DNA of 64,000 bases. It comes from an uncultured Desulfobacteraceae bacterium. GTDB taxonomy: Bacteria; Desulfobacterota; Desulfobacteria; Desulfobacterales; JALSRD01. How positions within the stretch are numbered: the first letter of the stretch is position 1; each line of letters begins with the position of its first letter. Of this stretch, positions 1 through 64,000 are shown piece after piece. Position numbers and translations under genes: made by a program. The notes below the pieces were generated by a model. That model made no database searches. It was not told where the DNA came from and worked only from the letters and a program-made list of their open reading frames with translations. The DNA lies in assembly GCA_964476595.1 (NCBI GenBank), contig CAYZCL010000073.1, positions 14,980 through 78,979 of the forward strand. Reading direction: 5' to 3'.

Positions 1-1145
1 AGCCTTCCGTAGTCCGCGGCCATCTCCGCCACGCTCCGGTGCCATGCCAGGGCGGCGTTGGCCTTTTCCCCGAAAATGGCGTCGCGGGCACGCTGCAGCA
101 ATGCAGGGTCCTGCAGCATCAGGCGGTGGGCTTCGAAGATGGCGGCCTCTTCGGCCCCCAGGCGCTGCAGCGTCTGGCGCCGCCGGGTGCGCATCTCGCT
201 TTCCACCTGCGCCAGGGCGCGCTGCAGCCGCTCCCACTCCTCTTGCGGGTCGGCGATGCGCTGGTTCGGGACCTCGGGTACCGCCGGGCGGTAGACGAAC
301 AGGGGGCCCACGGCGGCGCCCGGCGAAACCGCCAGCACTTCCATGGCCGGCGCCAACCCGGAGGACTCGGCCGGCGGCGGGGCCGGAAGCGAAGCGTCGC
401 CGACAGCGTCCGGCACCGGGTTTTCCACGACCTCCCGCACCACGGACAGGGCCCTTTGGGCCTCGGTGCCGGCGGCCGACACCACGATTTCGTCGCCCCG
501 GGCGACGTCCAGCAGGGCGATGCGGTTGAGGCTGTCGGCCGGCACCGGTTCCCGCCGGCCGCCGGCCTTTGCGATGTGGACGCGGGCATCCAGTCCGGCC
601 AGGGCCTGCACCAGGCGCGCGGCCGGCCGGGCGTGCAGTCCGTGGGGGGTTCGCACGGTGAGGCGGGCTTTTTGCCAGTGCTGGCCGTCGGTCTCACAGG
701 GCGGGAAAAGGGACGGCGATGGCGCCGGGGGTTCGGGGCCGTCCAGGTGCTGTTTCTTGGGCGCCAGCCCGAGGGCGGCCTCGCGGCAGACGGTCTCCAG
801 GTTGCTGCCCAGGCCGATCTGGACGGCGGCGGCTACGGCGCCCTCCACCAGGGGGGCGCTGCACAGGCGCACGTTGGTGCGCTTTTCAGGGTCCAGGAAC
901 TCCAGGGCCGTTTCGGCGCTGAGCACGGCGCTGCCCAGGTCCATGAGCACCACCACGCCCCCCGGCCGGTAGACCGACTCGACGGCCGCCAGGATGTCCG
1001 TGGCGTCGGTGCCCAGATCGGCACGGTCGTCGCCGATGCCGCCGGCGACGGCCAGCGGGAGGTCGGCCCCGGCCACCCCGCGCACCAGTTCGGCCAGCGC
1101 CTTGGCCAGCGCCCGGCTGTGGGAGACGAGGACCAGGCCGATCAT
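1..1145 (-). CDS. dhaM: PTS-dependent dihydroxyacetone kinase phosphotransferase subunit DhaM (EIIA-Man-like + HPr-like + enzyme I N-terminal-like). The C-terminus is cut by the window edge.
   Basis: Not in the supplied track because the ORF is open at position 1. Hand translation of the minus strand from ATG 1145 gives MIGLVLVSHSRALAKALAELVRGV... (EIIA-mannose type), ...LTVRTPHGLHARPAARLVQ... (HPr-like) and ...AIFEAHRLMLQDPALL... (EI N-terminal-like). It starts 14 nt after the dhaL stop. Confidence 0.8.
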   Translation of the reverse strand, partial: MIGLVLVSHSRALAKALAELVRGVAGADLPLAVAGGIGDDRADLGTDATDILAAVESVYRPGGVVVLMDLGSAVLSAETALEFLDPEKRTNVRLCSAPLVEGAVAAAVQIGLGSNLETVCREAALGLAPKKQHLDGPEPPAPSPSLFPPCETDGQHWQKARLTVRTPHGLHARPAARLVQALAGLDARVHIAKAGGRREPVPADSLNRIALLDVARGDEIVVSAAGTEAQRALSVVREVVENPVPDAVGDASLPAPPPAESSGLAPAMEVLAVSPGAAVGPLFVYRPAVPEVPNQRIADPQEEWERLQRALAQVESEMRTRRRQTLQRLGAEEAAIFEAHRLMLQDPALLQRARDAIFGEKANAALAWHRSVAEMAADYGR

Positions 1146-1159
1146 GGTGGGGTGTTCTC

Positions 1160-1798
1160 CTATTCCCGGTTCCAGGTGTCGGCGGCCGCCCGGATCATCA
1201 GAAAGGCGGAGGTGGCGCCGGGGTCCTGGTGGCCGATACTGCGTTCGCCCAGGTAGCTGGCGCGGCCCTTGCGGGCCAGCATGTCCACCGTACTGCGCAT
1301 GCCCTCCTCGGCCGCCGCCGCTCCGGCCGACAGCACGGCACGCATGTCGCCGTTGCCCGCCGCGGCGCGCTGCATGGCGGCCACGGCCGGCAGCAGAACG
1401 TCCACCATGGTCTTGTCGCCGGCCCGGGCCTTGCCGCGGTCGACGACGCCCCGGGTGCCGGCGTCGAACAGCGCCGCCACGTCGTTGGCCGCCAGTTGCG
1501 TCTTGCCGGCGCACGCACCGGCGGCGCGCAGGAAAAAAGTGCCGTACAGCGGGCCGGATGCGCCTCCCACGGTTTTTATCAACGCCATGGCGGCGGTCCT
1601 GAGTACGGCCGCCATGTCGGCGGGTGGGGATTTTTCAATGGCTTCGACCACCGCGGCGAACCCGCGGTCCATGTTGATGCCGTGGTCAGCGTCTCCAATG
1701 GCGGCGTCCAGTTCGGTCAGGGCTTCCCTGTTTTCGGCATACACCCGGTGCAGTTCCCGCAACCAGGCCAGCAATCCTTCCCTGTCGACGGTTTCCAT
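1160..1798 (-). CDS. dhaL: Dihydroxyacetone kinase ADP-binding subunit DhaL
   Basis: C-terminal 212 aa of track ORF 1160..2452, starting METVDREGLL. Motifs DAAIGDADHG and GGASGPLYG are typical of Dak2/DhaL. Confidence 0.9.
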   Translation of the reverse strand: METVDREGLLAWLRELHRVYAENREALTELDAAIGDADHGINMDRGFAAVVEAIEKSPPADMAAVLRTAAMALIKTVGGASGPLYGTFFLRAAGACAGKTQLAANDVAALFDAGTRGVVDRGKARAGDKTMVDVLLPAVAAMQRAAAGNGDMRAVLSAGAAAAEEGMRSTVDMLARKGRASYLGERSIGHQDPGATSAFLMIRAAADTWNRE

Positions 1799-1809
1799 GG
1801 CGGTTTTCC

Positions 1810-2807
<998 letters not shown>

Positions 2808-2811
<4 letters not shown>

Positions 2812-3269
2812 GGCTTTTTCCCCAGTGCCTTGAGCTTGGCGTCGATGAGCTGTTCGTTGGAGAGGCGCAGCAGGGTGGCCAGTTTGTGCATCAGGTAGTT
2901 CTCGTACTTGTCCATGCGGCCGTCCACAAAGACGATGCGCCACAGCATCTCCATGATCTCCAGCTTCTCTTCGGTGCTGTAGTTTTCGTTGATCAGGTTG
3001 GTGAAGTGCCAGTAGTCGACGCTTTCCTTGAGGTCCTTGTCGGCCTCGGCCAGCAGGGCCTCGGCGTGTTCCGGCGAGAGGCCGTACTTCTCCTTCAGGA
3101 TGTCGATGACGGTATCCAGTTCGGCGGGAGTGAATTTTTCGTCGATGCGGCCCATTTCCAGAAAAAGCGCGCAGGTGGCCACCCGCACGTCGCGTTCACT
3201 GTGCGGACGTGAAGCCCCTGCGCCGGAATGGTCGGCTTTTCCGAAAAAGCGTTTCACGATGTCGAGCAT
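2808..3269 (-). CDS. TerB-like (tellurite-resistance TerB domain) protein
   Basis: 153-aa ORF. The helical pattern with ...[35 protein letters not shown]... resembles the TerB/DUF533 fold. The stop overlaps the dhaK ATG (ATGA at 2808-2811). Confidence 0.65.
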
Positions 3270-3357
3270 GGTTGTGTTCTCCCCGTGTGGCGATGGTTGA
3301 CGATTGCGATCGCCGCTGCTCTGCGGCGGCCGGACCCGGACGGCGTTGCGGGAGGCG

Positions 3358-3927
3358 CTATTTCACGAGACCTGCTTCTTGGTAGAGTTCGCGCATGCCG
3401 GGCTTGTTGGCGAAGATCTCCTCCTGGGTGAGCCCCTCCAGTTCGTGGGGGAAGACCAGCCACCGGTTAGTGGCGTGCAGGTAGTAGTGGGGCTCGATGT
3501 CGGTCTGGTTGTTGTCGGGCTTGTACCAGGGCGTGGCGATGCGGATGTCCTGGGGAAGGTTGCGGCGCATCTTTTTTTCCAGGGTCTCGATGACCGCCTT
3601 GATGCTGTTGCCGCTGTCGAAGACGTCGTCCACGATGAGCAGGCCGTCGTCCCAGTTGGCGTGGCGCACTACGTATTCCAGCCCGTGGACGCGCACGGTT
3701 TTGTTGCGCTGCCCAATGCCGGTGTAGCTGGACGTCCGGATGGCGATGTGGTCGGTCTTGACCCCCAGCTGGTCCAGGATTTCCTGGACGGCGATGCCCA
3801 CCGGGGTGCCGCCCCGCCAGATTCCGATGATGAAGCTGGGCCGGAAGCCGCTCTTGAAGATACGGATGCCCAGCCGGAAAGAGTCGTCGAGCAGTTCTTG
3901 AGCCGAGATGTAGCGTTTCTGGTCCAT
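3358..3927 (-). CDS. Phosphoribosyltransferase (purine PRT-like)
   Basis: Track ORF 3358..4041 trimmed to MDQKRYISAQELL. PRPP-binding motif LLIVDDVFDSGNS. Confidence 0.75.
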   Translation of the reverse strand: MDQKRYISAQELLDDSFRLGIRIFKSGFRPSFIIGIWRGGTPVGIAVQEILDQLGVKTDHIAIRTSSYTGIGQRNKTVRVHGLEYVVRHANWDDGLLIVDDVFDSGNSIKAVIETLEKKMRRNLPQDIRIATPWYKPDNNQTDIEPHYYLHATNRWLVFPHELEGLTQEEIFANKPGMRELYQEAGLVK

Positions 3928-4114
3928 GCGGTCCTCTCCGTAAGTGGCGTGTGGCCGGGTGCAACGAGCGCCGCCGGAAAGCCCCACCCCGTCGTCCGCG
4001 GCAGGGTGGGCCGGGTTCCCCCGGCACAACGCCGGCAGCATACATCACTTCGTGCCCGTGGATCAATGCCCGAGGTGAACGCACCGCAGGCGGTGCGCCG
4101 GACGGCGTGTGCGG

Positions 4115-6358
4115 CTATGCGCGGTCTTTGAGGATGGCTTCCAGTTTTTCGGACAGTTGGCCGATGCTGAAGGGCTTCTGCAGGAACCCGTTGCAGCCCC
4201 GCCTGAGGATTTCTGCTGCCTGGCCGTTGAGGCTGTACCCGCTGGAAAGCAGTACAGGGACGTCCGGCGCCAGCCGGCGGATGTGGTCGAAGGCCTCGCC
4301 GCCGCCCATGTCCGGCATGATCATGTCCAGGATCACCAGGTCGATGTCGCCCGGGTGTTCCCGGATGAAATCGATGGCCTCCCGCCCGCCGCCGGCGCAG
4401 TGCACCCGGTAGCCCAGCCGTTCCAGCATGGGGCGGTTGACATCCAGCACCACCGACTCGTCGTCCACCAGCAGAATGGTGCCCGATCCCCGGCGCAGTT
4501 TTTTTTCGGCCGCCGGGGCGTCGGAAACCCAGCCTGCGGCGGCCGGCAGGTAGATGTTGAAGGTCGATCCGTATCCCTTCTCGCTGTAAACGTTGATGAA
4601 CCCATTGTGGTTTTTTATAATGCCGTACACCGAGGCCAGGCCCAGGCCGGTGCCGCGGCCCATTTCGCGGGTGGTGAAAAAGGGGTCGAAAATACGGCTC
4701 CTGGTGGCCTCGCTCATGCCGGTGCCGGTGTCGGTGACCGAGACACGGACGTAGTGACCGGGTGCCGCGTCGTGCGACTCGGCGTAGGATGCGTCGATTT
4801 CGATGCGTTCGGTTTGCAGATACAGGATCCCCCCGCCGGGCATGGCCTGCCAGGCGTTGACGAACAGGTTCAGCAGCACCTGTTCGATCTGGGCCCGGTC
4901 CGCCGCCACGGGGGGCAGCTCCGGTTCAAACTTGGTTTCGACGCCGATCTCCTTGCGCGTGCGGGCGAACATGCCGAGGCATTTCTCCGCGACGCGGTTC
5001 AGGTCGACGGGGGCCACCTCAAACTTGCCGCCGCGGGCGAAGCCGAGCAGCTGGCGGGTCAGGTCGGCGGCGCTCTTGACGTACTCCTCGATGCCCCTGA
5101 GATGCTCGTAGTGGGGATGGCCGGCGTCGATGCCCGAGAGCAGCAGCGACGCCCGCCCCTGGATGCCCATGAGCAGGTTGTTGAAATCGTGCGCGATGCC
5201 GCCGGCCAGCGTACCGATGGCCTCCATTTTCTGGGCCTGGATGAGTTTTTTCTCCAGGGTCTTCTTGTCGGTGATGTCGCGGCCCACACCCACGATGGCG
5301 GTGACGTTGCCGCTGTCGTCCAGCACCGCCTTGTCCGCCCAGGCCAGCCAGCGCCAGCCGTGCACGGTCATGGCGCGCTGCTCCATGTAGGCGGTGTAGG
5401 GCGGCTGCGTGAGCTTGCGCATGGCGCGCTCGGTGGCGGCCCGATCGTCCTTGTGCACCAGGGGCATGAAGGAACGACCCAGCAGTTGCTTTTCGGTTTT
5501 GCCGAAAAGGTCGCAGTAGCTGGGGCTGACGAACAGGAAGCGTCCCTCCAGGTCCACCTTGACCACCAAGTCGGTCTGGTTCTCCACCAGCAGGCGGTAC
5601 TTCTTTTCACTGCGGATCAGCTCGGCCTCGGCGACTTTCTGGCGGGTGCGGTCTTCGAAAATGGCCACCAGTTCGCCCGAGGGCAGCTTGAAGACGTAAT
5701 TCTCCACCCAGATGCTGATGCGTCCGTCCTCGTAGCGCGACACGGGGTAGCGGCGGGACTTGCCGGTCCGCCACACCTGTTGCAGTACCTCCAGGAATCC
5801 CAGTTCGCGGACGGCCGGGTAAATTTCCGTAATGCGGCGGTTCAGGTGATCCCTGCGGTGGATACCGCCGAGACGGGCGCCGGCGCGGTTGATGTCGCGG
5901 AAGACGAAATCTTTCCCGCCGTCGACGGCTTCGTAGATGGCCATCCCGCTGGCGGCGTGCCGGAAAACCTCTCGGAAACGCTGTTCGCTGTCGCGCAGGG
6001 CGTTTTCGAGGTTCACCTGCTCGGTAACGTCCAGTCCCAGTTCGATGGCGCCGGTGACCTTGCCGTGCTGGTCGAAGGTCGGGTATCCGCGCAGCAGGTG
6101 GGCGCGTCCGTCGGCGGTGATGACCCGCGCCTCGGCCGGGCGACGGGTGCGCATGGCCTCGAGCAACGGGCAGTCGCGGCAGGGCGTTTGGCGGTGATAC
6201 CAGATCTCGTAGCAGTGGCGTCCCACCATATTTTCCGGCGTTTCGCCGGCGGAAGCGGCGGAGGCGGCGTTGGCCCACAAAACACGCAGGTCGCGGTCCT
6301 GGCAGACGATCATTTCCGTCAGGGCGTCGAGGATGGATGGGATGTCCTGGGCTTGCAT
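4115..6358 (-). CDS. Hybrid sensor histidine kinase (multiple PAS, HisKA, HATPase_c, C-terminal receiver)
   Basis: 747-aa ORF. It has repeated PAS-like segments, H-box [15 protein letters not shown], ATPase motifs (DTGTGM, GTGLGL) and a receiver (ILLVDDE...[13 protein letters not shown]). SD GGAGGG lies upstream of ATG 6358. Confidence 0.9.
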
Positions 6359-6489
6359 CTCGGTTTCCCTCCGTGACGGGGGTGATATTCTTTATCGGCC
6401 GGTCGGGAATAGAACAGTAGGTTATTTTCAAGATTCAATGTACCACATTTGTTGACAGAAGGCCAGGTTTGGGGGTAGTCAGTAACCTG

Positions 6490-7440
6490 ATGACGGCAAA
6501 CAGCATCAAGGTCGACGGCCTGCGCAAGGATTTCGGAACCCTGCGGGCCGTGGACGACATCTCCTTCACGGTGGCTGAAGGCGAGATATTCGGCTTCCTG
6601 GGGCCCAACGGCGCCGGCAAGACCACCACCCAGCGCCTGCTGACCGGTGTGCTGCGCCCCACCGCCGGCGACATCCGCATCATGGGCTGTGACCTGCGCA
6701 GGGACCCCGCGGCGGCCAAGCGGCGCGTGGGCGTGGTGCCGGAGAACGCCAACCCCTACCGCGACCTGTCGGCGTGGCACAATCTCATGCTCATGGGGCG
6801 ACTGTACGGCATGCGCCGGAAACGGCGCGAGCAGCGGGCGCTGGAACTGCTGACGTTCTTCGGGCTGCTGGACCGCCGCAAGGCCCGGTGCAAGACCCTG
6901 TCCAAGGGCCTCAACCAGCGCATCAGTCTTTCCATGGCCCTGATCCACGACCCCCGGCTGCTGTTCCTGGACGAGCCCACCTCCGGCCTGGACGTGGAGA
7001 GCACGCGCCTGATCCGCCGTCTCATCATGGACCTCAACGCCAGGGGGGTCACCGTTTTCCTGACCACCCACGACATGCAGGAAGCCGCCCGGTTGTGCGA
7101 CCGGGTGGCCATCGTGTACCGCGGGCGCATCGCGGCCATCGACAGCCCCGATGTCCTGCGGGCCGATTTCAGCGGCGCCCAGAGCGTGGAGGTGGTCTTC
7201 GAAAAGCCGCCCCGGGACCCGGCGGCCCTGGCGGGGCTGGGGCCGGTCAACGAGGTCCGGCGGGAAAAGGAAAAGTACATCCTGTTCACGGACCGCCCCG
7301 GCGAGGTGGCCTGCCGCGTGGCGCTGCTGGCCCGCGAGCGCGGCCTGGGGCTGCGTTCCCTCAACACGCGGGCGGCGCGCCTGGAGGATGTTTTCGTCCA
7401 CCTGACCGCCGGGAAAGGATCGGGAAATGGCGGGCGGTAG
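6490..7440 (+). CDS. ABC transporter ATP-binding protein (ABC-2/drug-exporter type)
   Basis: Walker A GPNGAGKTT, signature LSKGLNQR, Walker B LLFLDEPTSGLD. The track start 6469 is a TTG. I prefer ATG 6490 (MTANSIKVDGL). Confidence 0.85.
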   Translation: MTANSIKVDGLRKDFGTLRAVDDISFTVAEGEIFGFLGPNGAGKTTTQRLLTGVLRPTAGDIRIMGCDLRRDPAAAKRRVGVVPENANPYRDLSAWHNLMLMGRLYGMRRKRREQRALELLTFFGLLDRRKARCKTLSKGLNQRISLSMALIHDPRLLFLDEPTSGLDVESTRLIRRLIMDLNARGVTVFLTTHDMQEAARLCDRVAIVYRGRIAAIDSPDVLRADFSGAQSVEVVFEKPPRDPAALAGLGPVNEVRREKEKYILFTDRPGEVACRVALLARERGLGLRSLNTRAARLEDVFVHLTAGKGSGNGGR

Positions 7441-8185
7441 GTTTCTGTTGCAGGTTCGCGCCGCCCTGGCGGTGGCCGAAAAGGACATGCGCATCTATTA
7501 CCTGAAGCCGCCGGTGCTGATCTTCGGCATCTTCTTCCCGGTGTGCCTCTTCCTGGCCTTCGCCTTCGGCCGCGACATTCCCATGCCCGTGCTGCTGCCC
7601 GGCATGTTGGGCATGACGCTGTTCTTCTTGTCGTCTTCCACCTCGCCGCTGGTGGCCCCGTGGGAAACCCTCAGCCGCACCCTGGAGCGGCTAGTCTCCA
7701 CCCCGGCTTCCATTGCGGCCATCGTGGCCGGCGACATCTTCGCCGGGGCCGTGTACGGCATCGGCATCTCCCTCTTCCTGCTGGCGGTGAGCGTCGCCGC
7801 CCTGGGCATCGTCCCGTTGCACCCGCTGCTGGCGGGAGTCGACATCTGCCTGTCGGCGGTCTGCTTCTCCGCCCTGGGCAGCCTCATCGCCACCCTGCCC
7901 ACCGACTCGCCCGGCAACATCATGCTGGTACTCAACGTCATCCGGCTGCCGCTGATCTTCGTCAGCGGCGTGTTCGTGCCCCTGGGGGACATGCCGGCCT
8001 GGGGCCGCGCCATCGCCGCCGGCTCGCCCCTGACCTACACCTGTGACCTGGCGCGCCAGGCGCTGCTGGGCAGCGGCCATTTCCCCGCCGCCCTTTCGCT
8101 GGGCGCACTGGCCGCTTTCACCACAGGGTTTTGCGCCCTCGCCGTCTTGCTGCACGCGAAAAGCACCCCCCGGCGCCTGGCCTGA
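7427..8185 (+). CDS. ABC-2 type transporter permease
   Basis: 252-aa polytopic hydrophobic protein. It overlaps the upstream ATPase gene by 14 nt. Confidence 0.8.
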   Translation: MAGGRFLLQVRAALAVAEKDMRIYYLKPPVLIFGIFFPVCLFLAFAFGRDIPMPVLLPGMLGMTLFFLSSSTSPLVAPWETLSRTLERLVSTPASIAAIVAGDIFAGAVYGIGISLFLLAVSVAALGIVPLHPLLAGVDICLSAVCFSALGSLIATLPTDSPGNIMLVLNVIRLPLIFVSGVFVPLGDMPAWGRAIAAGSPLTYTCDLARQALLGSGHFPAALSLGALAAFTTGFCALAVLLHAKSTPRRLA

Positions 8186-8186
8186 C

Positions 8187-8211
8187 GCGGGGCTTTTCGG
8201 GAAAGTCCCGC
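8187..8211 (+). terminator. Stem-loop directly after the ABC-2 permease stop (10-bp stem with one G-U pair, 5-nt loop, no U-tract)
   Basis: GCGGGGCTTT-TCGGG-AAAGTCCCGC read directly. It lies between convergent genes. Confidence 0.3.
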
Positions 8212-8279
8212 CAACCGCCGCGGGCGCCTCTGCACCGCCGCTTTGCACCGGCTGCTGCGGCGCAGCCCGGCGTTTCTTT

Positions 8280-9470
8280 TCACGTTGCCGTATTTGCCGA
8301 ATCTGCCTGCCATGGAGGTTCCTCCTTCGACCGGCGGTCCGCGGCGGCCGAACAGATGCGCCGATAGCCGCCGCGTACCCCGGTTTTTGAAAAAACGATC
8401 TGCCACAGCTGGTTGACGCGCGCCCGGAAACTGCCGGCGCTGGAGAGCAGAAAGTAGACCCACATGCGGTAGAAACGCTGGTCGTAGTCCTTGGCCAGGC
8501 GGTGCCAGCCGCGGGTGAAGTTGCGGTGCCAGGCCATGAGGGTGGTGTCGTAGTGCGGCCCGAAGCTGTGCCAGTCCTCGAGCACGAAGAGCCCCTCGGC
8601 GGCCGAGGCGATCTGGGCCGCCGACGGCAGCATGGAATTGGGGAAGATGTAGCGCTCGATCCAGGGGTCGGTGGAGCGCACCGAGGTATTGCCGCCGATG
8701 GTGTGCAGCAGGAAGAGACCCTCCGGCTTCAGGCAGCGGTGCACGATTTTCATGAAAGTGCGGTAGTTCTTGCAGCCCACGTGCTCGAACATGCCGATGG
8801 AGACGATGCGGTCGAAGCGCTGCGCCAGCGATCGGTAATCCTGCATCTCGATGCGCACGGGCAGCCCCCGGCAGTAGTGCCGGGCGAATTCCGCCTGCTG
8901 CCGCGAAACCGTGATGCCGATGATCGTCACTCCGCGGGTCTCGGCGGCGTAACGGGCGAAGCCGCCCCATCCGCACCCGATGTCCAGCACCGTCATGCCG
9001 GGCACGAGGTCCAGTTTCCGGCAGATCAGCTCCAGCTTTGCCGCCTGGGCTTCGTCGAGCGTGTCGGCGTTCTCCCAGTAGGCGCAGGAGTAGTTCATGC
9101 CCCTGTCGAGCATGACGGAGAACAGCCGGTTGCCCAGGTCGTAGTGGTGCCTGCCGATGTCGAAGGCCCGCGAGCGGCGCTGGCGGTTTGTCAGCCGCGC
9201 CCGCAGTGCGGCCCACAGGACCTCCCGGGAAAGGCGCGCTTTGCGGTCCAGGCCGGCGCGCAGGATGCGGTCGAAGAATCGGTCCAGCGACGCACAGTCC
9301 CACCAGCCGTCCATGTAGCTCTCCCCCAGGGCCAGGGAGCCACCGGCCAGCACCCGCTCGTAAAATGCCCGGTCGCGGACGCGGATGTCCCAGGGCCGGT
9401 CGCCGTCCACGCGCACGTCGGCGTCGGCCAGGAGCTTCCGGATGACCCGTTGCGCGTCTTTGCGTGGCAT
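8280..9470 (-). CDS. cfa: Cyclopropane-fatty-acyl-phospholipid synthase
   Basis: 396 aa. SAM motif VLDIGCGWGG and overall CFA-synthase-like sequence (ESYMDGWWDC, HYDLGN). Confidence 0.9.
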   Translation of the reverse strand: MPRKDAQRVIRKLLADADVRVDGDRPWDIRVRDRAFYERVLAGGSLALGESYMDGWWDCASLDRFFDRILRAGLDRKARLSREVLWAALRARLTNRQRRSRAFDIGRHHYDLGNRLFSVMLDRGMNYSCAYWENADTLDEAQAAKLELICRKLDLVPGMTVLDIGCGWGGFARYAAETRGVTIIGITVSRQQAEFARHYCRGLPVRIEMQDYRSLAQRFDRIVSIGMFEHVGCKNYRTFMKIVHRCLKPEGLFLLHTIGGNTSVRSTDPWIERYIFPNSMLPSAAQIASAAEGLFVLEDWHSFGPHYDTTLMAWHRNFTRGWHRLAKDYDQRFYRMWVYFLLSSAGSFRARVNQLWQIVFSKTGVRGGYRRICSAAADRRSKEEPPWQADSANTAT

Positions 9471-9471
9471 G

Positions 9472-10332
9472 TCACAGTCCCCTGAGCCATGCGGCCGCCA
9501 GGACCGCCGCCACCGTCAGTAGGGCGGCGGTCTGGATTCCGGGGCCGGGCGGCCGCTCGACCTGCAGGCCGTAGAGTCCGCCCAGCAGCAGGCCGCTGAA
9601 AAACCCGAACAGGTGGGCCGTCAGGTCCGCGTTCTTGGAGGCACCCAGCATGGCCAGCAGCGCCAGCCCGGCGGCCAGGGGCAAGAAGGCCTTGAAGCGC
9701 CGGCCCGGCCGCCCGATCCTGCTCACCAGCTGCAGAGCCGACAGAATGCCCACGGCGCCGAAAACCGCCGTGGAGGCCCCGATGGACAGGTGCCCCACAC
9801 TGTAAAAGTAAGCATTGGCCAGGTTGCCGGCAATACCCGCGGCCAGGATCATGAGCCAGCCCACCCCCCATCCGGCCACCGAGCACACGGCCGTGGCGAA
9901 CACGGCGATGCCCAGCAGGTTGCCGGCCAGGTGCACGGCGTCGGCGTGCAGCAGTAGGGCGGTGGCGCAGCGGTAGAGCTGTCCGCGCTGGATGAGGCCC
10001 GAGGCGGCGCCGTAGACCCGGCTGTAAGCGTTGAGGCCGCCGCCGTAGACCACCGCCAGGTGGCAGGCCAGCAGGATCAGGGCGCCCCACAGACCGGCGG
10101 TCGTGCGGCCGTACTCCCGCAGCAGCGGCGGGCCGCCGGCCGGGTGCCGCGGCCGGTTCTCCTCCCGGTAGACACGGATAAGCTCCGCGGCGTCGTCGGC
10201 GTGCGTTTCGTCGACCCATAGCTCGCAGTCGAGCGCAATGCCGAGGATGCGGCTGTCGATATTCGCCGAGGCCAGCACCAGGGCGTAGGTGTCGGCCTGT
10301 TCCCGGCTGAGGTTTGCCAGTATTCGAACCAT
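9472..10332 (-). CDS. Rhomboid family intramembrane serine protease
   Basis: 286 aa. Motifs LLHADAVHLAGN, catalytic GASTAVFG and AHLFGFFSG. The stop is 1 nt from the cfa ATG. Confidence 0.8.
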   Translation of the reverse strand: MVRILANLSREQADTYALVLASANIDSRILGIALDCELWVDETHADDAAELIRVYREENRPRHPAGGPPLLREYGRTTAGLWGALILLACHLAVVYGGGLNAYSRVYGAASGLIQRGQLYRCATALLLHADAVHLAGNLLGIAVFATAVCSVAGWGVGWLMILAAGIAGNLANAYFYSVGHLSIGASTAVFGAVGILSALQLVSRIGRPGRRFKAFLPLAAGLALLAMLGASKNADLTAHLFGFFSGLLLGGLYGLQVERPPGPGIQTAALLTVAAVLAAAWLRGL

Positions 10333-10386
10333 GCGGCTGCCTTTCGCCCCCTTGGGGGGATGGCCGGTCGCCCGGGGAAACGCGCG

Positions 10387-11217
10387 CTATTTCCAGGTGA
10401 TGCGCGGCGGTTTGCGCCGCGGCAGGCGATGGTAGATGAAGCGCGGGTAGCCCACCATCAGGGCGCCGAAAGTGGTGTGCCCCGGCGGTAGTTCAAGGGC
10501 CTCGCGCATGGCCGGCCAGAAGTTGCCGGCGGCGTTGAGGTATCCGGCCCAGCAGGCGCCTAGGCCGAAAGAGACGGCCGCCAGGTCCAGGTAGGTCAGC
10601 GCGATGGTGCAGGCCGCCGGAGCCGTGCGCTCGTCCTTCTGGGCATGGGCCACCACCAGGTGCGGCGCTCCCCGGCAGATGCGGTCTTTCCCCTCGGCTT
10701 GGGCGGCGACCACCCGGTCCAGGTGCATGGCCTCCGCCAGGGGGGACCCCTCGGCGATGAGATGGCGCATCCAGTCGATGACGATGCCGTTGAGGCGCTC
10801 GATTTCTTCCCGGTGGTAGATGACCCGCCAGTGCACCGGCTGCCGGTTGTGACCCGACGGGGCGTGGCTTGCGATCCCGATGAGCCGCGTCAGCGTCTCC
10901 CGCGGCACTGGCTTCCTGCGATAGTTGCGTATGGACCTCCGGGAGCGCAGGAAGTGCTCGGCCTGCTCCGGGTCCGGGATCCGCTCGGGGTGAAAGGGCG
11001 GGCAGTCCGCCGGGCCCATCACGCGGTGGGTCGCGGCGTCGCGGGGGCACACCGCCACGCAGTGGCCGCAGCGGATGCAGAAATCTTCGCCCCCCGCCAC
11101 CATGGCGGGCAGGGCGCCCTTTTCGGCAAATGCGATGATGCCGGCGGGGCAGGCGGCGATGCACCGGCCGTCGCGGTCGCACCGGTCGGGATCAACGGTC
11201 AGCATTGTCATGGGCAT
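10387..11217 (-). CDS. Nitroreductase family protein with N-terminal 2x[4Fe-4S] ferredoxin domain
   Basis: CIAACP and CIRCGHCVAVCP clusters, followed by the nitroreductase motif RRSIRNYRRKPV. Alternative starts at 11211 and 11205. Confidence 0.8.
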   Translation of the reverse strand: MPMTMLTVDPDRCDRDGRCIAACPAGIIAFAEKGALPAMVAGGEDFCIRCGHCVAVCPRDAATHRVMGPADCPPFHPERIPDPEQAEHFLRSRRSIRNYRRKPVPRETLTRLIGIASHAPSGHNRQPVHWRVIYHREEIERLNGIVIDWMRHLIAEGSPLAEAMHLDRVVAAQAEGKDRICRGAPHLVVAHAQKDERTAPAACTIALTYLDLAAVSFGLGACWAGYLNAAGNFWPAMREALELPPGHTTFGALMVGYPRFIYHRLPRRKPPRITWK

Positions 11218-12010
11218 CTCCTGTGGGAAAAGGGTTCGGGTGCTGCGCTTTTCCTCCGGCGGTCCGGATGATCACGCACCCGCCGCTGCCGTAACCGAAC
11301 CTGCGGAACAGCGGGTTGTAGTCGGCGCTCAGCGAACGGTAGAAGACGTCCAGCCCGACGCGGTAGGGACCGGGAGCCTCGGGGTCCACGTCCAGCAGGC
11401 TGACCAGGGAGTGGTGCGCGTCGAAGGCCCCCACCGGCGAGATGTGGGGAATGTGCAGCGTGCGCAGCACCTCGCCCTGGTCGAAATGGGCGATGACGAT
11501 CCGGTCCCCCCGGCTTTCGAACGATGCCAGGTGCCCCGCCAGCGCCCGTCGGATGCGGCCGGCCCGCCGGGAATCCTTGACGGCCCGGAGCACTTCCACG
11601 CAGCGGTATTCGATGCCGTAGGCCTTCAGGCTGCTCTCGACGATGCGGGCCAGCAGCGGCAGGGGCAGGCCGCGTCGACCATTATCGCCCGCGGGGCTCA
11701 TGCGCTGTTTCCAGTGGGCCGTGCCCACCGTGTCCAGCAGTTCGGCCTGGGTCACGGGCCGCGTCAGACGCCCGTTGGTCTCCAGCAGCGCGTTGATCAC
11801 GGTGGCCACAGTGGCCACCGAACAGGAGGCGGCGTTGAACTGGCGCACGTAGTGTTTCCACAAGGCGCATTTCAGGCCGTTGCCCGTTTCCGGGCAGGCG
11901 TTTTGCAGGGGCTGCACCAGCGGCCGTCCGAAGGCCCCGCGACCCGCGGCACGCTCGAACAGGTGGCACAGGCGAAGCCAGGCGAACAGAACGCTTCTGA
12001 GCAGGCGCAT
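11192..12010 (-). CDS. Phytochelatin-synthase-like (papain-fold gamma-glutamylcysteine transpeptidase/hydrolase) protein
   Basis: 272 aa. QFNAASCSVATVATVINAL matches the PCS catalytic Cys region. PHISPVGAFDAHHSLVSLLDVD matches the His and Asp region (GHFSPIGGY...D..LILDV in plant and cyanobacterial PCS). It has a hydrophobic N-terminus. The 3' end overlaps the nitroreductase start. Confidence 0.7.
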   Translation of the reverse strand: MRLLRSVLFAWLRLCHLFERAAGRGAFGRPLVQPLQNACPETGNGLKCALWKHYVRQFNAASCSVATVATVINALLETNGRLTRPVTQAELLDTVGTAHWKQRMSPAGDNGRRGLPLPLLARIVESSLKAYGIEYRCVEVLRAVKDSRRAGRIRRALAGHLASFESRGDRIVIAHFDQGEVLRTLHIPHISPVGAFDAHHSLVSLLDVDPEAPGPYRVGLDVFYRSLSADYNPLFRRFGYGSGGCVIIRTAGGKAQHPNPFPTGDAHDNADR

Positions 12011-12023
12011 GGGCAGATCCGTT

Positions 12024-12500
12024 TCAGGAGATGGCCACCGTTTCCGCGGCGGTGGCCCGCAGCAGCTCGGCGGCGGTCAGTTCCATCATGGCGTCCAGGT
12101 CGCCGCCGCCGCCGAAGATCGTGTCCTGGCGGGTGACGGCCGGGTCGAGCAGCGTGCGCAGCTTTCGCCGGTGGCCGAAGGGCGGCATGCTACCCACCAC
12201 GAAACCGGTGATTTCCAGGGCCTGTTCGGCGGTGGCGAACTTGACGCGGCGCCGGCTCATGTCGAGCGCGGCGGCCAGTTTGCGGCGGTCCACGCGGGCC
12301 AGGCCGTTGTTGATCACCAGCAGGGGCAGGCCATCGGCCACGAAGACCAGTGATTTGATGATCTGGTCGGTGGCCACCTTCAGCACCCGGGCCGCGTCTT
12401 CCACTGTGGCCGTGTGCTCGTCCAGGCGCAGGATGGCGGCCCGGATTCCGTTGCGTTCGATGTAGCGCTGCAGGTCGGCGCTTTTCAAGGGTGTATTCAT
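12024..12500 (-). CDS. YbaK/ProX-type aminoacyl-tRNA deacylase
   Basis: Track ORF 12024..12632 trimmed to MNTPLKSADLQRY. The pattern IIKSLVF...GFVVGSMPPFG is typical of YbaK/EbsC. Confidence 0.75.
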   Translation of the reverse strand: MNTPLKSADLQRYIERNGIRAAILRLDEHTATVEDAARVLKVATDQIIKSLVFVADGLPLLVINNGLARVDRRKLAAALDMSRRRVKFATAEQALEITGFVVGSMPPFGHRRKLRTLLDPAVTRQDTIFGGGGDLDAMMELTAAELLRATAAETVAIS

Positions 12501-12672
12501 GCCCCTGAAAATACATGCTGCACGTCCGGGACGCAAGCTTTTCGGCAGGCGGGGGATGTCGGGGGGATCGTCGGGCGGACGGGGGAAGCGCCCTTTGCGG
12601 GGGCGGCGTGCCTTCGCACCGGACCGTGGCACCCTCTTCCCGGACCCGTGCGGCCCGTTCCAGTCGACGGCT

Positions 12673-14217
12673 TCACCGGCGGTAGAGCCGGTAGAAAAAC
12701 AGCCCGTTGTAGCCCGGGTTTACGGAAAAGCCCTTGACCGAGGAACGCTTGACGATGCGGCTGCGGATGTCGGCGTAGAAAATGGCGGGGGCGTCCTCGA
12801 CGATGAGCTTCTGCGCCTCCTCGTAAGCCCTGATAGCGGCGGGGCGGTCGGTGCCCTCCATTTTTCGCCCTTTTTCGATCAGGGCATCCACCCGGGGGTT
12901 GGAGTAGTGCGAGAGGTTGAAGATCGCCTTTTCCTCGGTCTTGAACATGCCGGTCAGCCAGTCGCCGGGGCTGGGGTAGGTGGGCCACCAGGTCATGGAC
13001 TGCAGGTTGGGGGCCGTTTTCAGGTTCCTGGCCTTTTCCCGGATGGTGCCCCAGGGACCCGGCAGCAGGTCCAGTTCGACCCCGATCCTGGCCAGGTTGG
13101 CCTGCAGCAGCCGCGCGCAGTTTTCATACTCCTGGGAGGCGGCGATGTAGGCCAGGGAGAGTTTGAGTTTGTCGGCGGGAATGCCGCTTTCCCGGATCAG
13201 CCGGGCGGCCTTCCTGAGGTTGAAATCGTATTTGGGCAGGTCGGGATTGTGTCCCCACATGGTCATGGGTACAGGGCCATCGCCTCTGGAGGCCAGACCG
13301 TGGTAGATGGACTCGATGACCGCATCGTAGTCCCAGGCGTAGCAGAGGGCCCTGCGGATCTTGAGATTGTCGGTGGGGAATTTCTGCGTGTTGATCAGGA
13401 ACATGGTGTTTTTCCACGAATTGGGGGTGAGTACTTCGACCCCGGGGGCCTTCTTCAGGGCCTGCAGGGCGTCCACCGGCACCAGCGAGGCGAAATCGGC
13501 TTCACCGCTCTTGATCATCCGGACCTGGGTGGATTTTTCACGCACCACCTTGATGATGATATGGTCGAAGTGCCTGCCGGACCAGCCGCCCCAGTAGTCG
13601 TCGAACTTATTCAGTACCACCTGTCGGCCTTTTTCCCAGGAGGCCACCCGATAAGGGCCGGTGCCGGCGTCGTGGCCTTGCATGAACCAGCCGGTGCCCT
13701 TTTCGGCCGACCTGGGGGAGAAGATATAGGCCCCGTACTGGGAGGAGGCGATCAGGTCGATGGGGGCCGGTTCCCTGAGAATGAACTGCACGGTGAAGTC
13801 GTCCACTACCTTGATTTCTCCGACGGCCGACCAGATGTAGTGGGCCCCCCTCTTCATTTTCATGGTGCGCTCGATGCTGTGTTTGACGGCCGCGGCGTTG
13901 AAGGGTTCGCCGTCGTGGAATTTGACGCCCCTGCGTAGGTAAAAGGTCCACCTCAGGCCGTCGGAAGATTTTTCCCAGGAGGTGGCCAGGGCGGGGCGCA
14001 GCTGCTTGACTGATCCGGGCGGATTGTACCACACCAGCGGCTCGTAGACCCCCTGCAGCATGATAATTTCCATGGAAAACGCCACCGAGGGGTCCCAGTC
14101 CCCGATGTCGGCGTAGGCCGCATAAACCAGGGTGTCCTTCGAACCACCGGCGGCCAGCCCCGCCGTGGGGGACACCATCAGCACCACTATGAGAAAAAGA
14201 CATGCGGCCTGTTTCAT
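12673..14217 (-). CDS. ABC transporter substrate-binding protein, family 5 (peptide/nickel type), with no adjacent permease or ATPase
   Basis: Track ORF trimmed to MKQAACLFLIVVLMVSPTAGLAAG (signal peptide). SBP_bac_5-like throughout. Confidence 0.85.
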   Translation of the reverse strand: MKQAACLFLIVVLMVSPTAGLAAGGSKDTLVYAAYADIGDWDPSVAFSMEIIMLQGVYEPLVWYNPPGSVKQLRPALATSWEKSSDGLRWTFYLRRGVKFHDGEPFNAAAVKHSIERTMKMKRGAHYIWSAVGEIKVVDDFTVQFILREPAPIDLIASSQYGAYIFSPRSAEKGTGWFMQGHDAGTGPYRVASWEKGRQVVLNKFDDYWGGWSGRHFDHIIIKVVREKSTQVRMIKSGEADFASLVPVDALQALKKAPGVEVLTPNSWKNTMFLINTQKFPTDNLKIRRALCYAWDYDAVIESIYHGLASRGDGPVPMTMWGHNPDLPKYDFNLRKAARLIRESGIPADKLKLSLAYIAASQEYENCARLLQANLARIGVELDLLPGPWGTIREKARNLKTAPNLQSMTWWPTYPSPGDWLTGMFKTEEKAIFNLSHYSNPRVDALIEKGRKMEGTDRPAAIRAYEEAQKLIVEDAPAIFYADIRSRIVKRSSVKGFSVNPGYNGLFFYRLYRR

Positions 14218-14352
14218 GATCCTCCTCCTTTCTCGGGTCGCAGGGACAGCCTCCGGCAGGCGGCCGCAGGTGATACCCATATAATATCATACGAACATAT
14301 TTGCCAGCCGCTTTTTTTGCAGATGCTGTTGCCTGACCCTGCGGAAGGGCAG

Positions 14353-14368
14353 GGGCCATTGCTTGCAT
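14353..14368 (+). promoter_or_regulatory. Possible sigma-54 (-24/-12) promoter
   Basis: GGGGCCATTGCTTGCAT has GG (14354-55) and GC (14365-66) at the canonical 11-nt register and a TTGCA -12 element. The -24 element is imperfect (GGCCAT versus GGCACG). It lies about 100 nt upstream of the small ORF at 14467. Confidence 0.3.
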
Positions 14369-14466
14369 TCCCGACCCGTTGCGGTTATATATAGCCCCAG
14401 TTTTCAAGGGGAGCGGGTGCCGCCGGCATCCCGGCAGGCAGGGGAAACTCTACGATGGAGGTAAGC

Positions 14467-14724
14467 ATGGCCAAGGAAAAAGTGAAACATCTCAATGGCG
14501 TACTGGCTTCGTTTTTTGCCCATACCGGGCACATTTCCAAGGATGACGCCAAAGAGATCAGCGGGCTCAAGGAACACGAATTCGAGAAGGCCTACGAAAA
14601 GGCGGCGCGTATCTCCGAGAAGGTCATGACGACCGAGGGCGAGAAACTGGACAAGTTTCTGGAGCACTTTGCCAAGGAAATCGAAGAGGTCATGGACAAC
14701 TTCGGCGGCAAGCTGTTCAAGTAG
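14467..14724 (+). CDS. Small Lys/Glu-rich hypothetical protein (85 aa)
   Basis: SD GGAGG sits 5 nt before ATG 14467. The sequence MAKEKVKHLNGVLASFFAHTGHISKDDAKEISGLKEHEFEKAYEKAARISEKV... has protein-like helical composition. The gene lies in a locally lower-GC pocket. Confidence 0.55.
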   Translation: MAKEKVKHLNGVLASFFAHTGHISKDDAKEISGLKEHEFEKAYEKAARISEKVMTTEGEKLDKFLEHFAKEIEEVMDNFGGKLFK

Positions 14725-14768
14725 AACCGCCTCGTGCGGGCAGGAACACCAGACGGGGCCGATGGCAC

Positions 14769-16949
14769 CTATTTGACCCAGTGCAGCACGTTGCGGATCA
14801 CGCACCAGCGCGGTTTCTTCTTTTCGGCGCCTTTGCCCAGGATCCAGCGGTCATAGGCTTCACGGGCACGATTGCTGTTTTTCATGACAGTCAGCCAGTT
14901 GTTGAGGTAAACCAGCAGGTTCTGGTTGCCCATGGCCACGCCGTAGCCCACCGGGAAGGTGGAGATTTTGGGTTTGGGAATCACCACGCCGTACTTGGGG
15001 TAGAGCAGCGACCAGGCAGACCCGGCCTCGGCGCTGATGGCCAGCGCGTCCCACGTACCGATGTTGCCCTCGAAGAACTGCAGGTACGAACTGATGGGCT
15101 CGATGGTAGCCTTGGGAAAGTTCTCCTTGATGCGTTTGATCAGGTACTCGTCGTTGAGCACGGCGATGGTCAGGTCGTCGCGCTGGCGGATCTCGTCGAT
15201 GTCGGCGAACTCCTGCTTGCGGTAGTCGGGCACCACGAAGGAGTAGGTCAGCTCCAGGCTGGGGTTGGTGAAGCTGATGTGGTCGAAACGGCTGGGGGTC
15301 ATGGCCACCCCGCCCATGGCCACGTCGATCTGCCCCTTCTGGATCATTTCCACCAGCCGGTCGTAGCGATAGGGAATGAAGACGATGTCGATCCCCATGT
15401 CCTGCTGCAGCTCGTAGGCCATGTCCACGTCGTAGCCCACCAGTTCCCCGGCCTGGTTGAAAAAAGTGAACGGCAGCGCGTCTTCGCTGTAGCCCACGTA
15501 GAGGAATCCGCGTTTGCGGATCTGCCCCAGTGTGCTGGGCTTGCCGGGGGCCGGGGGCAGCTTCTCGGCGCGTTTGTAGACCTTGGCTTTGAGGGGGACG
15601 TCCAGCACGTGCATGCGTTCGAGCACCTTATCGCGGTCGTACTTGTTCTCAACGGCGAAGTCGAAGTAGATGCGGCAGAGGAAGACGGCCGCAAGGCTGG
15701 CGATGACACAGATCACCCCCACGTGAATGACTTTTTTGAGGTAGCAGCGTCCCGTTTCCGTCATGGCACTGGTGGTCAGCAGCGTGAACACCAGCAGGTG
15801 CATGGCCGCCAGCAGGGTGGAGGTGCGCCCGTTGATGACGCCCGTCACCACGTAGAGCTGGTACATGTCTGCCGGCAGGTGCAGCAGGTTGAGCATGAAC
15901 GGCAGGGCCACGTCCACCCCGCCGAAGAAGGACAACAGGCCGGAGATGACGAAAGTGGGATACTGATTGAGCGCCAGGCTGCTGCCGGTGAACCACCCGG
16001 CAAAGGGGATGAACAGCAGCATAATGAGCTTGCCGGTGTTGGGGAAGTTGAACGACACGGGGATCATGACGTCGATGTAGATGTCGGTGTCCTCCCGCTC
16101 CATGTCGTACTGCTTGAACAGGGTCTTGCAGGCCTCGGTGAGCACCGGCAGCACCACGAAAAGGTTCCCTGTGGTGAAGGCTGTGATCAGCGCGTCGCGC
16201 GACAGGCGCATGATGTCGCCGTACTTGAAGGGCGTGCAGGGCTTGAGCAGCAGGGGAAGAATCAGGAAGCACAGCAGCAGCGCGGCCACGTTATAGCTCA
16301 CCAGGTAGACCTGCAGGCGGCCGAACTCCTCCACGCTCATGGTGCCGGCGGCGCTGGCCGAGATGGCGAAGACGCCGATGGGCGTCAGTTTAACCACCAT
16401 GCCGGTCACCTTCATCAAGGCCTCCGATGCGGTGCCCAGGGTGGCCAGGAAGGTGTCCTTCTTCTTGATGCCGATAACGGCGATGCCCACCAGCAGGCTG
16501 AACAGCACCACGGCCGGCACGATGTTGTTGGCCATGGCGTTGAAGGGGTTCGACGGGATGTAGAGGCGCAGGTAATCGATCTTGGGTGGCGGCTGGACCA
16601 TGGAGGTGGAGAAGAAGGAGGCCGACTCCCACTTGGGAAACGACAGCGGCATGAGCAGGATGATGGCGAAGACGATCACCCAGAACATCAGCTGCAGCAC
16701 GCCGGCCTTGACGGCCAGCATTCCGGCCTGGTCGTAGCGCAGACTGCCGATGGCCAGGATCAGCGAGACGATGATGTAGGGCAGGATGGTCATCTGCAGC
16801 AGGCCGATGAAGGCGTTGCCGATGATTTCCAGGGGCGCGCAGTATTCGCCGAAGAGGATGCCGCTCAAGATGCCCAGCACCACTCCCAGCAGGATGTAAG
16901 TGGAGAGGGTGAAGCGCTTTTCCCTGTGACGCGTTGGTTTCGCCTTCAT
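14769..16949 (-). CDS. Fusion protein: dicarboxylate/amino acid:cation symporter (DAACS/GltP-like) N-terminal domain plus family-3 periplasmic solute-binding domain
   Basis: Track ORF 14769..17252 trimmed to MKAKPTRHREKRFTLSTYILLGVVLGILSG. About 440 aa are polytopic and SDF-like (LLQMTILPYIIVSL). One extra TM follows, then an SBP_bac_3-like domain (GYDVDMAYEL...GQIDVAMGGVAMTPSR). Confidence 0.8.
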   Translation of the reverse strand: MKAKPTRHREKRFTLSTYILLGVVLGILSGILFGEYCAPLEIIGNAFIGLLQMTILPYIIVSLILAIGSLRYDQAGMLAVKAGVLQLMFWVIVFAIILLMPLSFPKWESASFFSTSMVQPPPKIDYLRLYIPSNPFNAMANNIVPAVVLFSLLVGIAVIGIKKKDTFLATLGTASEALMKVTGMVVKLTPIGVFAISASAAGTMSVEEFGRLQVYLVSYNVAALLLCFLILPLLLKPCTPFKYGDIMRLSRDALITAFTTGNLFVVLPVLTEACKTLFKQYDMEREDTDIYIDVMIPVSFNFPNTGKLIMLLFIPFAGWFTGSSLALNQYPTFVISGLLSFFGGVDVALPFMLNLLHLPADMYQLYVVTGVINGRTSTLLAAMHLLVFTLLTTSAMTETGRCYLKKVIHVGVICVIASLAAVFLCRIYFDFAVENKYDRDKVLERMHVLDVPLKAKVYKRAEKLPPAPGKPSTLGQIRKRGFLYVGYSEDALPFTFFNQAGELVGYDVDMAYELQQDMGIDIVFIPYRYDRLVEMIQKGQIDVAMGGVAMTPSRFDHISFTNPSLELTYSFVVPDYRKQEFADIDEIRQRDDLTIAVLNDEYLIKRIKENFPKATIEPISSYLQFFEGNIGTWDALAISAEAGSAWSLLYPKYGVVIPKPKISTFPVGYGVAMGNQNLLVYLNNWLTVMKNSNRAREAYDRWILGKGAEKKKPRWCVIRNVLHWVK

Positions 16950-17338
16950 GGGTCCTTCCGGTGGCCTGGGGCCGGTGCCGGGGTCGGCAACGGGTGCCGG
17001 TATTCGGCCCCCTCTACCACAAAGCCCGTCGCCTGCAAAGCGCAAAGTGATGGCGGCCGACGCGCCCGGTCCGGGAAACAGCCGGCAGGCACGGCTTTCA
17101 GCCGGCGACGGAGGTTCCCCGCGGCCGCCCCGTGCCGACGGCGCTGCGGCCTGTAAGGTTTGCCCCCGGCGGGCGACAGAATCTGCCGGGCCGGGGACAT
17201 CCGACGCGGTCGGCGGGGCGGCGGCGACCCGGCGCGCGACGGCCGCCCGCAACGCACCGACGGCCTTTGAAGCGCCGCCCGTCGAGACCGGGCAGGCGGT
17301 CCGCCGGCCGTCACGGCCCGTTATTCCAGGAAATCACG

Positions 17339-20300
17339 ATGCAGATACCCGAAAACATACATCGATGGAAGCGCCTCTCGTGGGAAGAGACGCCGATTTA
17401 CGTGTACCCCGAAGGGCCCGACTGGCTGGTGCCCAGCCCCAGCGGTGACCGGCTGTTGCGGCACCTGGCCGCCGGGGGGCATCCCCGGGAGCCGGCGGTG
17501 CTGTCGCAAAACGGCGACAGTGCCATGGCGCTGCTGCGCACTGAGCAGTTCCTGTCCCTGATCCCGCGAGCCAACGGCCGCCCCTACCGGGGGCGGGGCG
17601 CGGTGCTGACGCTGGAACGGCTGCGCGAGTGCTGGCTGCACATCACCGACCGCTGCAACCTGGCCTGCCGGCACTGCCTATTCGCCTGCTCCGCGGCCAC
17701 CCGCACCACCCTGCCGGCGGCGCGCATCGCGCGCGTCGTGTCCCAGGCCTATGCGCTGGGAACGCGCGTTTTCTACCTCACCGGCGGTGAACCGCTGGCG
17801 CACCCGGAGATCGATGCGGTCTGCCGGGAGATCCTGCTGGCGCACGACGACACCCTGCTGGTGATGCTCACCAACGGGCTGCTGATCCCTTCGCGGCAGA
17901 AGCTGCTGACGTCCCTGCCCGCCGACCGCCTGCACCTGCAGGTCAGCGTGGACGGCCTCGAAGCCGTCCACGATCGGCTGCGCGGCCGGGGCGGCTTCGC
18001 GCGGCTGGCGGAGATCATGGCGCGCCTGCCGGAACGGGGCCTGCGGGCGTCGCTGGCCATGGCCGTTCACGCCAGCAACGTGCACCAGATGGCCGACGTG
18101 GTGGACCTGGCCGCCCGCTGGGGGGCCGTGTCGGTGCACTACCTTTGGCTGCTGGTGACCGGCAAGGCGCGCCCGGCGGACTTCGTGGCGCCGCAGACCC
18201 TCTTTGCCCGCCTGGCCGACGCCCGGCAGCGGGCCGTGCGGCGCGGCGTCACCATCGACAACATCAGCACGCTGGAGTCACAGGTCTTCTCAGCGCCGGG
18301 CACGCGCCACGACCTGGGCAACGCCGCCTGGGAATCCCTGGCCGTGGGCCCCGACGGGCGCGTCTTTCCCACGCCGGCCCTGGTGGGGCAGGACGCGGCC
18401 TGCGCCGGTCACATCGACCGCGGGCTCGAACGCGTGTGGCGCGCAAGTCCCCTGTTCGAGGACCTGCGCCGCCGTTCGCTGGTGGACGTGCCCCGTTACG
18501 CGCGCAACCCGCTGCGCTTCCTGGTGGGCGGCGGCGACATCGACCACAGCTTCTACGCCGGCGGCGATTTCATCGGACACGACCCCTACGTGCCGCTGTA
18601 CAACCGCGTGGCCCTGTGGCGCATCGCCGCGGCCGCCCGGCGCGCACGGCGGATGCCCTGGCCCCAGGTGCGGCTGAAGATGGGCGACCGTCTGCTGCAG
18701 TGCCACAGCGCCGGCGACGGCGTGGCGCTGACCCACGCCAACTGCGTGCTGACCCTTTCGGCCACGCACCGCGTGGTGGGCGACTTCTACGCGCGGGCGG
18801 CCCGCGAACCCAGGACCGACATCCGCAACCCGGTCTGCTATCCCGAGGACGACGTGGCACACATCCCGGCCGAGGCGCGCGTGCGCTCCTACGGCTGCGG
18901 CAGCCCGGTGATGGACGCGGCCCTCGCCCCCGGCGAAACCGTGGTGGACCTGGGCAGCGGCACCGGCGTGGAGTGCTTCATCGCCGCGCGCCAAGTGGGC
19001 CCCCGGGGGCGGGTGGTGGGCGTCGACATGCTCGACGACATGCTGGCGCGTGCGCGCGCCGCCGCGTCAAGCGTCTCCCGGCAGCTGGGTTACGACAACG
19101 TCTCCTTCCGCAAGGGGTACCTGGAGGACCTGCCGCTGGAAGATGCCTTCGCCGACGTCGTGCTGTCCAACTGCGTCATCAACCTCAGCGAGGACAAGCG
19201 CCAGACCCTGGCCGAGATCCACCGTATCCTAAAGCCCGGCGGCCGCCTGGTGATCTCCGACGTGGTCACCGACCGGCCCTTTGCGCCGGCCATCGCCAAC
19301 GACCCGGTCCTGCGCGGCGAGTGCATCGCCGGCGCCATGGTGCAGGACCGCCTGCTGTCGCTGCTGGAGGCCGTGGGCTTTGCGAACATCCGCCTGATCA
19401 AACGTTTCTTTTACCGGCGCGTGCGGGGGCACACCTTCTACTCCCTGACGTACGCCGCCGTGCGTCCCGCGCCGCCCGTGCGGCGCAGCGTAATCTATCC
19501 CGGCCCCTACGCCGGCGTGGTCACCGACAGCGGCCGCCTGCTGCTGCGCGGCCGCAAGACCGAGCTGGACTGGAGCGAGCAGGTCGACGACGCCGGCGCC
19601 ATCCTGCTGCTCGACGAGGCGGGCAGCGCGGTCAACACCGCCTCGGAAAACACCTGCGCCTGCCAGGCGCCCCCCGAGGCGCGCGGCAGGGACGGCGGCG
19701 GGGCGCCGGCCGAGGCGCTCATCCCGGCCGCCGACCGCTTCCTGACACCCCCGGGGAAGTCCCGGACCGGCTGCATGCGCTGCGGCGCGCCGCTGGCCTA
19801 CCTGGAACGCGACCGGCCCGAGCGCTGCGTGTTCTGCGGCGAGGTCGGGCCGGCCAACGCGGTGTGCGAGAAGGGGCACTTCGTCTGCGACCGCTGCCAC
19901 AGCCGCGATGCCGTGCACGTGGTGCGGCATCTGTGCCTGACGTCCACCGAGACGGACATGATCGATCTACTCAACCGCATCCGGCGGCACCCGGCGGTGC
20001 CCATGCACGGGCCGGAGCACCACTTCGCCCTGCCCGGCGTGATCGTGGCCGCCTACCGCAACAGCGGCGGGGCCGTCGGCGAGGCCGAGATTCTGTCGGC
20101 CATCGCGCGCGGGAGCGGCGTGCCCGGCGGCAGCTGCGGCTTCTGGGGCGCCTGCGGCGCGGCCCTTGGGGTGGGCATCGCCTTCGCCCTGCTGCTGGAG
20201 AGCAACCCCGTCAAGGCCGACCAGCGCCAGATCGCGCAGCACGTCACCGCGCAGCTGCTGCAGGCGTCGTCAGAGATCAAGGCCGCCCGCTGCTGCCAGC

Positions 20301-20449
20301 GCGAGACCTGGATGGCGCTGCAGAAGGCGGCCGAGCTGTCGCCGCTGCTGCTGCCCGTGCCGCTCACGGCGGACGGAAGCACGCGCTGCGCCCAGCGGGG
20401 CCTGAACAGCGAGTGCGCCGGCCCGCAGTGTCCTTATTACAAGGCCTGA
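17339..20449 (+). CDS. Three-part fusion: radical SAM domain (with Cys-poor SPASM-like region), ArsM-like SAM-dependent methyltransferase, and a C-terminal Cys-rich (zinc-ribbon-like plus CGAxxG-like) domain
   Basis: Track ORF 17132..20449 trimmed to MQIPENIHRW (ATG 17339). Radical SAM motif: TDRCNLACRHC. ArsM-like motifs: SYGCGSP, VVDLGSGTG, SNCVINL, RGECIAGA. C-terminal motifs: CMRCG..CVFCG..CEKGHFVCDRCH, GSCGFWGACGAALG, CAGPQCPYY. Confidence 0.8.
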   Translation: MQIPENIHRWKRLSWEETPIYVYPEGPDWLVPSPSGDRLLRHLAAGGHPREPAVLSQNGDSAMALLRTEQFLSLIPRANGRPYRGRGAVLTLERLRECWLHITDRCNLACRHCLFACSAATRTTLPAARIARVVSQAYALGTRVFYLTGGEPLAHPEIDAVCREILLAHDDTLLVMLTNGLLIPSRQKLLTSLPADRLHLQVSVDGLEAVHDRLRGRGGFARLAEIMARLPERGLRASLAMAVHASNVHQMADVVDLAARWGAVSVHYLWLLVTGKARPADFVAPQTLFARLADARQRAVRRGVTIDNISTLESQVFSAPGTRHDLGNAAWESLAVGPDGRVFPTPALVGQDAACAGHIDRGLERVWRASPLFEDLRRRSLVDVPRYARNPLRFLVGGGDIDHSFYAGGDFIGHDPYVPLYNRVALWRIAAAARRARRMPWPQVRLKMGDRLLQCHSAGDGVALTHANCVLTLSATHRVVGDFYARAAREPRTDIRNPVCYPEDDVAHIPAEARVRSYGCGSPVMDAALAPGETVVDLGSGTGVECFIAARQVGPRGRVVGVDMLDDMLARARAAASSVSRQLGYDNVSFRKGYLEDLPLEDAFADVVLSNCVINLSEDKRQTLAEIHRILKPGGRLVISDVVTDRPFAPAIANDPVLRGECIAGAMVQDRLLSLLEAVGFANIRLIKRFFYRRVRGHTFYSLTYAAVRPAPPVRRSVIYPGPYAGVVTDSGRLLLRGRKTELDWSEQVDDAGAILLLDEAGSAVNTASENTCACQAPPEARGRDGGGAPAEALIPAADRFLTPPGKSRTGCMRCGAPLAYLERDRPERCVFCGEVGPANAVCEKGHFVCDRCHSRDAVHVVRHLCLTSTETDMIDLLNRIRRHPAVPMHGPEHHFALPGVIVAAYRNSGGAVGEAEILSAIARGSGVPGGSCGFWGACGAALGVGIAFALLLESNPVKADQRQIAQHVTAQLLQASSEIKAARCCQRETWMALQKAAELSPLLLPVPLTADGSTRCAQRGLNSECAGPQCPYYKA

Positions 20450-20593
20450 AAGCGGGAGCATCGCAGATATCGGCGGGTATGGGCTGCCTGCCCGCCTCTC
20501 CCGCCCACGGTTAGCCCCCGATGATGGAGAGGCGGCCGCAGAAAGCATGCCGACGGCCGCCTGCAACTGCCCGGGGCTTGAAGGACTGCCTTC

Positions 20594-20622
20594 TTGACGG
20601 GCAACCGGGGGGCGTGTATTTT
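20594..20622 (+). promoter_or_regulatory. Possible sigma-70 promoter for the D-lactate dehydrogenase gene
   Basis: TTGACG (20594-99), a 17-nt spacer, then TATTTT (20617-22). A 7-bp inverted repeat CGACGAT/ATCGTCG (20671-20690) lies between it and the SD. Confidence 0.35.
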
Positions 20623-20719
20623 TCCGACGTACAGGCCTGTGGGAGACACAGGCTATTGCCGGAATGATCACGACGATACGGTGATCGTCGATCTGTCCAG
20701 CCCCCGAAAGGAGCACGCC

Positions 20720-23536
20720 ATGCCCGACGCCCGCTACGCCGCGCTGGCGGCCGAGCTGTGCCGCCGCATTCCCGAAAACCGCCTCTTCACCGACCCACTG
20801 CGCACTTACGCCTTCGGCACGGACGCCAGCTTCTACCGCCTCACGCCCCAGGTGGTCGTCAAGGTGCGCGACGAAGCCGAGGTGCGGCACGTGCTGGCCG
20901 CCTGCCGCGAGCGATCCCTGCCGCTGACCTTCCGCGCCGCCGGCACCAGCCTCTCGGGACAGGCCCTGAGCGACTCCGTGCTGGTGCTGCTCGACGAGGA
21001 CGGGTGGCGCCAGAGCCGCGTGTCGGCCGACGGCCGCCGCGTGGACCTGGGCGTGGGCCTGCTGGGCATCGAGGCCAACCGGCTGCTGGCGCCTTACGGC
21101 CGCAAGATCGGGCCCGACCCGGCCTCCATCAACGCCGCCAAGATCGGCGGCATCGTCTCCAACAACTCCTGCGGCATGTCCAGCGGCATCACCGAGAACA
21201 GCATGGGCACCCTGGCCGGCATGCGCCTCGTGCTGGTGGACGGCACCGTGCTGGACACGCGCGACGCGGACAGCCGCGAGGCCTTTGCCCGCCGGAGGCC
21301 GGACATCGTCGCGGGCGTCGTGGCGCTCTCCGAGCGGCTGCGGGCCCGACCCGACCTGGCGGCGCGCATCGCCCGCAAGTACCGCATCAAGAACACCACC
21401 GGGTACAGCGTCAACGCGCTGCTCGACTTTACCGATCCCGTCGATATCGTCGAACACCTCATGATCGGCTCCGAGGGCACGCTGGGGTTCATCGCCGAGG
21501 CCGGCTTCCACACCGTTCCGCTGGCCCGCCGCCGCGCTGCGGGCCTGCTGCTCTTTCCGGACATCGCCCACGCCTGCCGGGCCGTGGAGATCCTCAAGAA
21601 CTGCCGCGTGAACGCCGCCGAGCTCATGGACCGCGCGGCCCTGGCATCGGTGCAGGACAAGCCCGGCATGCCGTCCTACATCCGCGAACTGGACGATTCG
21701 GTTGCGGCCCTGCTGGTGCAGACCGAGGCCGACAGCCGCGGGGCGCTGGAGGAACAGGTGTCCGCCATCCTGGCGGGGTTCGAGGGTTTTGCGCGGGCAC
21801 GCGAATTCGTCTTCACCGACGACGAGGCGCAGATCGCGGCCCTTTGGAAGGTGCGCCAGGGCATTTTCCCTTCGGCCTGCACCGGACGCCCCGGCGGCAC
21901 CACCGTGATCATCGAGGACATCGCCGTGCCGCTCGCGCACCTGCCGGCCTGCCTGGAGGACCTGCAGCGGCTCTTCGGGCGCTACGGCTACCGCGATACC
22001 GTCATCTGGGGCCACGTCTTCGACGGCAACGTGCACTTCGTGCTGACGCCCGACTTCACCGACCCGGCCGAACTGGACCGCTACCGGCGCTTCATGGACG
22101 AGGTGGTCTCGCTGGTCGTCGACCGCTACGACGGCTCGCTCAAGGCCGAGCACGGCACGGGACGCAACATGGCCCCCTTCGTGCGCCGCGAGTGGGGCGA
22201 CGAGATCTACGCGGTGATGCGCGACATCAAGGCGCTCTTCGACCCCGACAACCTGCTCAACCCCGGCGTGATCATCAACGCGGACCCCGAGGCGCACCTC
22301 AGGGACCTCAAGCCCATGCCGGTGGCCCACGAACTCGTGGACACCTGCACCGAGTGCGGCTTCTGCGAGCGCAGCTGCGTGTCCCACGGCCTGACCCTCT
22401 CGGCCCGCCAGCGCATCGCGGTCTTTCGCGAGATGGCGCGCCTGGCCCGCAGCGGCGAGGACCCCGCGCGCCTGGAGCGCCTGCGGCGCGACTTCGCCTA
22501 CCAGGGCGAGCGCACCTGCGCCGCCGACGGTCTGTGCGCCGCCACCTGCCCGGTGGAGATCGACACCGGACGCCTGATCAAGGCGCTGCGCGAAAACAAC
22601 GCCGGTCCCCTGGCCGGAACGGTTGCCTGCAAGATCGGTGCGCACATGGACGTGGTCACCGCCGCCGCCCGCGGCGGCCTGGCGCTGCTCGACCGGGCCC
22701 ACGGCCTGCTGGGCGGCCGGCGCATGGCCGCCGCCGCGCGGGAACTGCACAGGCTCTCGCAGGGGCGCCTGCCCCTGTGGACGCCGGCCATGCCGCGTCC
22801 GGCCGCGCCGCCGGTAATCAAGAGGCGCACGGCGCACGCGCGGGTGGTCTACCTGCCGTCGTGCATCAGCCGCACCATGGGGCCGGCCTGCGGCGAGGAC
22901 TGGCCGCCCCTGGCGCAGGTGACCCACGCCTTGCTGGAAAAGGCCGGCTTCGCCGTGGTCTACCCGCGGCGGATGGCGCGCCTGTGTTGCGGCATGCCCT
23001 TTGCCAGCAAAGGGCTGCGGCAGGCCGCGCGCGAGCGTGCGCGCGACATGCAGCACGCCCTGCTGGAGGCTTCCGACGGCGGCCGCCTGCCGGTGCTGTG
23101 CGACACCAGTCCCTGCCTGCTGCACATGCGCGAGACCCTGGACAGCCGCCTCGATCTGTACGAACCCATCGGTTTTACGCTGTCGCACCTGGCGCCGCGC
23201 CTGCACTTTGAAAAGCGTCCGGGCGCCGTCGCCGTCCACACCGTGTGCAGCGCCCGCAAGATGGGCCTGGAACAGGACTTCCTGCGCCTGACCGGCATGT
23301 GCGCCGAAAAGGTGGTGGCCCCCGAGGTCAACTGCTGCGGCTTCGCCGGCGACCGCGGTTTCACCGTTCCCGAGCTCAACCGCCACGGCCTGCGCCGCCT
23401 GAAACAGCAGTTGCCGCCGGAGGTGACGGAGGGCTATTCCACCAGCCGCACCTGCGAGATCGGCCTGACGGCCCACGGCGGCATCTCCTACCGCTCGATC
23501 CTGTACCTGGTGGACGCCGTCACGCGGCCGCGCTGA
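20720..23536 (+). CDS. FAD-binding oxidoreductase fused to an Fe-S/CCG domain (D-lactate dehydrogenase type)
   Basis: Track ORF trimmed to MPDARYAAL, with SD AAAGGAG upstream. It has an FAD_binding_4-like N-terminus (FRAAGTSLSGQA), 4Fe-4S motifs CTECGFCERSC and CAADGLCAATCP, and C-terminal CCG-type Cys motifs (CCGMPF, CCGFAGD). Confidence 0.85.
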   Translation: MPDARYAALAAELCRRIPENRLFTDPLRTYAFGTDASFYRLTPQVVVKVRDEAEVRHVLAACRERSLPLTFRAAGTSLSGQALSDSVLVLLDEDGWRQSRVSADGRRVDLGVGLLGIEANRLLAPYGRKIGPDPASINAAKIGGIVSNNSCGMSSGITENSMGTLAGMRLVLVDGTVLDTRDADSREAFARRRPDIVAGVVALSERLRARPDLAARIARKYRIKNTTGYSVNALLDFTDPVDIVEHLMIGSEGTLGFIAEAGFHTVPLARRRAAGLLLFPDIAHACRAVEILKNCRVNAAELMDRAALASVQDKPGMPSYIRELDDSVAALLVQTEADSRGALEEQVSAILAGFEGFARAREFVFTDDEAQIAALWKVRQGIFPSACTGRPGGTTVIIEDIAVPLAHLPACLEDLQRLFGRYGYRDTVIWGHVFDGNVHFVLTPDFTDPAELDRYRRFMDEVVSLVVDRYDGSLKAEHGTGRNMAPFVRREWGDEIYAVMRDIKALFDPDNLLNPGVIINADPEAHLRDLKPMPVAHELVDTCTECGFCERSCVSHGLTLSARQRIAVFREMARLARSGEDPARLERLRRDFAYQGERTCAADGLCAATCPVEIDTGRLIKALRENNAGPLAGTVACKIGAHMDVVTAAARGGLALLDRAHGLLGGRRMAAAARELHRLSQGRLPLWTPAMPRPAAPPVIKRRTAHARVVYLPSCISRTMGPACGEDWPPLAQVTHALLEKAGFAVVYPRRMARLCCGMPFASKGLRQAARERARDMQHALLEASDGGRLPVLCDTSPCLLHMRETLDSRLDLYEPIGFTLSHLAPRLHFEKRPGAVAVHTVCSARKMGLEQDFLRLTGMCAEKVVAPEVNCCGFAGDRGFTVPELNRHGLRRLKQQLPPEVTEGYSTSRTCEIGLTAHGGISYRSILYLVDAVTRPR

Positions 23537-23556
23537 ACCGCAGTGTGAAAAACCGG

Positions 23557-23584
23557 TTGCAAAACAGCGGTGCGGCCTTAATTT
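23557..23584 (+). promoter_or_regulatory. Possible sigma-70 promoter for the DJ-1/PfpI gene
   Basis: TTGCAA (23557-62), a 16-nt spacer, then TAATTT (23579-84). SD AGAGGAGG precedes ATG 23633. Confidence 0.3.
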
Positions 23585-23632
23585 GATTACAGGCCCGCTT
23601 TTATTCGACTCAGGCACAAGAGGAGGTGTGAA

Positions 23633-24220
23633 ATGGCACGGAAGAAGATTCTCATGCTGGTGGGTGATTTCGTGGAGGACTACGAGGCTATGGTGCCCTA
23701 CCAGATGCTGCTGATGGTCGGCCACAGCGTGGACACGGTGTGCCCGGACAAGAAGCCCGGCGACAGCGTCAAGACCGCCATCCACGATTTCGAGGGCGAC
23801 CAGACCTACTCGGAAAAGCCCGGCCACAACTTCGCCATCACGGCCGATTTCGACGCGGTGGACCCCGCCGCCTACGACGGCCTGGTGATCCCCGGCGGGC
23901 GGGCCCCCGAGTACCTGCGGCTCAACCCCCGCGTGCTGGAGATCACGCGTGCTTTCGCCGCCGCCGGGAAACCCATCGCCGCCATCTGCCACGGCCCCCA
24001 GATCCTGGCCGCCGCCGGCGTGCTGGAGGGCGCCGCCTGCGCCGCTTACCCGGCCGTGGGACCCGACGTGGAGACCGCCGGCGGCTCCTGGGTGGCCAAC
24101 AACGACACTTTTTCCAACGCCCACGTGGACGGCAACCTGGTCACGGCCCCGGCCTGGCCGGCGCACCCCGAGTGGATCCGCAAGTTCCTGGAGGTGCTGG
24201 GCACGCGCATCGAACCCTGA
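23633..24220 (+). CDS. DJ-1/PfpI family protein (PfpI/YhbO-like deglycase or glyoxalase III type)
   Basis: 195 aa. Nucleophile elbow [10 protein letters not shown] and the typical VIPGGRAPE motif. Confidence 0.9.
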
Positions 24221-24269
24221 AGCGCCGAAACCCGGTCCCCGCAGGGAAGCCTCCCCCGGAGAGCGGCAT

Positions 24270-24293
24270 CCCGCCCGCCGGCGGGGGGTTTTT
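24270..24293 (+). terminator. Rho-independent terminator after the DJ-1/PfpI gene
   Basis: CCCGCC-CGCC-GGCGGG hairpin followed by GGGTTTTT. Confidence 0.6.
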
Positions 24294-24321
24294 CATGAAG
24301 CGCCTGCCGGGCCGGCGTGGT

Positions 24322-24729
24322 TCAGAACTGCTTGAAGATACGCGCCAGGGGCCGTCCGGGGGCCTCGATGCGCAGGTCGTGAAAATAGCCGTAGGGGGTC
24401 TGCACGGTCTCGTAGCCGGCCTGCGCGAGGCGGTCCTGGGCGCGGTCGAGCAGCGCCCGGGCGGCGTCCGGATCGGCCTTTTCCTCGGCCAGGTGGGTGA
24501 AGGAGTGCAGGATCACCCGCCGGATGTCCCACTTGCGCGCCAGCCACTTGGCGTTTTTAACCAGCTTGGTTTCGGCCGAGCTTCCCCCTTGCACGTCCCC
24601 GGGTTCGACGTGCACGAAGGCCACCACCCCCTTTTCCCAGTCCGCCGGCTCGGCCGCCGGGGCGTCTTCCAGGGTCTTCATGGCCGGCTGCCAGGCGAAG
24701 CGCTCGCAGTACCAGAACAACACGCGCAT
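24322..24729 (-). CDS. Stand-alone protein resembling the archaeal-type threonyl-tRNA synthetase editing domain (tRNA-Thr_ED / DTD-like fold)
   Basis: Track ORF trimmed to MRVLFWYCERFAW, with SD GGAGAA upstream. The pattern MR.L...C..F......VVAFVHVE......W.A.K......VILHSFTHLAEEKADP..A..LL.....L...GYETVQTPYGYF matches my recollection of ThrRS-ED. This was not verified by search. Confidence 0.55.
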   Translation of the reverse strand: MRVLFWYCERFAWQPAMKTLEDAPAAEPADWEKGVVAFVHVEPGDVQGGSSAETKLVKNAKWLARKWDIRRVILHSFTHLAEEKADPDAARALLDRAQDRLAQAGYETVQTPYGYFHDLRIEAPGRPLARIFKQF

Positions 24730-24757
24730 GAATTTCTCCTTCCGCGGTGAGTGATCG

Positions 24758-25483
24758 CTAGGCGGCACGTTCGACGAGACGGCCGTCCGCCAGCTCGGTG
24801 ATCCGGTCCGCCACGCGGTGCACCTGGTCCAGGTAGTGCGAGACCATCAGGATGGTGCAGCGCCGCTTGAGGTGAATCAGGAGCTTTTCTATCACCCCGG
24901 CGGCGGCGGTGTCCAGAGAGGATGTGGGTTCGTCCAGCAGCAGGACCTCGGGTTCCAGCACCAGGGCGCGGGCGATGCACAGCCGCTGCTGCTGGCCGCC
25001 GGACAGCTGCGTGGCGTCCGCATCAAGGCGGTCCCTGACCTCGTCCCAGAGAAAGGCCGAGCGCAGGGCGCTCTCCACCCGCCGCGCGATTTCGCCGGGC
25101 TTGCGGCGGCCGGCCAGCCTGAGGGGAAAGGCCACGTTGGCGGCGATGCTCATGGGCAGGGGGTTGGGGGTCTGGAACACCATGCCCACCCTGCGCCGCA
25201 GGGCGGGCAGGTCACAGGAGGGCGCGTAGATGTCCTCCCAGCGGTCGCCGAAGCGAATGCGCACGCGGCCGCTCAGGCGGGCGCCGGGCACATCCTCCCA
25301 GAGGCGGTTGAAGACGGTCAGCAGGGTGGACTTGCCCTTTCCCGAAGGCCCCACGATGGCCGTGATGCGGTGCGCCTCGAAGGCGGTGCTGATGTCATCG
25401 AGCACCTTGATGCCCCCATAGGAAAAGGACAGGTGCGAGACCGTGATCTTGGCCCGGCCGGCCGGTGGCTGCGGGTGATTCAC
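24758..25483 (-). CDS. pstB: Phosphate ABC transporter ATP-binding protein PstB
   Basis: GTG start at 25483 (VNHPQPP...) overlaps the pstA stop (GTGA). Walker A GPSGKGKST, signature LSGGQQQR, Walker B LLLDEPTSSLD. Confidence 0.9.
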   Translation of the reverse strand: MNHPQPPAGRAKITVSHLSFSYGGIKVLDDISTAFEAHRITAIVGPSGKGKSTLLTVFNRLWEDVPGARLSGRVRIRFGDRWEDIYAPSCDLPALRRRVGMVFQTPNPLPMSIAANVAFPLRLAGRRKPGEIARRVESALRSAFLWDEVRDRLDADATQLSGGQQQRLCIARALVLEPEVLLLDEPTSSLDTAAAGVIEKLLIHLKRRCTILMVSHYLDQVHRVADRITELADGRLVERAA

Positions 25484-26367
25484 GCGCGCATCCTCCCGGC
25501 GGCGCGGCGCGCCAGGCGCCCCTGGATCAGGAAGGAGAGCGAAAAGAGCACGGTGCACAGGATCAGCAGGATGACGGCGGCGCCGTAACCGTCGGCCAGT
25601 TCGCGGGCGTCGGCGTACTGCGAAGAGACGGTGTAGATGTAAAAGGGTAGGGCCTCGTAGCCCGACCACAGTGAACGGGGCAGACCGGCGCTGGCCACCA
25701 CCCCGGTGAGCATGATTACGGCCGTGTCCTCGGCGCAGCGGCCGATGGCCAGCACGGTGCCGCTGACGATGCCGGGCAGGGCCCGGGGCAGCAGCACGCG
25801 GGAGATGTTCTGCCAGCGGGTGGCGCCCAGGGCCGGGGCGGTGCGGCGCAGGGCGGCGGGGATGCCCTCCAGCGCCATCTGGGTGGTGCGGATCAGGTAG
25901 GGCAGCACCAGGAAGGCCAGCGAGAGCGCCGAGACCATCAGGCAGGGATACAGCCGCGGCGCCAGGGTGCGGTGCAGGAAGATGGTCACCGAGAAGCCGA
26001 AGAACCCGATCACGATGGACGGCGTGGCGGCCAGGATGTCGTAGAAGTGCCCGAAGACACGCCGCGTGTGGGCGCTGCAGTACTCCGCCAGGTAGATGCC
26101 GGCGGCGATGCCGACGGGAACCGCCAGCGAGACCGAGAGGATCACCAGCAGCAGGGTGCCGGCCACCGCGGGGAAGATGCCGTCGAAGACCTGCCGGCGC
26201 AGCAGCAGGGCGTCGAGCGGACCGACGTCCCCGAAAATCAGGGCGCCGTCCAGGCTGCCGGCGCCTTTCATGACCAGGTAGCCCAGCAGCACGGCCACGG
26301 CGCCCAGCAGCGTCAGGCCGCACACCCAGGCCAGCGCCACGGCCAGCTTTTCCAGGAAACGGTTCAT
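25480..26367 (-). CDS. pstA: Phosphate ABC transporter permease PstA
   Basis: Track ORF 25480..27201 trimmed to MNRFLEKLAVALAW. Polytopic, with an EAA-like region (ALGATRWQNISRVLLP). Confidence 0.9.
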   Translation of the reverse strand: MNRFLEKLAVALAWVCGLTLLGAVAVLLGYLVMKGAGSLDGALIFGDVGPLDALLLRRQVFDGIFPAVAGTLLLVILSVSLAVPVGIAAGIYLAEYCSAHTRRVFGHFYDILAATPSIVIGFFGFSVTIFLHRTLAPRLYPCLMVSALSLAFLVLPYLIRTTQMALEGIPAALRRTAPALGATRWQNISRVLLPRALPGIVSGTVLAIGRCAEDTAVIMLTGVVASAGLPRSLWSGYEALPFYIYTVSSQYADARELADGYGAAVILLILCTVLFSLSFLIQGRLARRAAGRMRA

Positions 26368-27224
26368 GCTGTACGCCTCTCCCCCCTCCGGCCCATGATA
26401 GCCACCGCCGTTACCGCTGCGGTGGTCATGAGATAGAGCACCAGGCCGCAGGCGAAGAGCGTGCGGAATTCCAGGCTGTCGAAATCGGCGGCCGTCACCA
26501 GGGCGATGTGGGCCGGCAGGGTGCGGGCCGAATCGCTTATCGAACCGGGCACGGCCACGGCGTTGCCGGCCACCATGAGGGCGATGAGGGTGTCGCCCAT
26601 GGCGCGCCCGAAGGCCAGCACCAGGCCGCAGCCGATGCCGCGCAGCGACCGCGGCAGCACCACGTAGAGCAGCTTCTGCACCGGGCGGCCGCCCAGGGCG
26701 TCCACCGCCCGCAGGTACGCACGCGGCACGCGCGCGAAACTGTCGGTGAAAAACAGGATCATGGTGGGCGAGACGACCACCGCCAGCAGCAGGGCAGCCG
26801 AGAGGATGCACATGCCCGAACCGCCGCCCAGCCAGCGCCGCACGAAAGGCACCAGCAGGAAGATGCCCACGAAACCGTACACCACGGTGGGAATGCCGGT
26901 CATGATCTCGGCCACCCCGCGCAGCAGGCGTGAAAAGTACTTCTTGTCGTCCGCCAGCTGGACGAGCGCCGAATATCCCAGGCTCAGGGGAAACCCGAAC
27001 AGCAGCGCCAGCGAGGCGATCCAGACCGTCCCCACCATCATGGGATAGATGCCGTAGAGGCCCTGGTCGGGCAGCCAGGGCCGGGTGAACAGGTTTCCCA
27101 GCCGCCCCTTTTCCACCAGCGGAAAGCCCAGGTACGCCATGAAGACGAAGATCAGCACGCTGACCGAAGCGCTGGCCAGCGCCGCGGCCCGCAGCAGCCA
27201 CTCGATGATCCGCTCGGCGCGCAT
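26364..27224 (-). CDS. pstC: Phosphate ABC transporter permease PstC
   Basis: 286 aa. Polytopic, with ALGGRPVQKLLYVVLP. ATGA overlap with pstA. Confidence 0.9.
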   Translation of the reverse strand: MRAERIIEWLLRAAALASASVSVLIFVFMAYLGFPLVEKGRLGNLFTRPWLPDQGLYGIYPMMVGTVWIASLALLFGFPLSLGYSALVQLADDKKYFSRLLRGVAEIMTGIPTVVYGFVGIFLLVPFVRRWLGGGSGMCILSAALLLAVVVSPTMILFFTDSFARVPRAYLRAVDALGGRPVQKLLYVVLPRSLRGIGCGLVLAFGRAMGDTLIALMVAGNAVAVPGSISDSARTLPAHIALVTAADFDSLEFRTLFACGLVLYLMTTAAVTAVAIMGRRGERRTA

Positions 27225-27225
27225 G

Positions 27226-28071
27226 TCAGCGGACCGGGATGAAGCCCTTGTCGGCCGCGATCCGCTGCCCCTCGGCGGAGAAGAGGTAGTCGATGAAGGC
27301 GCGTGTCAGGCCCCGGGGCTCGCCGCGGGTGTTGCTGTACAACCCGCGGGCCACCGGGTAGCGGCCGCTTTTGACGTTGGCCAGCGTGGGGCGCACGCCG
27401 TCGATGGCCACCGGAGCCACGCCGTCGTCGATGTAGCCCACCGACACGTAGCCGATGGCGCCCGGGTCGCCGGCCACGGCGGCTTTCATGGCGCCGTTGG
27501 AGATCACGAAGTTGGCCCGGGGAGAGATGGGGCCCCTGGCCAGGGCCTTCTTCCAGAACACCGCCCGCGTGCCGCTGGCCTTGTCGCGGGTGTACAGGTC
27601 GATCCCGCGGTCCGGTCCGCCCACGGCTTTCCAGTTGTCGATGCGGCCGGCGAATATTTCGCGCAGCTGCTGCGCCGTCAGGGCGCGCACCGGGTTGCGG
27701 GGGTTGACCACCGCGGCCACGCCGTCCACGGCCCACTTGAAGAGCTTGAGGTCATACTTTGCGATCTCTGCGGGTGTCGGCTTGCGGCCCGAGTTGCCGA
27801 TATCCACCAGGCCTTCGCCCACCTGCTTGATGCCCACACCGGAACCGCCGCCGGCGACGGTGATGCGGATGCTGGAGTTGAAGCGCATGATGCGCTTGGC
27901 GGCCTCTTTCATCACCGGGATGTGGGCCGTGCCGCCCGAGATCTTCAGCGTCCCCGAAAGCCCCCGGAAGGCATCCAGATCGCCGGCCTGCAGAGGGCCT
28001 GCGAGCAAGAACGCCGTCAGCGCCGCCATCGCCAGGAGAAGCCATTTTACGGTTCGGGTCGATTTGCGCAT
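27226..28071 (-). CDS. pstS: Phosphate ABC transporter substrate-binding protein PstS
   Basis: Track ORF trimmed to MRKSTRTVKWLLLAMAALTAFLLAG (signal peptide). GGGSGVG motif. Confidence 0.85.
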   Translation of the reverse strand: MRKSTRTVKWLLLAMAALTAFLLAGPLQAGDLDAFRGLSGTLKISGGTAHIPVMKEAAKRIMRFNSSIRITVAGGGSGVGIKQVGEGLVDIGNSGRKPTPAEIAKYDLKLFKWAVDGVAAVVNPRNPVRALTAQQLREIFAGRIDNWKAVGGPDRGIDLYTRDKASGTRAVFWKKALARGPISPRANFVISNGAMKAAVAGDPGAIGYVSVGYIDDGVAPVAIDGVRPTLANVKSGRYPVARGLYSNTRGEPRGLTRAFIDYLFSAEGQRIAADKGFIPVR

Positions 28072-28172
28072 GGTCAGCAGTCTCCTTTCCCCTTCTTTCG
28101 TTTTCCCCCAATGGTCGCCAGTAGGTGCGACGTCCTCGCTTTTAGCGCCGGCGATGGGCAAAGTCCAATCGA

Positions 28173-28204
28173 TAATATAGATGGAAATATATGCTTAATA
28201 TAGA
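28173..28204. promoter_or_regulatory. AT-rich island in the pstS/lysR divergent region with a 9-bp direct repeat TAATATAGA x2
   Basis: TAATATAGA occurs at 28173-28181 and 28196-28204, offset 23 bp. Read on the minus strand the repeat includes TATATTAT (-10-like). TTGACA at 28214-28219 faces the LysR gene. Confidence 0.45.
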
Positions 28205-28303
28205 AAAATTCTATTGACATGGGGGCAGGGATCGATAGGGTAAGGGGTGTACCCCATCTGCGGGGCGGCCGTGTCCGGCGGGGAAAACGAGAAGGGGCGT
28301 GGA

Positions 28304-29200
28304 ATGGACATCTGGCAGCTGGGCATATTCTGCAGGGTCGTGGAACTCAAGGGGTTTTCGCGGGCCAGCCGGGCGGTGCACCTGACCCAGCCCACCGTCA
28401 GCAGCCACATCCGTGACCTGGAGCGGCACTTCGGCTGCCGGCTCATCGACCGGCTGGGCGGCGGGGCGGTGCCCACCCCCGCCGGCGAGCTGCTCTACCG
28501 CTACGCCCGCCGGCTGATCGCCCTGCGCGACGAAATGGAAACGGCCATGGCCGAGTTCCAGGGAAAGATCCGGGGCCGGCTGAAAATCGGCGGCAGCACC
28601 ATCCCGGGCGGGTACATCCTGCCGGGGGTCATCGGCGCTTTCAAAAAGGCCTACCCCGGCGCCTCGGTGGTGCTCCAGGTCGGCGACACCCGCGGCATCG
28701 TCGCCCGCATCGCGGCCGGCGAGATCGAGCTGGGCGTCGTGGGCGCCCGCACCCGGCAGGCCGGCATCGCACAGCGCGAACTCATCCGCGACCGCATGCG
28801 GGTCATCGTGCCCGCCGGCCATCGCTGGAAAAAGCAAAGGTCCGTAACACTTTCGGAACTGCGGGAAGAACCCTTCATCCTGCGCGAAGAGGGATCCGGG
28901 ACGCGCAAGTCCCTGGCCCTGGAAATGGCGGGAAAGGGATACCGGCTCGACGACTTCAACGTGGTCGCTGAGATGGGCAGCACCGAGGCCGTCGTGCAGG
29001 CCGTCAAGGGCGGGCTGGGCGTCTCCATCCTCTCTCCCATCGCCGTGGCAGAGGAACTGCAGATCGGGAGCCTCCGGGCGCTGGACGTGGCCGACCTGAA
29101 CCTCACGCGCCACTTCTACCTCACCACTCACCGCCGCCGCACCCGCTCCCCCCTGGCCGAGGCCTTTATTTCCCACCTAGGGACGTCCTTAAATAACTAA
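28304..29200 (+). CDS. LysR family transcriptional regulator
   Basis: Track ORF trimmed to MDIWQLGIFCRVVELKGFSRASRAVHLTQPTVSSHIRDLE (a classic LysR HTH). Confidence 0.9.
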   Translation: MDIWQLGIFCRVVELKGFSRASRAVHLTQPTVSSHIRDLERHFGCRLIDRLGGGAVPTPAGELLYRYARRLIALRDEMETAMAEFQGKIRGRLKIGGSTIPGGYILPGVIGAFKKAYPGASVVLQVGDTRGIVARIAAGEIELGVVGARTRQAGIAQRELIRDRMRVIVPAGHRWKKQRSVTLSELREEPFILREEGSGTRKSLALEMAGKGYRLDDFNVVAEMGSTEAVVQAVKGGLGVSILSPIAVAEELQIGSLRALDVADLNLTRHFYLTTHRRRTRSPLAEAFISHLGTSLNN

Positions 29201-29472
29201 ATAACTCGCCGTCTGCCGTCGTCGTTGGGCGTTTTCCGCCGCGTTGCCCCTGCAGCCGAGTGGAATGGCAGGCCGCATGACCCGGCGGAAGCGGGCGGCG
29301 AAGGGCGCCGACGGCTCACATGCCGACGGCGGCTTGGGATCGCCCCTTGCCTCCGACAATCTTTACTTGACCGCCGGAGCGCGGCCACATATCATGTTAT
29401 TTGTTGGAAACTATTTCTCCAGCCAACGCAATCCAACCCCAAGCGTCAACCGAAGTCAAAGGAGGACAACCC

Positions 29473-30471
29473 ATGAAGAAACTGCTGATTTTCGCGCTGT
29501 GCATGTTCTTGGCCACGACGGCCTTTGCGGCCGACAGCGCCCAGCTGGAAAAGGCCAAGGCCGAGGGACAGGTGTCGTTCTACGCCAACATGACCGCCAT
29601 CCAGCCCATCATGGACGCTTTCAACGCCCAGACCGGGCTCAAGGGCAGGTACACGCGCATCTCGACCTCCAAGTTCCTGCCCACGGTGCTCACCGAGTTC
29701 CAGGCCGGAAAGCTCATGGCCGACGTGCTGCAGGCGCCGCTGCCGGTCATGGAGATGCTCAAGGCCAAGGGCGTCCTGACGGCCTACAAATCACCGGCCG
29801 CCGCCGGCTACCCCGACTGGACGCGCAAGGACGACACGATCCAGGTGTTCGGCATCGAATACGTGGCCCTGATTTACAACAAGGACCTGGTCAAACCCGC
29901 CGATGTGCCCAAGCGCTACGAGGACCTGACCGATCCCAAGTGGAAGAACAAGATCGTCATGGCCAACCCCGCCACGCACGCCACCACCATCGCCTGGCTG
30001 GTGGGGCTCAAGGAAAACGTCTTCAAGTCCGAGGCCGAATGGATGAAATTTCTCAAGGGACTGGCCGCCAACCGACCCATGTTCGTCAAATCCTTCGGGC
30101 CCACCCCGGCGCCCATCGAGAGCGGCGAGAAGCTCATCGGCATCTCCATGCCCAAGTACATCATCACCAAGGCCCCGGCGCCGCTGGACTGGGCGCGCGT
30201 CAGCCAGCCCCTGCTGGGAACGCCGCGGGGCATCGCGCTGTCCGCCAGCGCCAAGCACCCCAATGCCGCCCGGCTGTTCATGAACTACTGGCTTTCCAAG
30301 AAGGCCATGGGCATGCTGGCCAGGAACGTGGGTGAATACGTGCTGGCCCCGGGTGTCTTTCCGCCCATCGACGGCATCGACAAGGCCAAGGTGATCCCCA
30401 TCCGCACGCTGTCGGACAAGGAAATCCGCAGCTGGGGCGCCAAGTTCAAACAGATCTTCAGCGCCTCGTAA
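29473..30471 (+). CDS. ABC transporter substrate-binding protein (family 1, Fe(III)/AfuA-FbpA-like)
   Basis: Track ORF trimmed to MKKLLIFALCMFLATTAFA (signal peptide). SD AAGGAGGA upstream. Confidence 0.8.
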   Translation: MKKLLIFALCMFLATTAFAADSAQLEKAKAEGQVSFYANMTAIQPIMDAFNAQTGLKGRYTRISTSKFLPTVLTEFQAGKLMADVLQAPLPVMEMLKAKGVLTAYKSPAAAGYPDWTRKDDTIQVFGIEYVALIYNKDLVKPADVPKRYEDLTDPKWKNKIVMANPATHATTIAWLVGLKENVFKSEAEWMKFLKGLAANRPMFVKSFGPTPAPIESGEKLIGISMPKYIITKAPAPLDWARVSQPLLGTPRGIALSASAKHPNAARLFMNYWLSKKAMGMLARNVGEYVLAPGVFPPIDGIDKAKVIPIRTLSDKEIRSWGAKFKQIFSAS

Positions 30472-30540
30472 CAGGCCCGCTCCGGGTCCGACCGCACGTC
30501 CCCCTGCGTGCGGTCGGACCGCCGACACAGGCAGACCGAC

Positions 30541-31629
30541 ATGGAAATCCGAATTCGAAACGTCAGCAAGCACTTCCACTCCAGCGGGCAGCTGATCAAG
30601 GCGCTGGACAACATCGACCTGACCATTCCGGCCAACCGCATCTTCACCCTGCTGGGGCCCAGCGGCTGCGGCAAGACCACCCTGCTGCGCTGCATCGTGG
30701 GACTGGAGTCGCCCGACAGCGGCGAGATCGAGATCGGCGGAGAGACGGTCTGGTCGCGGGAGCGGCACATCTACGTGCCCACCGAAAGCCGCGGCCTGGG
30801 CATGGTCTTCCAGACCTACGCCATCTGGCCGCACATGGACGTCTTCAACAACGTGGCCTACCCGCTGCAGACCCGCGGGCTGCCGCGCGGCGAGATCCGC
30901 GAGCGGGTGGCCCGGACGCTGCGCTTCGTGCAGCTGGAGGGTTTCGAAGACCGGCCGGCCACCAAGCTCTCCGGCGGGCAGCAGCAGCGCGTGGCCCTGG
31001 CCCGCGCCCTGGTGGCCGAGCCCAAGGTGATCCTCTTCGACGAGCCGCTGTCCAACCTGGACGCCAAGCTGCGCGAGGAGACCCGCAAGGAGCTGCGCGC
31101 CTTCCTGACCGACCTCGAGATCACCGCCGTGTACGTCACCCACGACCGCATCGAGGCCCTGGCGCTGTCGGACATGGTAGCCGTCATGAACCACGGGCGC
31201 ATCATCGAGACCGGCACGCCGCGGCAGATCTACTTCCACTCCACCCATCGCTTCGTGGTGGATTTCATCGGGCGCACCAACCTGATCGACGCCGTGGTGA
31301 CCGCCCGCCGGGACGGCCTGACCCTGGTGGACTGCCCCTTGGGCAGCGTGGCCTGCCGCCGCCACGACGAATTCGCGACCGGTGACCGGGTGACGCTCTG
31401 CCTGCGCCCCGAGTTCATCCGCTTGAAGCGCGGCGACGCCGCGCATGCGCAGAACGTGTTCAGCGGCCGCATCGACGAACTGGTCTTCATCGGCGAGGCC
31501 TTCGAGGGCGAGATCACGGTCAACGGCCTCAAGCTGTTCATCAAGACCGAGCCGGACTCGGACATCCGGGCCGGGGACACGGCCAGCTTCACGGTGGACC
31601 CCAACAACTGCATCCTGGTTTCGAAGTAG
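30541..31629 (+). CDS. ABC transporter ATP-binding protein (FbpC/PotA-like with C-terminal TOBE-like domain)
   Basis: MEIRIRNVSKHF start. Walker A GPSGCGKTT, signature LSGGQQQR, Walker B ILFDEPLSNLD. Confidence 0.9.
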   Translation: MEIRIRNVSKHFHSSGQLIKALDNIDLTIPANRIFTLLGPSGCGKTTLLRCIVGLESPDSGEIEIGGETVWSRERHIYVPTESRGLGMVFQTYAIWPHMDVFNNVAYPLQTRGLPRGEIRERVARTLRFVQLEGFEDRPATKLSGGQQQRVALARALVAEPKVILFDEPLSNLDAKLREETRKELRAFLTDLEITAVYVTHDRIEALALSDMVAVMNHGRIIETGTPRQIYFHSTHRFVVDFIGRTNLIDAVVTARRDGLTLVDCPLGSVACRRHDEFATGDRVTLCLRPEFIRLKRGDAAHAQNVFSGRIDELVFIGEAFEGEITVNGLKLFIKTEPDSDIRAGDTASFTVDPNNCILVSK

Positions 31630-31643
31630 GCGAGGCGAAGCTC

Positions 31644-33329
31644 ATGGGCGACCGCAAATCCTTCCTGACACCGGTACTGATCGCCGTCGTCGGTTTCCTG
31701 ACCGTGTGCCCGGTGATCATGCTGGTCTTCGGCAGCTTTTCCACGGGCCTGGGGGCCTTCGGCCATTTTACGCTGGACAAGTACATCCAGGTCTACACGA
31801 ACCCCGAGCTGGCCGGCATCATCTTCAACACCATCGTCTTCGTGCTGGGCTCGTCGGCCGTGGCCACCGGCCTGGCGCTGCTGCTGGTCTACCTCAACAC
31901 GCGCACCGACATCCCCTTCAAGTTCCTCTTCCGGATCATCTCCATCATCCCCATGATGATCCCGCACATCCTGTTCTCGGTCAGCTGGGTGCTGCTGCTG
32001 AATCCCTCCAACGGGCTGATCAACCTGTTCCTGCGGCAGGTGCTGGGGCTGGAAAACGCGGCCATCAACATCTACTCCCTGCAGGGCATGATCCTGGTCG
32101 AGGGGCTGCTGGACCTGCCCATCGCCTACCTCATCCTGGCGCCGGCCATGGCGTCCTTCGACGTGGCCCTGGAGGAGTCCTCACGGGTCTGCGGTGGAAG
32201 TACTTTGCGCACCCTTTTCCGGGTCACGCTGCCGGTGCTGCGGCCGGCCATCCTGGCGGCCTTCATCCTGTCGCTGGTGCGCAGCCTGGCGTCCTTCGCC
32301 GTGCCGTCGGTCATCGGCATGCCCGGGCGCATCTACGTGCTGGCGACCCACATCTACCAGTCCATCGCCACGGGTTTCGCCGCCGACTTCGGCAAGGCCG
32401 CCGCCATCGGCATGAGCGTGCTGGTGACTTCCATCACGCTGATCTACCTCTACCGCTACCTGACATCGGAGAGCGAGAAGTACGTTACCATCTCCAGCCG
32501 GGGCTACCGTCCCACGGTGATCCATCTCAAGGGCGCCCGCTACCCCCTGTTCGGCGTGGTGGGCATCCTCTCGCTGGTGCTGATCGTGCTGCCGGTGCTG
32601 GTGCTCTTTTACACGTCGCTGGTGCCGTACTCCATGGTGCCCAGCATGAAGGCCTTTTCCATGATGAGCTGGAAGCACTGGATCGAGGTGATCCACGACC
32701 CCATCTCGATCCTGTCGCTCAAGAACAGCGTCTTCCTGGGCGTGGTGGGGGCCACCCTGGGCATCACCCTGTCGGTGTTCGTGGCCTACGCCATCGTCAA
32801 GGTGCGCTCGCACGCCTCCGGCATCCTGGAGAGCCTCTCGTTCCTGTCGTTTTCCTTTCCCGGCATCGTCATCGGCGTGGGCTTTATGTGGTTTTTCGTG
32901 CGCACGCCGCTCTACGCCACCATCTGGGCGCTGCTCATCGGCTACATCGCCACCTACCTGCCTTACGGCGTGCGCCCACTGACCAGCGCCTTCATCCAGG
33001 TCCACAGCCACCTGGAGGAGTCCTCGCAGGTCTGCGGCGCCGGAGCCTTCACCACCATGCGCCGCATCGTCATCCCGCTGCTGATCCCCGGTATCGTCTC
33101 GGGCTGGATCCTGATGGCCACCATGTTCGTGCGCGAGCTGACGCTCTCGGTGGTGCTCTCGCGGCCGGGCACCGAGGTGCTGGCGGTGCAGATCTTCCGC
33201 TTCGCCGAAGACGGCCTTTGGGGCCAGCTCTCGGCCCTGGGCATCATGATGATCTTCATCTCCACGACGCTGGTCATCCTGGCCACCCTGGTGGGCATCA
33301 AGTTCAAGCCCATGGAAGAGAGTACCTGA
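31644..33329 (+). CDS. ABC transporter permease, duplicated (FbpB-like, two BPD_transp_1 modules)
   Basis: 561-aa polytopic protein with two EAA-type regions (EESSRVCGGSTLRTLFRVTLP and EESSQVCGAGAFTTMRRIVIP). Confidence 0.9.
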   Translation: MGDRKSFLTPVLIAVVGFLTVCPVIMLVFGSFSTGLGAFGHFTLDKYIQVYTNPELAGIIFNTIVFVLGSSAVATGLALLLVYLNTRTDIPFKFLFRIISIIPMMIPHILFSVSWVLLLNPSNGLINLFLRQVLGLENAAINIYSLQGMILVEGLLDLPIAYLILAPAMASFDVALEESSRVCGGSTLRTLFRVTLPVLRPAILAAFILSLVRSLASFAVPSVIGMPGRIYVLATHIYQSIATGFAADFGKAAAIGMSVLVTSITLIYLYRYLTSESEKYVTISSRGYRPTVIHLKGARYPLFGVVGILSLVLIVLPVLVLFYTSLVPYSMVPSMKAFSMMSWKHWIEVIHDPISILSLKNSVFLGVVGATLGITLSVFVAYAIVKVRSHASGILESLSFLSFSFPGIVIGVGFMWFFVRTPLYATIWALLIGYIATYLPYGVRPLTSAFIQVHSHLEESSQVCGAGAFTTMRRIVIPLLIPGIVSGWILMATMFVRELTLSVVLSRPGTEVLAVQIFRFAEDGLWGQLSALGIMMIFISTTLVILATLVGIKFKPMEEST

Positions 33330-33375
33330 CCGCCGAAATTCAACCCGCATCGCGCCGTTTTTCGTCCCGGGACGA

Positions 33376-33404
33376 TTGCGTCCGGATATTATACGTCGTA
33401 TAGT
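33376..33404 (+). promoter_or_regulatory. Predicted sigma-70 promoter of the padR operon with an overlapping palindrome
   Basis: TTGCGT (33376-81), a 17-nt spacer, then TATAGT (33399-404). The palindrome TATACG-T-CGTATA (33390-33402) overlaps the spacer and the -10 element. Confidence 0.5.
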
Positions 33405-33437
33405 AAGTTACAACATACTTTAGAGAGGTCGGGCGGC

Positions 33438-33854
33438 ATGATCGACGACATCGAAAACTGTCCCTGTTCCGGCAAGAACATGAGCAACCTGGCGGCCCCC
33501 TGGATTCTGCTGACCCTGTTCAGCCGGCAGGGGCTGCACGGCTATGCCATCAAGAAGATCATCGAGGGCTACATCGCGGAGTTCTGCCCGGGACTCAACA
33601 TCACGGGCCTCTACCGCCACCTGAACCTTCTGGAACGGCGGGGGGTGCTCCGCTCGCAGTGGGACACGGACGGCAAAGGCCCCGCCCGGCGCCGGTATTT
33701 CCTGACCGAGGCGGGCCAGGAGTGCCTGTGGCGCTGGCTGAACACGCTCAGCAACCAGGCGATGCTGATCGGAAGGTTTTTCGACCGGGCGCGCGAGGTG
33801 CTGCCCGCGTCCCACCTGCCGACCGTCCGGCTGGAAAAGACGCCGGACACCTGA
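33438..33854 (+). CDS. PadR family transcriptional regulator
   Basis: 138 aa. The winged-helix pattern LHGYAIKKIIEG...GLYRHLNLLERRGVLRSQW...RRRYFLTEAG is typical of PadR. Confidence 0.8.
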   Translation: MIDDIENCPCSGKNMSNLAAPWILLTLFSRQGLHGYAIKKIIEGYIAEFCPGLNITGLYRHLNLLERRGVLRSQWDTDGKGPARRRYFLTEAGQECLWRWLNTLSNQAMLIGRFFDRAREVLPASHLPTVRLEKTPDT

Positions 33855-33888
33855 CCACGCGCCCGTCCATCGCAGAGGAGGCGACTTC

Positions 33889-35043
33889 ATGGCCACACCC
33901 CGCAAGTTGAAGACAAACAAGACCGTCCGCCTGATTTTCACCGGCGGATTCCTGGGCTCCGGCAAGACCACCGCACTGGCGGCACTGGCACGCGACCTGG
34001 TCCGGCGCGGCCTGCGCGTGGGCATCATCACCAACGACCAGAGCGCCAACCTGGCCGACACCCTCATCGTGCGCCAGATGCTGGGAGAACTGGGGGTTCC
34101 GGTTGAGGAGGTCGTCAAGGGCTGCTTCTGCTGCAAGTTTGATGAACTCATCGACCAGATGGAGAAAATACTGGCCCACGAACCCGACATCCTGATGGGG
34201 GAACCGGTGGGCAGCTGCACCGACTTCGTGGCCGCCGTGGCCAACCCCATCAAGATCCACTACGGGCGGTCTTTCGTCTTCGCTCCCTTTTCCACCATGG
34301 TCGACGCCCAGCGGGTGCGTGAACTGCTGCTCAAAGAGACGGCCACCACCTTTCCCGAGGAGGTGGCCTACCTGTTCCACAAGCAGCTCGAAGAGGCGGA
34401 CATCATTGTGCTCGCCAAGTCCGATCTCTTGCAGGCCGAGCAGATCGAGCGCTATCTCTCCGTGCTGAAGCGGAAGCTCCCCGGCAAAGAAGTGATGGCG
34501 GTTTCGGCCAGGACGGGCGCCGGAATGTCCCGGTGGCTCGACCGGCTGCTGTCTTCGCGCCCGGGGGCCGACACCGTACTGGCCCGGCTGGATTACGACG
34601 TCTACGCCCGGGCCGAGGCGGTGCTTGGCTGGCTCAATGCGGCCGTTCGCATCCGTAGCGACAATCCTTTTGCACCCGCCGACGTGCTGTGCACGGTGAT
34701 GGCTTCGATCCGCGATGCGCTCCGGGCGGAAAACGCCGGTGTCGGCCACCTGAAAATGATCATCACCGGCGGCGGGCGGTCCATGTGGATCAACCTGACC
34801 CACCTGGACGCCGAACCCGCCGTCAGCGAGACCCGCATGGCGGAAATGGCCGGCGCCACCCTGATCATCAACGCGCGCGTGCACCTCGCGCCGGAGGATC
34901 TCGAAGCGGTGGTTCGCGCGGCGCTGGAAGAGCTGGAGGCAGCGGCTGGACTTCGGGCGGAGATAGAGGACCTGCAGTGCTTCAGTCCCGCTTACCCGGA
35001 CCCGCCCTACCTGTCCCGGTCCCCCGCGTCCGGGGGGCAATGA
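33889..35043 (+). CDS. COG0523/CobW-type G3E family GTPase (putative metallochaperone) with a divergent C-terminal domain
   Basis: Walker A GGFLGSGKTT, CxCC metal motif KGCFCCKF, and LAKSDL (NKxD-like). Confidence 0.8.
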   Translation: MATPRKLKTNKTVRLIFTGGFLGSGKTTALAALARDLVRRGLRVGIITNDQSANLADTLIVRQMLGELGVPVEEVVKGCFCCKFDELIDQMEKILAHEPDILMGEPVGSCTDFVAAVANPIKIHYGRSFVFAPFSTMVDAQRVRELLLKETATTFPEEVAYLFHKQLEEADIIVLAKSDLLQAEQIERYLSVLKRKLPGKEVMAVSARTGAGMSRWLDRLLSSRPGADTVLARLDYDVYARAEAVLGWLNAAVRIRSDNPFAPADVLCTVMASIRDALRAENAGVGHLKMIITGGGRSMWINLTHLDAEPAVSETRMAEMAGATLIINARVHLAPEDLEAVVRAALEELEAAAGLRAEIEDLQCFSPAYPDPPYLSRSPASGGQ

Positions 35044-35057
35044 AGAGGAGTCCGGTC

Positions 35058-35303
35058 ATGCTCAACATCGAAGTCATCGGCCTCGACCCGCCGTGCCGCA
35101 GGTGCACCGAACTGCTGGAAAACGTCAAAGCGGCCGTGGCGCAGGCCGGTGTCGAGGCCCGTGTCGAGAAAAAGTGGGCGCTTTCCGAGGAAATCCGCGG
35201 CAAATACGGTCTGCTGCTGAGTCCGGCACTGGCCATCGAGGGGGTCGTCGTGGCCCAGGGCAAAGTCTACCGCACCGAGCGCATCCTCGCGCTGCTGCGC
35301 TGA
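35058..35303 (+). CDS. Small thioredoxin-fold protein (redox-active disulfide protein 2 / Thioredoxin_3-like)
   Basis: SD GAGGAG sits 7 nt before ATG 35058. MLNIEVIGLDPPCRRCTELLENV carries a CxxC motif. 81 aa. An alternative ATG at 35040 overlaps the upstream stop. Confidence 0.7.
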   Translation: MLNIEVIGLDPPCRRCTELLENVKAAVAQAGVEARVEKKWALSEEIRGKYGLLLSPALAIEGVVVAQGKVYRTERILALLR

Positions 35304-35323
35304 CGGCAAAGACGGGGGGACCC

Positions 35324-36175
35324 ATGAACGATCAGAGCGCCGCCTGTTTCGGGGAATTTTTCGGCACCTTCATCCTGGTGTTTTTCGGCACCGCCGTCGT
35401 CGCCGTGGCCGTTCTGTTCCAGGCGCCGCTGGGACTGGTGCAGGTGGCCGTGGTCTGGGGTATCGGGGTGACGCTGGCCATCTACGCCACCCGGCACCTC
35501 TCGTGCGCCCACCTCAACCCGGCGGTTTCGCTGGGCATGGTGCTGGCCGGCAGGATGCAACCGCGCCTCTTTGTGCCGTACTGCTGCGCCCAGCTGGCCG
35601 GCGCGGCGGCAGCGGGCGGCATGATCCTGCTTCTGTTCCATCCCTCCATCGCGGCTTTCGAACAGGCCCACGGTATCGTCCGCGGCACACCGGCCTCGGT
35701 GCGGACCGCCATGCTGTTCGGGGAATACTTTCCGAACCCGGGTTTCCAGATTCCCTGGTTCAGGGTGTCGCTGCCGACGGCCATGCTGACCGAAGGGCTG
35801 GGGACCTTCCTGCTGGTTTCCATGATTTTCCTGCTGACCGAAGGCTGTAACGTGGGCCGCCCCACGGACGCCATTTCGCCGGTGTTCATCGGCGCCACGG
35901 TGGCGGCCCTGATCGCCGTGACCGCGCCGCTGACCCAGACCGGCATCAACCCCGCCAGGGATTTCGGCCCCCGCCTGGTGGCCTATCTGGCCGGCTGGAG
36001 ACAGATCGCCATTCCCGGACCCCGGGGCGGCTTTTTCTGGGTGTACATCGCAGCCCCCCTGGCCGGAGCGGCGCTTTCGGCCCTGTGTTTTCGGTTCGTG
36101 CTGAGCCCGCTGATGACGGCCCGCAACCGGGTGACGACGTGCGATTGCCAAGAGCCGCAAGCGGGCTCCTTTTGA
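35324..36175 (+). CDS. MIP-family aquaglyceroporin (GlpF/AqpS-like)
   Basis: Track ORF 35093..36175 trimmed to MNDQSAACFGEFFGTF. Two NPA boxes (HLNPAVS, GINPARD). Confidence 0.9.
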   Translation: MNDQSAACFGEFFGTFILVFFGTAVVAVAVLFQAPLGLVQVAVVWGIGVTLAIYATRHLSCAHLNPAVSLGMVLAGRMQPRLFVPYCCAQLAGAAAAGGMILLLFHPSIAAFEQAHGIVRGTPASVRTAMLFGEYFPNPGFQIPWFRVSLPTAMLTEGLGTFLLVSMIFLLTEGCNVGRPTDAISPVFIGATVAALIAVTAPLTQTGINPARDFGPRLVAYLAGWRQIAIPGPRGGFFWVYIAAPLAGAALSALCFRFVLSPLMTARNRVTTCDCQEPQAGSF

Positions 36176-36202
36176 AAGGCCTGAAGGGCTCACGTCGGGA
36201 CG

Positions 36203-36229
36203 AAAAAAAAGGGGGGACGTCGTCCCCCC
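36203..36229 (-). terminator. Rho-independent terminator of the small-ORF unit
   Basis: On the minus strand, GGGGGGACGACGTCCCCCC is followed by an uninterrupted U8 tract. A second hairpin AGCGGGTC-GGAC-GACCCGCT at 36245-36264 lies between it and the ORF stop. Confidence 0.65.
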
Positions 36230-36268
36230 GGGTTGTCGGTTTTCAGCGGGTCGGACGACCCGCTTTGG

Positions 36269-36421
36269 TCAGCAGCATTTTTCGAAACGGCAGCTGCTCA
36301 TCTCGGTGTCCTCGCAGCACAGGGTGCCCACGGGGCACCCGCAGTCGTCGACGACGTAGTAACAGCACTTGCAGCCGGATGCCGATTTGCAGCTCTTTTT
36401 CTTTTCGTCTCTGTCACTCAT
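36269..36421 (-). CDS. Cys-rich 50-aa peptide (metallothionein-like; 11 Cys)
   Basis: Too short for the supplied track. SD GAGGAGG sits 7 nt before ATG 36421. Hand translation gives MSDRDEKKKSCKSASGCKCCYYVVDDCGCPVGTLCCEDTEMSSCRFEKCC followed by a stop. Terminator hairpins follow. Confidence 0.6.
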   Translation of the reverse strand: MSDRDEKKKSCKSASGCKCCYYVVDDCGCPVGTLCCEDTEMSSCRFEKCC

Positions 36422-36441
36422 GATGGCACCTCCTCATGTCG

Positions 36442-36633
36442 TTACACGCGGCCGCCCGGAGCGCCGGACGGTTCGTTGCGCGAGTGGATCCGGGGGACGT
36501 CCGGATATGCTTCCGGTGTCCGCACCCGGGTTTCCCGGATACCGGACCGGCGTTCTCGTTCTGCTTCGCGATCACGGTCGATGCATTCGCCTGCGTACCT
36601 GCCGGTGCGGTCTCTCTCGCGTATGTCACTCAT
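36442..36633 (-). CDS. Highly charged 63-aa hypothetical protein
   Basis: Track ORF 36442..36663 trimmed to the ATG preceded by SD GGAGG (6-nt spacing). The sequence is MSDIRERDRTGRYAGECIDRDREAERERRSGIRETRV.... It shares its first 10 nt (ATGAGTGACA) with the downstream Cys-rich ORF. Low-complexity composition keeps confidence modest. Confidence 0.4.
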   Translation of the reverse strand: MSDIRERDRTGRYAGECIDRDREAERERRSGIRETRVRTPEAYPDVPRIHSRNEPSGAPGGRV

Positions 36634-36717
36634 GGGAAACCTCCGGTCATCGAAGGGCTTCACGTGTGGTTACAACGGCCGGGTGGCCTCCCGGGGGAAG
36701 CCGTCCCTTCTGATGGA

Positions 36718-36772
36718 ATACCACTAAGTGGTATGCATGAGCCCAATATGATCACCCTTTGCCCGCTGTCAA
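36718..36772 (-). promoter_or_regulatory. Predicted sigma-70 promoter plus palindromic operator for the small-ORF unit
   Basis: On the minus strand: TTGACA (36772-36767), a 16-nt spacer, then CATATT (36750-36745). The palindrome ATACCAC-TAA-GTGGTAT (36718-36734) lies just downstream of the expected start site. Confidence 0.45.
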
Positions 36773-37008
36773 GCCTCGCGGGTCGCATGCGCCGCCGGGG
36801 CGGACGGCCAGGGCCCGTGCCCCGTGAGGCCGGGCGGGAACCCGCGGGCCGCCGGCCCTGAAAAGCGGGCAACGCGCCCGTTCCCCAACTGCGCACCGCC
36901 GGTGCCCGCCCGCCCCTCCACCCCCCGTGCAGGCAACCCGCGAAAGGCCGCGACATTCATCACGCCGCCCGTTGTTTGCGATTGCCCCGCCAGCCAGCGG
37001 CTGTGTGG

Positions 37009-37036
37009 TTGATTTAAGCCGTCGAAGGGGTATAAT
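37009..37036 (+). promoter_or_regulatory. Predicted sigma-70 promoter upstream of sbcD
   Basis: TTGATT (37009-14), a 16-nt spacer, then a perfect TATAAT (37031-36). It lies about 100 nt upstream of ATG 37142. Confidence 0.5.
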
Positions 37037-37141
37037 GATCCCAAACCGCGAAGCCGCCGCGGAGGGATCGCCCGCAAACCGATGCGGGAGGCCGCTTCGC
37101 CGTGCGGGGCACGGTTATTGAATAATTTAAGGACGTCTCCC

Positions 37142-38371
37142 ATGAAAATCGTGCACACGGCGGACTGGCACCTGGGGCGCTCGCTGTACGGGCGGCGGCG
37201 CTACGAGGAGTTTGCCGCTTTTCTGGAATGGCTGGCGGAATGCCTGGCCCAGCAGCGGGCGGACGTGCTGCTGGTGACCGGCGACGTGTTCGACAGCAGT
37301 ACGCCCAGCCACCGCGCCCAGGCGCTGTACTACCGTTTTCTCTTCAGGGTTCGGGAGACGGGCTGCCGCCACGTGGTCGTCACGGGCGGCAACCACGACT
37401 CACCCTCTTTTCTCGACGCTCCACGCGAGCTGCTGCGCCACATGAACGTCCACGTGGTAGGCGCCGCCGCCGGCGACCCGCGCGACGAGGTGCTGGTGCT
37501 CGCCGACGGCAGCGGGGCGGCGGCGCTCATCGTTTGCGCGGTGCCCTATCTCAGGGACCGCGACGTGCGCACGGTGGCCCCCGGCGAGAGCCCCGATGAC
37601 AAGCAGCGCAAGCTGGTCGAGGGCATCGCGCGTCACTATGCGGCCGTCTGCCGGGAGGCGCGTCAGCGGCGCGACGCCCTGGAGCGGCCCGTACCCATCG
37701 TGGCCACCGGGCACCTGTTTGCCGCCGGCGGCCGCACCGTGGAGGGCGACGGCGTACGGGAGCTCTACGTGGGGTCGCTGGCGCGGGTGGGCGCGGACGC
37801 GTTCCCCGCCTGCATCGACTACCTGGCGCTGGGACACCTGCACGTGCCCCAGACGGTGGCGGGACGTTCGGACATACGCTACAGCGGCTCCCCGCTGCCC
37901 ATCGGGTTCGGCGAGGCCGGGCAGGAAAAGTCCGTGCTGCTGGTGGACTTCGACGGCCTGCGGCCTGCGGTCACCCCCGTCGCCGTGCCGTGTTTCCAGG
38001 AGCTGGTGCGCCTGCAGGGCGGGTTGCGGGACATCCTGGCGCGCATCGCGGCACTCAAAAGCGCCCGGAGCCGGGCCTGGCTGGAGATCCTCTGCGACGA
38101 CGGCGCCGCCGCCGGCGAACTGGCCGCGCGGCTGCAGGCTGCCGTGTCCGACAGCTGCCTGGAGATCCTGCGCATCCGCAACCCCGGGGCCGTCGAGGGC
38201 GCCCTGGCACGGCAGGCCGACGGGGAGACCTTGGAGCGCCTGGACGTGCACGAGGTCTTCCGACGCTGCCTGGACGCCTTCGAGGTGCCGGCCGAGCGCC
38301 GGCCGGAGCTGCTGGACACCTACGGCCGGACGCTCACCGCGCTTTACGAAGAAGATCCCCGGGCGGAGTAG
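37142..38371 (+). CDS. sbcD: Exonuclease SbcCD nuclease subunit SbcD (Mre11-like)
   Basis: Track ORF trimmed to MKIVHTADWHLG. Calcineurin-like phosphoesterase motifs (GDVFD, GNHD). Confidence 0.9.
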   Translation: MKIVHTADWHLGRSLYGRRRYEEFAAFLEWLAECLAQQRADVLLVTGDVFDSSTPSHRAQALYYRFLFRVRETGCRHVVVTGGNHDSPSFLDAPRELLRHMNVHVVGAAAGDPRDEVLVLADGSGAAALIVCAVPYLRDRDVRTVAPGESPDDKQRKLVEGIARHYAAVCREARQRRDALERPVPIVATGHLFAAGGRTVEGDGVRELYVGSLARVGADAFPACIDYLALGHLHVPQTVAGRSDIRYSGSPLPIGFGEAGQEKSVLLVDFDGLRPAVTPVAVPCFQELVRLQGGLRDILARIAALKSARSRAWLEILCDDGAAAGELAARLQAAVSDSCLEILRIRNPGAVEGALARQADGETLERLDVHEVFRRCLDAFEVPAERRPELLDTYGRTLTALYEEDPRAE

Positions 38372-38380
38372 GGCGCCGGC

Positions 38381-41300
38381 ATGCGCATCCTCGAGATCCG
38401 TTTCCGGAACCTGAACTCGCTGGCCGGCGAGTGGCACATCGACCTCACCCACCCGGCCTACAGCGCCGACGGCATCTTCGCCATCACCGGGCCCACCGGG
38501 GCCGGCAAGACCACCATCCTGGACGCGCTCTGTCTGGCCCTGTACGGCGCCACGCCGCGTCTGGGCCGGGTGACCAGGAGCGGCAACGAGATCATGTCGC
38601 GCCACACCGGCGGGTGCTTTGCCGAGGTGGTCTTCGAGACGCCGGCCGGGCGCTTTCGCTGCCACTGGAGCCAGCACCGCGCCCACCGGAAACCCGCGGG
38701 CGAGCTGCAGGCGCCGCGCCACGAAGTGTCCGATGCCGATTCGGGAGAGTTGCTGCAGTCCCGCCTGCGCGACACCGCCGCCTGCATCGAGGAAACCACC
38801 GGCATGGACTTCGAGCGCTTTACGCGGTCCATGCTGCTGGCCCAGGGGGGATTCGCCGCCTTCCTGCAGGCGCCGCCCGACGCCCGCGCCCCCATCCTGG
38901 AGCAGATCACGGGCACCGGCATCTACAGCCGCATTTCCATGAAGGTACACCAGCTGCGCGCCGGGGAACGGCAGCAGCTGGAGCGCTTGACCGCCGAACT
39001 CGAGGGACTGTCGCTGCTGTCCGGGGAAGAAAGAGCGCGGCTGACACAGGCGCTGGAAGCCAGCGAAGGGGAAGAGGCCGATCTGGCACAGCGGGTGGCG
39101 GCGCTGAAAGAGGACCTCGCCTGGCGCGAGGCGCTGCAGCGGCTGGAAGAGGAACATGGGGCGCTGGAGGCGCGGCTGCAAGATCTGGCGCGGCGCAAGG
39201 AGGCCTTCGCGCCCCGGCGCCTGCGCCTGGAGCGCGACCGCAAGGCCCGCGAGCTGGAGGCCGACGCCGCCCGCGTGGCCACCCTGGCGGCCGCGCAGGA
39301 AAAGGACGCGGCCGCCCTGACCGCCGCCCGGGAAGAGCTGCCGGAACTCGAAGGCGCCCTTGCGCGCAAGGCCGAAAGAGAAAAAAACGCCGCCCGGGAG
39401 GTGGCGGAGAAGCGACAGCGGCGCCGGACCCGGTCCGCCGTGATCCGCGAGGTGCGCGAAATGGACGTGCACATCGAAAACCGGCGCTCGCGCCTGGCCG
39501 CCCTGGAAGGCGCCGTCGCGGAGGCCGAAGAGCAGTGCCGGAGCCACCGTGAGGCCGTCGAGCGGCTGACGGCCGGGATAGCCGAGCAGCGGGCGGCCAT
39601 CGCCCGGATCGATGCCTACCTGGCACGCTTTTCCGCCGACGCCGGCCTGGTGGAGAACATGGCCGCCATCGGCCGCCTGTTCGAGAGCCTCGACGTGCAG
39701 AACGCGCTGCTCTCCGAAAATCAAAGGGCCCTGGCCCAGGCGGCCGCCGGACGGGAAGCCGCGGTGCGCGAGGAAGCCGGGAAGGCGGCCGCGTTGCGCC
39801 GCATCGAAAAGCGCCGGCAGCGGGAGCGCGATGCCTTCGAGCGGGCCGGGGCGGCCCTCTCCCGGCTGCTCGAAGGCCGCCGGCTGTCCGACTGGCACCG
39901 GCGGTCGGCCGATATCAAGGAGCGCATCGTCCTTCTGGAGCGGCTGGCCGAGGTGCTCGCCCACCGGGAGCAGATCCGCCGGGAAACGGACGAGGCCACG
40001 GACCGGATCGCCGCGTTGGAAAAGGAAAGCGCAGAGCTGGCCGAGGCTGTCGCGGCCGCCCGGCGCCTGGAGGCGCTCCTGCAAGAGGAGGTGCGGCACC
40101 TGGAAACCGAGGTGTCCCTGCGCGTGCGCATCCACGACCTGACCCGGGAGAGGCGCATGCTCGAGGACGGCAGGCCCTGCCCGCTGTGCGGTGCGACGGA
40201 GCATCCCTATGCCGCCGGAAACGTTCCCGAACTGGACGAAAGCCGTGCGGCGCTGGAGGGCGCCCGCCGAAAACTGGCCCAGGCCGCGGCCGAGGTCGGC
40301 GAACTGCGGGTGCGGCAGGCCGGCGTCTCCCGGGATCTCCGGCAGGCCCGCGAGCGGCTGGACATGCTGGGCCGGGAACTGGCGGCCGACGGGAAGCGCT
40401 GCCGGGAGCTGTGCTCCGAAATCGCGCTGGACGAGGCGGCGACCGGCGGTACCCGGGAGGTCGAGGCGCAGCTCTCGCGCCTGCGCCGGGAGATGGCGGC
40501 GGTTTCCGACACCATCGACCGGATCGAGACCGCCACGGCGGAAAAGGAACGTCGGCGCACGGCCCTGGAGACCGGCGAACGGGTGCTGGCCGATGCGGAA
40601 AAGGCGCGCCAGGCGGCCCGTCACCGGCTGGACACCGCCCGGCGGGAACACCAGCGGCTCGAGCAGGAATGTAAAACGGCCCGGCAGCGGCTCGACGACC
40701 TGCTCCGGGAGGCACGCCGCACCCTGGAAAGCTACGGCGTGGACGAGGTCCTGCCGGAACGCCTGGACGAACTCCTGGCGTCGCTCACCGAACGGCGCGA
40801 CAAATGGCGGCGGCGCCTCGCCCGGCGGCAGGAGAGTGAAAAGATCCTGGCGGGACTGGAAAAGGACCTGGAAAAACAGCGCGCCCTGCTGGACGGCCGG
40901 GAAGAGGCGCTGCGCAGCCGGCGCCGCGAGTACGAGACGCTCTCCCGGGATCTGGCGGAGCGGGTCGCAAAACGACGGGCAACCTATGGCCGCCGCGACC
41001 CCGACCGGGAGGAGCGCCAGCTGGCCGACGAGGAGCAGGCGGCCGTCGAGGCCCTGGAAGCGGTGCGGCAGGAGATCGCCGCCCTGGCGCAGCAGGCCGG
41101 ACGCGTGAAGGAGCACATCCGCCTGCTGACCGTCGCCACCCGCGAGCGGGCCTCCGAACTGGCGGCCGCCCGCAGCCGCCTGTCGCAGGGCCTGCGGCGC
41201 AGGGGCTTTGCGGACGAGCAGGATTTCCGCTCGGCCCGCCTCGCCGAGGAGGAACGCGAGGCGCTCAACCGCGAGGCCCGGGAGCTGGAGCAGGAGGAAA

Positions 41301-42058
41301 CCCGGCTGCGGACCCGGCTGGCGGACAGGAAGGCCGCCCTGGACGCCATGCGCGGGGAGAGGACCACCCGCGAGCCGGCGGAGGAACTGGCCCGCAAGCT
41401 GTCCGCCGCGGCGGACGCGCACGCCGAAGCCCAGCGGCACATCGGCGCCCTCCGCGAACAGCTGGAGCGCGACCGCCGGCAGCGACGCCGGCGCCGGACG
41501 TACCTCGCGCAGATCGAAAAACAGCAGAGGGAGTGTGCCCGCTGGGACGCCCTGCACGACCTCATCGGTTCGGCCGACGGCAAGAAGTACCGCAATTTCG
41601 CCCAGGGACTGACCTTCGAGATCATGATCGCCCACGCCAACCGCCGGCTGACGGGTATGACGGACCGCTACCTGCTGGTGCGCGACCGGCGGCAGCCCCT
41701 GGCACTCAACGTCATCGACAGCTACCAGGCCGGCGAGATCCGCTCCACCCGGAACCTCTCGGGCGGCGAGAGTTTCCTGGTCAGCCTGGCGTTGGCGCTG
41801 GGGCTCTCCCGCATGGCCAGCCGCAACGTGCGCGTGGATTCGCTTTTCCTGGACGAGGGCTTCGGGACCCTGGACGACGAAGCGCTGGAAACGGCCCTGG
41901 AGACCCTGTCCGGCCTGCAGCAGCAGGGCAAGCTGATCGGCGTGATTTCCCATGTGCCGGCGCTCCGGGAGCGCATCGCCACGCAAATCCGGGTGATCCG
42001 CGGACCCGGCGGCTGCAGCCGTATCGAGGGGCCCGGCTGCTGTCGGGCGGACGGGTAG
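38381..42058 (+). CDS. sbcC: Exonuclease SbcCD ATPase subunit SbcC (Rad50-like)
   Basis: 1225 aa. N-terminal Walker A GPTGAGKTT, a long coiled coil with zinc hook CPLCG, and C-terminal LSGGESFLVSLALAL / LFLDEGFGTLD. Confidence 0.9.
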   Translation: MRILEIRFRNLNSLAGEWHIDLTHPAYSADGIFAITGPTGAGKTTILDALCLALYGATPRLGRVTRSGNEIMSRHTGGCFAEVVFETPAGRFRCHWSQHRAHRKPAGELQAPRHEVSDADSGELLQSRLRDTAACIEETTGMDFERFTRSMLLAQGGFAAFLQAPPDARAPILEQITGTGIYSRISMKVHQLRAGERQQLERLTAELEGLSLLSGEERARLTQALEASEGEEADLAQRVAALKEDLAWREALQRLEEEHGALEARLQDLARRKEAFAPRRLRLERDRKARELEADAARVATLAAAQEKDAAALTAAREELPELEGALARKAEREKNAAREVAEKRQRRRTRSAVIREVREMDVHIENRRSRLAALEGAVAEAEEQCRSHREAVERLTAGIAEQRAAIARIDAYLARFSADAGLVENMAAIGRLFESLDVQNALLSENQRALAQAAAGREAAVREEAGKAAALRRIEKRRQRERDAFERAGAALSRLLEGRRLSDWHRRSADIKERIVLLERLAEVLAHREQIRRETDEATDRIAALEKESAELAEAVAAARRLEALLQEEVRHLETEVSLRVRIHDLTRERRMLEDGRPCPLCGATEHPYAAGNVPELDESRAALEGARRKLAQAAAEVGELRVRQAGVSRDLRQARERLDMLGRELAADGKRCRELCSEIALDEAATGGTREVEAQLSRLRREMAAVSDTIDRIETATAEKERRRTALETGERVLADAEKARQAARHRLDTARREHQRLEQECKTARQRLDDLLREARRTLESYGVDEVLPERLDELLASLTERRDKWRRRLARRQESEKILAGLEKDLEKQRALLDGREEALRSRRREYETLSRDLAERVAKRRATYGRRDPDREERQLADEEQAAVEALEAVRQEIAALAQQAGRVKEHIRLLTVATRERASELAAARSRLSQGLRRRGFADEQDFRSARLAEEEREALNREARELEQEETRLRTRLADRKAALDAMRGERTTREPAEELARKLSAAADAHAEAQRHIGALREQLERDRRQRRRRRTYLAQIEKQQRECARWDALHDLIGSADGKKYRNFAQGLTFEIMIAHANRRLTGMTDRYLLVRDRRQPLALNVIDSYQAGEIRSTRNLSGGESFLVSLALALGLSRMASRNVRVDSLFLDEGFGTLDDEALETALETLSGLQQQGKLIGVISHVPALRERIATQIRVIRGPGGCSRIEGPGCCRADG

Positions 42059-42274
42059 AGTTCTCCGAAGCCCATTATTTTACTTGCATTTTGCGCTTGT
42101 TTTGCCGAATTAGGGACTAGGTGTGGGAGCGGCGTTTTTTCGGGTTCTCGAACCGCTTTCCGCATCCGGGTATCCGTGGAAAAGCCGGGAATGGGGGCAG
42201 ATCACTTTTTCCGGGTGTTGTGAATGCAATGCATGGTCGCCGGGTGTAAGCGCATGGCCTACAAGGAGACGAAC

Positions 42275-42526
42275 ATGAAGAAGATCATCATCGGCAGCCT
42301 GCTGGGCGCCGGCGCCGGGTTCGGCATTAGCAGGCTGTTCGCCTGCGTGGGCGGCGGCTGAGCGCTGTTCATGAACCCGTTCATCGCGCTGATCCTGGGC
42401 GGCGTGATGGGCGGTGTGCTGGCCTCCGGTGGAGAGCCGCAGAAGAATACCTCCGGAAGGGATGCTTACGGGGTAAAGGATGAAACGTTGAGCCAGAACA
42501 ATCCGGGGACAGAGAGAGGCGATTGA
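42275..42526 (+). CDS. Candidate small two-TM membrane selenoprotein (83 aa if UGA 42359-61 is read as Sec); otherwise two separate mini-ORFs of 28 and 51 aa
   Basis: SD AAGGAG sits 6 nt before ATG 42275. The first part, MKKIIIGSLLGAGAGFGISRLFACVGGG, runs to the TGA. Reading through in frame gives ALFMNPFIALILGGVMGGVLASGGEPQK.... The second ATG (42371) is in the same frame and has no SD. A hairpin lies at 42362-42389, directly after the UGA. Confidence 0.4.
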
Positions 42527-44658
42527 TGATACCGACAATGACGAAACCTTTCAGGTTCAGTTTTTTTTTCTGGATGATCATGTCACTGACAGGTGCCGTT
42601 CTGCCCGGTTCCCTGCATGCAGGTGCAGTGCTGCGTTCCGATCTGTCATGGATACGAAGCTGGGGATACCAGTTGCAAGGCGCCGATGTGCGACAGCTTG
42701 CCGAAAGCCCTTATGACCTGCTGGTAATTGATTACTCCAGGGATGGAACCGATGCCGGCGCCTATACTCCGGCAGAGATACGCCGTATTCAACACACCGG
42801 AAAGCTTGTCTTGGCCTACATGTCCATCGGCGAAGCCGAGAGCTATCGATTTTACTGGAAAAATTCGTGGGAAACGGCGCCTCCTCGCTTCCTTGGTCCC
42901 GAAAACCCTGAATGGGAAGGGAATTTCAAGGTTCGCTACTGGCGCAAGACTTGGTGGAAACAGGCCTTGCGGCCTTTCTTGGATCGAATTCTGGCGGCCG
43001 GTTTCGATGGTGTCTATCTGGACATTATCGATGCCTACGATTTCTGGGGCCACCACGGTTTGAAGGTCCGCCGCAGTGCCGATCGGATGGCCCGGCTGGT
43101 CGTTAAAATTGGTAAATACAGCCGTTCGCGTGCCGGCAGCCGATTCATCATTTGTCCCCAGAACGGTGTCGGTCTCATTGACGATGCTTCCAGGAAATGG
43201 CGCAGGCGGTACTTGGAATCCATCGATTGCATCGGAGTCGAAGATCTTTGGTTCAACACTTGGAGCCCGGAGGATCAGGTTTACCGCCTAAAAATGCTGA
43301 CCGCTTTCGACCAGGCCGGGAAGAAGATTTTCAACGTAGAGTACATTGCTCCCGGAAAGTACGACGAATATGACACTAAGGTGGAGACGCATCGACCGCT
43401 TGTGGTGCCATATGCCGCAGACCCGGATCGCGAATTGGACGAGTTGCTGATTCATGGGGAACGACCCTTTTTCACCGACAAAATGGATCTATGGCGGGGT
43501 GAAACGCTGCTGCGGGGAGCCGATGTGTACCAGCGCAGGGTGTACCCGGAGCTTGATGGCCCGGATTTTCTGGGAAGCGGCCCCGTGGGTCCACCCTATA
43601 GCCAGACCGATTTCGACCGCTTGGCGGGTATGGGCGCCAACTTGGTGGTGATTTCGCATCCCGGGCTTTACAGCGAAAACGCGGACTTCAGCCTGGACGT
43701 TGCGATTCAGGACAATCTCGACAGGCTCGTGGAAATGGCCGCCCGCGCCGATTTGTTCGTTGTGATCGCTCTGCGTACGGGACCGGGGCGCAGCGAATTC
43801 ACTTTCCTGCTGGAGGACCTTGGCAGGTGGTTCGATGAGCGTTACCTAAACGATTCGCTTTGGCAAAGCCGGGAGGCCCAGAATGCTTGGGTACGCATGT
43901 GGCGGCACGTGGCGCAACGTTACCGCAATAATCCCGTCGTGGTTGGATACGATCTGATGGTCGAGCCTAACGCCAACGAAGTGGGCAGCCATGCCATCAC
44001 GGATGCATTGGATATCTGGGAACCGGATGTCTTCTACCGGCAATACCGAGGATCCCTCTATGATTGGGCTCCCCTCTACAGGCGTATCACAACCGCGATT
44101 CGGGAAGTCGACCCCCGCACTCCCATCCTGATCGGCGCCATGGGATACAGCGCCGTCGACTGGATGCCCTATCTAGAGGTCACCGATGATTCCCGAACGG
44201 TGTACACTGTCCACCAATACGCACCCGAGACATACACCCATCAGGGGAAAAGGCGCAAACGAAAATACCCCGGTCGTTTTGACACCGATGGAGATGGAAT
44301 CCGTGAACGGTTCAATCGGGCTTGGCTGGACAGCCTTTTGACAATGGTCGACGAATTCAGCCAACAGCATGGCGTACCCACGGCTATAACCGAATTCGGC
44401 GCCATGAGGTGGGAACCCGGTGCGGCTCGTTTCATCCACGACCAGATGGGCCTTTTCGAAAAACGCAACATGAATCATGCCATCTGGTTGTGGGAAACCT
44501 CCTGGCAGCCATACAATCGGCTGGAGGACGCCTTTAATTTTCGTCATGGGCCCAAGCGGGGCCGACATGCGGAGGGTGCCGGCGGTGAACTGCAGCGCGT
44601 AATCGGCAGCTACTGGCGCCGAAACTGGGTGCGTCCCTCGGGGGTAGACTTCAGATGA
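42526..44658 (+). CDS. Secreted two-domain glycoside hydrolase: GH114/TM1410-like (endo-alpha-1,4-polygalactosaminidase family) N-terminal domain plus a clan GH-A (GH5-like) C-terminal domain
   Basis: Signal peptide MTKPFRFSFFFWMIMSLTGAVLPGSLHA. GH114-like motifs: WGYQLQ...LLVIDYS...YMSIGEAESYRFYW...GFDGVYLDIIDAY. GH5-like motifs: GYDLMVEPN (acid/base Glu) and ITEFG (nucleophile Glu). The track start is TTG 42523. ATG 42526 overlaps the upstream stop (TGATG). Confidence 0.8.
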   Translation: MIPTMTKPFRFSFFFWMIMSLTGAVLPGSLHAGAVLRSDLSWIRSWGYQLQGADVRQLAESPYDLLVIDYSRDGTDAGAYTPAEIRRIQHTGKLVLAYMSIGEAESYRFYWKNSWETAPPRFLGPENPEWEGNFKVRYWRKTWWKQALRPFLDRILAAGFDGVYLDIIDAYDFWGHHGLKVRRSADRMARLVVKIGKYSRSRAGSRFIICPQNGVGLIDDASRKWRRRYLESIDCIGVEDLWFNTWSPEDQVYRLKMLTAFDQAGKKIFNVEYIAPGKYDEYDTKVETHRPLVVPYAADPDRELDELLIHGERPFFTDKMDLWRGETLLRGADVYQRRVYPELDGPDFLGSGPVGPPYSQTDFDRLAGMGANLVVISHPGLYSENADFSLDVAIQDNLDRLVEMAARADLFVVIALRTGPGRSEFTFLLEDLGRWFDERYLNDSLWQSREAQNAWVRMWRHVAQRYRNNPVVVGYDLMVEPNANEVGSHAITDALDIWEPDVFYRQYRGSLYDWAPLYRRITTAIREVDPRTPILIGAMGYSAVDWMPYLEVTDDSRTVYTVHQYAPETYTHQGKRRKRKYPGRFDTDGDGIRERFNRAWLDSLLTMVDEFSQQHGVPTAITEFGAMRWEPGAARFIHDQMGLFEKRNMNHAIWLWETSWQPYNRLEDAFNFRHGPKRGRHAEGAGGELQRVIGSYWRRNWVRPSGVDFR

Positions 44659-44795
44659 CCATCGCTTTTATCCTGGGCGGCACCTGCTTTGATGAATCCC
44701 TTGACAGGAAAAGCTGGGAGTTGTTTTAGTGAGTATATGCCCAAAAAAAGAATGTAAACGACGGGCCAATAAACGGCTGTTTAAGGAGGAGCAAG

Positions 44796-45050
44796 ATGCC
44801 CCTGTATGATTTCCAGTGCAGAGACTGCGGAAAGACCAGCGAGATCCTGATGACCGGCAGCGCCGATGCGCCTGTCTGCCGCCACTGCGGCAGCGGCAAC
44901 CTCGAAAAGCTGATGTCGGCCCCGTCGTCGCTTTCCGGAGAAGCCCGCCAAGGGCTGCCGGGACCCGGCGACACGGCCTGCTGCGGCAGCGCACCCGGTG
45001 CCGGGAACTGCGCTGGTCCGGGCAGCTGCTGCGGCCGCGGGCCGGCATGA
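44796..45050 (+). CDS. FmdB-family zinc-ribbon protein with a Cys/Gly-rich tail
   Basis: MPLYDFQCRDCGKTSEILM...APVCRHCGSGNLEKLMSAPS matches the CxxC-CxxC-SSSS family. SD AAGGAGGAG upstream. Confidence 0.8.
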   Translation: MPLYDFQCRDCGKTSEILMTGSADAPVCRHCGSGNLEKLMSAPSSLSGEARQGLPGPGDTACCGSAPGAGNCAGPGSCCGRGPA

Positions 45051-45066
45051 GACCGGCGGGGCGGCC

Positions 45067-46236
45067 TCAGCGTACTTCGTCGATGCGGCGGGCCAGGAAG
45101 GCGGCCGCCACGCGATTGCCTTCGGGGGTCAGATGCCCCTCGTTGGGGTAGTACAGGCGGACGTCCTTTTCATGGCTGTAGCGCTTGAGGTGTGCGGCCA
45201 GGTCGAGGACGGCAATACCGTGGCGCCGCGCGGTGTCGGCCAGGCGCCGGCGGAAAAAGTCCTGAAACTGGGACGAGTTGGATCCCGGACGCTCCACGAA
45301 CGATCGGCCGGCCAGCAGCACCAGCACGAGCCGAGCCTCGTTTCGGCGGCACAGGGCACGCGTCTGCTCCAGTAAGGCGTCGTAAAGGCGCAGTGCGCCG
45401 GCGAACCGCTTCGCAAAAACCGGGAACAGGTCCCGGCGCTCGGTTCCCAGGCCGAGGCTGCGCTGTACCAGCTGAAAAAGCTCGGTGTTCCCGATGCGCC
45501 GCAGCAAGGTGTTGCGCTGCGGCGGGAGCTCGCCCAGCACCACGCGGCGCAGGTCGACGGCGGCCTGCCCGGGTGGCTTGGTGACATGCGGCACGGGCAC
45601 GTTTTTAAGCACCAGCTTGCCCCCTGCCAGCTCGAAATAGGGCTTGGCGTGGTCGGCTTGCAGCGGGAAGGGCAGCTGGTTGTCGAAAAGGTCGTTACCC
45701 AGGTAGGTCACCAGCATCACCACGCGGGGGGTGAAATCGAACACTCGCCTGCGCAGCAGGATGTACTCCTGGTCGGTGCTGTATCCCGGCACGCCGAAGT
45801 TCAGGTACAGCCGGCCGGCGGGGGCGGATGCGTTCAGGCGGGCCACGAAGGTGTCGGCGTCGTTGGCACCCAGGCCGAAGGTGAAGCTGTCCCCCACCAC
45901 GGCGTAGCGCACCCGCCCGCCGCCGCGGGCGTCGAAATTCCCCCGGAAGCCATAGGCGTTGGTGCTGTAGCGCACGTCGAAGTCGTGATGGCGGTGGCCG
46001 CCCTGCCAGCGGGGCGCCAGCTTCCAGCCCAGGTGGCTATCGTAGATCACCAGCCCCGGATCCATGGTGTCACTTTGCTGGATGGATTTTTTCTGGTAAC
46101 GCAGGAAAAGCTCAGCCCCGGCCAGGGCCACCGCCAGGCTGCACAACACCACCACCCCGGCGTAGAGGATACGCCGGGGCGTTGAGATCGTCGTCGCGGT
46201 GGGCGCTTTTTCGGGCCGTGCAGGAGTCACGGGCAC
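45067..46236 (-). CDS. Membrane-anchored SGNH/GDSL hydrolase family protein
   Basis: N-terminal TM (ILYAGVVVLCSLAVALAG), block I VVGDSFTFG, and a C-terminal block with NEGHLTPEG. Confidence 0.7.
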   Translation of the reverse strand: MPVTPARPEKAPTATTISTPRRILYAGVVVLCSLAVALAGAELFLRYQKKSIQQSDTMDPGLVIYDSHLGWKLAPRWQGGHRHHDFDVRYSTNAYGFRGNFDARGGGRVRYAVVGDSFTFGLGANDADTFVARLNASAPAGRLYLNFGVPGYSTDQEYILLRRRVFDFTPRVVMLVTYLGNDLFDNQLPFPLQADHAKPYFELAGGKLVLKNVPVPHVTKPPGQAAVDLRRVVLGELPPQRNTLLRRIGNTELFQLVQRSLGLGTERRDLFPVFAKRFAGALRLYDALLEQTRALCRRNEARLVLVLLAGRSFVERPGSNSSQFQDFFRRRLADTARRHGIAVLDLAAHLKRYSHEKDVRLYYPNEGHLTPEGNRVAAAFLARRIDEVR

Positions 46237-46394
46237 ACCTTCGGCAGGAGTGGACAGGGTCGGTCCCTATCGGGGTCGGGCCTCGACTCCAGTTTATGCC
46301 AGAATCGCGACCCGGTTTCAAGCACCGATTCGGCCCACGCGGCGGGGATCAAAACCCTTGCCCGGGAACCGTCGTGATGATACAAAGCGGCATC

Positions 46395-48224
46395 ATGACG
46401 GCTATTCTCGGAATTTCCGCCTTCTACCACGATTCCGCGGCCGCCCTGGTCGTCGACGGACGCATCGTGGCCGCCGCCCAGGAAGAGCGTTTCACACGCA
46501 TCAAGCACGACAAGGATTTCCCCCGTCACGCCCTGGAATACGTGCTCGCCGAGGGCGGTCTCACCCCGCGGGAGCTGGACTACGTGGGGTTCTACGAAAA
46601 GCCGCTGCTCAAGTTCGACCGGCTGCTGGAAACCTACCTGGCTTACGCCCCCAGCGGGTTCCGTTCCTTTTACGAAGCCCTGCCGGTGTGGCTGCGCGAA
46701 AAGCTTTACCTGCCGCGCCAGATCCGAAAGGGCCTGGGCGGCGGGTACCGCCGGGGCATCGTCTTTCCGGAGCACCACGAGTCCCACGCCGCCAGCGCCT
46801 TTTTCCCGTCGCCTTTCGAGGAGGCCGCCATCCTGACCCTGGACGGCGTCGGGGAGTGGACCACCACCAGTTTCGGGGTGGGGCACGGCAACCGCATCGA
46901 ACTGCGCAGCGAACTGCGGTTTCCCCATTCGCTGGGACTGCTGTACTCGGCCTTCACCTATTTCTGCGGCTTCCGCGTCAACAGCGGCGAGTACAAGCTC
47001 ATGGGCCTGGCGCCTTACGGCGAGCCGCGCTACGCGGACCTCATCCGGGAGCACCTCATCGACATCCGCGAGGACGGCTCCTACCGGCTGAACATGGCCT
47101 ACTTCAACTACTGCCAGGGCCTGACCATGACGTCCGCGCGCTTTCACCGGCTGTTCGGCGGGGCGCCGCGTGAGCCGGAGACCCCGCTCACCCGGCGCGA
47201 GATGGACCTGGCGGCCTCCATCCAGAAGGTCACCGAGGAGGTCATGCTGCGCACCTGCCGCCACGTGCACGCGCGCACCGGCCTGCGGCGGCTGTGCATG
47301 GCCGGCGGCGTGGCCCTGAACTGCGTGGGCAACGGTCGCATTCTGCGCGAGGGACCCTTCGAGGACATCTGGATCCAGCCGGCCGCCGGGGACGCCGGCG
47401 GTGCCTTGGGCACGGCCCTGTTCATCTGGCACCAGTTGCTGGACAAGCCGCGCCGGCCCTGCAGGCCTGACCAGCAGGCCGGTTCTGCCCTGGGACCGGT
47501 GTACGCAAACGACGAGGTCGAAACCTTCCTCCGCAGCCGGGGAGCCGTCTTTCGGCGCATCGACGACGAGCGGACCCTGCTGGACACCGTGGCGCGTCTC
47601 ATCGCCGAGCAGAACGTGGTGGGCTGGATGCACGGGCGCATGGAGTTCGGCCCCCGCGCGCTGGGGCACCGCAGCATCTTGGGAGACGCGCGCAGCCCCG
47701 AGATGCAGTCGGTGATGAACCTGAAGATCAAGTTCCGCGAGTCTTTCCGGCCCTTCGCGCCGGTGGTGCTGGCCGAGAAGGCCGGCGACTACTTCGACAT
47801 GCCCCGCGGCAAGGACAGCCCCTACATGCTGGTGGTGGCGCCGGTGACCGCCGACCGCCGGCGGCCGGTGGAGCGCGACGCCAGTGGCCTGGAGAAGCTG
47901 GGGGTGCTGCGTTCGGACATTCCGGCCGTCACCCACGTGGACTACTCGGCGCGCGTGCAGACCGTCGACAACCAGCGCCACGACCGGTTCTACCGCCTGA
48001 TGAAAGCCTTCGAAGCGCGGACCGGATGCCCCGTGATGATCAACACCAGTTTCAACGTGCGCGGCGAACCCATCGTCAACACGCCGGCCGACGCCTACCA
48101 CTGCTTCATGGGCACCGAGATGGACGTGCTGGTGATCGAGGATTTCCTGCTGCTCAAGGAAGAGCAGCCCGAAGAAAACCGTCCCGAAACCCAGTCGTAC
48201 CTGTCGCGTTTCGAACTCGACTAG
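46395..48224 (+). CDS. Carbamoyltransferase (NodU/CmcH/SxtI family)
   Basis: Track ORF 46182..48224 trimmed to MTAILGISAFYHDSAAAL. An alternative ATG is at 46377. Carbamoyltransferase N- and C-terminal domain patterns run throughout (HHESHAASAF, LNTSFNVRGEPIV). Confidence 0.9.
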   Translation: MTAILGISAFYHDSAAALVVDGRIVAAAQEERFTRIKHDKDFPRHALEYVLAEGGLTPRELDYVGFYEKPLLKFDRLLETYLAYAPSGFRSFYEALPVWLREKLYLPRQIRKGLGGGYRRGIVFPEHHESHAASAFFPSPFEEAAILTLDGVGEWTTTSFGVGHGNRIELRSELRFPHSLGLLYSAFTYFCGFRVNSGEYKLMGLAPYGEPRYADLIREHLIDIREDGSYRLNMAYFNYCQGLTMTSARFHRLFGGAPREPETPLTRREMDLAASIQKVTEEVMLRTCRHVHARTGLRRLCMAGGVALNCVGNGRILREGPFEDIWIQPAAGDAGGALGTALFIWHQLLDKPRRPCRPDQQAGSALGPVYANDEVETFLRSRGAVFRRIDDERTLLDTVARLIAEQNVVGWMHGRMEFGPRALGHRSILGDARSPEMQSVMNLKIKFRESFRPFAPVVLAEKAGDYFDMPRGKDSPYMLVVAPVTADRRRPVERDASGLEKLGVLRSDIPAVTHVDYSARVQTVDNQRHDRFYRLMKAFEARTGCPVMINTSFNVRGEPIVNTPADAYHCFMGTEMDVLVIEDFLLLKEEQPEENRPETQSYLSRFELD

Positions 48225-48242
48225 GAGGGGAGCGACCGCACC

Positions 48243-48662
48243 ATGGCAAAACTGATCCGAGTCAACCGCAACCCGTCACCGGGCGAACTGCGGCTTTTCG
48301 GCCTGCTGCTGACGGCCGCACTGGCCGCCGTCGGCTTCATGCTCTACCGCCGCGGCGGCACCCCGCTCTGGCCCGCGGTGCTGGGGTGCGCCGCCGGCCT
48401 GGCGGCGCTGCCGACCGCCGTCGCCCCCGGCGTCCTGCGCTACCCCTACCTGGGGCTGACCTACGCGGCCCTGCCCATCGGTATCGTGGTGTCCACGGTG
48501 GTGCTGCTGGTGATTTTTTTCCTGCTGCTGACGCCGCTGGCACTGGTCTTCAAACTCATGGGGCGTGACCCGCTCCAGCGCCGCATGAACCCCGAGGCGA
48601 AGAGCTACTGGCACCCGCGCCGACCCGCCGGTGAACGGCGGCGCTACCTGCGGCAATACTGA
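48243..48662 (+). CDS. SxtJ-like small membrane protein
   Basis: 139 aa. ELRLFGLLLTAALAAVGF plus further TM segments. The position immediately after a carbamoyltransferase matches the SxtI-SxtJ-SxtK arrangement, recalled from memory. Confidence 0.65.
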   Translation: MAKLIRVNRNPSPGELRLFGLLLTAALAAVGFMLYRRGGTPLWPAVLGCAAGLAALPTAVAPGVLRYPYLGLTYAALPIGIVVSTVVLLVIFFLLLTPLALVFKLMGRDPLQRRMNPEAKSYWHPRRPAGERRRYLRQY

Positions 48663-48682
48663 GGTCCCCGGAAGAGGAACCC

Positions 48683-48904
48683 ATGAACGAGAAAAACGAC
48701 GCGACCCCGCGGGACGAGGAACAGGAGACATTCGAGGAGGCCGTCTCCCGGCAGAGCCCGGGGATGGCGCGCGAGTTTATCGGCTTTCTCGCCCAGAACA
48801 AGAAGTGGTGGCTGGCGCCCATCATCGTGGTCATGCTGCTGCTGGGCCTGCTGGTGTTCCTGGGCGGAACCGGGGTGGCGCCCTTCATCTACACCCTGTT
48901 TTGA
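48683..48904 (+). CDS. DUF5989/SxtK-like small membrane protein
   Basis: The C-terminal sequence KKWWLAPIIVVMLLLGLLVFLGGTGVAPFIYTLF matches the characteristic family signature as I recall it. Confidence 0.7.
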   Translation: MNEKNDATPRDEEQETFEEAVSRQSPGMAREFIGFLAQNKKWWLAPIIVVMLLLGLLVFLGGTGVAPFIYTLF

Positions 48905-48946
48905 GACCGGTTTCGGCTTTCGGCCCCGGCCCCGGGGAACGCATCG

Positions 48947-48981
48947 GCGGCGTGGCGGGGTGCCGGTGCGCCGCGCTTTTT
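48947..48981 (+). terminator. Possible intrinsic terminator after the DUF5989 gene
   Basis: GCGGCG (48947-52) pairs with CGCCGC (48969-74). The loop is 16 nt, and GC followed by TTTTT comes after the stem. Confidence 0.35.
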
Positions 48982-49018
48982 ACCGGTTCTGACGCAATCC
49001 ATGACTTGAGGTGTGCGC

Positions 49019-50062
49019 ATGCAGGCAGAGGCACTGCGTTTCGAAAAACAACTCATCACGGCCCCCTACGTCCACCCGGACGGGCGGGCGGTGCAGGGCC
49101 GCATCGAGGTGCGCACCAGCCCGGTGACCGGACGCGCCAGCCGCATCGCCTTCAACCGCGCCAAGGAGAAAGAGGCCGGTACCGACCGCCTGCCGGACCC
49201 GCCGCCCGACGCGCAGCGCAGCGACGAGTGCCCCTTCTGTCACCCGCAGGTCTACCGCATGACGCCGCGGCTGGACCCCGCGCTGTTTCCCGAGGAACGC
49301 CTGGTGCGGGGCGATTCGCTGCTGTTTCCCAACCTGTTTCCCTACGGGCGCTACTCGGCCGTGAGCCTCTTCGGCCGGCGGCACTTCGTCGAGATCGGCA
49401 CGGCCGACGTCCGTTCCTACACCGACTGCTTCATCAACTGCGCGTGCTACCTGCAAATCCTCTACCGCAAGGACCCGCGGGCGCGTTACATGGCCATCAC
49501 CCAGAACCACCTGCCCAGCGCCGGCGGCTCGCTGGTGCACCCCCACCTGCAGGTGCACGCCGACCGGGTGGCGCCCAACTTCCACCGCTTCCTGGAAAAG
49601 CGCTGCGCGGAACACCACCGGCAGACGGGCGGCCACCTGTTCTCCGACTACTTGGCCCGCGAGACGGCCGACGGCGGCCGTCTCATCGGGCGCACCGGGG
49701 ACTGGCACTGGCTGGCGGCCTTCGCGCCCGAGGGGTTCTACGAGATCTGGGGCATCCTGCCGGGTGCCTTCTCGGCGCCGGAACTGGACCTCGCGGCGTG
49801 GGAGGACCTGGCCCGCGGCGTCATCAACACCCAGCGCTTCTACCGCAGCCTGTGCCGCAACGGTTACAACCTGGGCCTGCTGTGCCAGCCGGGCGGGCAG
49901 GTGGAGCCCGAACTGCGCGTGGTCATCCTGGCGCGTTCCAACTACGCCGCCTGGGTGCGTAACGACCACACCGGCTACGAGGTCATGCTGGGCGACATGA
50001 CCACCTTCAGCGCCCCGGAGGAAACCGCGCGCCTGGCCAGGCCCTTCTGGAACCCGCGCTGA
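49019..50062 (+). CDS. GalT-like (galactose-1-phosphate uridylyltransferase / HIT superfamily branch III) nucleotidyltransferase
   Basis: Zinc motif CPFCH and active-site motif HPHLQV (HxHxQ). SD GAGGTG sits 5 nt before ATG 49019. The track start is GTG 49013. Confidence 0.7.
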   Translation: MQAEALRFEKQLITAPYVHPDGRAVQGRIEVRTSPVTGRASRIAFNRAKEKEAGTDRLPDPPPDAQRSDECPFCHPQVYRMTPRLDPALFPEERLVRGDSLLFPNLFPYGRYSAVSLFGRRHFVEIGTADVRSYTDCFINCACYLQILYRKDPRARYMAITQNHLPSAGGSLVHPHLQVHADRVAPNFHRFLEKRCAEHHRQTGGHLFSDYLARETADGGRLIGRTGDWHWLAAFAPEGFYEIWGILPGAFSAPELDLAAWEDLARGVINTQRFYRSLCRNGYNLGLLCQPGGQVEPELRVVILARSNYAAWVRNDHTGYEVMLGDMTTFSAPEETARLARPFWNPR

Positions 50063-50170
50063 GCGTTTCAGATTCCCCGTACGGCGGCAAGCCCGAAAAT
50101 CGCCCGCCCCGGGCGCCAGCGGCGGGCGGCCTGCCTTACGCTCCTATCGGAAAACGGGTGCCTGCGGGGC

Positions 50171-51655
50171 CTACATCAGGAGGCGCTTTCGCCACCCGGC
50201 CGAGAGCCGCCGGAACGCCAGCGACGGCAGGCGGTTGGCCGCCAGAAAATCGGGCAGCTCGCGGCGGTTGCCCTGGGACCACCAGCCGCGCAGGATGTCA
50301 CCGGTCTTTTCGGCAAACAGCCAGTCGTCTCCCGCCGTTTCCTGCAGGCCGGCGTTCAGCGAGGCCTCGGCCATCCAGGCCATGAGGTAGTCCAGGGCGT
50401 AAAACTCCGGCACCAGGTCGAACAGGTGCCCGTCCGGCTGGTAGTAGAACCCCGTGTGGCGTCGCATCAGCTCGGCGTAGCGTTCTCCGCTGGACAGGTC
50501 CCCGCTCGCGAACATCTCGTACTCGGCTAGGAACTTGGCGCCGTAGCGGCGAAACAGCGATAGGTTGCGCAGCTGGCGACGGCGGTCCATTTCATCGGCC
50601 AGACCCGCCTCGACACCGGCGAATTCCGTGAGGAAAGACGGTGACAGCACGCATCCCTGCAGCAGGAAAGCCCAGGCCTCCGAGAGGCTGCAGCCGGTGG
50701 TCATCTCGCGGTCGGTGACGGGCAGGTCGGCGGAAGTAAAGGCCGCCGACAGTCCGTGGCCCAGTTCATGAAAGAGGGTCTCCAGGTCGATCCAGCCGCC
50801 CTGGGGACGCATGAGGATATGAATCTCCTGCGGGGTCTGCAGCACGAAACACATGGCCTGGGCCGTGCGGGATTCCTGCGGCAGCAGTTCGATGTACAGG
50901 GCCGGCAGGGCCTCCAGGTCGATGCCCCAGCGGTGCAGGGGGGCGGCCTGCTCTATCAGCGGCCGCCGGGGAAAGCACGCATCGTAGGCCGTCATGGCCA
51001 GCAGGTGGATGGCATCGAAGCGCGTGGCTTCCTCCAGGGGGATGTCGAAGCGCTCGCGGCACCAGCGCTCCATGCCGTCGAAGTAAAAGTCCTGCGTTTC
51101 GGCCAGCATCTGCTTTACGCGGTCGTACCAGAGGCGGTAGTCGATGTGCTTTTTTTCCGTGCAGTAGGCGATGTAGTCCGGGTAGCCGAATTCCGAGGAC
51201 AGGATCTCCAGCAGGTTTTCCCAGTACTGCCGGGCAAAGGGCGTCAGGAAACGGCACAGGGCGCGGGTTTCTTTCTGAAGTACTTGACGCTGGGCGCGGG
51301 TGCTCTGCTTCTGACACCAGGGGATGATCTGCCGGAAGTAGATGTTGCGGCCGTCCACCTGCGCCGCGGCGCCGTGGATCCAGGTGCGCAGCTCCACGTC
51401 GCTGGCCAGCAGTTCGCGCTGCAGGAAGTGGTCGATGAAGCAGTGCCGCAGGCGGTGGGTGCGCCTGTCGGCCGGGGCGCCGTCCAGGGTTTCGAGGGTC
51501 TGCGGGGCCAGCAGGGCACCGGACCGGCCGTAGCATTCGGACATCTGCACAGCGCCGCCGTCGCCCCGCCACTGGTCCAGGGAGGCCCGGCGCCAGCCGA
51601 GGGTCAGTTCGTAGAGCCCGCGCTCGATTTCGGACAGGTCGGGTTCGGATTTCAT
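50171..51655 (-). CDS. HExxH zinc metallopeptidase (M3/oligoendopeptidase-F-like)
   Basis: The C-terminal 494 aa of the chimeric track ORF 50171..53050, starting MKSEPDLSEIERGLYEL. Contains the HELGH motif. Confidence 0.65.
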   Translation of the reverse strand: MKSEPDLSEIERGLYELTLGWRRASLDQWRGDGGAVQMSECYGRSGALLAPQTLETLDGAPADRRTHRLRHCFIDHFLQRELLASDVELRTWIHGAAAQVDGRNIYFRQIIPWCQKQSTRAQRQVLQKETRALCRFLTPFARQYWENLLEILSSEFGYPDYIAYCTEKKHIDYRLWYDRVKQMLAETQDFYFDGMERWCRERFDIPLEEATRFDAIHLLAMTAYDACFPRRPLIEQAAPLHRWGIDLEALPALYIELLPQESRTAQAMCFVLQTPQEIHILMRPQGGWIDLETLFHELGHGLSAAFTSADLPVTDREMTTGCSLSEAWAFLLQGCVLSPSFLTEFAGVEAGLADEMDRRRQLRNLSLFRRYGAKFLAEYEMFASGDLSSGERYAELMRRHTGFYYQPDGHLFDLVPEFYALDYLMAWMAEASLNAGLQETAGDDWLFAEKTGDILRGWWSQGNRRELPDFLAANRLPSLAFRRLSAGWRKRLLM

Positions 51656-51758
51656 GAGAAACCATTCTCCACAAGGGTTCAGACTACAGGGTATCATTTC
51701 GGGACCGCTTTTGAAAGCCCGTTCTGCCGTCCAACGCCGCGTGTCCGCGCTTTTCTCT

Positions 51759-51787
51759 TTGACATGCAGGCCGGCCTTTTTTAATAT
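51759..51787 (+). promoter_or_regulatory. Predicted sigma-70 promoter giving a leaderless mRNA for the response regulator
   Basis: TTGACA (51759-64), a 17-nt spacer, then TAATAT (51782-87). The ATG at 51794 begins 7 nt after the -10 hexamer, and there is no SD. Confidence 0.5.
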
Positions 51788-51793
51788 CGGGAC

Positions 51794-52471
51794 ATGGCGG
51801 CGCCCAGGCAATCGATACTCATCGTGGACGATCACCCCCTGTTCCGGGAGGGGCTGCGGGCCATCATCACCCGCGACGGGCGTTTCGAGGTCGTCGGCGA
51901 GGCCGGCAGCGCCCGCGAGGCCCTGCGGCTGGCCAAACGCCTCAAGCCCAGCCTGATCATCGTGGATATCTCGCTGCCCGACCGCAGCGGCATCGAGCTG
52001 ACCAGCGAGCTGCGCCGTAAGCTTCCCGAAAGCCGCATCCTGATCGTCAGCATGCACTCCAAGATCGATTACATCGCCGAGGCCTTCCAGGCTGGCGCCA
52101 CCGGGTACGTGGTCAAGGAATCGGCCGCCGAACGGCTCATTGACGGTCTGGAGACCATCGCCGGCGGCGAGTATTTCCTGGACAGCTGCGTCTCCCACGA
52201 GGTGGTCAAGCGGCTCATGCAGATGCCGGCCAAGGACGCGCGCATCGCCGATGCCGGCTACGGTTCGCTGACCCCCCGCGAGCAGGAGGTCATGCGGCTG
52301 CTGGCCGAGGGGCTGAGCGTCAAGAAGATCGCCGAGAAGCTCTTCATCAGCCCCAAGACGGTGGAGAACCACCGGGCCAACATCATGAATAAACTCGACA
52401 TTCATAGCACCGTCGAGCTGATCCGCTACGCCGCGCGGCTGGGGCTCATCGACCTGGACCTGTGGCGTTGA
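51794..52471 (+). CDS. NarL/FixJ-family response regulator (REC + LuxR-type HTH)
   Basis: ILIVDDHPLFREGL..., IIVDISLPDRSG, and C-terminal LTPREQEVMRLLAEGLSVKKIAEKLFISPKTVENHR. Confidence 0.9.
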   Translation: MAAPRQSILIVDDHPLFREGLRAIITRDGRFEVVGEAGSAREALRLAKRLKPSLIIVDISLPDRSGIELTSELRRKLPESRILIVSMHSKIDYIAEAFQAGATGYVVKESAAERLIDGLETIAGGEYFLDSCVSHEVVKRLMQMPAKDARIADAGYGSLTPREQEVMRLLAEGLSVKKIAEKLFISPKTVENHRANIMNKLDIHSTVELIRYAARLGLIDLDLWR

Positions 52472-52495
52472 GGGGGCGTCACCGCAGCCGGGAAA

Positions 52496-52541
52496 ATTCC
52501 CCCCGGCCGGGCAAAATTCCCACCCAAATGAAGGTATTCCC
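52496..52541. repeat. Three phased copies of ATTCCC at exactly 20-bp intervals. The first two are embedded in CCGGG(A/C)AAAATTCCC.
   Basis: ATTCCC occurs at 52496-52501, 52516-52521 and 52536-52541, read directly. GGGAAAATTCCC has inverted arms GGGAA/TTCCC. Confidence 0.5.
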
Positions 52542-52657
52542 CTATGGACAAAAACGTTCGCATGCGTCATAGATAAAACAACGAGAAGTTCATGCTCGAG
52601 TGGAGTTGCGCAGGCAGACCCGCATTTGAGGACCGACAGCAGCCGAGGACGACACCG

Positions 52658-52867
52658 ATGATGAGCGAAGATTTTTCCCTGGCCGGACCCCGCCGCAGGA
52701 CCCCCCGCCGCCGTCGCCGCAAGAGGCCCCAATCTTTCCTGGACACCACCGCTATGGTGCGCTCGTTGCAGCGCCGCGAGGGGCGGCGCGACTGTTTCCG
52801 CCGTCCCGAGTTGGAGTGCTGCGACCCGCAGTGCCAGTGGTGGGATTACTGCCGGAACCGGGAGTGA
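52658..52867 (+). CDS. Possible small Arg-rich/Cys-rich protein (69 aa)
   Basis: Track ORF 52592..52867 trimmed to MMSEDFSLAGPRRRTPRRRRRKRPQSF...DCFRRPELECCDPQCQWWDYCRNRE (motif C-x7-CC-x3-C-x5-C). GAGGA lies about 12 nt upstream. It sits between the RR and HD genes on the same strand. Confidence 0.35.
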   Translation: MMSEDFSLAGPRRRTPRRRRRKRPQSFLDTTAMVRSLQRREGRRDCFRRPELECCDPQCQWWDYCRNRE

Positions 52868-53079
52868 GCGCCCAGGTCCCCGGGGAGATCGCAGGCGGTA
52901 TTCGCACCGGGTGACCCCCGGTGGGGATGCGCGGGCCGGCAACACCTCCCCGCCCGCCGACCGCGATGGCCCCGGCGTCGTGCCGATGGGGCGTTGACGG
53001 CGGGGGCGCGGTCCATTACAATCAGGCCATACCAGGGGCGTTTCTTTCAACCCGGTCGTTTCCAGGAAAGTGCCGCACC

Positions 53080-54240
53080 ATGCGTCTTTACGACTTGAAC
53101 GAGTTTTTCAAGCTCTCCTCGGTTCTCAACTACAACCTGAGCGCCGCCGCGCTGAACCGTCAGAACGTGCTGATGTTCATCACGGCGGACAAACCCCTGG
53201 CCGACGACCCGCGGCGTCACCAGGAGTACAACCTGATCCTGCTTGACGCGCTGGAGTACCTGTTTGCGGCCTACCGCAAGAAGCGCCGCCGCCTGGGGCC
53301 CATGGCCGTGCTCCACCCGCTGCGGGCCACGATCCTGTTCGCCCGCTCGGCCGAGCGGCTCAACTACCTCAACCTGATCAGCGTCATGTTCCACGACGTG
53401 CTGGAGGACATCCGGCCCCAGGACTTCGCCGACATCAACTGGCGCGAGATGGAAACGCGGCTGTACGCACTGCTGGAGCGCATGCCCTCCGGCGACGAGG
53501 CGGTGCTGCTGGAGCGCCTGGAGGCACTCACCAAGCTGGACGGCGAATCCTACTACGCCTACATCGGCCGCCTGTTGAAAGATGCGCGCCGCATTCCCGA
53601 CGTGGTGCTGATCAAGCTGGCCGACCGGTTGGACAACACGCTGGACATGCGCGTGGACATCCAGGACCCCATGGAGGGCGTCGATTTTTTTGAGAACATG
53701 TTCCAGATCCTGTTCGTGCGCAATTTCCCGGGTTACCGACCGGATTTGAGCCACCCCATGTCCTCGCCGCTCAACGGCGCCAAGCGCCTGTACCAGCTTT
53801 TTAAAAACGCGGTGCTGCTCTCGCTCATCCGGCAGTACCCCGTGGACGGCGACCGCGCACGACTCAGGACGCTTTTCGACGCCGTGGCCGAGGCCAGCCT
53901 GAGCGAGGCCCAGCGTACGCTGCTGCACCTCATGGGATACCACTTCCAGGCGGTCGCCGGCCAGCGCCGGCTGTTGCTCGACGCCATGGAATACTGTTAC
54001 AGCGGCCGCGGCTCGGTGGCCACCAAGCCGGGCAGCGGGCGGGACCTGGACGGGTTGTTTGCCGGCTATTTCGGCCCCCTGAACTCCGGGGAGCGCAATC
54101 GCAGGCTGGCCGGGCTATACAAAGATAAGCCCCTGATGATGCAGGCCTGCATCGCCTTCATCACCATTTTCCTGAGTTTTCTGAACGACGAGACTTTTTT
54201 CGTGGAGGGCATCAGCACGCGCGGGATCTCGCCGCGCTGA
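53080..54240 (+). CDS. HD-domain protein of the RelA/SpoT (p)ppGpp-hydrolase type (HD_4-like), with no synthetase domain
   Basis: Track ORF trimmed to MRLYDLNEFF. Motifs HPLRATILFA, MFHDVLED and IKLADRLDNT. Confidence 0.7.
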   Translation: MRLYDLNEFFKLSSVLNYNLSAAALNRQNVLMFITADKPLADDPRRHQEYNLILLDALEYLFAAYRKKRRRLGPMAVLHPLRATILFARSAERLNYLNLISVMFHDVLEDIRPQDFADINWREMETRLYALLERMPSGDEAVLLERLEALTKLDGESYYAYIGRLLKDARRIPDVVLIKLADRLDNTLDMRVDIQDPMEGVDFFENMFQILFVRNFPGYRPDLSHPMSSPLNGAKRLYQLFKNAVLLSLIRQYPVDGDRARLRTLFDAVAEASLSEAQRTLLHLMGYHFQAVAGQRRLLLDAMEYCYSGRGSVATKPGSGRDLDGLFAGYFGPLNSGERNRRLAGLYKDKPLMMQACIAFITIFLSFLNDETFFVEGISTRGISPR

Positions 54241-54255
54241 GAGGACCGCCGTAAA

Positions 54256-55365
54256 ATGACCGACAAAGCCACCATGCGGGCGCTGCGGGAGCGAGTGGCC
54301 GCCCTGGAGGCCGAACTGGCCGGGCGGCGAGACCGTCCCGACGGCGACGAACTGGACTACCGGCTGGCGGTGGAGAACGCCAACGAGGCCGTGGTGGTCA
54401 CCCAGGACGGCCGTTTCCGCTACGTCAACGCCAAGGCCGTGCAGATCTCGGGCTATTCGCGGCAGGAACTGCTCGACCGGCCTTTCCTGGACTTCGTGCA
54501 CCCCGACGACCGCAGGCAGGTGTTGCGTCAGCGCGCCTACCCCCCCGACCGGCGGCACCGGGCGCGCCCCTTCACCCTGCGGCTGGTGGCCAGGGACGGG
54601 CGGGTGCGATGGCTGGAGTGCCAGAGCATCCGCATCCTCTGGCAGGGGCGCACGGCCGTGCTCAGTTTCCTGAGCGACGTGACCGTGCGCCAGCAGGCCC
54701 AGGACCGCATCCGCAGCCTGTCCCAGCAGCTCATCCGCGCCCAGGAAAAGGAGCGCCAGAGCATCTCCTGCTACCTGCACGACCGGGTCGCCCAGGACTT
54801 GTCTTCGTTGCTGATCACCGCCAAGACCCTGCTGGCGGATGAGCCGCACGTCGGCGACGACACGCGCGACAAGGTGGAGCGCATGTGCGAGGTGCTGCGC
54901 CAGTGCATCGACGCCGTGCGCAACCTGGCCTACGACCTGCGGCCGCCGGTGATGGAACAGCTGGGCCTGGCGCCCGCCATCTACCAGTACTGCGAGGATT
55001 TCAGCAGGGAAACCGGCATCTGCGTGGATTTCACCTCCGCCGGCATGGACGCCCTGGACCTGGCCGCCGAGACCGAGATCAACCTTTACCGGCTGGTCCA
55101 GGAGGCCCTCAACAACATCCGCCGGCACTCCGGCGCCTCGCGGGTGGCGGTCAAGCTGATCGCCTCGTCGCCCCACATCATCCTGCGTGTCGAGGACAAC
55201 GGCAGGGGCTTCGACGTGGAGGAGCAGCTGATGCACGCCTCGGAGAACAAGCGCATGGGCCTGGGCGGCATGGTCGAGCGCGTCAGCCTGCTCAAGGGAA
55301 AGCTGCGCATCGAGTCGCGCCTGGACCAGGGCACACGCATCTTCGCCGAGGTGCCCATCGGGTAG
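54256..55365 (+). CDS. PAS-containing sensor histidine kinase (HisKA_3 + HATPase_c; NarX/LiaS type)
   Basis: PAS segment (VVVTQDGRFRYVNAKAVQISGYS), H-box ISCYLHDRVAQDLSSL, and ATPase motifs (EALNNIRRHS, DNGRGF, GLGGM). Confidence 0.9.
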   Translation: MTDKATMRALRERVAALEAELAGRRDRPDGDELDYRLAVENANEAVVVTQDGRFRYVNAKAVQISGYSRQELLDRPFLDFVHPDDRRQVLRQRAYPPDRRHRARPFTLRLVARDGRVRWLECQSIRILWQGRTAVLSFLSDVTVRQQAQDRIRSLSQQLIRAQEKERQSISCYLHDRVAQDLSSLLITAKTLLADEPHVGDDTRDKVERMCEVLRQCIDAVRNLAYDLRPPVMEQLGLAPAIYQYCEDFSRETGICVDFTSAGMDALDLAAETEINLYRLVQEALNNIRRHSGASRVAVKLIASSPHIILRVEDNGRGFDVEEQLMHASENKRMGLGGMVERVSLLKGKLRIESRLDQGTRIFAEVPIG

Positions 55366-55414
55366 CCCCGGAGGGGACGGCGGGCGGCCCCGGCAAGGGC
55401 GGTACCGCAACCCG

Positions 55415-56479
55415 TCAGCCCGACGTCCCGCCGGCCGGGTAACTGCCCAGGTTCTTGAGCGAGAGGGTCATCTCCTGCATGCGCGTCAGCACCGCGGCCA
55501 CGTTCTCGTCCGCCAGCGATCCCTCGAAGTCCAGGAAGAAACTGTAGTTGCTGGGATCCGAACGCAGGGGCATGGAGGCGATGCGCGTCAGGTTGATGCC
55601 TGCCTCGGCGAAGAGCTTGAGCACGGAGTAGAGTTCGCCGGCTTCGTGGGCCACGGCGAAGATGATGGAGGTCTTGTCGCCGTGGCCGTCGTAGGCCTCC
55701 CTGGACAGCAGCAGGAAGCGCGTGGAGTTGGAGGCCTCGTCCTCGATGCCCTCCTTGATGATGTCCAGGTCGTAGAGCTCGGCGCACAGCGCACTGGCGA
55801 TGGCGGCCGAGGCCTTGGGGTTTTCGCGGGCCAGCATCTTGGCGGCGCCGGCGGTGTCGTAGTAGGGCCGGGCCTCGAGCTTGTTGCGCAGCAGGAAGTT
55901 GCGGCACTGGGCCAGGGCCTGGGGGTGGGAGTAGACCACGCGGATCTCGCGGTAGTCGGTCTCCTCGGTGGCCAGCAGGCAGTGGTTGACCGGCACCTTG
56001 ATCTCGCCGACGACCTTCAGCGCGGTGGTCGTCAGCAGGTCGTTGACCTGGGTGACGGCGCCCTCCAGGGAGTTTTCCACCGGCACCACGCCCAGGTCGA
56101 AGTCGCCCTCCTCGACGCCCCGGAAGACGTCGACGAACTCCAGGCAGGGGATGTAGGCGCCCTCGGGCACCAGGCCCCGGGAAGCCACCTCGCCGTAAGC
56201 GCCGTGTTCGCCCTGGAAAGCCACCAGGGGGCGGTCCTCTTCCTGCAGGCGCCGGCTCTCGTCGATGATGGCCTTGAGCAGCTGCCGGGAAAAGGAACTT
56301 TTCACCAGGTCCAGGTTCAGGCGGTCCATGCGGGCCAGCGCATCTTCCTCGCGGGCCGCGTCGGTGTCCGATTTCTGCAGTTTCCGTGACAGCAGGGCCA
56401 GCCCCATGCGTTCCTGCAGCAGGACCAGCAGTTCGCGGTCGATCTTGTTGATCTTCTTGTGAAGTCCTTCCAGTTTCAT
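55415..56479 (-). CDS. pheA: Bifunctional chorismate mutase / prephenate dehydratase (P-protein) with ACT domain
   Basis: Track ORF trimmed to MKLEGLHKKINKIDRELLVLLQERM (CM_2). PDT motifs VAFQGEHGAYGE and TRFLLL, plus ESRP-like ASMPLRS in the ACT domain. Confidence 0.9.
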   Translation of the reverse strand: MKLEGLHKKINKIDRELLVLLQERMGLALLSRKLQKSDTDAAREEDALARMDRLNLDLVKSSFSRQLLKAIIDESRRLQEEDRPLVAFQGEHGAYGEVASRGLVPEGAYIPCLEFVDVFRGVEEGDFDLGVVPVENSLEGAVTQVNDLLTTTALKVVGEIKVPVNHCLLATEETDYREIRVVYSHPQALAQCRNFLLRNKLEARPYYDTAGAAKMLARENPKASAAIASALCAELYDLDIIKEGIEDEASNSTRFLLLSREAYDGHGDKTSIIFAVAHEAGELYSVLKLFAEAGINLTRIASMPLRSDPSNYSFFLDFEGSLADENVAAVLTRMQEMTLSLKNLGSYPAGGTSG

Positions 56480-56516
56480 TTTTTCACCTCGGCAGAGAGA
56501 GTTGTGGCCCAATGGG

Positions 56517-57332
56517 TCAATCCGGCAGTCCGTTCATGAAGTCGCACAGCGGGCGCAGGCGCCCCATGAGGTCGGTGAACATGGGCGGCGTGAGGGCCTG
56601 GGCCGCGTCGCACAGGGCCTCTTCGGGACGGTGGTGTACCTCGATGATCAGGCCGTCGGCGCCGGCGGCCACCGCCGCCAGGCTCATGGGGGGGATCAGG
56701 CTCAGCCGGCCGGTGCTGTGGGTCGGGTCGATGATGATGGGCAGGTGCGTCAGCTCCTTGATGGCGGGCACGGCGCTCAGGTCCAGGGTGTTGCGCGTGT
56801 AGCGCTCGAAGGTGCGGATGCCGCGCTCGCAGAGGATCACGTTGGGGTTGCCCTCGCTGAGGATGTACTCGGCGCAGTTGAGCCACTCCTCCAGGGTGGA
56901 GTACATGCCGCGCTTGAGCAGCACGGGGCGCCCGGTCTGTCCCACCTCCTTGAGCAGCGAGAAGTTCTGCATGTTGCGGGTGCCGATCTGTAGCACGTCG
57001 GCGAACTCGGCCACCCAGGAGACGTCCCGGGGGTCGATCACCTCGGTGACGATGGGCAGTCCCGTCTCGCGGCCGGCCCGGGCCAGCAGTTTCAGGCCGC
57101 GCAGGCCCAGACCCTGGAAGGCGTAGGGCGACGTCCTGGGCTTGAAGGCCCCGCCCCGCAGCATGTCCGCCCCGGCCGCCTTGACGGCCCGCGCGGAGGC
57201 CATCATCTGCTCCTCGCTCTCCACGCTGCAGGGGCCGGCGATGACCACGAAATCCCGGCCGAACGCCACGCCGGAAACGTCGATGACGGTGCGCGGCCGG
57301 CTCTCACGCACGGCTAGTTTGAGGTTTTTCAT
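56517..57332 (-). CDS. aroF: 3-deoxy-7-phosphoheptulonate (DAHP) synthase, type I-beta
   Basis: Track ORF trimmed to [13 protein letters not shown]. Motifs [20 protein letters not shown] and IIDPTHSTG. Confidence 0.9.
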
Positions 57333-57357
57333 TTTGTGCTCCCTGGTTTGAGGTCCC

Positions 57358-57438
57358 CGAAAGAAAAAGGGCCCCGGGTTTCTCCCGGGGCCCCTTGAAA
57401 ACAGAAAACCCCGGGTGGTGTTGAAGTCCACCCGGGGT
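57358..57438 (-). terminator. Two tandem GC-rich hairpins, each followed by a U-tract, in the aroF leader (attenuator)
   Basis: On the minus strand: ACCCCGGGTGG-ACTTCAACA-CCACCCGGGGT then TTTCTGTTTTC (57438-57396), and GGGCCCCGGG-AGAAA-CCCGGGGCCC then TTTTTCTTTC (57393-57358). Confidence 0.6.
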
Positions 57439-57460
57439 CGACAACGTCCGAAGTTCGGCG

Positions 57461-57544
57461 TCAACCGTCCGGATGAACGCTTCTAAAGCCGAAAAAGAAG
57501 CGTTCGAAACGAAAAAAGCCGGTTTTCCAAAAAGTCGGTTTCAT
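57461..57544 (-). CDS. Phe-rich leader peptide (27 aa) of the aroF-pheA operon
   Basis: Too short for the supplied track. SD GGAGA sits 7 nt before ATG 57544. Hand translation gives [27 protein letters not shown] followed by a stop (8 Phe and 1 Trp in 27 residues). Confidence 0.65.
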
Positions 57545-57570
57545 CTTTTTTTCTCCACTGGCCGGTATCC

Positions 57571-57599
57571 ACTTAGCCGCGTCGCGGCGCGAATGTCAA
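57571..57599 (-). promoter_or_regulatory. Predicted sigma-70 promoter of the leader-aroF-pheA unit
   Basis: On the minus strand: an A8 tract, then TTGACA (57599-57594), a 17-nt spacer, then CTAAGT (57576-57571). Confidence 0.4.
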
Positions 57600-57833
57600 T
57601 GTTTTTTTTGGTACGGCCGACAGCCGTTTTCATAAACTCCAGCCGGTAGGTCAAAGGGAGAACCCCGTTTTGAGGTCATCCCATGAGACGCGCGTTTCGG
57701 AATCGACGCAGGCCGCCCGGGCAACTCTCAAGTATGGACAATCAGTGCATCGCTTTTTCCGAAAAAGCATGTATATCGCTGGAAAAAGACTTTCTACGAA
57801 TTGCCAGGCCGATGCCAAATCCGGGTTTGGGAA

Positions 57834-60800
57834 TCAGGCCAGTCGTTCGTTGTCGGAGCCTGCCCGCCTGTCGCGCTCGAAGCCGATGAAAAACGACAGC
57901 AGGGCCGGTACCACGAAGAGGGTGAAGACGGTGGAGACCGCCAGGCCGCCGAGCAGCACGCTGCCCAGGCCGCGGTAGAGTTCGCTGCCGGGGCCGGTGG
58001 AGAGCACCAGCGGCAGCATGCCGAAGAGACTGGTGGTGGCGCTCATGAAGATGGGGCGGATGCGGGTGCGCACGGACTCCAGGATGGCTTCGGTGCCGGC
58101 CAGGCCGTTGTAGCGCACGTTGTTCAGGGCCTGGTGCACGATGAGGATGGCGTTGTTGACCACCGTGCCCACCAGGATGACGAAGCCCAGCATGGTGACA
58201 ATGTCGAAGGACTGGGGCGCGATGAAGCGGTTGACCAGGTCGAGGCCCAGGAACCCGCCGGCGCCCGCCAGGGGCACGCTGAAGAGGATGATCAGGGGAT
58301 AGAAGAAGTTTTCGAACAGCGCCGCCATGAGCAGGTAGATGATGACGGTGGACAGCAGCAGGTACCACTGCATGGCCGCCAGGGCCTGGGAGAGCTTGTC
58401 GGCGTTGCCGCCCACCGTGACCGCCACCCCGGACAGCTTGCCGGCTTTGTTCAGGCCGCCGATGATGTCGCGCTGGATGGTTTCCATGGCGGCCTGCAGG
58501 GGCACTTCGCGGCTGGGGGTGACCTCCAGCTTGATGTTGCGGCGGCGCTCGAGGTGATCGATCTGCGTCATGCCCTGGCTGTACTGCAGACGGGCCACGT
58601 CGGCGATGCGGATCAGCCTGCCGTAGCCGTTGGCGATGGGGCTGTCGGCGATGTCCTCGGGGGCCGTGACGTGGCTCGGGTCGGAACGCAGCACGAGGTC
58701 GATCTTCTTGGCCTGCTCGGGCTTGTACTCGCCCACCTTGCGGCCGTCCATGATGACGTCCACGTAAAGGCCGACCTCCTCCTCGGTCATCCCGTTGGCC
58801 ACCACCCGCGAGCGGTCGGGAACGAAGTTGACCTCCGGATAGCTGTTCTCCAGCGAGGGCACCGGCCGCACCTGGGCCCCGGGCATGCGTTTGCGGATGG
58901 CGCCGAACAGGGTGCGCGCCGCCTGGATGATGGTGTCCACCGAACGGCCGGAAACGTCGACCTCCACCGTTCGGCCGCGGCCGATGCCGCTCTGGAAGAT
59001 CCCCGACTGGATGCTGACGCCGTAGATGCCCGGCATGCTGTGGATGATGCGCGTGAACAGCGGCATCATCTCGCGGGCGCGGGTCTCGTGGGCGCTGATG
59101 GCGCCGAAAAGCGTCATGCGGTCGGCCGACACGTAGAAGATGTTCTTGATACGGGGGATGCCGTCCTTGAAGTCGCTCTCGTAGTAAGGTCGCGTGGCCT
59201 TGAAGATGAAATCGCCCAACTGCCGGCGCTTGGTGATGGAGTAGCCCGGCGGCGGGATCAGGATGTTGAGGATCAGGTTGCGGTTGCCCTGGGGAAGGTA
59301 CTCGGCCTTGGGCACCAGCAGCCAGGCGGTCAGGCAGGCCGCGCCGGTGAGGATCACCACCGTGGCCAGGCGCGTGGCCGTGTTGCGGATCGACAGCCGC
59401 GAGAGGTTCACCAGCGCGTCGGAGATGCGTGCGCCGAACCGGCCCAAGGCGCCGCCCTTCTGCGCCTTTTTGCGGGCCAGGCGGTAGAAGAGGTGGGTCA
59501 TGGCGGGGATCACGGACACCGACACCAGCAGACTGATGAAAATGGCGAAGGTGATGGCGATGGCAATGTCCTTGAAGAGCTGGCCGGCCTCCTCCTGGAT
59601 GAAGATCACCGGCACGAATACCGCCACGGTGGTGGCCGTGGAGGCCAGCACGGCGCCCCACACCTCGCGGGTGCCGTCCAGCGAGGCCGCAAAGGGGCTC
59701 TTGCCCATGTTGCGGTGGCGGTCGATGTTCTCCAGCACCACGATGGCGTTGTCCACCAGCATGCCCACCGCAAACGAGATTCCCGCCAGGCTGACCACGT
59801 TGAGGCTGCGGTTGAAGATCCACATGAAAACGAAGGTGCCGATCACCGAGATGGGGATGGCCAGGGCCGTGACCAGGGTGGAGCTGACGCTGCGCAGAAA
59901 GAGCAGCAGCACGCCCATGGCCAGCAGACCGCCGACGATCACATTGCGCTTGACGATGGACATGGCGTTGAAGATATACGGGGTCTGCTCGTAGACGATT
60001 TTGAAGCGCAGGTTGTTGTCGGCCAGCAGGCCGGTGTTGAGCCCCTCCACGGCCCGCTTCATGCGGCGGGTGAGGGCGATCACGTTGGCGCCCTGTTCCT
60101 TGCGCACGCCCACCACGATCACCGGCGTGCCGTTGTGCATGACGGCCGTGTCGTTGGTGGCGTAGCCCATGCGCGCCTGGGCCACGTCGCGCAGCGAAAC
60201 CCGGTGGAAGCCGTCGTTTTCCAGCAGGATGTCCAGGGCTTCGGCCGGGCTTTGGAACTGGCTGACGGTGCGGATGCGGTAGTTCATCTTGTGCATGCCC
60301 AGCAGGCCGGCCGACACGTTGCGGTTGGCGGTCTGCAGGCGGTTCATGACGCGGGAGGCGGTCAGGTCGTGGCGGGCCAGGGCCTGGGGTGAAACCACGA
60401 TCTCCAGCTGCTTTTCCGATCCGCCGAAGACGAACAGGGAGCCCACCCCGGGCACGCGCTCCAGGTGCTGGCGGACCTCGTTTTCGAAGAAGGTGCGGTA
60501 GGTGTCGATCTTCTGCGGCGGCCCCTTGCGGGTCATGAGCACCATCCAGATGACCGGCGAGCTCTGGGCGCCGGAGGCCGTGATGACCGGTTTTTCCACG
60601 TTCTGCGGGTAGCGGCGCACCTCGTTGAGCTTGTTGGAGACGCGCAGCAGGGCGGCGTCGATGTCGGTGCCGACCTCGAAGGTCAGCGTGATTTCGCCCA
60701 TGGCGTTGAAGCTGGAGCTCTCCATGAGGGTCAGGCGCTGGATGCCCTTGAGCACGTTCTCCTGCTCCTCGATGATGTCCTTCTCCACCTCGTAGGGCGC

Positions 60801-61055
60801 GGCCCCGGGCCACACGGTGGTCACCGTGATCTGGGGCGCTTCCACGTCGGGCGTCAGTTGGACCGGCAGTTTGCGCAGACCCACCAGTCCGAAGAGCACC
60901 ACCAGGATGACGCCCACGGCCACCGAAACCGGCTTGGAGATGGAGAATTTGATGAAGTCCACGGCTACCGGTCCCCGTCGGTCTGAGGAGGTGGATCGGA
61001 TTTTCGTCGGGTTGCCGCTGGGGCGGTCACGGCTGTCTTCATTTCCGGGCCTCAT
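57834..61055 (-). CDS. RND efflux transporter permease (AcrB/HAE1-like)
   Basis: 12-TM RND pattern (FIKFSISKPVSVAVGVILVVLFG..., two large periplasmic loops). ATG 61055 overlaps the upstream stop (ATGA) and is preceded by AGGAGG. An alternative GTG at 60962 would remove a 31-aa N-terminal extension. Confidence 0.9.
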   Translation of the reverse strand: MRPGNEDSRDRPSGNPTKIRSTSSDRRGPVAVDFIKFSISKPVSVAVGVILVVLFGLVGLRKLPVQLTPDVEAPQITVTTVWPGAAPYEVEKDIIEEQENVLKGIQRLTLMESSSFNAMGEITLTFEVGTDIDAALLRVSNKLNEVRRYPQNVEKPVITASGAQSSPVIWMVLMTRKGPPQKIDTYRTFFENEVRQHLERVPGVGSLFVFGGSEKQLEIVVSPQALARHDLTASRVMNRLQTANRNVSAGLLGMHKMNYRIRTVSQFQSPAEALDILLENDGFHRVSLRDVAQARMGYATNDTAVMHNGTPVIVVGVRKEQGANVIALTRRMKRAVEGLNTGLLADNNLRFKIVYEQTPYIFNAMSIVKRNVIVGGLLAMGVLLLFLRSVSSTLVTALAIPISVIGTFVFMWIFNRSLNVVSLAGISFAVGMLVDNAIVVLENIDRHRNMGKSPFAASLDGTREVWGAVLASTATTVAVFVPVIFIQEEAGQLFKDIAIAITFAIFISLLVSVSVIPAMTHLFYRLARKKAQKGGALGRFGARISDALVNLSRLSIRNTATRLATVVILTGAACLTAWLLVPKAEYLPQGNRNLILNILIPPPGYSITKRRQLGDFIFKATRPYYESDFKDGIPRIKNIFYVSADRMTLFGAISAHETRAREMMPLFTRIIHSMPGIYGVSIQSGIFQSGIGRGRTVEVDVSGRSVDTIIQAARTLFGAIRKRMPGAQVRPVPSLENSYPEVNFVPDRSRVVANGMTEEEVGLYVDVIMDGRKVGEYKPEQAKKIDLVLRSDPSHVTAPEDIADSPIANGYGRLIRIADVARLQYSQGMTQIDHLERRRNIKLEVTPSREVPLQAAMETIQRDIIGGLNKAGKLSGVAVTVGGNADKLSQALAAMQWYLLLSTVIIYLLMAALFENFFYPLIILFSVPLAGAGGFLGLDLVNRFIAPQSFDIVTMLGFVILVGTVVNNAILIVHQALNNVRYNGLAGTEAILESVRTRIRPIFMSATTSLFGMLPLVLSTGPGSELYRGLGSVLLGGLAVSTVFTLFVVPALLSFFIGFERDRRAGSDNERLA

Positions 61056-62503
61056 CCCCTCCTGGCTTTGAACCGCACATAGCGCCGGACAATTCTCTCC
61101 AGCAGCGGCGGCCGCCCCCCGGGTGCATCGCCGCCGGCCGCGAGGCGCACATCGGCCAGGTCGACGGCCTCACCGCCGGGGGCGTACAGCTGCGCGAACA
61201 GGTCGAGCACCTGTTTCCTGACCATTTTCCGGAAGGGCACATGGGCGATCATGCCGTAGGTGGCCGCGCTTCCCGTTTCGGCCAGTTCGGGGTGCGCCCG
61301 CACCGTTTCCACGGCGGCGGCCAGGTCGGCCAGATAGTCGGACGACACTGCGCCGTGGATGGGGGTCACCATGGCGTGCAGGGCGTCGGGCATCTGCAGG
61401 CGGTCGATGTGCCATCCCCGCTTTTCCATCTGGTCGCCCACCGCGAAGATGTCGACCTCCGGGTCCCTCGAACGGTAGGCGAGCAGCGGCCCCGACGGTT
61501 CGCCGACAATCTCCAGCGGGTCGACGGCTGCGATACCGTTCTTCAACGCATCGAAGGCCGCCAGGGTTTCTTGCGCCAGCCGCACGTAGCCCTGCTCGCC
61601 GAACTTTTGCATGGCCGCCCAGGCGGCGGCGTAAGCCCCGCCGGGCCGGGTGCCCAGCAGGGCCGCCGACGCGAACACGCCGCCCGGCCAGTCCTGGTGC
61701 ACGAACATCTGGTGCTTGAGCAGCTCCAGGCGCCGATAGGTGATGGTGGAGGCCCCCTTGGCGGCGAAGCCGTACTTGTGCAGGTCCGCCGAAATGGAGG
61801 TCACGCCCGGCACCCGGTAGTCCCAGGGCGGCAGGCTGCGGCCCGCTTTTTCCATGAACGGCAGGATGAAGCCGCCCACGCAGGCGTCCACGTGCACGGG
61901 AACGCCGCGGTCCGCGCCCAGGCGTCCCAGCTTCTCGATGGGGTCGATGATGCCGTGGGGGTACCCGGGGGCCGACCCCAGGATCATGACCGTGTTGCGG
62001 CTGATCTTTCTCTCGACCGCCGCGGTGTCGACACAGAAGTACTCGTCAAGCGGCGCAAAGACCGGCTTAACGCCGAAGTACTCGGCTCCCTTGAGCCACG
62101 CCACGTGGGCCGTGACGGGAAGTATCATCTCCGGCTTGCGGATGCCCCTGCGGGCGCGTCCGTAGTCGCGGTAGGTCTTGACCGCCAGCAGGCAGCTCTC
62201 GGTGCCGCCGGAGGTCAGCACGCCGCAGACCTCCCCGTCCCCATGGAAGAGTTCGGCGATCATGGCGATGATGTCGCTTTCGATCTTTTTCAGGCTTCGG
62301 AAAGCGGTGGGGTTCAGGCCGTTGGCCGGGGAGTACAGGGCATAGGCCCGGCTGATGAAATGCTCGTGCGCCTCGTCGAGGTAGTACACCAAGCTCCAGG
62401 TCCGGCCGCGCCGGTAGTCGGGGTCGTCTCTGCGCAGGGACGCCAGCTCCGCCAGGATGTCCTCCTCGCGGCGCCCTTGCGGGGGCAGCGTCGGCCTTCT
62501 CAC
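61052..62503 (-). CDS. PLP-dependent enzyme of the sphingosine-1-phosphate lyase / group II decarboxylase family
   Basis: C-terminal 483 aa of track ORF 61052..63562. GTG 62503 (SD GGGAGG 6 nt upstream) overlaps the upstream stop (GTGA). Motifs CGVLTSGGTESCLLAVKTYRD and SISADLHKYGFAAKGAS (PLP Lys) closely resemble the SPL motif SISADTHKYGFAPKG. Confidence 0.85.
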   Translation of the reverse strand: MRRPTLPPQGRREEDILAELASLRRDDPDYRRGRTWSLVYYLDEAHEHFISRAYALYSPANGLNPTAFRSLKKIESDIIAMIAELFHGDGEVCGVLTSGGTESCLLAVKTYRDYGRARRGIRKPEMILPVTAHVAWLKGAEYFGVKPVFAPLDEYFCVDTAAVERKISRNTVMILGSAPGYPHGIIDPIEKLGRLGADRGVPVHVDACVGGFILPFMEKAGRSLPPWDYRVPGVTSISADLHKYGFAAKGASTITYRRLELLKHQMFVHQDWPGGVFASAALLGTRPGGAYAAAWAAMQKFGEQGYVRLAQETLAAFDALKNGIAAVDPLEIVGEPSGPLLAYRSRDPEVDIFAVGDQMEKRGWHIDRLQMPDALHAMVTPIHGAVSSDYLADLAAAVETVRAHPELAETGSAATYGMIAHVPFRKMVRKQVLDLFAQLYAPGGEAVDLADVRLAAGGDAPGGRPPLLERIVRRYVRFKARRG

Positions 62504-63663
62504 GGTGAACCTCCCACCTGCTGCAGTACCAGCGCCAGCGAGATGCCCAGGTAGTTTCCGAGGGCGTAGCCGATGATGCCCGTGGTGATGCCCGAGAGCA
62601 GCACGGAGGGGTTCTTGAGCACGCCCGCCACCATGGGCACGAAGGGCGGGGAACAGATGGCCGACACCGAGGTGACCAGAAAGGTGTCCGTGTCGATGCG
62701 AAAGAGCTTCGACAGCAGGGCGTGCAGCGCCATGCTGCCGAAGATGGAGACCGACACGAAGAACAGGATGGTACCGTCGAGGTGCTCGAGGCGCTTGAGG
62801 TCGGTCATGGAGGCCACCACGAAGCAGAAGATGTAGATGATGTACATGCCGACCTGGAAGCTCTTTTCGATGTGCCGGACGCGGGGAACGAAGGAGAGCA
62901 GGATGCTCAGCGTGGTGATGGACAGGATCGTCACGGCGGCGGCGCGGTCGGCCGGGAACCAGGCGCTGATCTGCAGCGAGGCGGCGATCACGGCACCGGC
63001 CAGCAACAGGGCGCCGGCCAGGGGCAGCAGGATCTTTGCCGAGAAGATGCCCCGGTAGGCGTTGGCCGATTCCGCATCGCAGGAAACCGTTTCGCGCGGC
63101 TCGCCCGCCGGGTGCCGGAAGGGGGGCAGGAAGCGGTTGAAGAGGCGCTGCCCCACCGAGAGAATCAGGAGCAGGTACAGCAGGCTCAGGGCCGCATCGT
63201 AGGTGTGAAAGAGGATGTAGGTGGAATTGTCGACGGACAGCGCGGTCTTGATGGCCGCCAGGTTGGGGGTGCCGCCGGTGTACACGCCCACGGCCATACC
63301 GGCCAGCTGGTAGGCGCCCGCGTCCCCCCGGTGACGCAGCGCAAAAAAAGCCAGGGTGCTCACCGCCAGGACGGCCGCCACCGCCAGCAGCATGGAAACG
63401 ATGGCCTTGCCCGCGATGGCGAACCACTGGCGCACGTCCATGGAAAACAGCAGCAGCGGCAGCGACAGCGCCACGGTGGCCTCGGTAAGAGCGGACTGCA
63501 GCGGCAGGACGGCGCCGGGCAGCACGCCGGCGTTGCCCAGTACGATGCCGCCGGCATAGCACAGCAGCACGGCGCCGATGGCGTCCAGCACGCGGTAGCG
63601 CGCGGTGAGCCAGAGCACCCCCGCGGGGAAGAAGAGGGCGGTGATGACGAAAGCGGTGTTCAT
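62500..63663 (-). CDS. Polytopic membrane protein (DUF819/YjcL-like, by recollection)
   Basis: 387 aa with about 10-12 hydrophobic segments. Starts MNTAFVITALFFPAGVLWL. Contains the GGTPNLAAIK motif. Family naming was not verified. Confidence 0.6.
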   Translation of the reverse strand: MNTAFVITALFFPAGVLWLTARYRVLDAIGAVLLCYAGGIVLGNAGVLPGAVLPLQSALTEATVALSLPLLLFSMDVRQWFAIAGKAIVSMLLAVAAVLAVSTLAFFALRHRGDAGAYQLAGMAVGVYTGGTPNLAAIKTALSVDNSTYILFHTYDAALSLLYLLLILSVGQRLFNRFLPPFRHPAGEPRETVSCDAESANAYRGIFSAKILLPLAGALLLAGAVIAASLQISAWFPADRAAAVTILSITTLSILLSFVPRVRHIEKSFQVGMYIIYIFCFVVASMTDLKRLEHLDGTILFFVSVSIFGSMALHALLSKLFRIDTDTFLVTSVSAICSPPFVPMVAGVLKNPSVLLSGITTGIIGYALGNYLGISLALVLQQVGGSP

Positions 63664-63666
63664 CGA

Positions 63667-64000
63667 TCAGGGCTTCCCGGTGATTTTGACCGGCTGGTCC
63701 GGCCGCAGGCGTTCGTTGCCGTCGACCACCACCGGCATGCCAGCCACGATGTAAGGGGCGGCCACGCCGACGTACTCGCCGTCCACGGCGGCGATTTCCA
63801 CCGGCAGGATCCTGGCGCGGCCGTCCTTGACGGTATAGACGAAATCCTTGCCCTGGAAACGCACCAGGGCGTCGCGCTGGATCATCCTGAGCTTCCTGCG
63901 CGGGCTGGACGGCACGTTGACGGCCGCCGACATGTTCATGATGACGTCATCGAAATAGGGGATGGCGATCTTGATCTGGAAGGTCTTGCTGCGGGGGTCG
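63667..64000 (-). CDS. RND efflux periplasmic adaptor (MFP) subunit, C-terminal part only. The N-terminus lies beyond the window.
   Basis: The reading frame stays open to position 64000. Hand translation gives ...PRSKTFQIKIAIPYFDDVIMNMSAAVNVP...VRFQGKDFVYTVKDGRARILPVEI..., typical of the MFP beta-barrel and membrane-proximal domains. The stop is 3 nt before the next ATG. Confidence 0.8.
   Translation of the reverse strand, partial: DPRSKTFQIKIAIPYFDDVIMNMSAAVNVPSSPRRKLRMIQRDALVRFQGKDFVYTVKDGRARILPVEIAAVDGEYVGVAAPYIVAGMPVVVDGNERLRPDQPVKITGKP

What the first reader, a model, noticed from the sequence alone, without database searches (positions are those of the whole stretch)
17339..20449. Single-polypeptide fusion of a radical SAM enzyme, an ArsM-like methyltransferase with the full As(III)-binding Cys triad, and a Cys-rich domain
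What the sequence shows directly:
- a radical SAM CxxxCxxC motif (TDRCNLACRHC);
- a region shaped like a SPASM domain but lacking its Cys ligands (VGPDGRVFPTPALVGQDAACAGHI...VWRASPLFEDLR);
- a methyltransferase with SAM motif VVDLGSGTG;
- three Cys contexts, SYGCGSP, SNCVINL and RGECIAGA;
- about 300 aa with zinc-ribbon-like CxxC pairs and GSCGFWGACGAALG.

Established knowledge, recalled from memory: in ArsM the equivalent Cys residues (CmArsM Cys72/174/224) bind As(III). Organoarsenical pathways pair ArsM with separate radical SAM enzymes, ArsS for arsenosugars and ArsL for arsinothricin.

Inference: this protein may carry out both C-metalloid bond formation and methylation in one chain. That would make it a candidate for an undescribed organo-arsenic (or Sb/Se/Te) biosynthetic or detoxification enzyme. 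The gene is monocistronic by appearance and diverges from the DAACS-SBP fusion gene.
Basis: partly seen in the sequence, partly recalled or inferred. Interest (0 to 1): 0.75.

Follow-up and report, generated by a model that had tools for sequence, protein, structure and literature searches.

The report
Radical-SAM–arsenite methyltransferase–DUF5714 fusion enzyme
One 1036-residue protein joins a radical-SAM enzyme, an arsenic-type methyltransferase and an uncharacterised cysteine-rich metal-binding module; relatives sit in operons with "arsenosugar" glycosyltransferase genes, so it is probably an unstudied organo-arsenic biosynthesis enzyme of anaerobic sulfate-reducing bacteria.

Summary
Window 17339-20449 (+) is one 1036-aa gene with five parts:
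- an RRE-like N-terminus;
- a radical-SAM core (CxxxCxxC, GGE);
- a SPASM-shaped region that has lost its cluster cysteines;
- an ArsM-type methyltransferase whose three As(III)-binding Cys align with CmArsM C72/C174/C224 and are (near-)invariant in 119 homologues;
- a CxC linker, two zinc-ribbon-like sites and a full DUF5714 domain.

The architecture is conserved in more than 120 protein clusters (46-90% identity), mostly Desulfobacterota. These are annotated only generically, and I found no paper on them.

New evidence comes from gene neighbourhoods. Of 54 related loci, 17 place the gene next to TIGR04282/TIGR04283 "arsenosugar biosynthesis glycosyltransferases", DUF3047, DedA or an FAD disulfide reductase, often with overlapping stop and start codons. 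None of 68 ordinary ArsM loci carries the two transferases. No ArsS-type gene was seen in these clusters.

The radical-SAM domain is not ArsS. Its nearest named family is Rv1681, and its fold resembles CteB and anSME. The DUF5714 module has no solved structural relative. It recurs fused to an ArsC-like phosphatase beside a heavy-metal ATPase.

Best reading: an organo-arsenical biosynthetic enzyme combining As methylation with radical As-C bond formation. The chemistry is untested, and in this window the gene stands alone.

The parts
17339..20449 (+). Whole gene, 1036 aa: radical SAM - ArsM-like methyltransferase - DUF5714 fusion
   Evidence: Translation. Pfam and NCBIfam matches. The same ORF is called elsewhere. 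More than 120 full-length homologue clusters exist.
17339..17578 (+). N-terminal small domain (residues 1-80), three strands then helices, RRE/PqqD-like topology
   Evidence: AF2 secondary structure: E11-15, E18-23, E28-32, H34-44, H61-73. The Foldseek alignment to CteB 5wgg spans 465 columns. The StsB NCBIfam match starts at residue 13. The RRE assignment is an inference.
17621..18238 (+). Radical SAM core (residues about 95-300), with the C106-x3-C110-x2-C113 cluster motif at 17654-17677 and T148-GGEP
   Evidence: PF04055 E 3.6e-17. C106/C110/C113 and TGGEP are invariant in 119 sequences.
18251..18658 (+). SPASM-shaped region (residues about 305-440) without the canonical Cys ligands; invariant GGGDIDH at 18524-18547
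   Evidence: PqqE alignment. Comparison with the L015 and L142-type variants shows stepwise Cys loss. Fold hits: anSMEcpe, CteB, PqqE.
18668..18748 (+). Beta-hairpin linker carrying C455-x13-C469 (118/119 and 119/119 conserved) and H466
   Evidence: Cys census. AF2 strands 444-447 and 462-465. Role unknown: candidate metalloid site or auxiliary-cluster site, by inference.
18764..19648 (+). ArsM-type As(III) SAM methyltransferase (residues 476-770). SAM motif at 18941-18967. As(III)-site Cys: C520 (18896-18898), C612 (19172-19174), C662 (19322-19324).
   Evidence: NCBIfam PRK11873 229.6 bits. PDB phmmer hits to CrArsM and CmArsM with the Cys aligned. Foldseek 6cx6 E 8e-19. Cys conservation 118-119 of 119.
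19649..19753 (+). Disordered linker (residues 771-805) with near-invariant C773-x-C775 (19655-19663)
   Evidence: pLDDT below 50 for 771-805. C773 in 114/119 and C775 in 118/119.
19754..19918 (+). Two zinc-ribbon-like sites: C812/C815/C830/C833 and C843/H847/C850/C853(H854)
   Evidence: All invariant in 119 fusions, and invariant or nearly so across 62 fused plus stand-alone module sequences. Beta hairpins in the domain model.
19922..20440 (+). DUF5714 helical domain (residues 862-1034). Conserved features: HGPEHH, C933, C939, R984-C985-C986 (20288-20296), C1017, C1026, C1031.
   Evidence: PF18978 E 1.2e-56 over 1-173/173. MbdU NF045648 at 131-135 bits. Domain model pLDDT 95.5. No PDB fold match at E <= 0.001.

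Best explanation
The gene encodes a multi-domain SAM-dependent enzyme of organo-arsenical biosynthesis, typical of anaerobic Desulfobacterota.

**Shown**
- It contains an intact radical-SAM core.
- It contains an ArsM-type methyltransferase with the complete As(III)-binding cysteine site.
- It contains a conserved Cys/His-rich zinc-ribbon plus DUF5714 module.
- Orthologues are repeatedly encoded in operons with the TIGR04282 and TIGR04283 'arsenosugar biosynthesis' transferases, DUF3047, a DedA membrane protein and an FAD disulfide reductase.

**Inferred mechanism**
1. The ArsM domain binds As(III) on C520/C612/C662 and methylates it with SAM to methyl- and dimethyl-As(III).
2. The radical-SAM domain has lost the SPASM auxiliary clusters needed for oxidative cross-linking. 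It reductively cleaves a further SAM and adds the resulting carbon radical to the trivalent arsenic, making a second kind of As-C bond. The radical is most likely 5'-deoxyadenosyl, as in ArsS. The product would be a dimethylarsinoyl-nucleoside-type intermediate.
3. The flexible CxC linker and the DUF5714 module (vicinal C985-C986 and other Cys) hold and pass the metalloid between sites, or supply reducing equivalents.
4. Where the transferase genes are present, they turn the product into sugar-type organoarsenicals.

In this window the transferases are absent from the 64 kb. Here the enzyme may act alone, or with the downstream FAD/Fe-S/CCG oxidoreductase.
For: **Domains and As site**
- Domain matches.
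- The As-site Cys align to CmArsM and are conserved in 118-119 of 119 homologues.
- The top structural matches are As(III) methyltransferases, including the As(III)-bound 6cx6.
- The radical-SAM motifs are invariant.
- The SPASM Cys are lost.

**Gene neighbourhood**
- Of 54 loci with the full fusion, 17 carry at least one module gene. Of the 26 loci with at least 5 kb on both sides, 12 do, and 9 of those carry TIGR04282/3.
- Gaps to the neighbours range from -7 to +19 nt.
- Neighbours pass NCBIfam curated cut-offs in L003, L084, L086, L113, L119, L128, L130 and L142.
- Control: 0 of 68 ordinary ArsM loci have the two transferases.
- No ArsS-type gene was seen in these clusters.
- More distant rSAM/SPASM-ArsM fusions (L015, L142) also abut TIGR04282.

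**DUF5714 links to metal(loid) handling**
- It occurs fused to an ArsC-like LMWPc next to HMA and a P-type ATPase.
- It occurs fused to ArsM-like methyltransferase alone and to rSAM alone.
- It is related to the 'metal-binding double selenoprotein MbdU' (PMC13188914).

**Precedents**
- ArsS adds 5'-dA to a dimethyl-arsenical.
- ArsL binds As(III) through a C-terminal RCCLKC motif.
- Both from bioRxiv 10.64898/2026.04.29.721666.
Against: - No biochemical data exist for any member.
- The window and 37 of the 54 related loci show no transferase or ars genes nearby. The association is frequent, not universal.
- The transferases' 'arsenosugar' names are curators' inferences from co-occurrence with ArsS, not assays.
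- Three TIGR04282 neighbourhoods examined elsewhere had no radical-SAM partner at all.
- The radical-SAM domain is unrelated to ArsS (TIGR04167 below 44 bits against a cut-off of 300). Its nearest structural relatives are peptide-modifying enzymes with an RRE-like N-terminus.
- The methyltransferase scores below the NCBIfam ArsM cut-off (229.6 against 263).
- The Cys44 equivalent (C500) is conserved in only 88 of 119.
- Cluster partners such as rhodanese, DedA and disulfide reductases would fit selenium or sulfur chemistry equally well.
Confidence: 0.45

Rival explanations
1. It is a detoxifying As(III) methyltransferase only. The ArsM domain does the chemistry. The radical-SAM and DUF5714 parts serve accessory roles: reductive regeneration of the catalytic cysteines, electron delivery, metalloid capture, or anaerobic C-As bond cleavage. 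They do not build a new As-C bond.
For: - The ArsM domain is complete.
- The gene is solitary in this window and in most loci, as resistance genes can be.
- DUF5714 occurs with ArsC-like and heavy-metal efflux genes.
- ArsM turnover requires disulfide reduction; this rests on established knowledge of CmArsM and AS3MT.
Against: - There are no arsR, arsB, acr3 or arsC genes nearby, in the window or in related loci.
- The SAM-cleavage motifs are invariant over a 46-90% identity range, which argues for a catalytic radical step.
- The operon links are to glycosyl- and nucleotidyl-transferase-like genes, not to efflux.
Confidence: 0.15
2. The same architecture acts on another soft metalloid or chalcogen, such as Sb(III), selenium or tellurium. 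It would make a methylated or adenosylated seleno- or stibio-compound that feeds the transferase module.
For: - Cluster partners include rhodanese, DedA, a MerA/glutathione-reductase-like FAD disulfide reductase and an HdrD-like Fer4-CCG protein. All are typical of S/Se trafficking.
- The transferases were first named 'rSAM/selenodomain-associated'.
- Relatives of both the methyltransferase and DUF5714 exist as selenoproteins (PMC13188914).
Against: - The three-Cys site is the signature of As(III)/Sb(III) binding in solved ArsM structures, which are the best sequence and fold matches.
- No selenophosphate synthetase or Sec machinery was seen in the clusters.
- Selenium in those relatives is a catalytic residue, not shown to be the substrate.
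Confidence: 0.15
3. The radical-SAM half is a RiPP-type or small-molecule C-H activating enzyme, with RRE-like N-terminus and SPASM fold. The methyltransferase then methylates a thiol or carbon of that substrate. The ArsM resemblance reflects ancestry, not arsenic chemistry.
For: - The best fold matches for residues 1-470 are peptide maturases: CteB, SkfB, SuiB and anSME.
- The N-terminal topology is that of an RRE.
- The NCBIfam nearest families are SPASM maturases and the uncharacterised Rv1681 family.
Against: - No conserved small precursor-peptide gene or protease/transporter set lies next to the gene in 54 loci.
- The auxiliary-cluster Cys that SPASM cross-linkers need are gone.
- All three As-site Cys are kept invariant, which is unexpected for a thiol or C-methylase.
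Confidence: 0.12

Closest known systems
ArsM / AS3MT, As(III) S-adenosylmethionine methyltransferase (CmArsM 4fr0/6cx6, CrArsM 5evj, human AS3MT 8xt7)
   Same: - Class I methyltransferase fold plus the As-binding and C-terminal beta domains.
- 30-33% identity over about 280-300 aligned columns.
- The three As(III)-ligand Cys are in register.
-.
   Different: - Here it is the middle third of a 1036-aa protein.
- It scores below the NCBIfam cut-off (229.6 against 263).
- The Cys44 equivalent is only 74% conserved.
- An extra invariant C469 lies upstream.
- A CxC linker replaces the usual C-terminal Cys tail.
ArsS (TIGR04167), arsenosugar radical SAM (seleno)protein
   Same: - A radical SAM enzyme followed by a Cys/Sec-rich domain.
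- The same hallmark neighbours: TIGR04282, TIGR04283, and the DedA and FAD-reductase genes.
- Proposed to work like it: carbon-radical addition to a methylated As(III).
   Different: - Not a member: TIGR04167 is not among the 25 best NCBIfam hits (below 44 bits, cut-off 300).
- The C-terminal domain is DUF5714, not DUF3641.
- It is fused to its own methyltransferase.
- It is of SPASM-type ancestry.
ArsL + ArsM (arsinothricin pathway)
   Same: - Pairs a radical SAM As-C bond former with an ArsM methylase.
- ArsL binds As(III) with a C-terminal RCCLKC motif. DUF5714 has an invariant R-C-C.
-.
   Different: - In the arsinothricin pathway these are two separate proteins.
- ArsL generates a 3-amino-3-carboxypropyl radical.
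- No sequence relationship was detected here, and the gene neighbourhood differs.
SPASM/twitch radical SAM maturases (CteB 5wgg, anSMEcpe 4k37, PqqE 6c8v, SkfB 6efn) and the Rv1681 family (NF049973)
   Same: - Overall fold of residues 1-470 (TM-score normalised to the target, TMt: 0.70-0.74).
- N-terminal RRE-like unit.
- The best NCBIfam score is to the Rv1681 family (about 90 bits).
   Different: - All seven SPASM Cys are absent. The positions are replaced by an invariant GGGDIDH and by PT.
- No precursor peptide gene.
- Fused to a methyltransferase.
DUF5714 (PF18978) / MbdU metal-binding double selenoprotein (NF045648)
   Same: - Full-length DUF5714 match (E 1e-56).
- Shares a zinc-ribbon plus helical module with about 1,000 protein clusters, most of them stand-alone proteins of about 240 aa.
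   Different: - Here it is C-terminal to two enzymes.
- Not MbdU itself (135 bits, cut-off 600).
- Cys-Cys where MbdU is reported to have Cys-Sec. This alignment was not verified.

Membership tests
ArsM / AS3MT (NF008823, PRK11873) | Rossmann-type SAM methyltransferase fold with a GxGxG SAM motif | tested here: met
   Methyltransf_31 E 2.7e-32. VVDLGSGTG at residues 535-543. Foldseek to 6cx6/4fr0 E about 1e-18.
ArsM / AS3MT (NF008823, PRK11873) | Three conserved As(III)-binding cysteines (CmArsM C72, C174, C224) | tested here: met
   The phmmer alignment places C520, C612 and C662 on YGCGS, SNCVCNLS and GECLGGA. They are conserved in 118, 119 and 119 of 119 homologues. Three-dimensional superposition of side chains was not possible, because no coordinates are returned.
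ArsM / AS3MT (NF008823, PRK11873) | Fourth N-terminal Cys (CmArsM C44) for the disulfide cascade | tested here: inconclusive
   C500 lies at the expected place but is conserved in only 88/119. The invariant C469 lies 51 residues before C520.
ArsM / AS3MT (NF008823, PRK11873) | Score above the curated NCBIfam cut-off | tested here: not met
   229.6 bits against a cut-off of 263. The match covers profile positions 40-231 of 272.
ArsM / AS3MT (NF008823, PRK11873) | Methylates As(III) with SAM | not testable with these tools
   Needs an enzyme assay with HPLC-ICP-MS.
ArsS (TIGR04167) | Match to the ArsS model above cut-off 300, with a C-terminal DUF3641 Cys/Sec domain | tested here: not met
   The N-terminal 480 aa were scanned alone. 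TIGR04167 is not among the 25 best, so it scores below 43.8 bits. No DUF3641 appears in Pfam.
ArsS (TIGR04167) | Gene neighbourhood with TIGR04282 and TIGR04283 transferases | tested here: inconclusive
   Met in 13 of 54 related loci, with curated-cut-off matches. Not met in this window.
ArsS (TIGR04167) | Transfers 5'-deoxyadenosyl to dimethyl-As(III) | not testable with these tools
   Inference only.
Radical SAM superfamily (PF04055) | CxxxCxxC cluster motif and GGE SAM-binding motif | tested here: met
   C106/C110/C113 and T148-G-G-E-P are invariant.
SPASM/twitch subfamily | C-terminal 7-Cys (SPASM) or partial (twitch) motif ligating auxiliary Fe-S clusters | tested here: not met
   The PqqE alignment shows the Cys replaced. 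A graded loss is seen across the L015, L142-type and query families. The fold is retained. Three other conserved Cys (355/356, 455, 469) could still bind something.
DUF5714 (PF18978) | Full-length match above the gathering score | tested here: met
   191.4 bits against 26.2, positions 1-173/173.
MbdU (NF045648) | Score above cut-off 600, two selenocysteines, 468-position architecture | tested here: not met
   131-135 bits over profile positions 39-267 only. No in-frame TGA.
ArsL | C-terminal CCxxC As(III)-binding motif and ACP-radical chemistry | tested here: inconclusive
   Only an R-C-C resemblance at 984-986. No ArsL model appeared among the NCBIfam hits listed. The chemistry is not testable.

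The most novel reading that the evidence does not exclude
A single polypeptide converts inorganic As(III) plus several SAM molecules into a dimethylarsinoyl-nucleoside, or another non-methyl organoarsenical, under anoxic conditions. It does so with a radical-SAM lineage that arose independently of ArsS and ArsL from SPASM peptide maturases. DUF5714 would be a previously unrecognised metalloid-binding and hand-off domain, reused in sensors, ArsC-like reductases and methyltransferases. This would make sulfate-reducing Desulfobacterota an unrecognised source of complex organoarsenicals in sediments.
Probability: 0.3. Interest if true: 0.85.

Novelty: new variant of a known kind. Interest (0 to 1): 0.68.

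Why it matters
Only two radical-SAM routes to As-C bonds are known, ArsS and ArsL. Both act as separate partners of ArsM. The origin of complex organoarsenicals in anoxic sediments and paddy soils, where sulfate reducers drive arsenic methylation, is poorly understood.

This family would supply three things:
- a third, independently evolved radical-SAM partner, covalently fused to its methyltransferase;
- a handle on the function of the widespread TIGR04282/TIGR04283/DUF3047/DedA module;
- a first functional context for DUF5714, which spans about 1,000 protein clusters, has no literature and has no solved fold.

The family is directly testable by heterologous expression.

Tried and rejected
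**Neighbourhood clustering, first pass**
- Clustering the first 15 genomic loci found nothing conserved in three or more loci. On that basis I nearly concluded that the gene is always solitary.
- The genome scan had been diverted by generic ArsM motifs, and 68 of its 80 loci were ordinary ArsM.
- A second scan with radical-SAM-specific motifs on metagenomes revealed the transferase module.

**Downstream gene**
- I tested whether the downstream FAD-oxidase/Fer4/CCG gene is homologous to the Fer4-CCG proteins of the module. There was no BLAST hit, so only synteny with an 81% relative remains.

**Sequence scans that found nothing**
- Rfam scan of the window: no match.
- Promoter and terminator scan: uninformative.

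**Fold search**
- The DUF5714 model against PDB gave no match at E <= 0.001.

**DUF5714 context**
- Neighbourhoods of two stand-alone DUF5714 genes were uninformative.
- I tried to verify that MbdU's Cys-Sec motif aligns with C985-C986 by inspecting homologue sequences. The result was inconclusive.

**Organism names**
- Cluster look-up returned no names.

**Literature**
- DUF5714 appears in 0 papers.
- No paper on rSAM-ArsM fusions turned up.

**Artefact check**
- A fusion artefact from misassembly or frameshift is rejected. The same architecture occurs in more than 120 clusters from NCBI, JGI, ENA and Logan.

Full report
**1. The observation**

Window 17339-20449 (+) is a single ORF of 1036 codons. 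It starts at an ATG preceded by AGGAA. The longer GTG-initiated reading from 17132 only adds an Arg/Pro-rich stretch. Gene callers on two other assemblies that carry the identical protein use the same start.

| Match | Residues | Score |
|---|---|---|
| Pfam Radical_SAM | 102-257 | E 3.6e-17 |
| Pfam Methyltransf_31 | 531-677 | E 2.7e-32 |
| Pfam DUF5714 (full length, 1-173/173) | 862-1034 | E 1.2e-56 |
| NCBIfam arsenite methyltransferase PRK11873 | 493-689 | 229.6 bits, cut-off 263 |
| NCBIfam MbdU 'metal-binding double selenoprotein' | 810-1035 | 131 bits, cut-off 600 |

Several other ArsM-type NCBIfam models also match. For the N-terminal half the matches are SPASM-type radical SAM families, led by the uncharacterised Rv1681 family.

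**2. The methyltransferase is ArsM-like in sequence, fold and active-site cysteines**

- The best PDB sequence matches are arsenite methyltransferases: CrArsM 5evj at 3e-37, and CmArsM 4kw7/4fr0 at 3e-36. Human AS3MT 8xt7 also matches.
- The printed alignments put C520, C612 and C662 on CmArsM YGCGS, SNCVCNLS and GECLGGA. These are the As(III) ligands C72, C174 and C224.
- An AlphaFold2 model built on 119 homologues has mean pLDDT 87.9 and pTM 0.74.
- Foldseek ranks As(III)-bound CmArsM 6cx6 first (E 8e-19, about 280 columns, 32-33% identity). Other ArsM entries, CrArsM and AS3MT follow.
- Across the 119 homologues the three Cys are kept in 118, 119 and 119 sequences.
- The equivalent of the fourth catalytic Cys (C500) is kept in only 88 of 119.
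- An upstream C469 is invariant, including in more distant fusion variants.

**3. The radical-SAM half**

- C106/C110/C113 and the TGGEP motif are invariant.
- Structurally, residues 1-470 resemble RRE-bearing SPASM maturases: CteB 5wgg (465 aligned columns; TM-score normalised to the target, TMt, 0.70), anSMEcpe (TMt 0.74), SkfB, SuiB and PqqE.
- The first 75 residues have the three-strand-plus-helices topology of a peptide-recognition element. That assignment is an inference.
Against PqqE the 'PC' becomes 'PT', and 'WGGCRCQ' becomes the invariant 'GGGDIDHS'.
- Related fusions show a graded loss: the full CxxCx5Cx3C motif in L015, CxxCx5Cx3D in L142-type proteins, and no Cys in the query family.
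- Three other conserved Cys remain: C355/356, and a C455-x13-C469 hairpin. Their role could not be determined because the tools return no model coordinates.

**4. The C-terminal third**

- After the ArsM C-terminal beta domain comes a disordered linker (771-805, pLDDT below 50) carrying a near-invariant C773-x-C775.
- Next come two zinc-ribbon-like sites: C812/C815/C830/C833 and C843/H847/C850/C853.
- Last is the helical DUF5714 domain, with HGPEHH, C933, C939, R984-C985-C986, C1017, C1026 and C1031.
- Searched alone against 1.8 billion representatives, the module matches 1035 clusters at E <= 0.001. Most of the 150 best hits listed are stand-alone proteins of about 230-250 aa.
- Other architectures exist:
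  - rSAM + DUF5714 without a methyltransferase;
  - ArsM-like methyltransferase + DUF5714;
  - DUF5714 + LMWPc (the ArsC-type fold);
  - GGDEF + DUF5714;
  - DUF5714 + SBP + protein kinase;
  - DUF5714 + alanine-racemase-like domain.
- The DUF5714-LMWPc gene lies directly upstream of an HMA protein and a P-type ATPase in three places.
- A domain-only model is very confident (pLDDT 95.5). It has no PDB fold match at E <= 0.001.
- The review PMC13188914 lists MbdU with a 'CU' motif. Its correspondence to C985-C986 is plausible but unverified.
- ArsL binds As(III) with a C-terminal RCCLKC motif (bioRxiv 10.64898/2026.04.29.721666). The R-C-C resemblance is a lead, not a test.

**5. Distribution**

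- More than 120 clusters (90% identity level) share the full architecture at 46-90% identity and 1010-1110 aa.
- Named sources are almost all Desulfobacterota: Desulfoluna, Desulfobacter, Desulfosarcina, Desulfosalsimonadaceae, Desulfurivibrionaceae, Dissulfurirhabdus, Ca. Electrothrix, Desulfomonile and Hydrosulfovibrio. Single MAGs come from Chitinivibrionales, Pirellulaceae and 'Pseudomonadota'.
- Annotations are generic: 'DUF5714 domain-containing protein' or 'methyltransferase domain-containing protein'.
- The window comes from a metagenome contig, ERZ27262694, 92 kb.

**6. Gene neighbourhood, the main new evidence**

In this window the gene is solitary.
- Upstream and divergent lies an SDF symporter-SBP fusion.
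- Downstream lies a GlcD-like FAD oxidase/Fer4/CCG protein, then a DJ-1/PfpI protein.
- No ars, transferase, DedA or DUF3047 gene occurs anywhere in the 64 kb.

In Desulfobacter hydrogenophilus the orthologue sits in a same-strand run:

DedA-FAD disulfide reductase -> fusion -> TIGR04282 -> DUF3047 -> TIGR04283.

Both transferases score above NCBIfam curated cut-offs, 198.8 against 134 and 228.4 against 182.

A metagenome scan with radical-SAM-specific motifs, followed by BLAST, gave these counts:

| Set of loci | Number | At least one module gene | TIGR04282/3 present |
|---|---|---|---|
| Full three-domain ORF | 54 | 17 | 13 |
| Of these, at least 5 kb on both sides | 26 | 12 | 9 |
| Ordinary ArsM loci (control) | 68 | not assessed | 0 |

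- Spacing is operonic, from -7 to +19 nt in L084, L085, L086, L113 and L119.
- Ten further neighbours all passed the curated cut-offs.
- Matching contig lengths between the homologue lists add at least seven more co-resident pairs. This is a heuristic.
- Additional recurrent neighbours are a Fer4-CCG protein (7 loci), rhodanese (5) and DedA (13).
- No ArsS-type radical SAM gene was seen in these clusters. The one stand-alone rSAM near a TIGR04282 gene (L163) belongs to the same Rv1681-like clade, with ArsS at only 61 bits against a cut-off of 300.
- More distant rSAM/SPASM-ArsM fusions lacking DUF5714 (L015, L142, L143) also abut TIGR04282 or DedA.
- TIGR04282 family members carry the older name 'rSAM/selenodomain-associated transferase 1'.
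- One TIGR04282 neighbourhood is embedded among pentose-phosphate genes.
- Caveat: three TIGR04282 neighbourhoods inspected elsewhere had no adjacent radical SAM gene. The 'arsenosugar' names are curator inferences.

**7. Interpretation**

Shown:
- a conserved three-enzyme-module protein with an intact radical-SAM site and an intact ArsM As(III) site;
- frequent operon linkage to the transferase module that NCBI associates with arsenosugar biosynthesis.

Inferred:
- The ArsM domain methylates As(III).
- The radical-SAM domain no longer has the auxiliary clusters used for oxidative cross-linking. It adds a SAM-derived carbon radical to the methylated As(III), most plausibly 5'-deoxyadenosyl, by analogy with ArsS.
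- The CxC linker and DUF5714 shuttle the metalloid or electrons.

I put 0.45 on this overall reading. The sub-claim that the protein handles arsenic or a similar metalloid deserves more. The specific adenosylation step deserves less.

Rivals:
- detoxifying methylase with accessory domains, 0.15;
- a different metalloid or chalcogen, 0.15 (the rhodanese, DedA and disulfide-reductase partners fit selenium too);
- a peptide or small-molecule C-H chemistry with a non-arsenic methylation, 0.12.

**8. Comparison and novelty**

- It works like ArsM plus ArsS (or ArsL) but is a member of neither radical-SAM family.
- The methyltransferase is ArsM-like but scores below the curated threshold.
- The C-terminal module is a bona fide DUF5714.
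- No paper mentions DUF5714, and none describes an rSAM-ArsM fusion in the searchable library.
- I rate it a new variant of a known kind, organo-arsenical SAM enzymology, with a genuinely unknown third domain.
- Interest is 0.68. The case is well supported bioinformatically, widespread and experimentally tractable, but the chemistry is unproven.

Noticed in passing
window 20720-23536 (+): A GlcD-like FAD oxidase fused to Fer4 and CCG (HdrD/GlpC-like) domains lies 270 bp downstream on the same strand. In an 81%-identical relative (L178) the same gene follows the fusion after only 80 bp. It could be an electron-supply partner. It shows no BLAST similarity to the Fer4-CCG proteins of the transferase clusters.
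   Followed up: partly
window 11192-12010 (-): A phytochelatin-synthase-like protein (PF05023, E 5.6e-8) lies 5 kb upstream. It is another thiol/metal(loid)-related gene in the neighbourhood.
   Followed up: no
window 14769-17252 (-): A sodium:dicarboxylate symporter (SDF) is fused to a periplasmic SBP_bac_3 domain, divergent from the target gene. Other gene callers start it at about 16949 (726 aa).
   Followed up: partly
window 24322-24768 (-) and 12024-12632 (-): A free-standing archaeal-type threonyl-tRNA synthetase editing domain (PF08915) and a YbaK-like tRNA_edit protein, both as separate small genes.
   Followed up: no
window 42000-44700: G+C drops to 0.567, against about 0.66 elsewhere. 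One 711-aa ORF (42523-44658, +) was not annotated. It may be acquired DNA.
   Followed up: no
L015:10001-12043; L142:9704-12178; L143-L145, L150: A second, more distant class of rSAM/SPASM-ArsM fusions (about 820-845 aa) lacks DUF5714 but keeps the As-site Cys. Its SPASM Cys motif is progressively degenerate. These also lie next to TIGR04282 or DedA genes.
   Followed up: partly
L166-L168:8001-9077: A DUF5714 + LMWPc (ArsC-like) fusion, seen on many contigs, lies directly upstream of an HMA metallochaperone and a P-type ATPase.
   Followed up: partly
L176:94-10161: The TIGR04283/DedA/DUF3047/TIGR04282/FAD-reductase module is interleaved with glucokinase, transketolase, transaldolase, ribose-5-P isomerase and ribulose-P epimerase. 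This hints at a pentose-derived product.
   Followed up: no
L169:6001-6726: A stand-alone DUF5714 protein (P0159) occurs on another contig of the same metagenome sample (ERZ27262694) as the window, next to LPS-type glycosyltransferases and a chemoreceptor.
   Followed up: no
window 33889-35043 (+) with 29401-33329: A CobW/HypB/UreG-type metallochaperone GTPase lies downstream of an ABC importer (SBP, ATPase with TOBE, permease). The same arrangement appears in the relative L178, there with PadR and a thioredoxin-like gene.
   Followed up: no

What the first reader, a model, noticed from the sequence alone, without database searches (positions are those of the whole stretch)
36203..36772. Complete minus-strand transcription unit with no usable call in the ORF track, encoding a charged 63-aa protein and an 11-Cys 50-aa peptide
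In this gap the track lists only GC-shadow ORFs plus an N-terminally extended version (36442..36663) of the first small ORF. The minus strand carries a fully punctuated unit, in this order:
- promoter TTGACA-N16-CATATT (36772-36745);
- a 7-bp-armed palindrome ATACCAC-TAA-GTGGTAT (36718-36734), just downstream of the expected start site;
- SD GGAGG plus ATG 36633, giving a 63-aa Arg/Glu/Asp-rich protein;
- 20 nt later, SD GGAGG plus ATG 36421, giving MSDRDEKKKSCKSASGCKCCYYVVDDCGCPVGTLCCEDTEMSSCRFEKCC (CKCC, CGC, CC, CC; 22 percent Cys);
- two hairpins, the second followed by U8.

Both ORFs begin with the identical 10 nt ATGAGTGACA (MSD...), which hints at a local duplication. The Cys pattern is metallothionein-like, but the two Tyr and one Phe are atypical for metallothioneins. 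A redox or RiPP-type role cannot be excluded, although no maturase is adjacent. The unit is convergent with the aquaglyceroporin operon, so it may belong to the same metal(loid) response.
Basis: partly seen in the sequence, partly recalled or inferred. Interest (0 to 1): 0.7.

Follow-up and report, generated by a model that had tools for sequence, protein, structure and literature searches.

The report
Conserved cysteine-rich mini-protein operon
A real two-gene operon in a sulfate-reducer-type genome encodes a member of an undescribed family of about 49-residue cysteine-rich mini-proteins and a younger lineage-specific partner gene, but what the mini-protein binds or does is still untested.

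Summary

The 50-aa peptide belongs to an unannotated family. It has about 23 clusters at 90% identity, is 42-50 aa long, and appears in Desulfobacteraceae-type genomes and metagenomes. It has no Pfam, NCBIfam or PDB match. Members have a Lys-rich tail and a core CC-x6-CxC-x5-CC-x7-C-x4-CC. Seven to nine Cys are conserved; the window's Cys11 and Cys17 are not. dN/dS is 0.08-0.47.

The 63-aa ORF is also a real gene (dN/dS 0.10-0.51, no indels in four lineages) but is confined to this clade. It shares the peptide's start region. One relative (L001) lost exactly 212 bp by deletion between the 11-bp repeats.

Ten genomic contexts share no neighbour, so there is no RiPP maturase, and aquaporin linkage is confined to this clade.

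The palindrome ATACCAC-N3-GTGGTAT recurs in metagenomes at promoters. In six loci it sits in front of HTH + two-CW-domain regulator genes. Elsewhere it precedes nfu, tusA-like and cytochrome c' genes. It is therefore probably an operator.

The best reading is a repressor-gated, cytoplasmic thiolate mini-protein that binds metal or an Fe-S cluster. This function is inferred, not shown.

The parts
36745..36772 (-). Sigma-70-type promoter TTGACA-N16-CATATT
   Evidence: 10 of 12 consensus positions. The -35 box and the AT-rich -10 are conserved in L001, L010 and L011.
36718..36734 (-). Palindrome ATACCAC-TTA-GTGGTAT, about +4 to +20 from the expected start site. Candidate operator, and also a possible 5' RNA hairpin.
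   Evidence: Conserved in all 5 lineages while the flanks diverge. It is the only such site in the window. The same 17-mer lies in the promoter regions of six HTH + two-CW regulator genes, and of nfu, tusA-like and cytochrome c' genes. As RNA it folds at -6.9 kcal/mol, z = -2.8.
36634..36717 (-). 5' leader. A conserved stem pairs GAAGCCCT (within 36661-36652) with the first SD region AGGAGGTTTC (36645-36636).
   Evidence: The pairs are kept in 5 lineages, with only G-U changes and no true covariation. SD sequestration is inferred.
36442..36633 (-). ORF63: a 63-aa charged protein, mostly disordered with one predicted helix. Clade-restricted gene.
   Evidence: Orthologues in L009, L010 and L011 have the same length and no indels. 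dN/dS is 0.10-0.51 in frame, and about 1-1.9 in the other two forward frames. AF2 pLDDT is 57, with a helix at residues 14-30. No family match.
36624..36634 (-). Direct repeat copy 1, CATGAGTGACA (start of ORF63)
36412..36422 (-). Direct repeat copy 2, CATGAGTGACA (start of the Cys-rich gene)
   Evidence: L001 lacks exactly the 212 bp between the two copies.
36269..36421 (-). Cys-rich mini-protein gene, 50 aa. Lys-rich tail plus core CC-x6-CxC-x5-CC-x7-C-x4-CC. Its own SD GGAGG is at 36433-36429.
   Evidence: Family found and aligned. dN/dS 0.08-0.47. AF2 predicts a three-stranded sheet with pLDDT about 80 in the core.
36203..36263 (-). Two 3' hairpins. The second (36229-36211) plus T8 (36210-36203) is an intrinsic terminator.
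   Evidence: -33 kcal/mol, z = -2.75. Both hairpins are conserved in L001, L009 and L011.

Best explanation
The unit is a genuine bicistronic small-protein operon, with a sigma-70 promoter and an intrinsic terminator.

The downstream gene encodes a member of a previously undescribed family of about 49-residue cytoplasmic mini-proteins from Desulfobacteraceae-type bacteria. Each has a Lys-rich N-terminal tail and a compact beta-sheet core carrying 7-9 conserved cysteines (CC, CxC, CC, C, CC).

The most likely working mode (inferred) is a thiolate-ligand mini-protein. It would bind a metal or iron-sulfur cluster, or buffer thiophilic metal or reactive sulfur, in an anaerobe's reduced cytoplasm.

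Transcription is probably gated by a repressor bound to the palindrome ATACCAC-N3-GTGGTAT just downstream of the start site. The best candidate is a regulator with a NadS/XRE-like helix-turn-helix (HTH) and a two-CW domain, encoded elsewhere in the genome. The same operator sits in front of such regulator genes, and of nfu, tusA-like and cytochrome c' genes, in other contigs.

The upstream gene (ORF63) is a younger, clade-restricted, largely disordered protein. It arose with a duplication of the peptide gene's ribosome-binding site, start codon and N-terminal codons. It now occupies the original, hairpin-sequestered SD. It is dispensable, since one lineage deleted it precisely.

Shown: both genes are real and conserved, the Cys positions are conserved, the duplication and deletion occurred, the operator recurs near those regulators, and no conserved neighbour exists.

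Inferred: metal or cluster binding, the identity of the regulator in this genome, and any role of ORF63.
For: - The features are all present.
- Family and Cys conservation.
- Purifying selection on both genes, and none in the alternative frames.
- The flanking-gene tree is (W,(L001,L011)). ORF63 is present in W and L011 and absent in L001, so L001 lost it by deletion between the repeats.
- The ORF63 N-terminus resembles the peptide N-terminus (permutation p = 0.008).
- Palindrome sites in metagenomes look intergenic in 55% of cases against 25% of random positions in the same loci (p = 2e-12). TTGAC lies within 30 nt at 23 of 124 sites against 5.6% (p = 4e-7).
- In six loci an HTH + two-CW gene starts 37-159 bp from the palindrome.
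- NifU-like, TusA-like and cytochrome c' genes lie directly downstream of TTGAC plus the palindrome.
- The AF2 core is a beta-sheet.
- The protein has no signal peptide (sequence).
Against: - There is no experimental or homology evidence for metal or cluster binding. Pfam, NCBIfam, PDB-profile, PADLOC, PHROGs and Foldseek searches gave no match.
- No HTH + two-CW gene is in the 64-kb window or in any peptide locus.
- The palindrome could be merely a 5' mRNA hairpin: the L011 variant keeps a G-U pair, and other family lineages carry a different 5' hairpin.
- RelE-type toxin-antitoxin pairs use the same palindrome, so other HTH proteins of that subfamily could be the binder.
- The non-Cys residues are very conserved, unlike classical metallothioneins.
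Confidence: 0.45

Rival explanations
1. It is a classical metallothionein-type detoxifier that works with the convergent PadR-CobW-thioredoxin-aquaglyceroporin operon in one metal(loid) response.
For: CC, CxC and CKCC motifs and 22% Cys. The gene neighbours a MIP channel and a COG0523-like GTPase in W, L001, L011 and L013.
Against: - Synteny is confined to this clade. The nine fetched contexts with more distant family members have no MIP or CobW gene nearby.
- The palindrome occurs only once in the window, so there is no shared operator with the PadR operon.
- There is no match to metallothionein models or structures.
- Non-Cys positions are strongly conserved.
Confidence: 0.12
2. It is a RiPP or cofactor precursor: a Lys-rich leader plus a Cys-rich core, matured by enzymes encoded elsewhere (for example radical-SAM thioether formation).
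For: Leader-plus-core appearance and many Cys. ORF63 could be a partner protein.
Against: - No maturase, transporter or protease is next to any of 10 contexts.
- No NCBIfam precursor family matches.
- The core is far more conserved than the 'leader'.
- Each gene stands alone with its own promoter and terminator.
Confidence: 0.1
3. The palindrome is only a 5'-terminal mRNA hairpin (stability element). Control is post-transcriptional through the SD-sequestering leader, with no dedicated repressor.
For: The RNA hairpin has z = -2.8. L011 keeps pairing through a G-U pair. Other family lineages have a different 5' hairpin, CAGGT-N7-ACCTG, at the same place, with a G-U variant in L135. The anti-SD stem is conserved.
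Against: The sequence, not just the pairing, is conserved in 5 lineages. The identical 17-mer lies between or next to the -35 and -10 boxes of unrelated genes, and in front of six homologous regulator genes.
Confidence: 0.2
4. ORF63 is not a functional protein. It is a leader or spacer remnant of an insertion or duplication, kept open by chance.
For: It is an orphan with only two clusters in about 15 billion proteins. It is predicted to be disordered, has lower GC3 than its neighbours, and was deleted without a trace in L001.
Against: The length is exactly 63 codons in four lineages with 11-21% nucleotide divergence and no indel. By contrast, the adjacent leader has indels. dN/dS is 0.10-0.51 in frame against about 1 or more in the other forward frames (binomial p = 0.002 for one pair).
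Confidence: 0.12

Closest known systems
MymT, the small Cu(I)-binding metallothionein of Mycobacterium tuberculosis
   Same: A small cytoplasmic Cys-rich protein of about 5 kDa, from a non-annotated short ORF, induced on demand (PMC7558416, section 4.3).
   Different: No sequence relationship is shown. The Cys pattern differs. The family here has a Lys-rich tail and a predicted beta-sheet core. Copper response and binding are untested. The palindrome resembles the CsoR type-2 consensus, but no CsoR gene lies near any site.
SmtA/BmtA bacterial metallothioneins (Pfam Metallothio_Pro; PDB 1JJD)
   Same: A bacterial Cys-rich mini-protein that contains aromatic residues and a folded scaffold rather than a pure thiolate coil.
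   Different: No Pfam or PDB-profile match. It has no His ligands and no zinc-finger signature.
RiPP precursors with Cys-rich cores (SCIFF/ranthipeptide type)
   Same: Short peptide, many Cys, anaerobe host.
   Different: No adjacent radical-SAM maturase in 10 contexts and no NCBIfam hit.
Desulforedoxin / desulfoferrodoxin N-terminal domain
   Same: A small beta-sheet protein of sulfate reducers that uses vicinal Cys-Cys as metal ligands. There is a superficial GTL-CC-ED-M resemblance (from my own recollection of the sequence, not tested).
   Different: No Pfam or PDB-profile match. The spacing differs (CxC-x5-CC against CxxC-x15-CC).
Autoregulated HTH operators of NadS/HigA-like antitoxins and HTH + two-CW proteins (NCBIfam NF045718)
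   Same: The identical 17-bp palindrome lies in their own promoter regions.
   Different: Here the palindrome fronts a cargo operon with no regulator nearby. The two-CW domain has no described function, and no paper was found.

Membership tests
Bacterial metallothionein (SmtA/BmtA, Pfam Metallothio_Pro) | Sequence match to the family model or to solved members | tested here: not met
   No Pfam hit for any of 17 members at E <= 10. The PDB profile search gave 0 hits at E <= 10.
Bacterial metallothionein (functional sense) | Binds several metal ions through Cys thiolates and is metal-inducible | not testable with these tools
   Needs ICP-MS or spectroscopy on anaerobically purified protein, plus expression data.
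CsoR/RicR-controlled copper regulon (as for MymT) | Operator of CsoR type (G/C-tract pseudopalindrome, ATATACCCCTNAGGGGTATAT) and a CsoR-family gene | tested here: inconclusive
   The palindrome matches 15 of 17 positions of the inner consensus (PMC3902906) but lacks the G/C tract. No CsoR-like gene was found in the window or in the 120 palindrome loci (seed sequences were taken from memory, so sensitivity is limited).
RiPP precursor | Maturase, transporter or protease genes clustered with the precursor | tested here: not met
   Ten contexts share no neighbour and none has a radical-SAM or other maturase adjacent.
RiPP precursor | Match to a known precursor family model | tested here: not met
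   No NCBIfam or Pfam hit.
HTH + two-CW (NF045718) regulon | Promoter carries the palindrome found in the regulators' own promoter regions | tested here: met
   The exact ATACCAC-N3-GTGGTAT lies 37-159 bp upstream of six homologous regulator genes. It is conserved at the unit's promoter in 5 lineages.
HTH + two-CW (NF045718) regulon | The regulator is encoded in the same genome and binds the site | not testable with these tools
   It is not in the 64-kb window, and the whole genome is not available here.
Known cis-regulatory RNA (Rfam) | Covariance-model match in the leader | tested here: not met
   Only chance-level hits: RT-13 at E = 0.068 on the opposite strand. Nothing was found in the leaders of other members.

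The most novel reading that the evidence does not exclude
The peptide family is a new class of metal-cluster or Fe-S mini-protein. It belongs to a so far unrecognised stress regulon of Desulfobacterota, governed by Cys-rich HTH + two-CW sensors through the ATACCAC-N3-GTGGTAT operator, together with nfu, tusA-like and cytochrome c' genes. ORF63 documents the recent birth of a bacterial protein-coding gene by duplication of a neighbour's translation start.
Probability: 0.2. Interest if true: 0.7.

Novelty: new variant of a known kind. Interest (0 to 1): 0.5.

Why it matters
- It adds a conserved, unannotated small-protein family (about 49 aa, 7-9 Cys) to the poorly charted small proteome of sulfate-reducing bacteria. 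Gene callers handle it inconsistently: some calls carry 5' extensions, and it is not among the genes called on the NCBI contig.
- It gives a concrete, testable operator-regulator prediction for the uncharacterised two-CW domain.
- It offers a clean natural experiment on small-gene gain and loss: a 212-bp gene-sized segment bounded by 11-bp repeats, present in four lineages and precisely deleted in one.

Tried and rejected
- Insertion polarity: I first read the 212 bp as an insertion in the window relative to L001. More relatives and the flanking-gene tree reversed this to a deletion in L001.
- Mobile element: a search for other copies of the 212-bp segment found none in the window or in any locus, so it is not a multicopy element or MITE.
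- Residual DNA similarity between ORF63 and the peptide gene beyond the first 10 nt: none.
- CsoR hypothesis for the palindrome: the consensus is attractive, but no CsoR gene was found anywhere nearby.
- Cys-rich small ORFs next to other palindrome sites: only spurious ORFs.
- Fold search of the AF2 model against the PDB: nothing below E = 2.6.
- Rfam on the leaders: nothing.
- PADLOC and PHROGs: nothing.
- Literature search for 'two-CW domain': 0 papers.
- The word-index protein search with the single peptide found nothing. Only the exhaustive and profile searches did.

Full report
**Observation**

- The consensus scan finds TTGACA-16-CATATT at 36772-36745. It matches 10 of 12 positions; the 1-kb region has 2 promoter-like sites against 0.1 expected in shuffles.
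- The palindrome ATACCAC-TTA-GTGGTAT occupies 36734-36718.
- GGAGG (36644-36640) precedes ATG 36633, which opens a 63-codon ORF ending at TAA 36444-36442.
- After 20 nt, GGAGG (36433-36429) precedes ATG 36421, which opens a 50-codon ORF with 11 Cys ending at TGA 36271-36269.
- Two hairpins follow. The second (36229-36211) is followed by T8.
- Both genes start with the same 11 nt, CATGAGTGACA.

The window has 66% G+C.

**The Cys-rich gene is real and belongs to an undescribed family**

No Pfam, NCBIfam, PADLOC, PHROGs or Rfam family matches. A word-index search found nothing. An exhaustive phmmer search of 1.8 billion representatives found four clusters. A profile search found 23 clusters at 90% identity, 42-50 aa long apart from a few calls with 5' extensions, all labelled 'hypothetical'. 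Named sources are Desulfobacteraceae MAGs and the Olavius-associated Delta 1 symbiont.

The alignment shows a Lys-rich tail (MxKKDKKKKSDKSAAKS) and a core CCY-VVD-CGC-VGT-CC-D-DMS-C-RFE-CC.
- Nine Cys are invariant in that alignment of 17 members. About seven (C20, C27, C29, C35, C36, C44, C49/50) remain nearly invariant across the wider family.
- The window's Cys11 and Cys17 are not conserved.
- Many non-Cys residues are also invariant.

Within the window's own clade, pairwise dN/dS is 0.08-0.47. A neighbouring gene (cobW-like) gives 0.18.

AlphaFold2 on the family alignment gives a three-stranded sheet (residues 19-24, 30-36, 44-48). The core pLDDT is about 80 and the tail is disordered. Foldseek against the PDB and a profile search of PDB sequences find nothing. 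There is no signal peptide, and the gene is single-copy in the window.

**Context**

In ten contexts the gene stands alone, with its own SD and a terminator hairpin wherever the contig extends past it. These are the window plus L006-L008, L001, L002, L003, L004, L005, L134, L135 and L136/L137. No neighbour is shared: no maturase, no transporter, and no MIP channel outside the window's clade. This argues against a RiPP cluster and against a functional tie to the aquaglyceroporin operon.

**ORF63 and the duplication**

A syntenic Desulfobacteraceae MAG (L001) has the same promoter, palindrome, leader, SD and Cys-rich gene. It lacks exactly the 212 bp between the two CATGAGTGACA copies, so its leader SD drives the Cys-rich gene directly.

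Three further lineages (L009, L010, L011) carry ORF63. Flanking genes give the tree (W,(L001,L011)): L001 and L011 are 92-95% identical at nucleotide level, and W is 87-91% identical to both. The two-gene state is therefore ancestral for the clade, and L001 lost ORF63 by deletion between the repeats.

ORF63 is under purifying selection.
- It has exactly 63 codons and no indels at 79-89% nucleotide identity.
- dN/dS is 0.10-0.51 in all six pairs, against about 1-1.9 in the other two forward frames.
- The excess of synonymous changes gives p = 0.002 in the one pair tested.

ORF63 has no relatives outside the clade and no other copy of its DNA. It is predicted to be one helix plus disorder.

Its SD, start codon and first three codons duplicate those of the Cys-rich gene. 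Residues 4-20 still resemble the peptide's tail (permutation p = 0.008). The rest shows no similarity. I infer a partial duplication of the start region followed by divergence, that is, a young gene. Its function is unknown, and it is dispensable in L001.

**The palindrome**

The palindrome is conserved in all five lineages while its flanks diverge. It occurs once in the window.

- 55% of the sites are not covered by a 100-aa ORF, against 25% of random positions in the same loci (p = 2e-12).
- TTGAC lies within 30 nt at 23 of 124 sites, against 5.6% of random positions (p = 4e-7).
- In six loci a homologous regulator gene starts 37-159 bp from the site. It has an N-terminal HTH with weak similarity to NadS/XRE-type HTH proteins, and a C-terminal two-CW domain (NCBIfam NF045718, E = 8e-14).
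- NifU-like (three loci), TusA-like (three loci) and cytochrome c' genes lie directly behind TTGAC plus the palindrome.
- Two loci have a RelE-like toxin gene just downstream of the palindrome, followed by an antitoxin with a related HTH.

I conclude that the palindrome is an operator for this HTH subfamily. The HTH + two-CW type is the best candidate here, because it has cargo targets elsewhere. No such gene is in the window or in any peptide locus, so this step is inferred.

The palindrome also matches 15 of 17 positions of the streptomycete CsoR type-2 consensus (PMC3902906). It lacks the G/C tract, however, and no CsoR gene was found near any site.

A pure RNA-hairpin role remains possible. 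The other family lineages carry a different 5' hairpin, CAGGT-N7-ACCTG, at the start of a conserved leader of about 185 nt.

In the window's clade, a conserved stem pairs GAARCCCT with the first SD. It shows no true covariation.

**Mechanism and comparison with known systems**

The best-supported reading is a repressor-gated operon whose conserved product is a cytoplasmic thiolate-rich mini-protein. It would bind a metal or iron-sulfur cluster, or buffer thiophilic metal or reactive sulfur.

This works like the small bacterial metallothioneins (SmtA/BmtA, MymT; PMC7558416). Membership in those families was tested by sequence and is not met. The high conservation of non-Cys residues suggests a specific fold or partner rather than a generic metal sponge. 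Function is not shown by any result here.

**Verdict**

The unit holds a new, unannotated small-protein family, a plausible new regulon link and a neat gene gain-and-loss case. Its biochemical role is unresolved. Interest is 0.5.

Noticed in passing
window 33438-36175 (+): A conserved operon: PadR regulator (N-terminal CPCSG motif), CobW/COG0523-like GTPase, 81-aa Thioredoxin_3 protein, MIP aquaglyceroporin. An Fe(III)/sulfate-type ABC transporter and a LysR gene lie beyond it. It is convergent with the unit, but no shared operator was found.
   Followed up: partly
window about 36780-37080: The GC-rich spacer between the unit's promoter and the sbcD start is much longer than in L001 and L011. 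Public callers place a 63-aa ORF there (36960-36769, minus strand) that looks like a GC-shadow ORF.
   Followed up: no
L002, L003, L134, L135 (about 190 nt upstream of the peptide gene): Distant family members share a promoter (TTGACT-N17-TAAACT-like). They also share a conserved leader of about 185 nt, with a 5' hairpin CAGGT-N7-ACCTG and a conserved GTTGATGAATCNTGNGATTGATCAAC element. This is a candidate cis-regulatory RNA with no Rfam match. In some assemblies it is mis-called as an N-terminal extension, giving 77-83-aa 'proteins'.
   Followed up: partly
L014, L029, L034, L045, L048, L050, L054, L056, L080, L088, L101, L107 (two inverted copies), L130: An extended perfect palindrome, CGGCAAATC-ATACCAC-TWA-GTGGTAT-GATTTGCCG, sits inside a repeated element of about 90 nt. 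It occurs in many contigs, most of them from one metagenome (Ga0315282). This is an unexplained repeat family.
   Followed up: no
L092 (minus strand, site 4467) and L132 (site 1145): RelE-like toxin (PF06296) and NadS-like HTH antitoxin pairs lie directly behind the same palindrome, with an extra half-site next to it. The HTH resembles that of the two-CW regulators (SWEQG / SFEQG motif).
   Followed up: partly
L005 10001-10210: One family member (P0003, 69 aa) has the conserved C-terminal core fused to an unrelated hydrophobic N-terminus. It may be a frameshift, a pseudogene or a fusion.
   Followed up: no
L011 (NCBI GCA_054038835.1, JBPLCB010000040.1) 10213-10365: The Cys-rich gene is intact there but is not among the called genes, although ORF63 is. 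This shows inconsistent annotation of the family.
   Followed up: partly

What the first reader, a model, noticed from the sequence alone, without database searches (positions are those of the whole stretch)
42275..42526. Candidate small membrane selenoprotein: in-frame UGA inside a C-x4-U motif between two Gly-zipper helices
An SD-led mini-ORF (MKKIIIGSLLGAGAGFGISRLFACVGGG) ends at TGA 42359-61. The reading frame continues unbroken (ALFMNPFIALILGGVMGGVLASGG...) for 54 more codons. The only downstream ATG (42371) is in the same frame and lacks any SD. Read-through gives an 83-aa two-helix protein with CVGGGU. From memory, a family of small membrane proteins (I believe annotated DUF6132) has the pattern MKK..IG...G....Y..VGC.SG.C.I.SNP.IS..YG...G. 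That is C-x4-C followed five residues later by NP, which aligns with C-x4-U...MNP here. So a Cys homologue would sit at the UGA position. An imperfect hairpin (GCGC...AUGAA-CCCG-UUCAU-C-GCGC, 42362-42389) lies directly 3' of the UGA, where a bacterial SECIS would be. Deltaproteobacteria-type anaerobes are known to be selenoprotein-rich. The gene's stop overlaps the start of the glycoside hydrolase gene (TGATG).
Basis: partly seen in the sequence, partly recalled or inferred. Interest (0 to 1): 0.7.

Follow-up and report, generated by a model that had tools for sequence, protein, structure and literature searches.

The report
Candidate tiny membrane selenoprotein (DUF6132-like)
A very small two-helix membrane protein gene in a sulfate-reducer-type bacterium carries a conserved in-frame UGA exactly where all its relatives have an essential cysteine, so it is most likely a previously unlisted selenocysteine protein and it hints that this uncharacterised protein family does thiol/sulfur redox chemistry at the membrane.

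Summary
An SD-led ORF (ATG 42275) meets TGA at 42359-61, and the frame stays open to TGA 42524-26.

- **Conservation.** Eight related sequences (seven distinct) from Desulfobacterales-type metagenome contigs all keep this TGA. Both halves evolve as one coding frame: 34 of 49 variable sites are third positions, and pN/pS is about 0.02-0.2.
- **Homology.** A profile of the read-through product, with X at the TGA, aligns without gaps to 39 DUF6132 (PF19628) proteins (hhalign 98.2%, E 5e-14).
- **Hairpin.** A 15-bp hairpin at 42377-42414 (-24.8 kcal/mol, z -4.2) starts 15 nt after the UGA. It meets the published bacterial SECIS limits except a G at the start of the loop.
  - Its top varies between orthologues.
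  - Weaker hairpins sit at the same place in the Cys homologues.
- **Sec machinery.** No Sec machinery genes lie in the window or in 10 kb beyond it. Use of Sec is inferred from taxonomy only.
- **Family context.** DUF6132 genes sit beside rhodanese, thioredoxin and DsbD/CcdA genes.

The family is absent from a 2026 list of 119 selenoprotein families. Verdict: a probable new selenoprotein family (about 0.75). The main rival is a split gene with reinitiation at AUG 42371.

The parts
42263..42269 (+). Shine-Dalgarno sequence (AAGGAGA) of the small gene
   Evidence: Read directly. It lies 5 nt before the ATG. GGAGGGAGA or AGGAGA is kept at the same distance in all orthologues.
42275..42358 (+). 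Codons 1-28: MKK + Gly-zipper helix 1 + first Cys of the motif (C24, TGC 42344-46)
   Evidence: Translation. pN/pS is 0.03-0.2 across orthologues. The segment aligns to DUF6132 helix 1 and the first invariant Cys.
42359..42361 (+). In-frame TGA, proposed selenocysteine codon (U29) in C-V-G-G-G-U
   Evidence: Invariant in 8 of 8 related sequences. It aligns with the second invariant Cys of the DUF6132 C-x4-C motif when entered as X.
42362..42370 (+). Codons 30-32 (A-L-F) between the TGA and the in-frame ATG
   Evidence: 3 of 4 variable sites are third positions, and the only amino-acid change is A->V. The codons align to the P/A-I/L-T columns of DUF6132.
42371..42373 (+). Conserved in-frame ATG (M33); possible reinitiation start in the rival model
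   Evidence: Invariant in 8 of 8 sequences. DUF6132 has S, K or G in this column and never M. Gene callers start the 51-aa ORF P0001 here.
42377..42414 (+). 15-bp hairpin, loop AUCCUGGG (42392-99): candidate SECIS
   Evidence: -24.8 kcal/mol, z -4.18, 0 of 200 shuffles as stable. It is one of only about 3 distinct hairpins of 15 bp or more on both strands of the 64-kb window. RNAalifold keeps it. 90.5% of cells are paired, and there is one compensatory column, 30-45.
42374..42433 (+). Codons 34-53: NP + Gly-zipper helix 2 (NPFIALILGGVMGGVLASGG)
   Evidence: pN/pS is 0.02-0.07. The segment aligns to DUF6132 helix 2. In the AF2 model of DUF6132 member P0007, helix 2 spans residues 42-57.
42434..42526 (+). 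Variable hydrophilic C-terminal tail and true stop TGA 42524-26, overlapping the ATG 42526 of the GH114/cellulase gene
   Evidence: The tail is in frame but variable among orthologues. The stop/start overlap is kept in L001, L004 and L006.
44796..45050 (+). FmdB-family zinc-ribbon gene with a Cys-rich tail. It is the only neighbour kept in every context and is a possible partner (association only).
   Evidence: tblastn synteny in L001, L008, L012 and L013. Pfam Zn_ribbon_8.

Best explanation
The ORF 42275-42526 is a single gene for an 83-residue selenoprotein.

**Proposed structure (inferred).**
- The protein forms a helical hairpin in the membrane.
- The N-terminus (MKK) and the C-terminal tail face the cytoplasm.
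- The short connecting loop A-C-V-G-G-G-U-A-L-F-M-N-P sits at the outer face.

**Proposed decoding (inferred).**
- UGA 42359-61 is read as selenocysteine by SelB and tRNA-Sec.
- A coding-region hairpin that starts 15 nt downstream (42377-42414) helps this.

**Proposed chemistry (inferred).**
- Cys24 and Sec29 form a redox-active C-x4-U pair (thiol/selenol to selenenylsulfide).
- This pair does the job of the invariant C-x4-C pair of DUF6132 proteins.
- From gene neighbourhoods, that job is thiol-disulfide exchange or sulfane-sulfur handling at the membrane, together with exported rhodanese and thioredoxin proteins and DsbD/CcdA-type electron conduits.

**Shown here.**
- The TGA is conserved.
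- Both halves are under coding selection.
- Sec aligns with Cys in DUF6132.
- The hairpin is present.
- DUF6132 genes have the stated neighbourhoods.

**Inferred only.**
- Actual Sec insertion.
- The membrane topology.
- The chemistry.
For: 1. **TGA conservation.** The TGA is invariant in 8 related sequences. 34 of 49 variable columns are codon position 3. pN/pS is 0.02-0.2 both upstream and downstream of the TGA, so the downstream half is translated in this frame.
2. **Sec/Cys alignment.**
   - hhalign of the clade profile (X at the TGA) against 39 DUF6132 proteins gives probability 98.2%, E 5e-14, over 52 ungapped columns. X falls on the second invariant Cys.
   - BLASTP against P0009 gives 39% identity, E 1e-12.
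   - A home-built DUF6132 HMM scores the protein at 32.8 bits. The best of 2000 composition-matched shuffles scores 9.6 bits.
   - 8 of 10 invariant DUF6132 columns are kept when U is counted as C.
3. **Hairpin 42377-42414.**
   - Energy is -24.8 kcal/mol, z -4.2.
   - Hairpins this long are rare in the window, about 3 in 128 kb of strand.
   - It has an 8-nt loop, a 15-bp stem and 30 nt between the UGA and the loop. These fall within the published bSECIS limits quoted in PMC13188914.
4. **UGA is a normal stop here.** 27 of 39 window genes end in TGA, so this is not a reassigned genetic code.
5. **Host lineage.** Orthologous contigs are labelled Desulfobacteraceae. The best named PheA hits are Desulfobacterales. 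This lineage holds the largest known bacterial selenoproteomes (BSepDB; review).
6. **DUF6132 neighbourhoods.** DUF6132 genes sit next to a lipoprotein-type rhodanese-thioredoxin fusion, MBL-rhodanese, rhodaneses, thioredoxins, DsbD_TM and ArsR/ArsP. This is the kind of redox-active Cys that is typically replaced by Sec.
7. **Linker codons.** Codons 30-32 change mostly synonymously, 3 of 4 changes.
Against: - No selA, selB, selC or selD gene and no tRNA was found in the 64-kb window or in 10 kb beyond it. The genome could not be searched.
- The hairpin loop AUCCUGGG has no G in its first two positions. This fails one bSECIS constraint.
- The upper stem is broken or re-registered in L012, L025 and L026.
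- Covariation support is thin: one compensatory column in 7 distinct sequences.
- Cys-type DUF6132 genes also fold into a hairpin at the homologous place. The hairpin is therefore not specific to the TGA-bearing clade.
- An in-frame AUG is invariant 9 nt after the UGA. Its column is never Met in DUF6132, which fits a reinitiation model.
- Pfam's PF19628 model and NCBIfam report no hit.
- The clade has none of the rhodanese, thioredoxin or DsbD neighbours.
- No close Cys-form of this clade exists among 1.84 billion representatives.
Confidence: 0.75

Rival explanations
1. Split gene. An ancestral DUF6132-like gene acquired TGY->TGA at the second Cys. It is now expressed as two single-helix peptides of 28 aa and 51 aa. 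The second is made by termination-reinitiation at AUG 42371, 9 nt after the stop. The two peptides reassemble in the membrane without the second Cys.
For: - The in-frame AUG is invariant in 8 of 8 sequences, at a column that is never Met in DUF6132.
- The short 9-nt distance would allow SD-independent reinitiation (established knowledge of translational coupling).
- The hairpin is not canonical, and a hairpin is also present in the Cys homologues.
- Sec machinery was not shown.
- Gene callers annotate exactly these two ORFs.
Against: - This model needs the loss of a Cys that is invariant in 39 of 39 diverse family members, while the first Cys, the Gly residues of the motif and both helices stay under strong purifying selection.
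- The stop falls exactly on that Cys column.
- The codons between the stop and the AUG still evolve like codons and still resemble the family consensus.
- The stop is always TGA, never TAA or TAG (weak evidence).
- The host lineage is rich in selenoproteins.
Confidence: 0.15
2. The UGA is decoded by something other than Sec. Examples are near-cognate Trp or Cys read-through, or a reassigned UGA.
For: The frame is clearly translated beyond the UGA, and Sec machinery has not been shown.
Against: - 27 of 39 genes in the window stop at TGA, including this gene's own end. UGA is therefore not reassigned.
- Leaky read-through would insert Trp at an invariant Cys position and give little product. This fits poorly with the strong selection seen.
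Confidence: 0.04
3. Pseudogene, sequencing or assembly error, or non-coding conservation (RNA element only).
For: The ORFs are short and unannotated. The region also contains a stable hairpin.
Against: - The same TGA appears in independent assemblies from NCBI, JGI, ENA and Logan.
- The third-position substitution pattern and low pN/pS on both sides show protein-level selection.
- The protein-level homology to DUF6132 spans the TGA.
Confidence: 0.02

Closest known systems
DUF6132 (Pfam PF19628), an uncharacterised 50-80 aa protein family of Bacteroidota, Chitinispirillaceae and others
   Same: - Same size and same two Gly-zipper helices.
- The alignment is ungapped over 52 columns.
- The motif G/A-C-x2-G-x-[C/U]-x4-N-P lies in the inter-helix loop.
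- 8 of 10 invariant columns are kept.
- hhalign 98.2%. A home-built HMM scores 32.8 bits.
   Different: - Sec (UGA) replaces the second Cys.
- The YY and I-T-S signature residues are replaced by I-S and L-F-M.
- Invariant G30 becomes A and invariant Y48 becomes L.
- A 30-aa hydrophilic tail is added.
- Pfam's model gives no reported hit.
- Neighbours are sbcCD, GH114 and an FmdB zinc ribbon rather than rhodanese, thioredoxin or DsbD.
Predicted bacterial membrane selenoproteins: MerT-like mercuric transport protein (C/SxxU), YeeE/YedE family (GUxSG), SaoP permease (Table 1 of PMC13188914)
   Same: Sec replaces a functional Cys at or near a membrane surface in proteins that handle sulfur or metal(loid)s. 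They were identified by Sec/Cys pairing in homologues and are found in anaerobes.
   Different: - Those are multi-pass transporters with different folds and motifs.
- This protein is an 83-aa helical hairpin with C-x4-U.
- It is not in the list of 119 families.
Canonical bacterial SECIS (bSECISearch consensus)
   Same: It is a stem-loop inside the coding region just 3' of the UGA. The loop is 8 nt (limit 3-9), the stem 15 bp (limit 4-16), the UGA-to-loop distance 30 nt (limit 16-37), and the energy is well below -7.5 kcal/mol.
   Different: - There is no G in the first two loop positions in the window, L001 or L008.
- The apex is remodelled in L012, L025 and L026. L025 has a UGG triloop that would fit the G rule.
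- A weaker homologous hairpin exists in the Cys genes.
Eukaryotic small membrane selenoproteins SELENOK/SELENOS (from general knowledge)
   Same: These are very small membrane-anchored proteins that have a single Sec.
   Different: They are single-pass, with Sec near the C-terminus in a cytosolic disordered tail and a 3'-UTR SECIS. There is no homology.

Membership tests
Bacterial selenoprotein (Sec-UGA gene) | The in-frame UGA is conserved among orthologues, with protein-coding conservation on both sides. | tested here: met
   8 of 8 sequences keep the TGA. 34 of 49 variable sites are codon position 3. pN/pS is 0.02-0.2 in both halves.
Bacterial selenoprotein (Sec-UGA gene) | Homologues exist with Cys aligned to the UGA. 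| tested here: met
   In hhalign of A2 against A4, X aligns with the second invariant Cys of DUF6132 (98.2%, E 5e-14). HMM alignment.
Bacterial selenoprotein (Sec-UGA gene) | A SECIS stem-loop lies 3' of the UGA and fits the bSECIS consensus (loop 3-9 nt, stem 4-16 bp, G in the first two loop positions, 16-37 nt spacing, MFE <= -7.5 kcal/mol). | tested here: inconclusive
   Hairpin 42377-42414 meets the loop, stem, spacing and energy limits but not the loop-G rule. Its apex is not conserved. There is one compensatory pair. Cys homologues also have a hairpin there. bSECISearch itself was not available.
Bacterial selenoprotein (Sec-UGA gene) | The genome encodes selA, selB, selC (tRNA-Sec) and selD. 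| not testable with these tools
   None were found in the 64-kb window or in 10 kb beyond it. Whole MAGs could not be queried. The Desulfobacterales affiliation makes Sec use likely.
Bacterial selenoprotein (Sec-UGA gene) | Selenium is incorporated into the polypeptide. | not testable with these tools
   This needs 75Se labelling or mass spectrometry.
DUF6132 (PF19628) | The score against the Pfam model reaches the gathering threshold (23.2 bits). | tested here: not met
   hmmscan reports no PF19628 hit even at E<=10, for the full or the 53-aa core sequence with U->C. A synthetic family consensus hits at 46.6 bits in the same call (39).
DUF6132 (PF19628) | Homology to family members is detectable by profile methods. 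| tested here: met
   hhalign 98.2%, E 5e-14. A home-built HMM with --max scores 32.8 bits (X) and 38.8 bits (C). The best of 2000 shuffles scores 9.6 bits. BLASTP E 1e-12.
DUF6132 (PF19628) | Invariant residues: G18 G22 G30 C31 G34 C36 P42 Y48 G49 G53 (P0007 numbering). | tested here: inconclusive
   8 of 10 are kept if U counts as C. G30 becomes A and Y48 becomes L. The near-invariant Y25, Y26, T39, S40 and S45 are all replaced. I read this as a divergent sister clade.
DUF6132 (PF19628) | The gene neighbourhood contains rhodanese, thioredoxin or DsbD-type genes (seen in 4 of 4 contexts sampled here; not a formal criterion). | tested here: not met
   The window and its orthologues have sbcCD or an ABC permease upstream, and GH114 and/or an FmdB zinc ribbon downstream.

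The most novel reading that the evidence does not exclude
The gene is a selenium-sensing two-output locus. With selenium, SelB reads UGA-29 and a covalent two-helix C-x4-U hairpin is made. Without selenium, ribosomes terminate and reinitiate at the invariant AUG 9 nt downstream, giving two separate single-helix peptides with a different activity or none. This also changes coupling to the overlapping downstream gene. The coding-region hairpin, which exists in weaker form throughout the Cys-type DUF6132 family, would be a pre-existing structure that was co-opted as a SECIS.
Probability: 0.1. Interest if true: 0.75.

Novelty: new member of a known kind. Interest (0 to 1): 0.55.

Why it matters
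If Sec is confirmed, four things follow.

- **A new family.** It adds a selenoprotein family that is absent from the 2026 inventory of 119 prokaryotic families and from NCBIfam. It would be one of the smallest selenoproteins, and one of the few that are essentially all membrane.
- **A functional clue for DUF6132.** Sec replaces Cys almost only at catalytically or redox-active positions. The Sec/Cys pair therefore marks the second Cys of the DUF6132 C-x4-C loop as the functional residue. Together with the rhodanese, thioredoxin and DsbD neighbourhoods, this turns a DUF found in hundreds of Bacteroidota and other genomes into a testable hypothesis of a membrane thiol/persulfide relay.
- **An annotation blind spot.** Gene callers split the gene into 45-aa and 51-aa orphan ORFs, and the Pfam model misses it.
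- **A clue to SECIS evolution.** A hairpin at the same place in the Cys homologues suggests how a SECIS could evolve from a pre-existing coding-region structure.

Tried and rejected
**Searches that found nothing**
- Pfam and NCBIfam hmmscan of the read-through product gave no family.
- Rfam found nothing at gathering thresholds on the whole window, and nothing meaningful in an E-value scan of 42250-42550.
- ARAGORN found no tRNA or tRNA-Sec in the window.
- Pfam annotation of about 40 window ORFs, done to look for Sec machinery or other selenoproteins, found none.
- A scan for other in-frame TGA joins in the window and in L001, L012 and L013 gave no other candidate.
- Extending the contig 10 kb past the window end showed only efflux, MarR and Sel1-repeat genes.
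- The sigma-70 promoter and terminator scan around the gene found nothing on the + strand.

**Searches that showed the clade is tiny**
- The metagenome DNA-pattern scan allowing TGA/TGC/TGT at the Sec codon found only one already-known contig.
- The genome-contig scan found only two Desulfobacteraceae MAGs.
- A full HMMER search of the C-half profile against 1.84 billion representatives found only 3 clusters and no close Cys form.

No structure of the Sec protein itself was made; only DUF6132 member P0007 was modelled (pLDDT 67).

- Its energy is -5.3 kcal/mol, z -0.5.
- The loop CCCG has no G at its start.
- The distance from the UGA to the loop is 14 nt, below the 16-nt minimum.
- The outer stem is not conserved.

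**Literature**
- Searches for DUF6132, PF19628 and 'selenoprotein + glycine zipper' found nothing relevant.
- The deep-Sep supplements hold no matching sequence.
- The BSepDB supplements are not held.
- The two Haft papers are not held.

**Cluster look-up**
- It gave no organism names.

Full report
**1. The observation**

The sequence is as described.
- AAGGAGA lies at 42263-69, and the ATG at 42275.
- The first 28 codons read MKKIIIGSLLGAGAGFGISRLFACVGGG.
- TGA is at 42359-61.
- The same frame runs for 54 more codons (ALFMNPFIALILGGVMGGVLASGGEPQKNTSGRDAYGVKDETLSQNNPGTERGD) to TGA 42524-26.
- That stop overlaps the ATG (42526) of a 710-aa Glyco_hydro_114 + Cellulase gene.
- The only ATG after the TGA and before helix 2 is 42371, in frame. 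No GGAG or GAGG lies at SD distance from it.
- Gene callers in public assemblies split the locus into a 45-aa ORF (P0005, from an upstream ATG) and a 51-aa ORF (P0001).

**2. Relatives keep the TGA, and both halves are one coding frame**

- Protein and DNA searches recovered related loci from NCBI, JGI, ENA and Logan assemblies: L001-L014, L025 and L026.
- These give 8 related sequences, 7 of them distinct at the DNA level.
- All read MKK...FACVGGG-TGA-(A/V)LFMNPF...GGEP.
- Over the first 55 codons, 34 of 49 variable columns are third positions.
- Synonymous divergence reaches pS 0.68. pN/pS is 0.03-0.2 in codons 1-28 and 0.02-0.17 in codons 30-55.
- The segment after the TGA is therefore translated in this frame. 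This excludes a pseudogene or an assembly error.
- In the three codons between the TGA and the ATG, 3 of 4 variable sites are third positions, and the only amino-acid change is A->V.
- UGA is the ordinary stop in this genome: 27 of 39 window genes end with it.

**3. The remembered family is real, and Cys aligns with the UGA**

- Pfam and NCBIfam hmmscan of the read-through protein (U->C) report no family.
It also retrieved 695 DUF6132 proteins.
- In an alignment of 39 of these, ten columns are invariant: G18, G22, G30, C31, G34, C36, P42, Y48, G49 and G53.
- I ran a profile-profile comparison of the window clade, written with X at the TGA so the result is unbiased, against this alignment.
  - It gives probability 98.2%, E 5e-14.
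  - The alignment is ungapped over 52 columns.
  - X falls on the second invariant Cys and N-P on N-P.
- BLASTP against one member gives 39% identity, E 1e-12.
- An HMM built from the 39 members scores the window protein at 32.8 bits (X) or 38.8 bits (C). None of 2000 composition-matched shuffles exceeds 9.6 bits, so this is not Gly-zipper low complexity.
- Eight of the ten invariant columns are kept. The family's YY and I-T-S signatures are replaced.
- The clade is best described as a divergent, Sec-type sister of DUF6132.
- The clade is tiny. There are 3 clusters among 1.84 billion representatives and no close Cys form. Only two species genomes hold it, both labelled Desulfobacteraceae.

**4. 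The hairpin**

- It folds at only -5.3 kcal/mol, z -0.5.
- Its outer stem is not conserved.
- Its CCCG loop lies 14 nt from the UGA.

The minimum-energy structure instead contains an uninterrupted 15-bp helix, 42377-91 paired with 42400-14, with loop AUCCUGGG.
- Alone it folds at -24.8 kcal/mol, z -4.18, and 0 of 200 shuffles fold as well.
- Only about three distinct hairpins of 15 bp or more exist on both strands of the 64-kb window.
- I compared it with the bSECIS constraints quoted in PMC13188914.
  - Met: loop 8 nt (limit 3-9), stem 15 bp (limit 4-16), UGA-to-loop distance 30 nt (limit 16-37), and MFE.
  - Not met: a G in the first two loop positions.

Comparative support for the hairpin is modest.
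- 90.5% of cells are paired.
- The lower 8 bp are always paired.
- Several C->U and A->G changes keep wobble pairs.
- One column pair is compensatory, G-C to C-G.
- The upper stem is broken or re-registered in L012, L025 and L026. L025 forms a UGG triloop that would satisfy the G rule.
- Four unrelated Cys-type DUF6132 genes also fold into a hairpin at the homologous place, with arms made of the codons of NP.IS and GA.MGG, and z between -1.4 and -2.8.

The hairpin is therefore a family trait that is much stronger in the TGA clade. It is not a feature unique to that clade. I treat the SECIS criterion as inconclusive.

**5. Sec machinery**

- No tRNA, Rfam family, selA, selB or selD lies in the window. 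None lies in 10 kb beyond its right end.
- No other in-frame-TGA candidate lies in the window or in the fetched flanks.
- The whole MAGs could not be queried.
- The lineage is Desulfobacterales, by record titles and by PheA best named hits at 81% identity.
- Desulfobacterota hold the largest bacterial selenoproteomes. BSepDB lists Desulfobacterales MAGs with 57 selenoprotein genes and Desulfosarcina widdelii with 39 (review).
- Sec competence is thus likely but inferred.

**6. What the protein probably does**

- AlphaFold2 on a DUF6132 member predicts helix 2-28, a loop 29-41 carrying C-x4-C, and helix 42-57. Confidence is modest, pLDDT 67.
- The lysines at the N-terminus and the Lys-rich tails (for example in L008 and in DUF6132 members) suggest an N-in/C-in topology, with the Cys loop at the outer face. 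This is an inference from the positive-inside rule.
- DUF6132 neighbourhoods in four independent contexts were as follows.
  - A gene 7 nt downstream encodes a rhodanese-thioredoxin fusion. It has a lipoprotein signal (…LIIASISAC), so it is exported.
  - A DsbD_TM/CcdA gene lies immediately upstream, within a MarR / methyltransferase / radical-SAM / Trx-TrxR cluster.
  - Thioredoxin, rhodanese, ArsR, ArsP, Thioredoxin_3 and DsbD_2 genes.
  - An MBL-rhodanese gene whose end overlaps the DUF6132 start, followed by two rhodaneses and a thioredoxin.
- This supports a thiol-disulfide or sulfane-sulfur relay role for the C-x4-C loop, which is the type of Cys that Sec replaces.
- The window clade lacks these partners.
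- Its only constant neighbour is an FmdB-family zinc ribbon with a Cys-rich tail.
- The GH114 gene is a lineage-specific insertion. Its GC3 is 0.64 against about 0.87 for neighbours. It is absent in L008 and is a remnant in L012.

**7. Rivals**

- The serious rival is a split gene whose second half is made by reinitiation at the invariant AUG 9 nt after the stop. That column is never Met in DUF6132.
- Four points weigh against it.
  - The stop sits exactly on a Cys that is invariant in 39 of 39 relatives.
  - The rest of the motif stays under strong selection.
  - The linker still behaves as codons.
  - The lineage is Sec-rich.
- My estimates are: Sec about 0.75, split gene about 0.15, other read-through about 0.04, and artefact or pseudogene about 0.02.

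**8. Novelty**

- Neither PF19628 nor any C-x4-U small membrane protein appears in the 119-family inventory of prokaryotic selenoproteins (PMC13188914).
- None appears in the deep-Sep supplements or in NCBIfam release 20.0.
- No held paper mentions DUF6132 or PF19628 in this sense.
- It is therefore a candidate new selenoprotein family. That makes it a new member of a known kind, not a new mechanism.

Noticed in passing
L018 5103-5168; L022 5133-5198; L027 4085-4150; L028 4106-4171: Cys-type DUF6132 genes from four unrelated, AT-rich contigs all fold into a hairpin at the position homologous to the window hairpin. The arms are the codons of NP.IS and GA.MGG, and the loop lies about 33-38 nt after the second Cys codon. 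z is -1.4 to -2.8. This could be a family-wide coding-region RNA structure or a by-product of Pro/Gly codon complementarity. It could be a proto-SECIS.
   Followed up: partly
window 44796-45050 (+): An FmdB-family zinc-ribbon gene (Zn_ribbon_8) has a C-terminal Cys-rich tail (CCGSAPGAGNCAGPGSCCG). It is the only neighbour of the small gene kept in all contexts (L001, L008, L012, L013). The FmdB family is itself listed as having Sec forms (UxxU) in PMC13188914.
   Followed up: partly
window 42526-44658 (+): The GH114 + cellulase fusion gene has a start that overlaps the small gene's stop. Its GC3 is 0.64, against about 0.87 for neighbouring genes. It is absent in L008 and reduced to a 59-aa remnant in L012. 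It looks like a recent insertion, so the coupling to the small gene is lineage-specific.
   Followed up: partly
window 42116-42260: About 145 nt are present only in the window. They lie between an upstream motif conserved in the orthologues (TTTTGCCGAA, 42100-09) and the SD. The ancestral SD-like GGTGTGGGAGC remains at 42120-30, and a new SD follows the insert.
   Followed up: no
window 30485-30520 (both strands) and 19639-19681 (-): These are the two other very long perfect hairpins in the window. One is a 15-bp palindrome just after the solute-binding protein gene, at the start of the ABC ATPase ORF. The other is an 18-bp hairpin (5 G-U pairs) inside the radical-SAM/methyltransferase gene, on the opposite strand.
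   Followed up: no
window 17051-20449 (+): A 1132-aa ORF fuses a radical SAM domain, a SAM methyltransferase and DUF5714. Methyltransferase and radical-SAM genes also flank DUF6132 in L022, and such domains occur in recently described selenoprotein neighbourhoods. No in-frame TGA is present here.
   Followed up: no
L028 4792-5034 (+): A second kind of 80-aa two-helix protein ends its second helix with GCMGGHC, another C-x4-C. It is encoded between the rhodanese and thioredoxin genes, next to DUF6132.
   Followed up: no
window 31386-33329 (+) and L008 1-189: The ABC permease ending ...IKFKPMEEST is the immediate upstream neighbour of the small gene in L008. In the window, PadR, CobW, an MIP channel and sbcCD lie between them, so the slot around the small gene is a hotspot for gene insertion.
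   Followed up: partly
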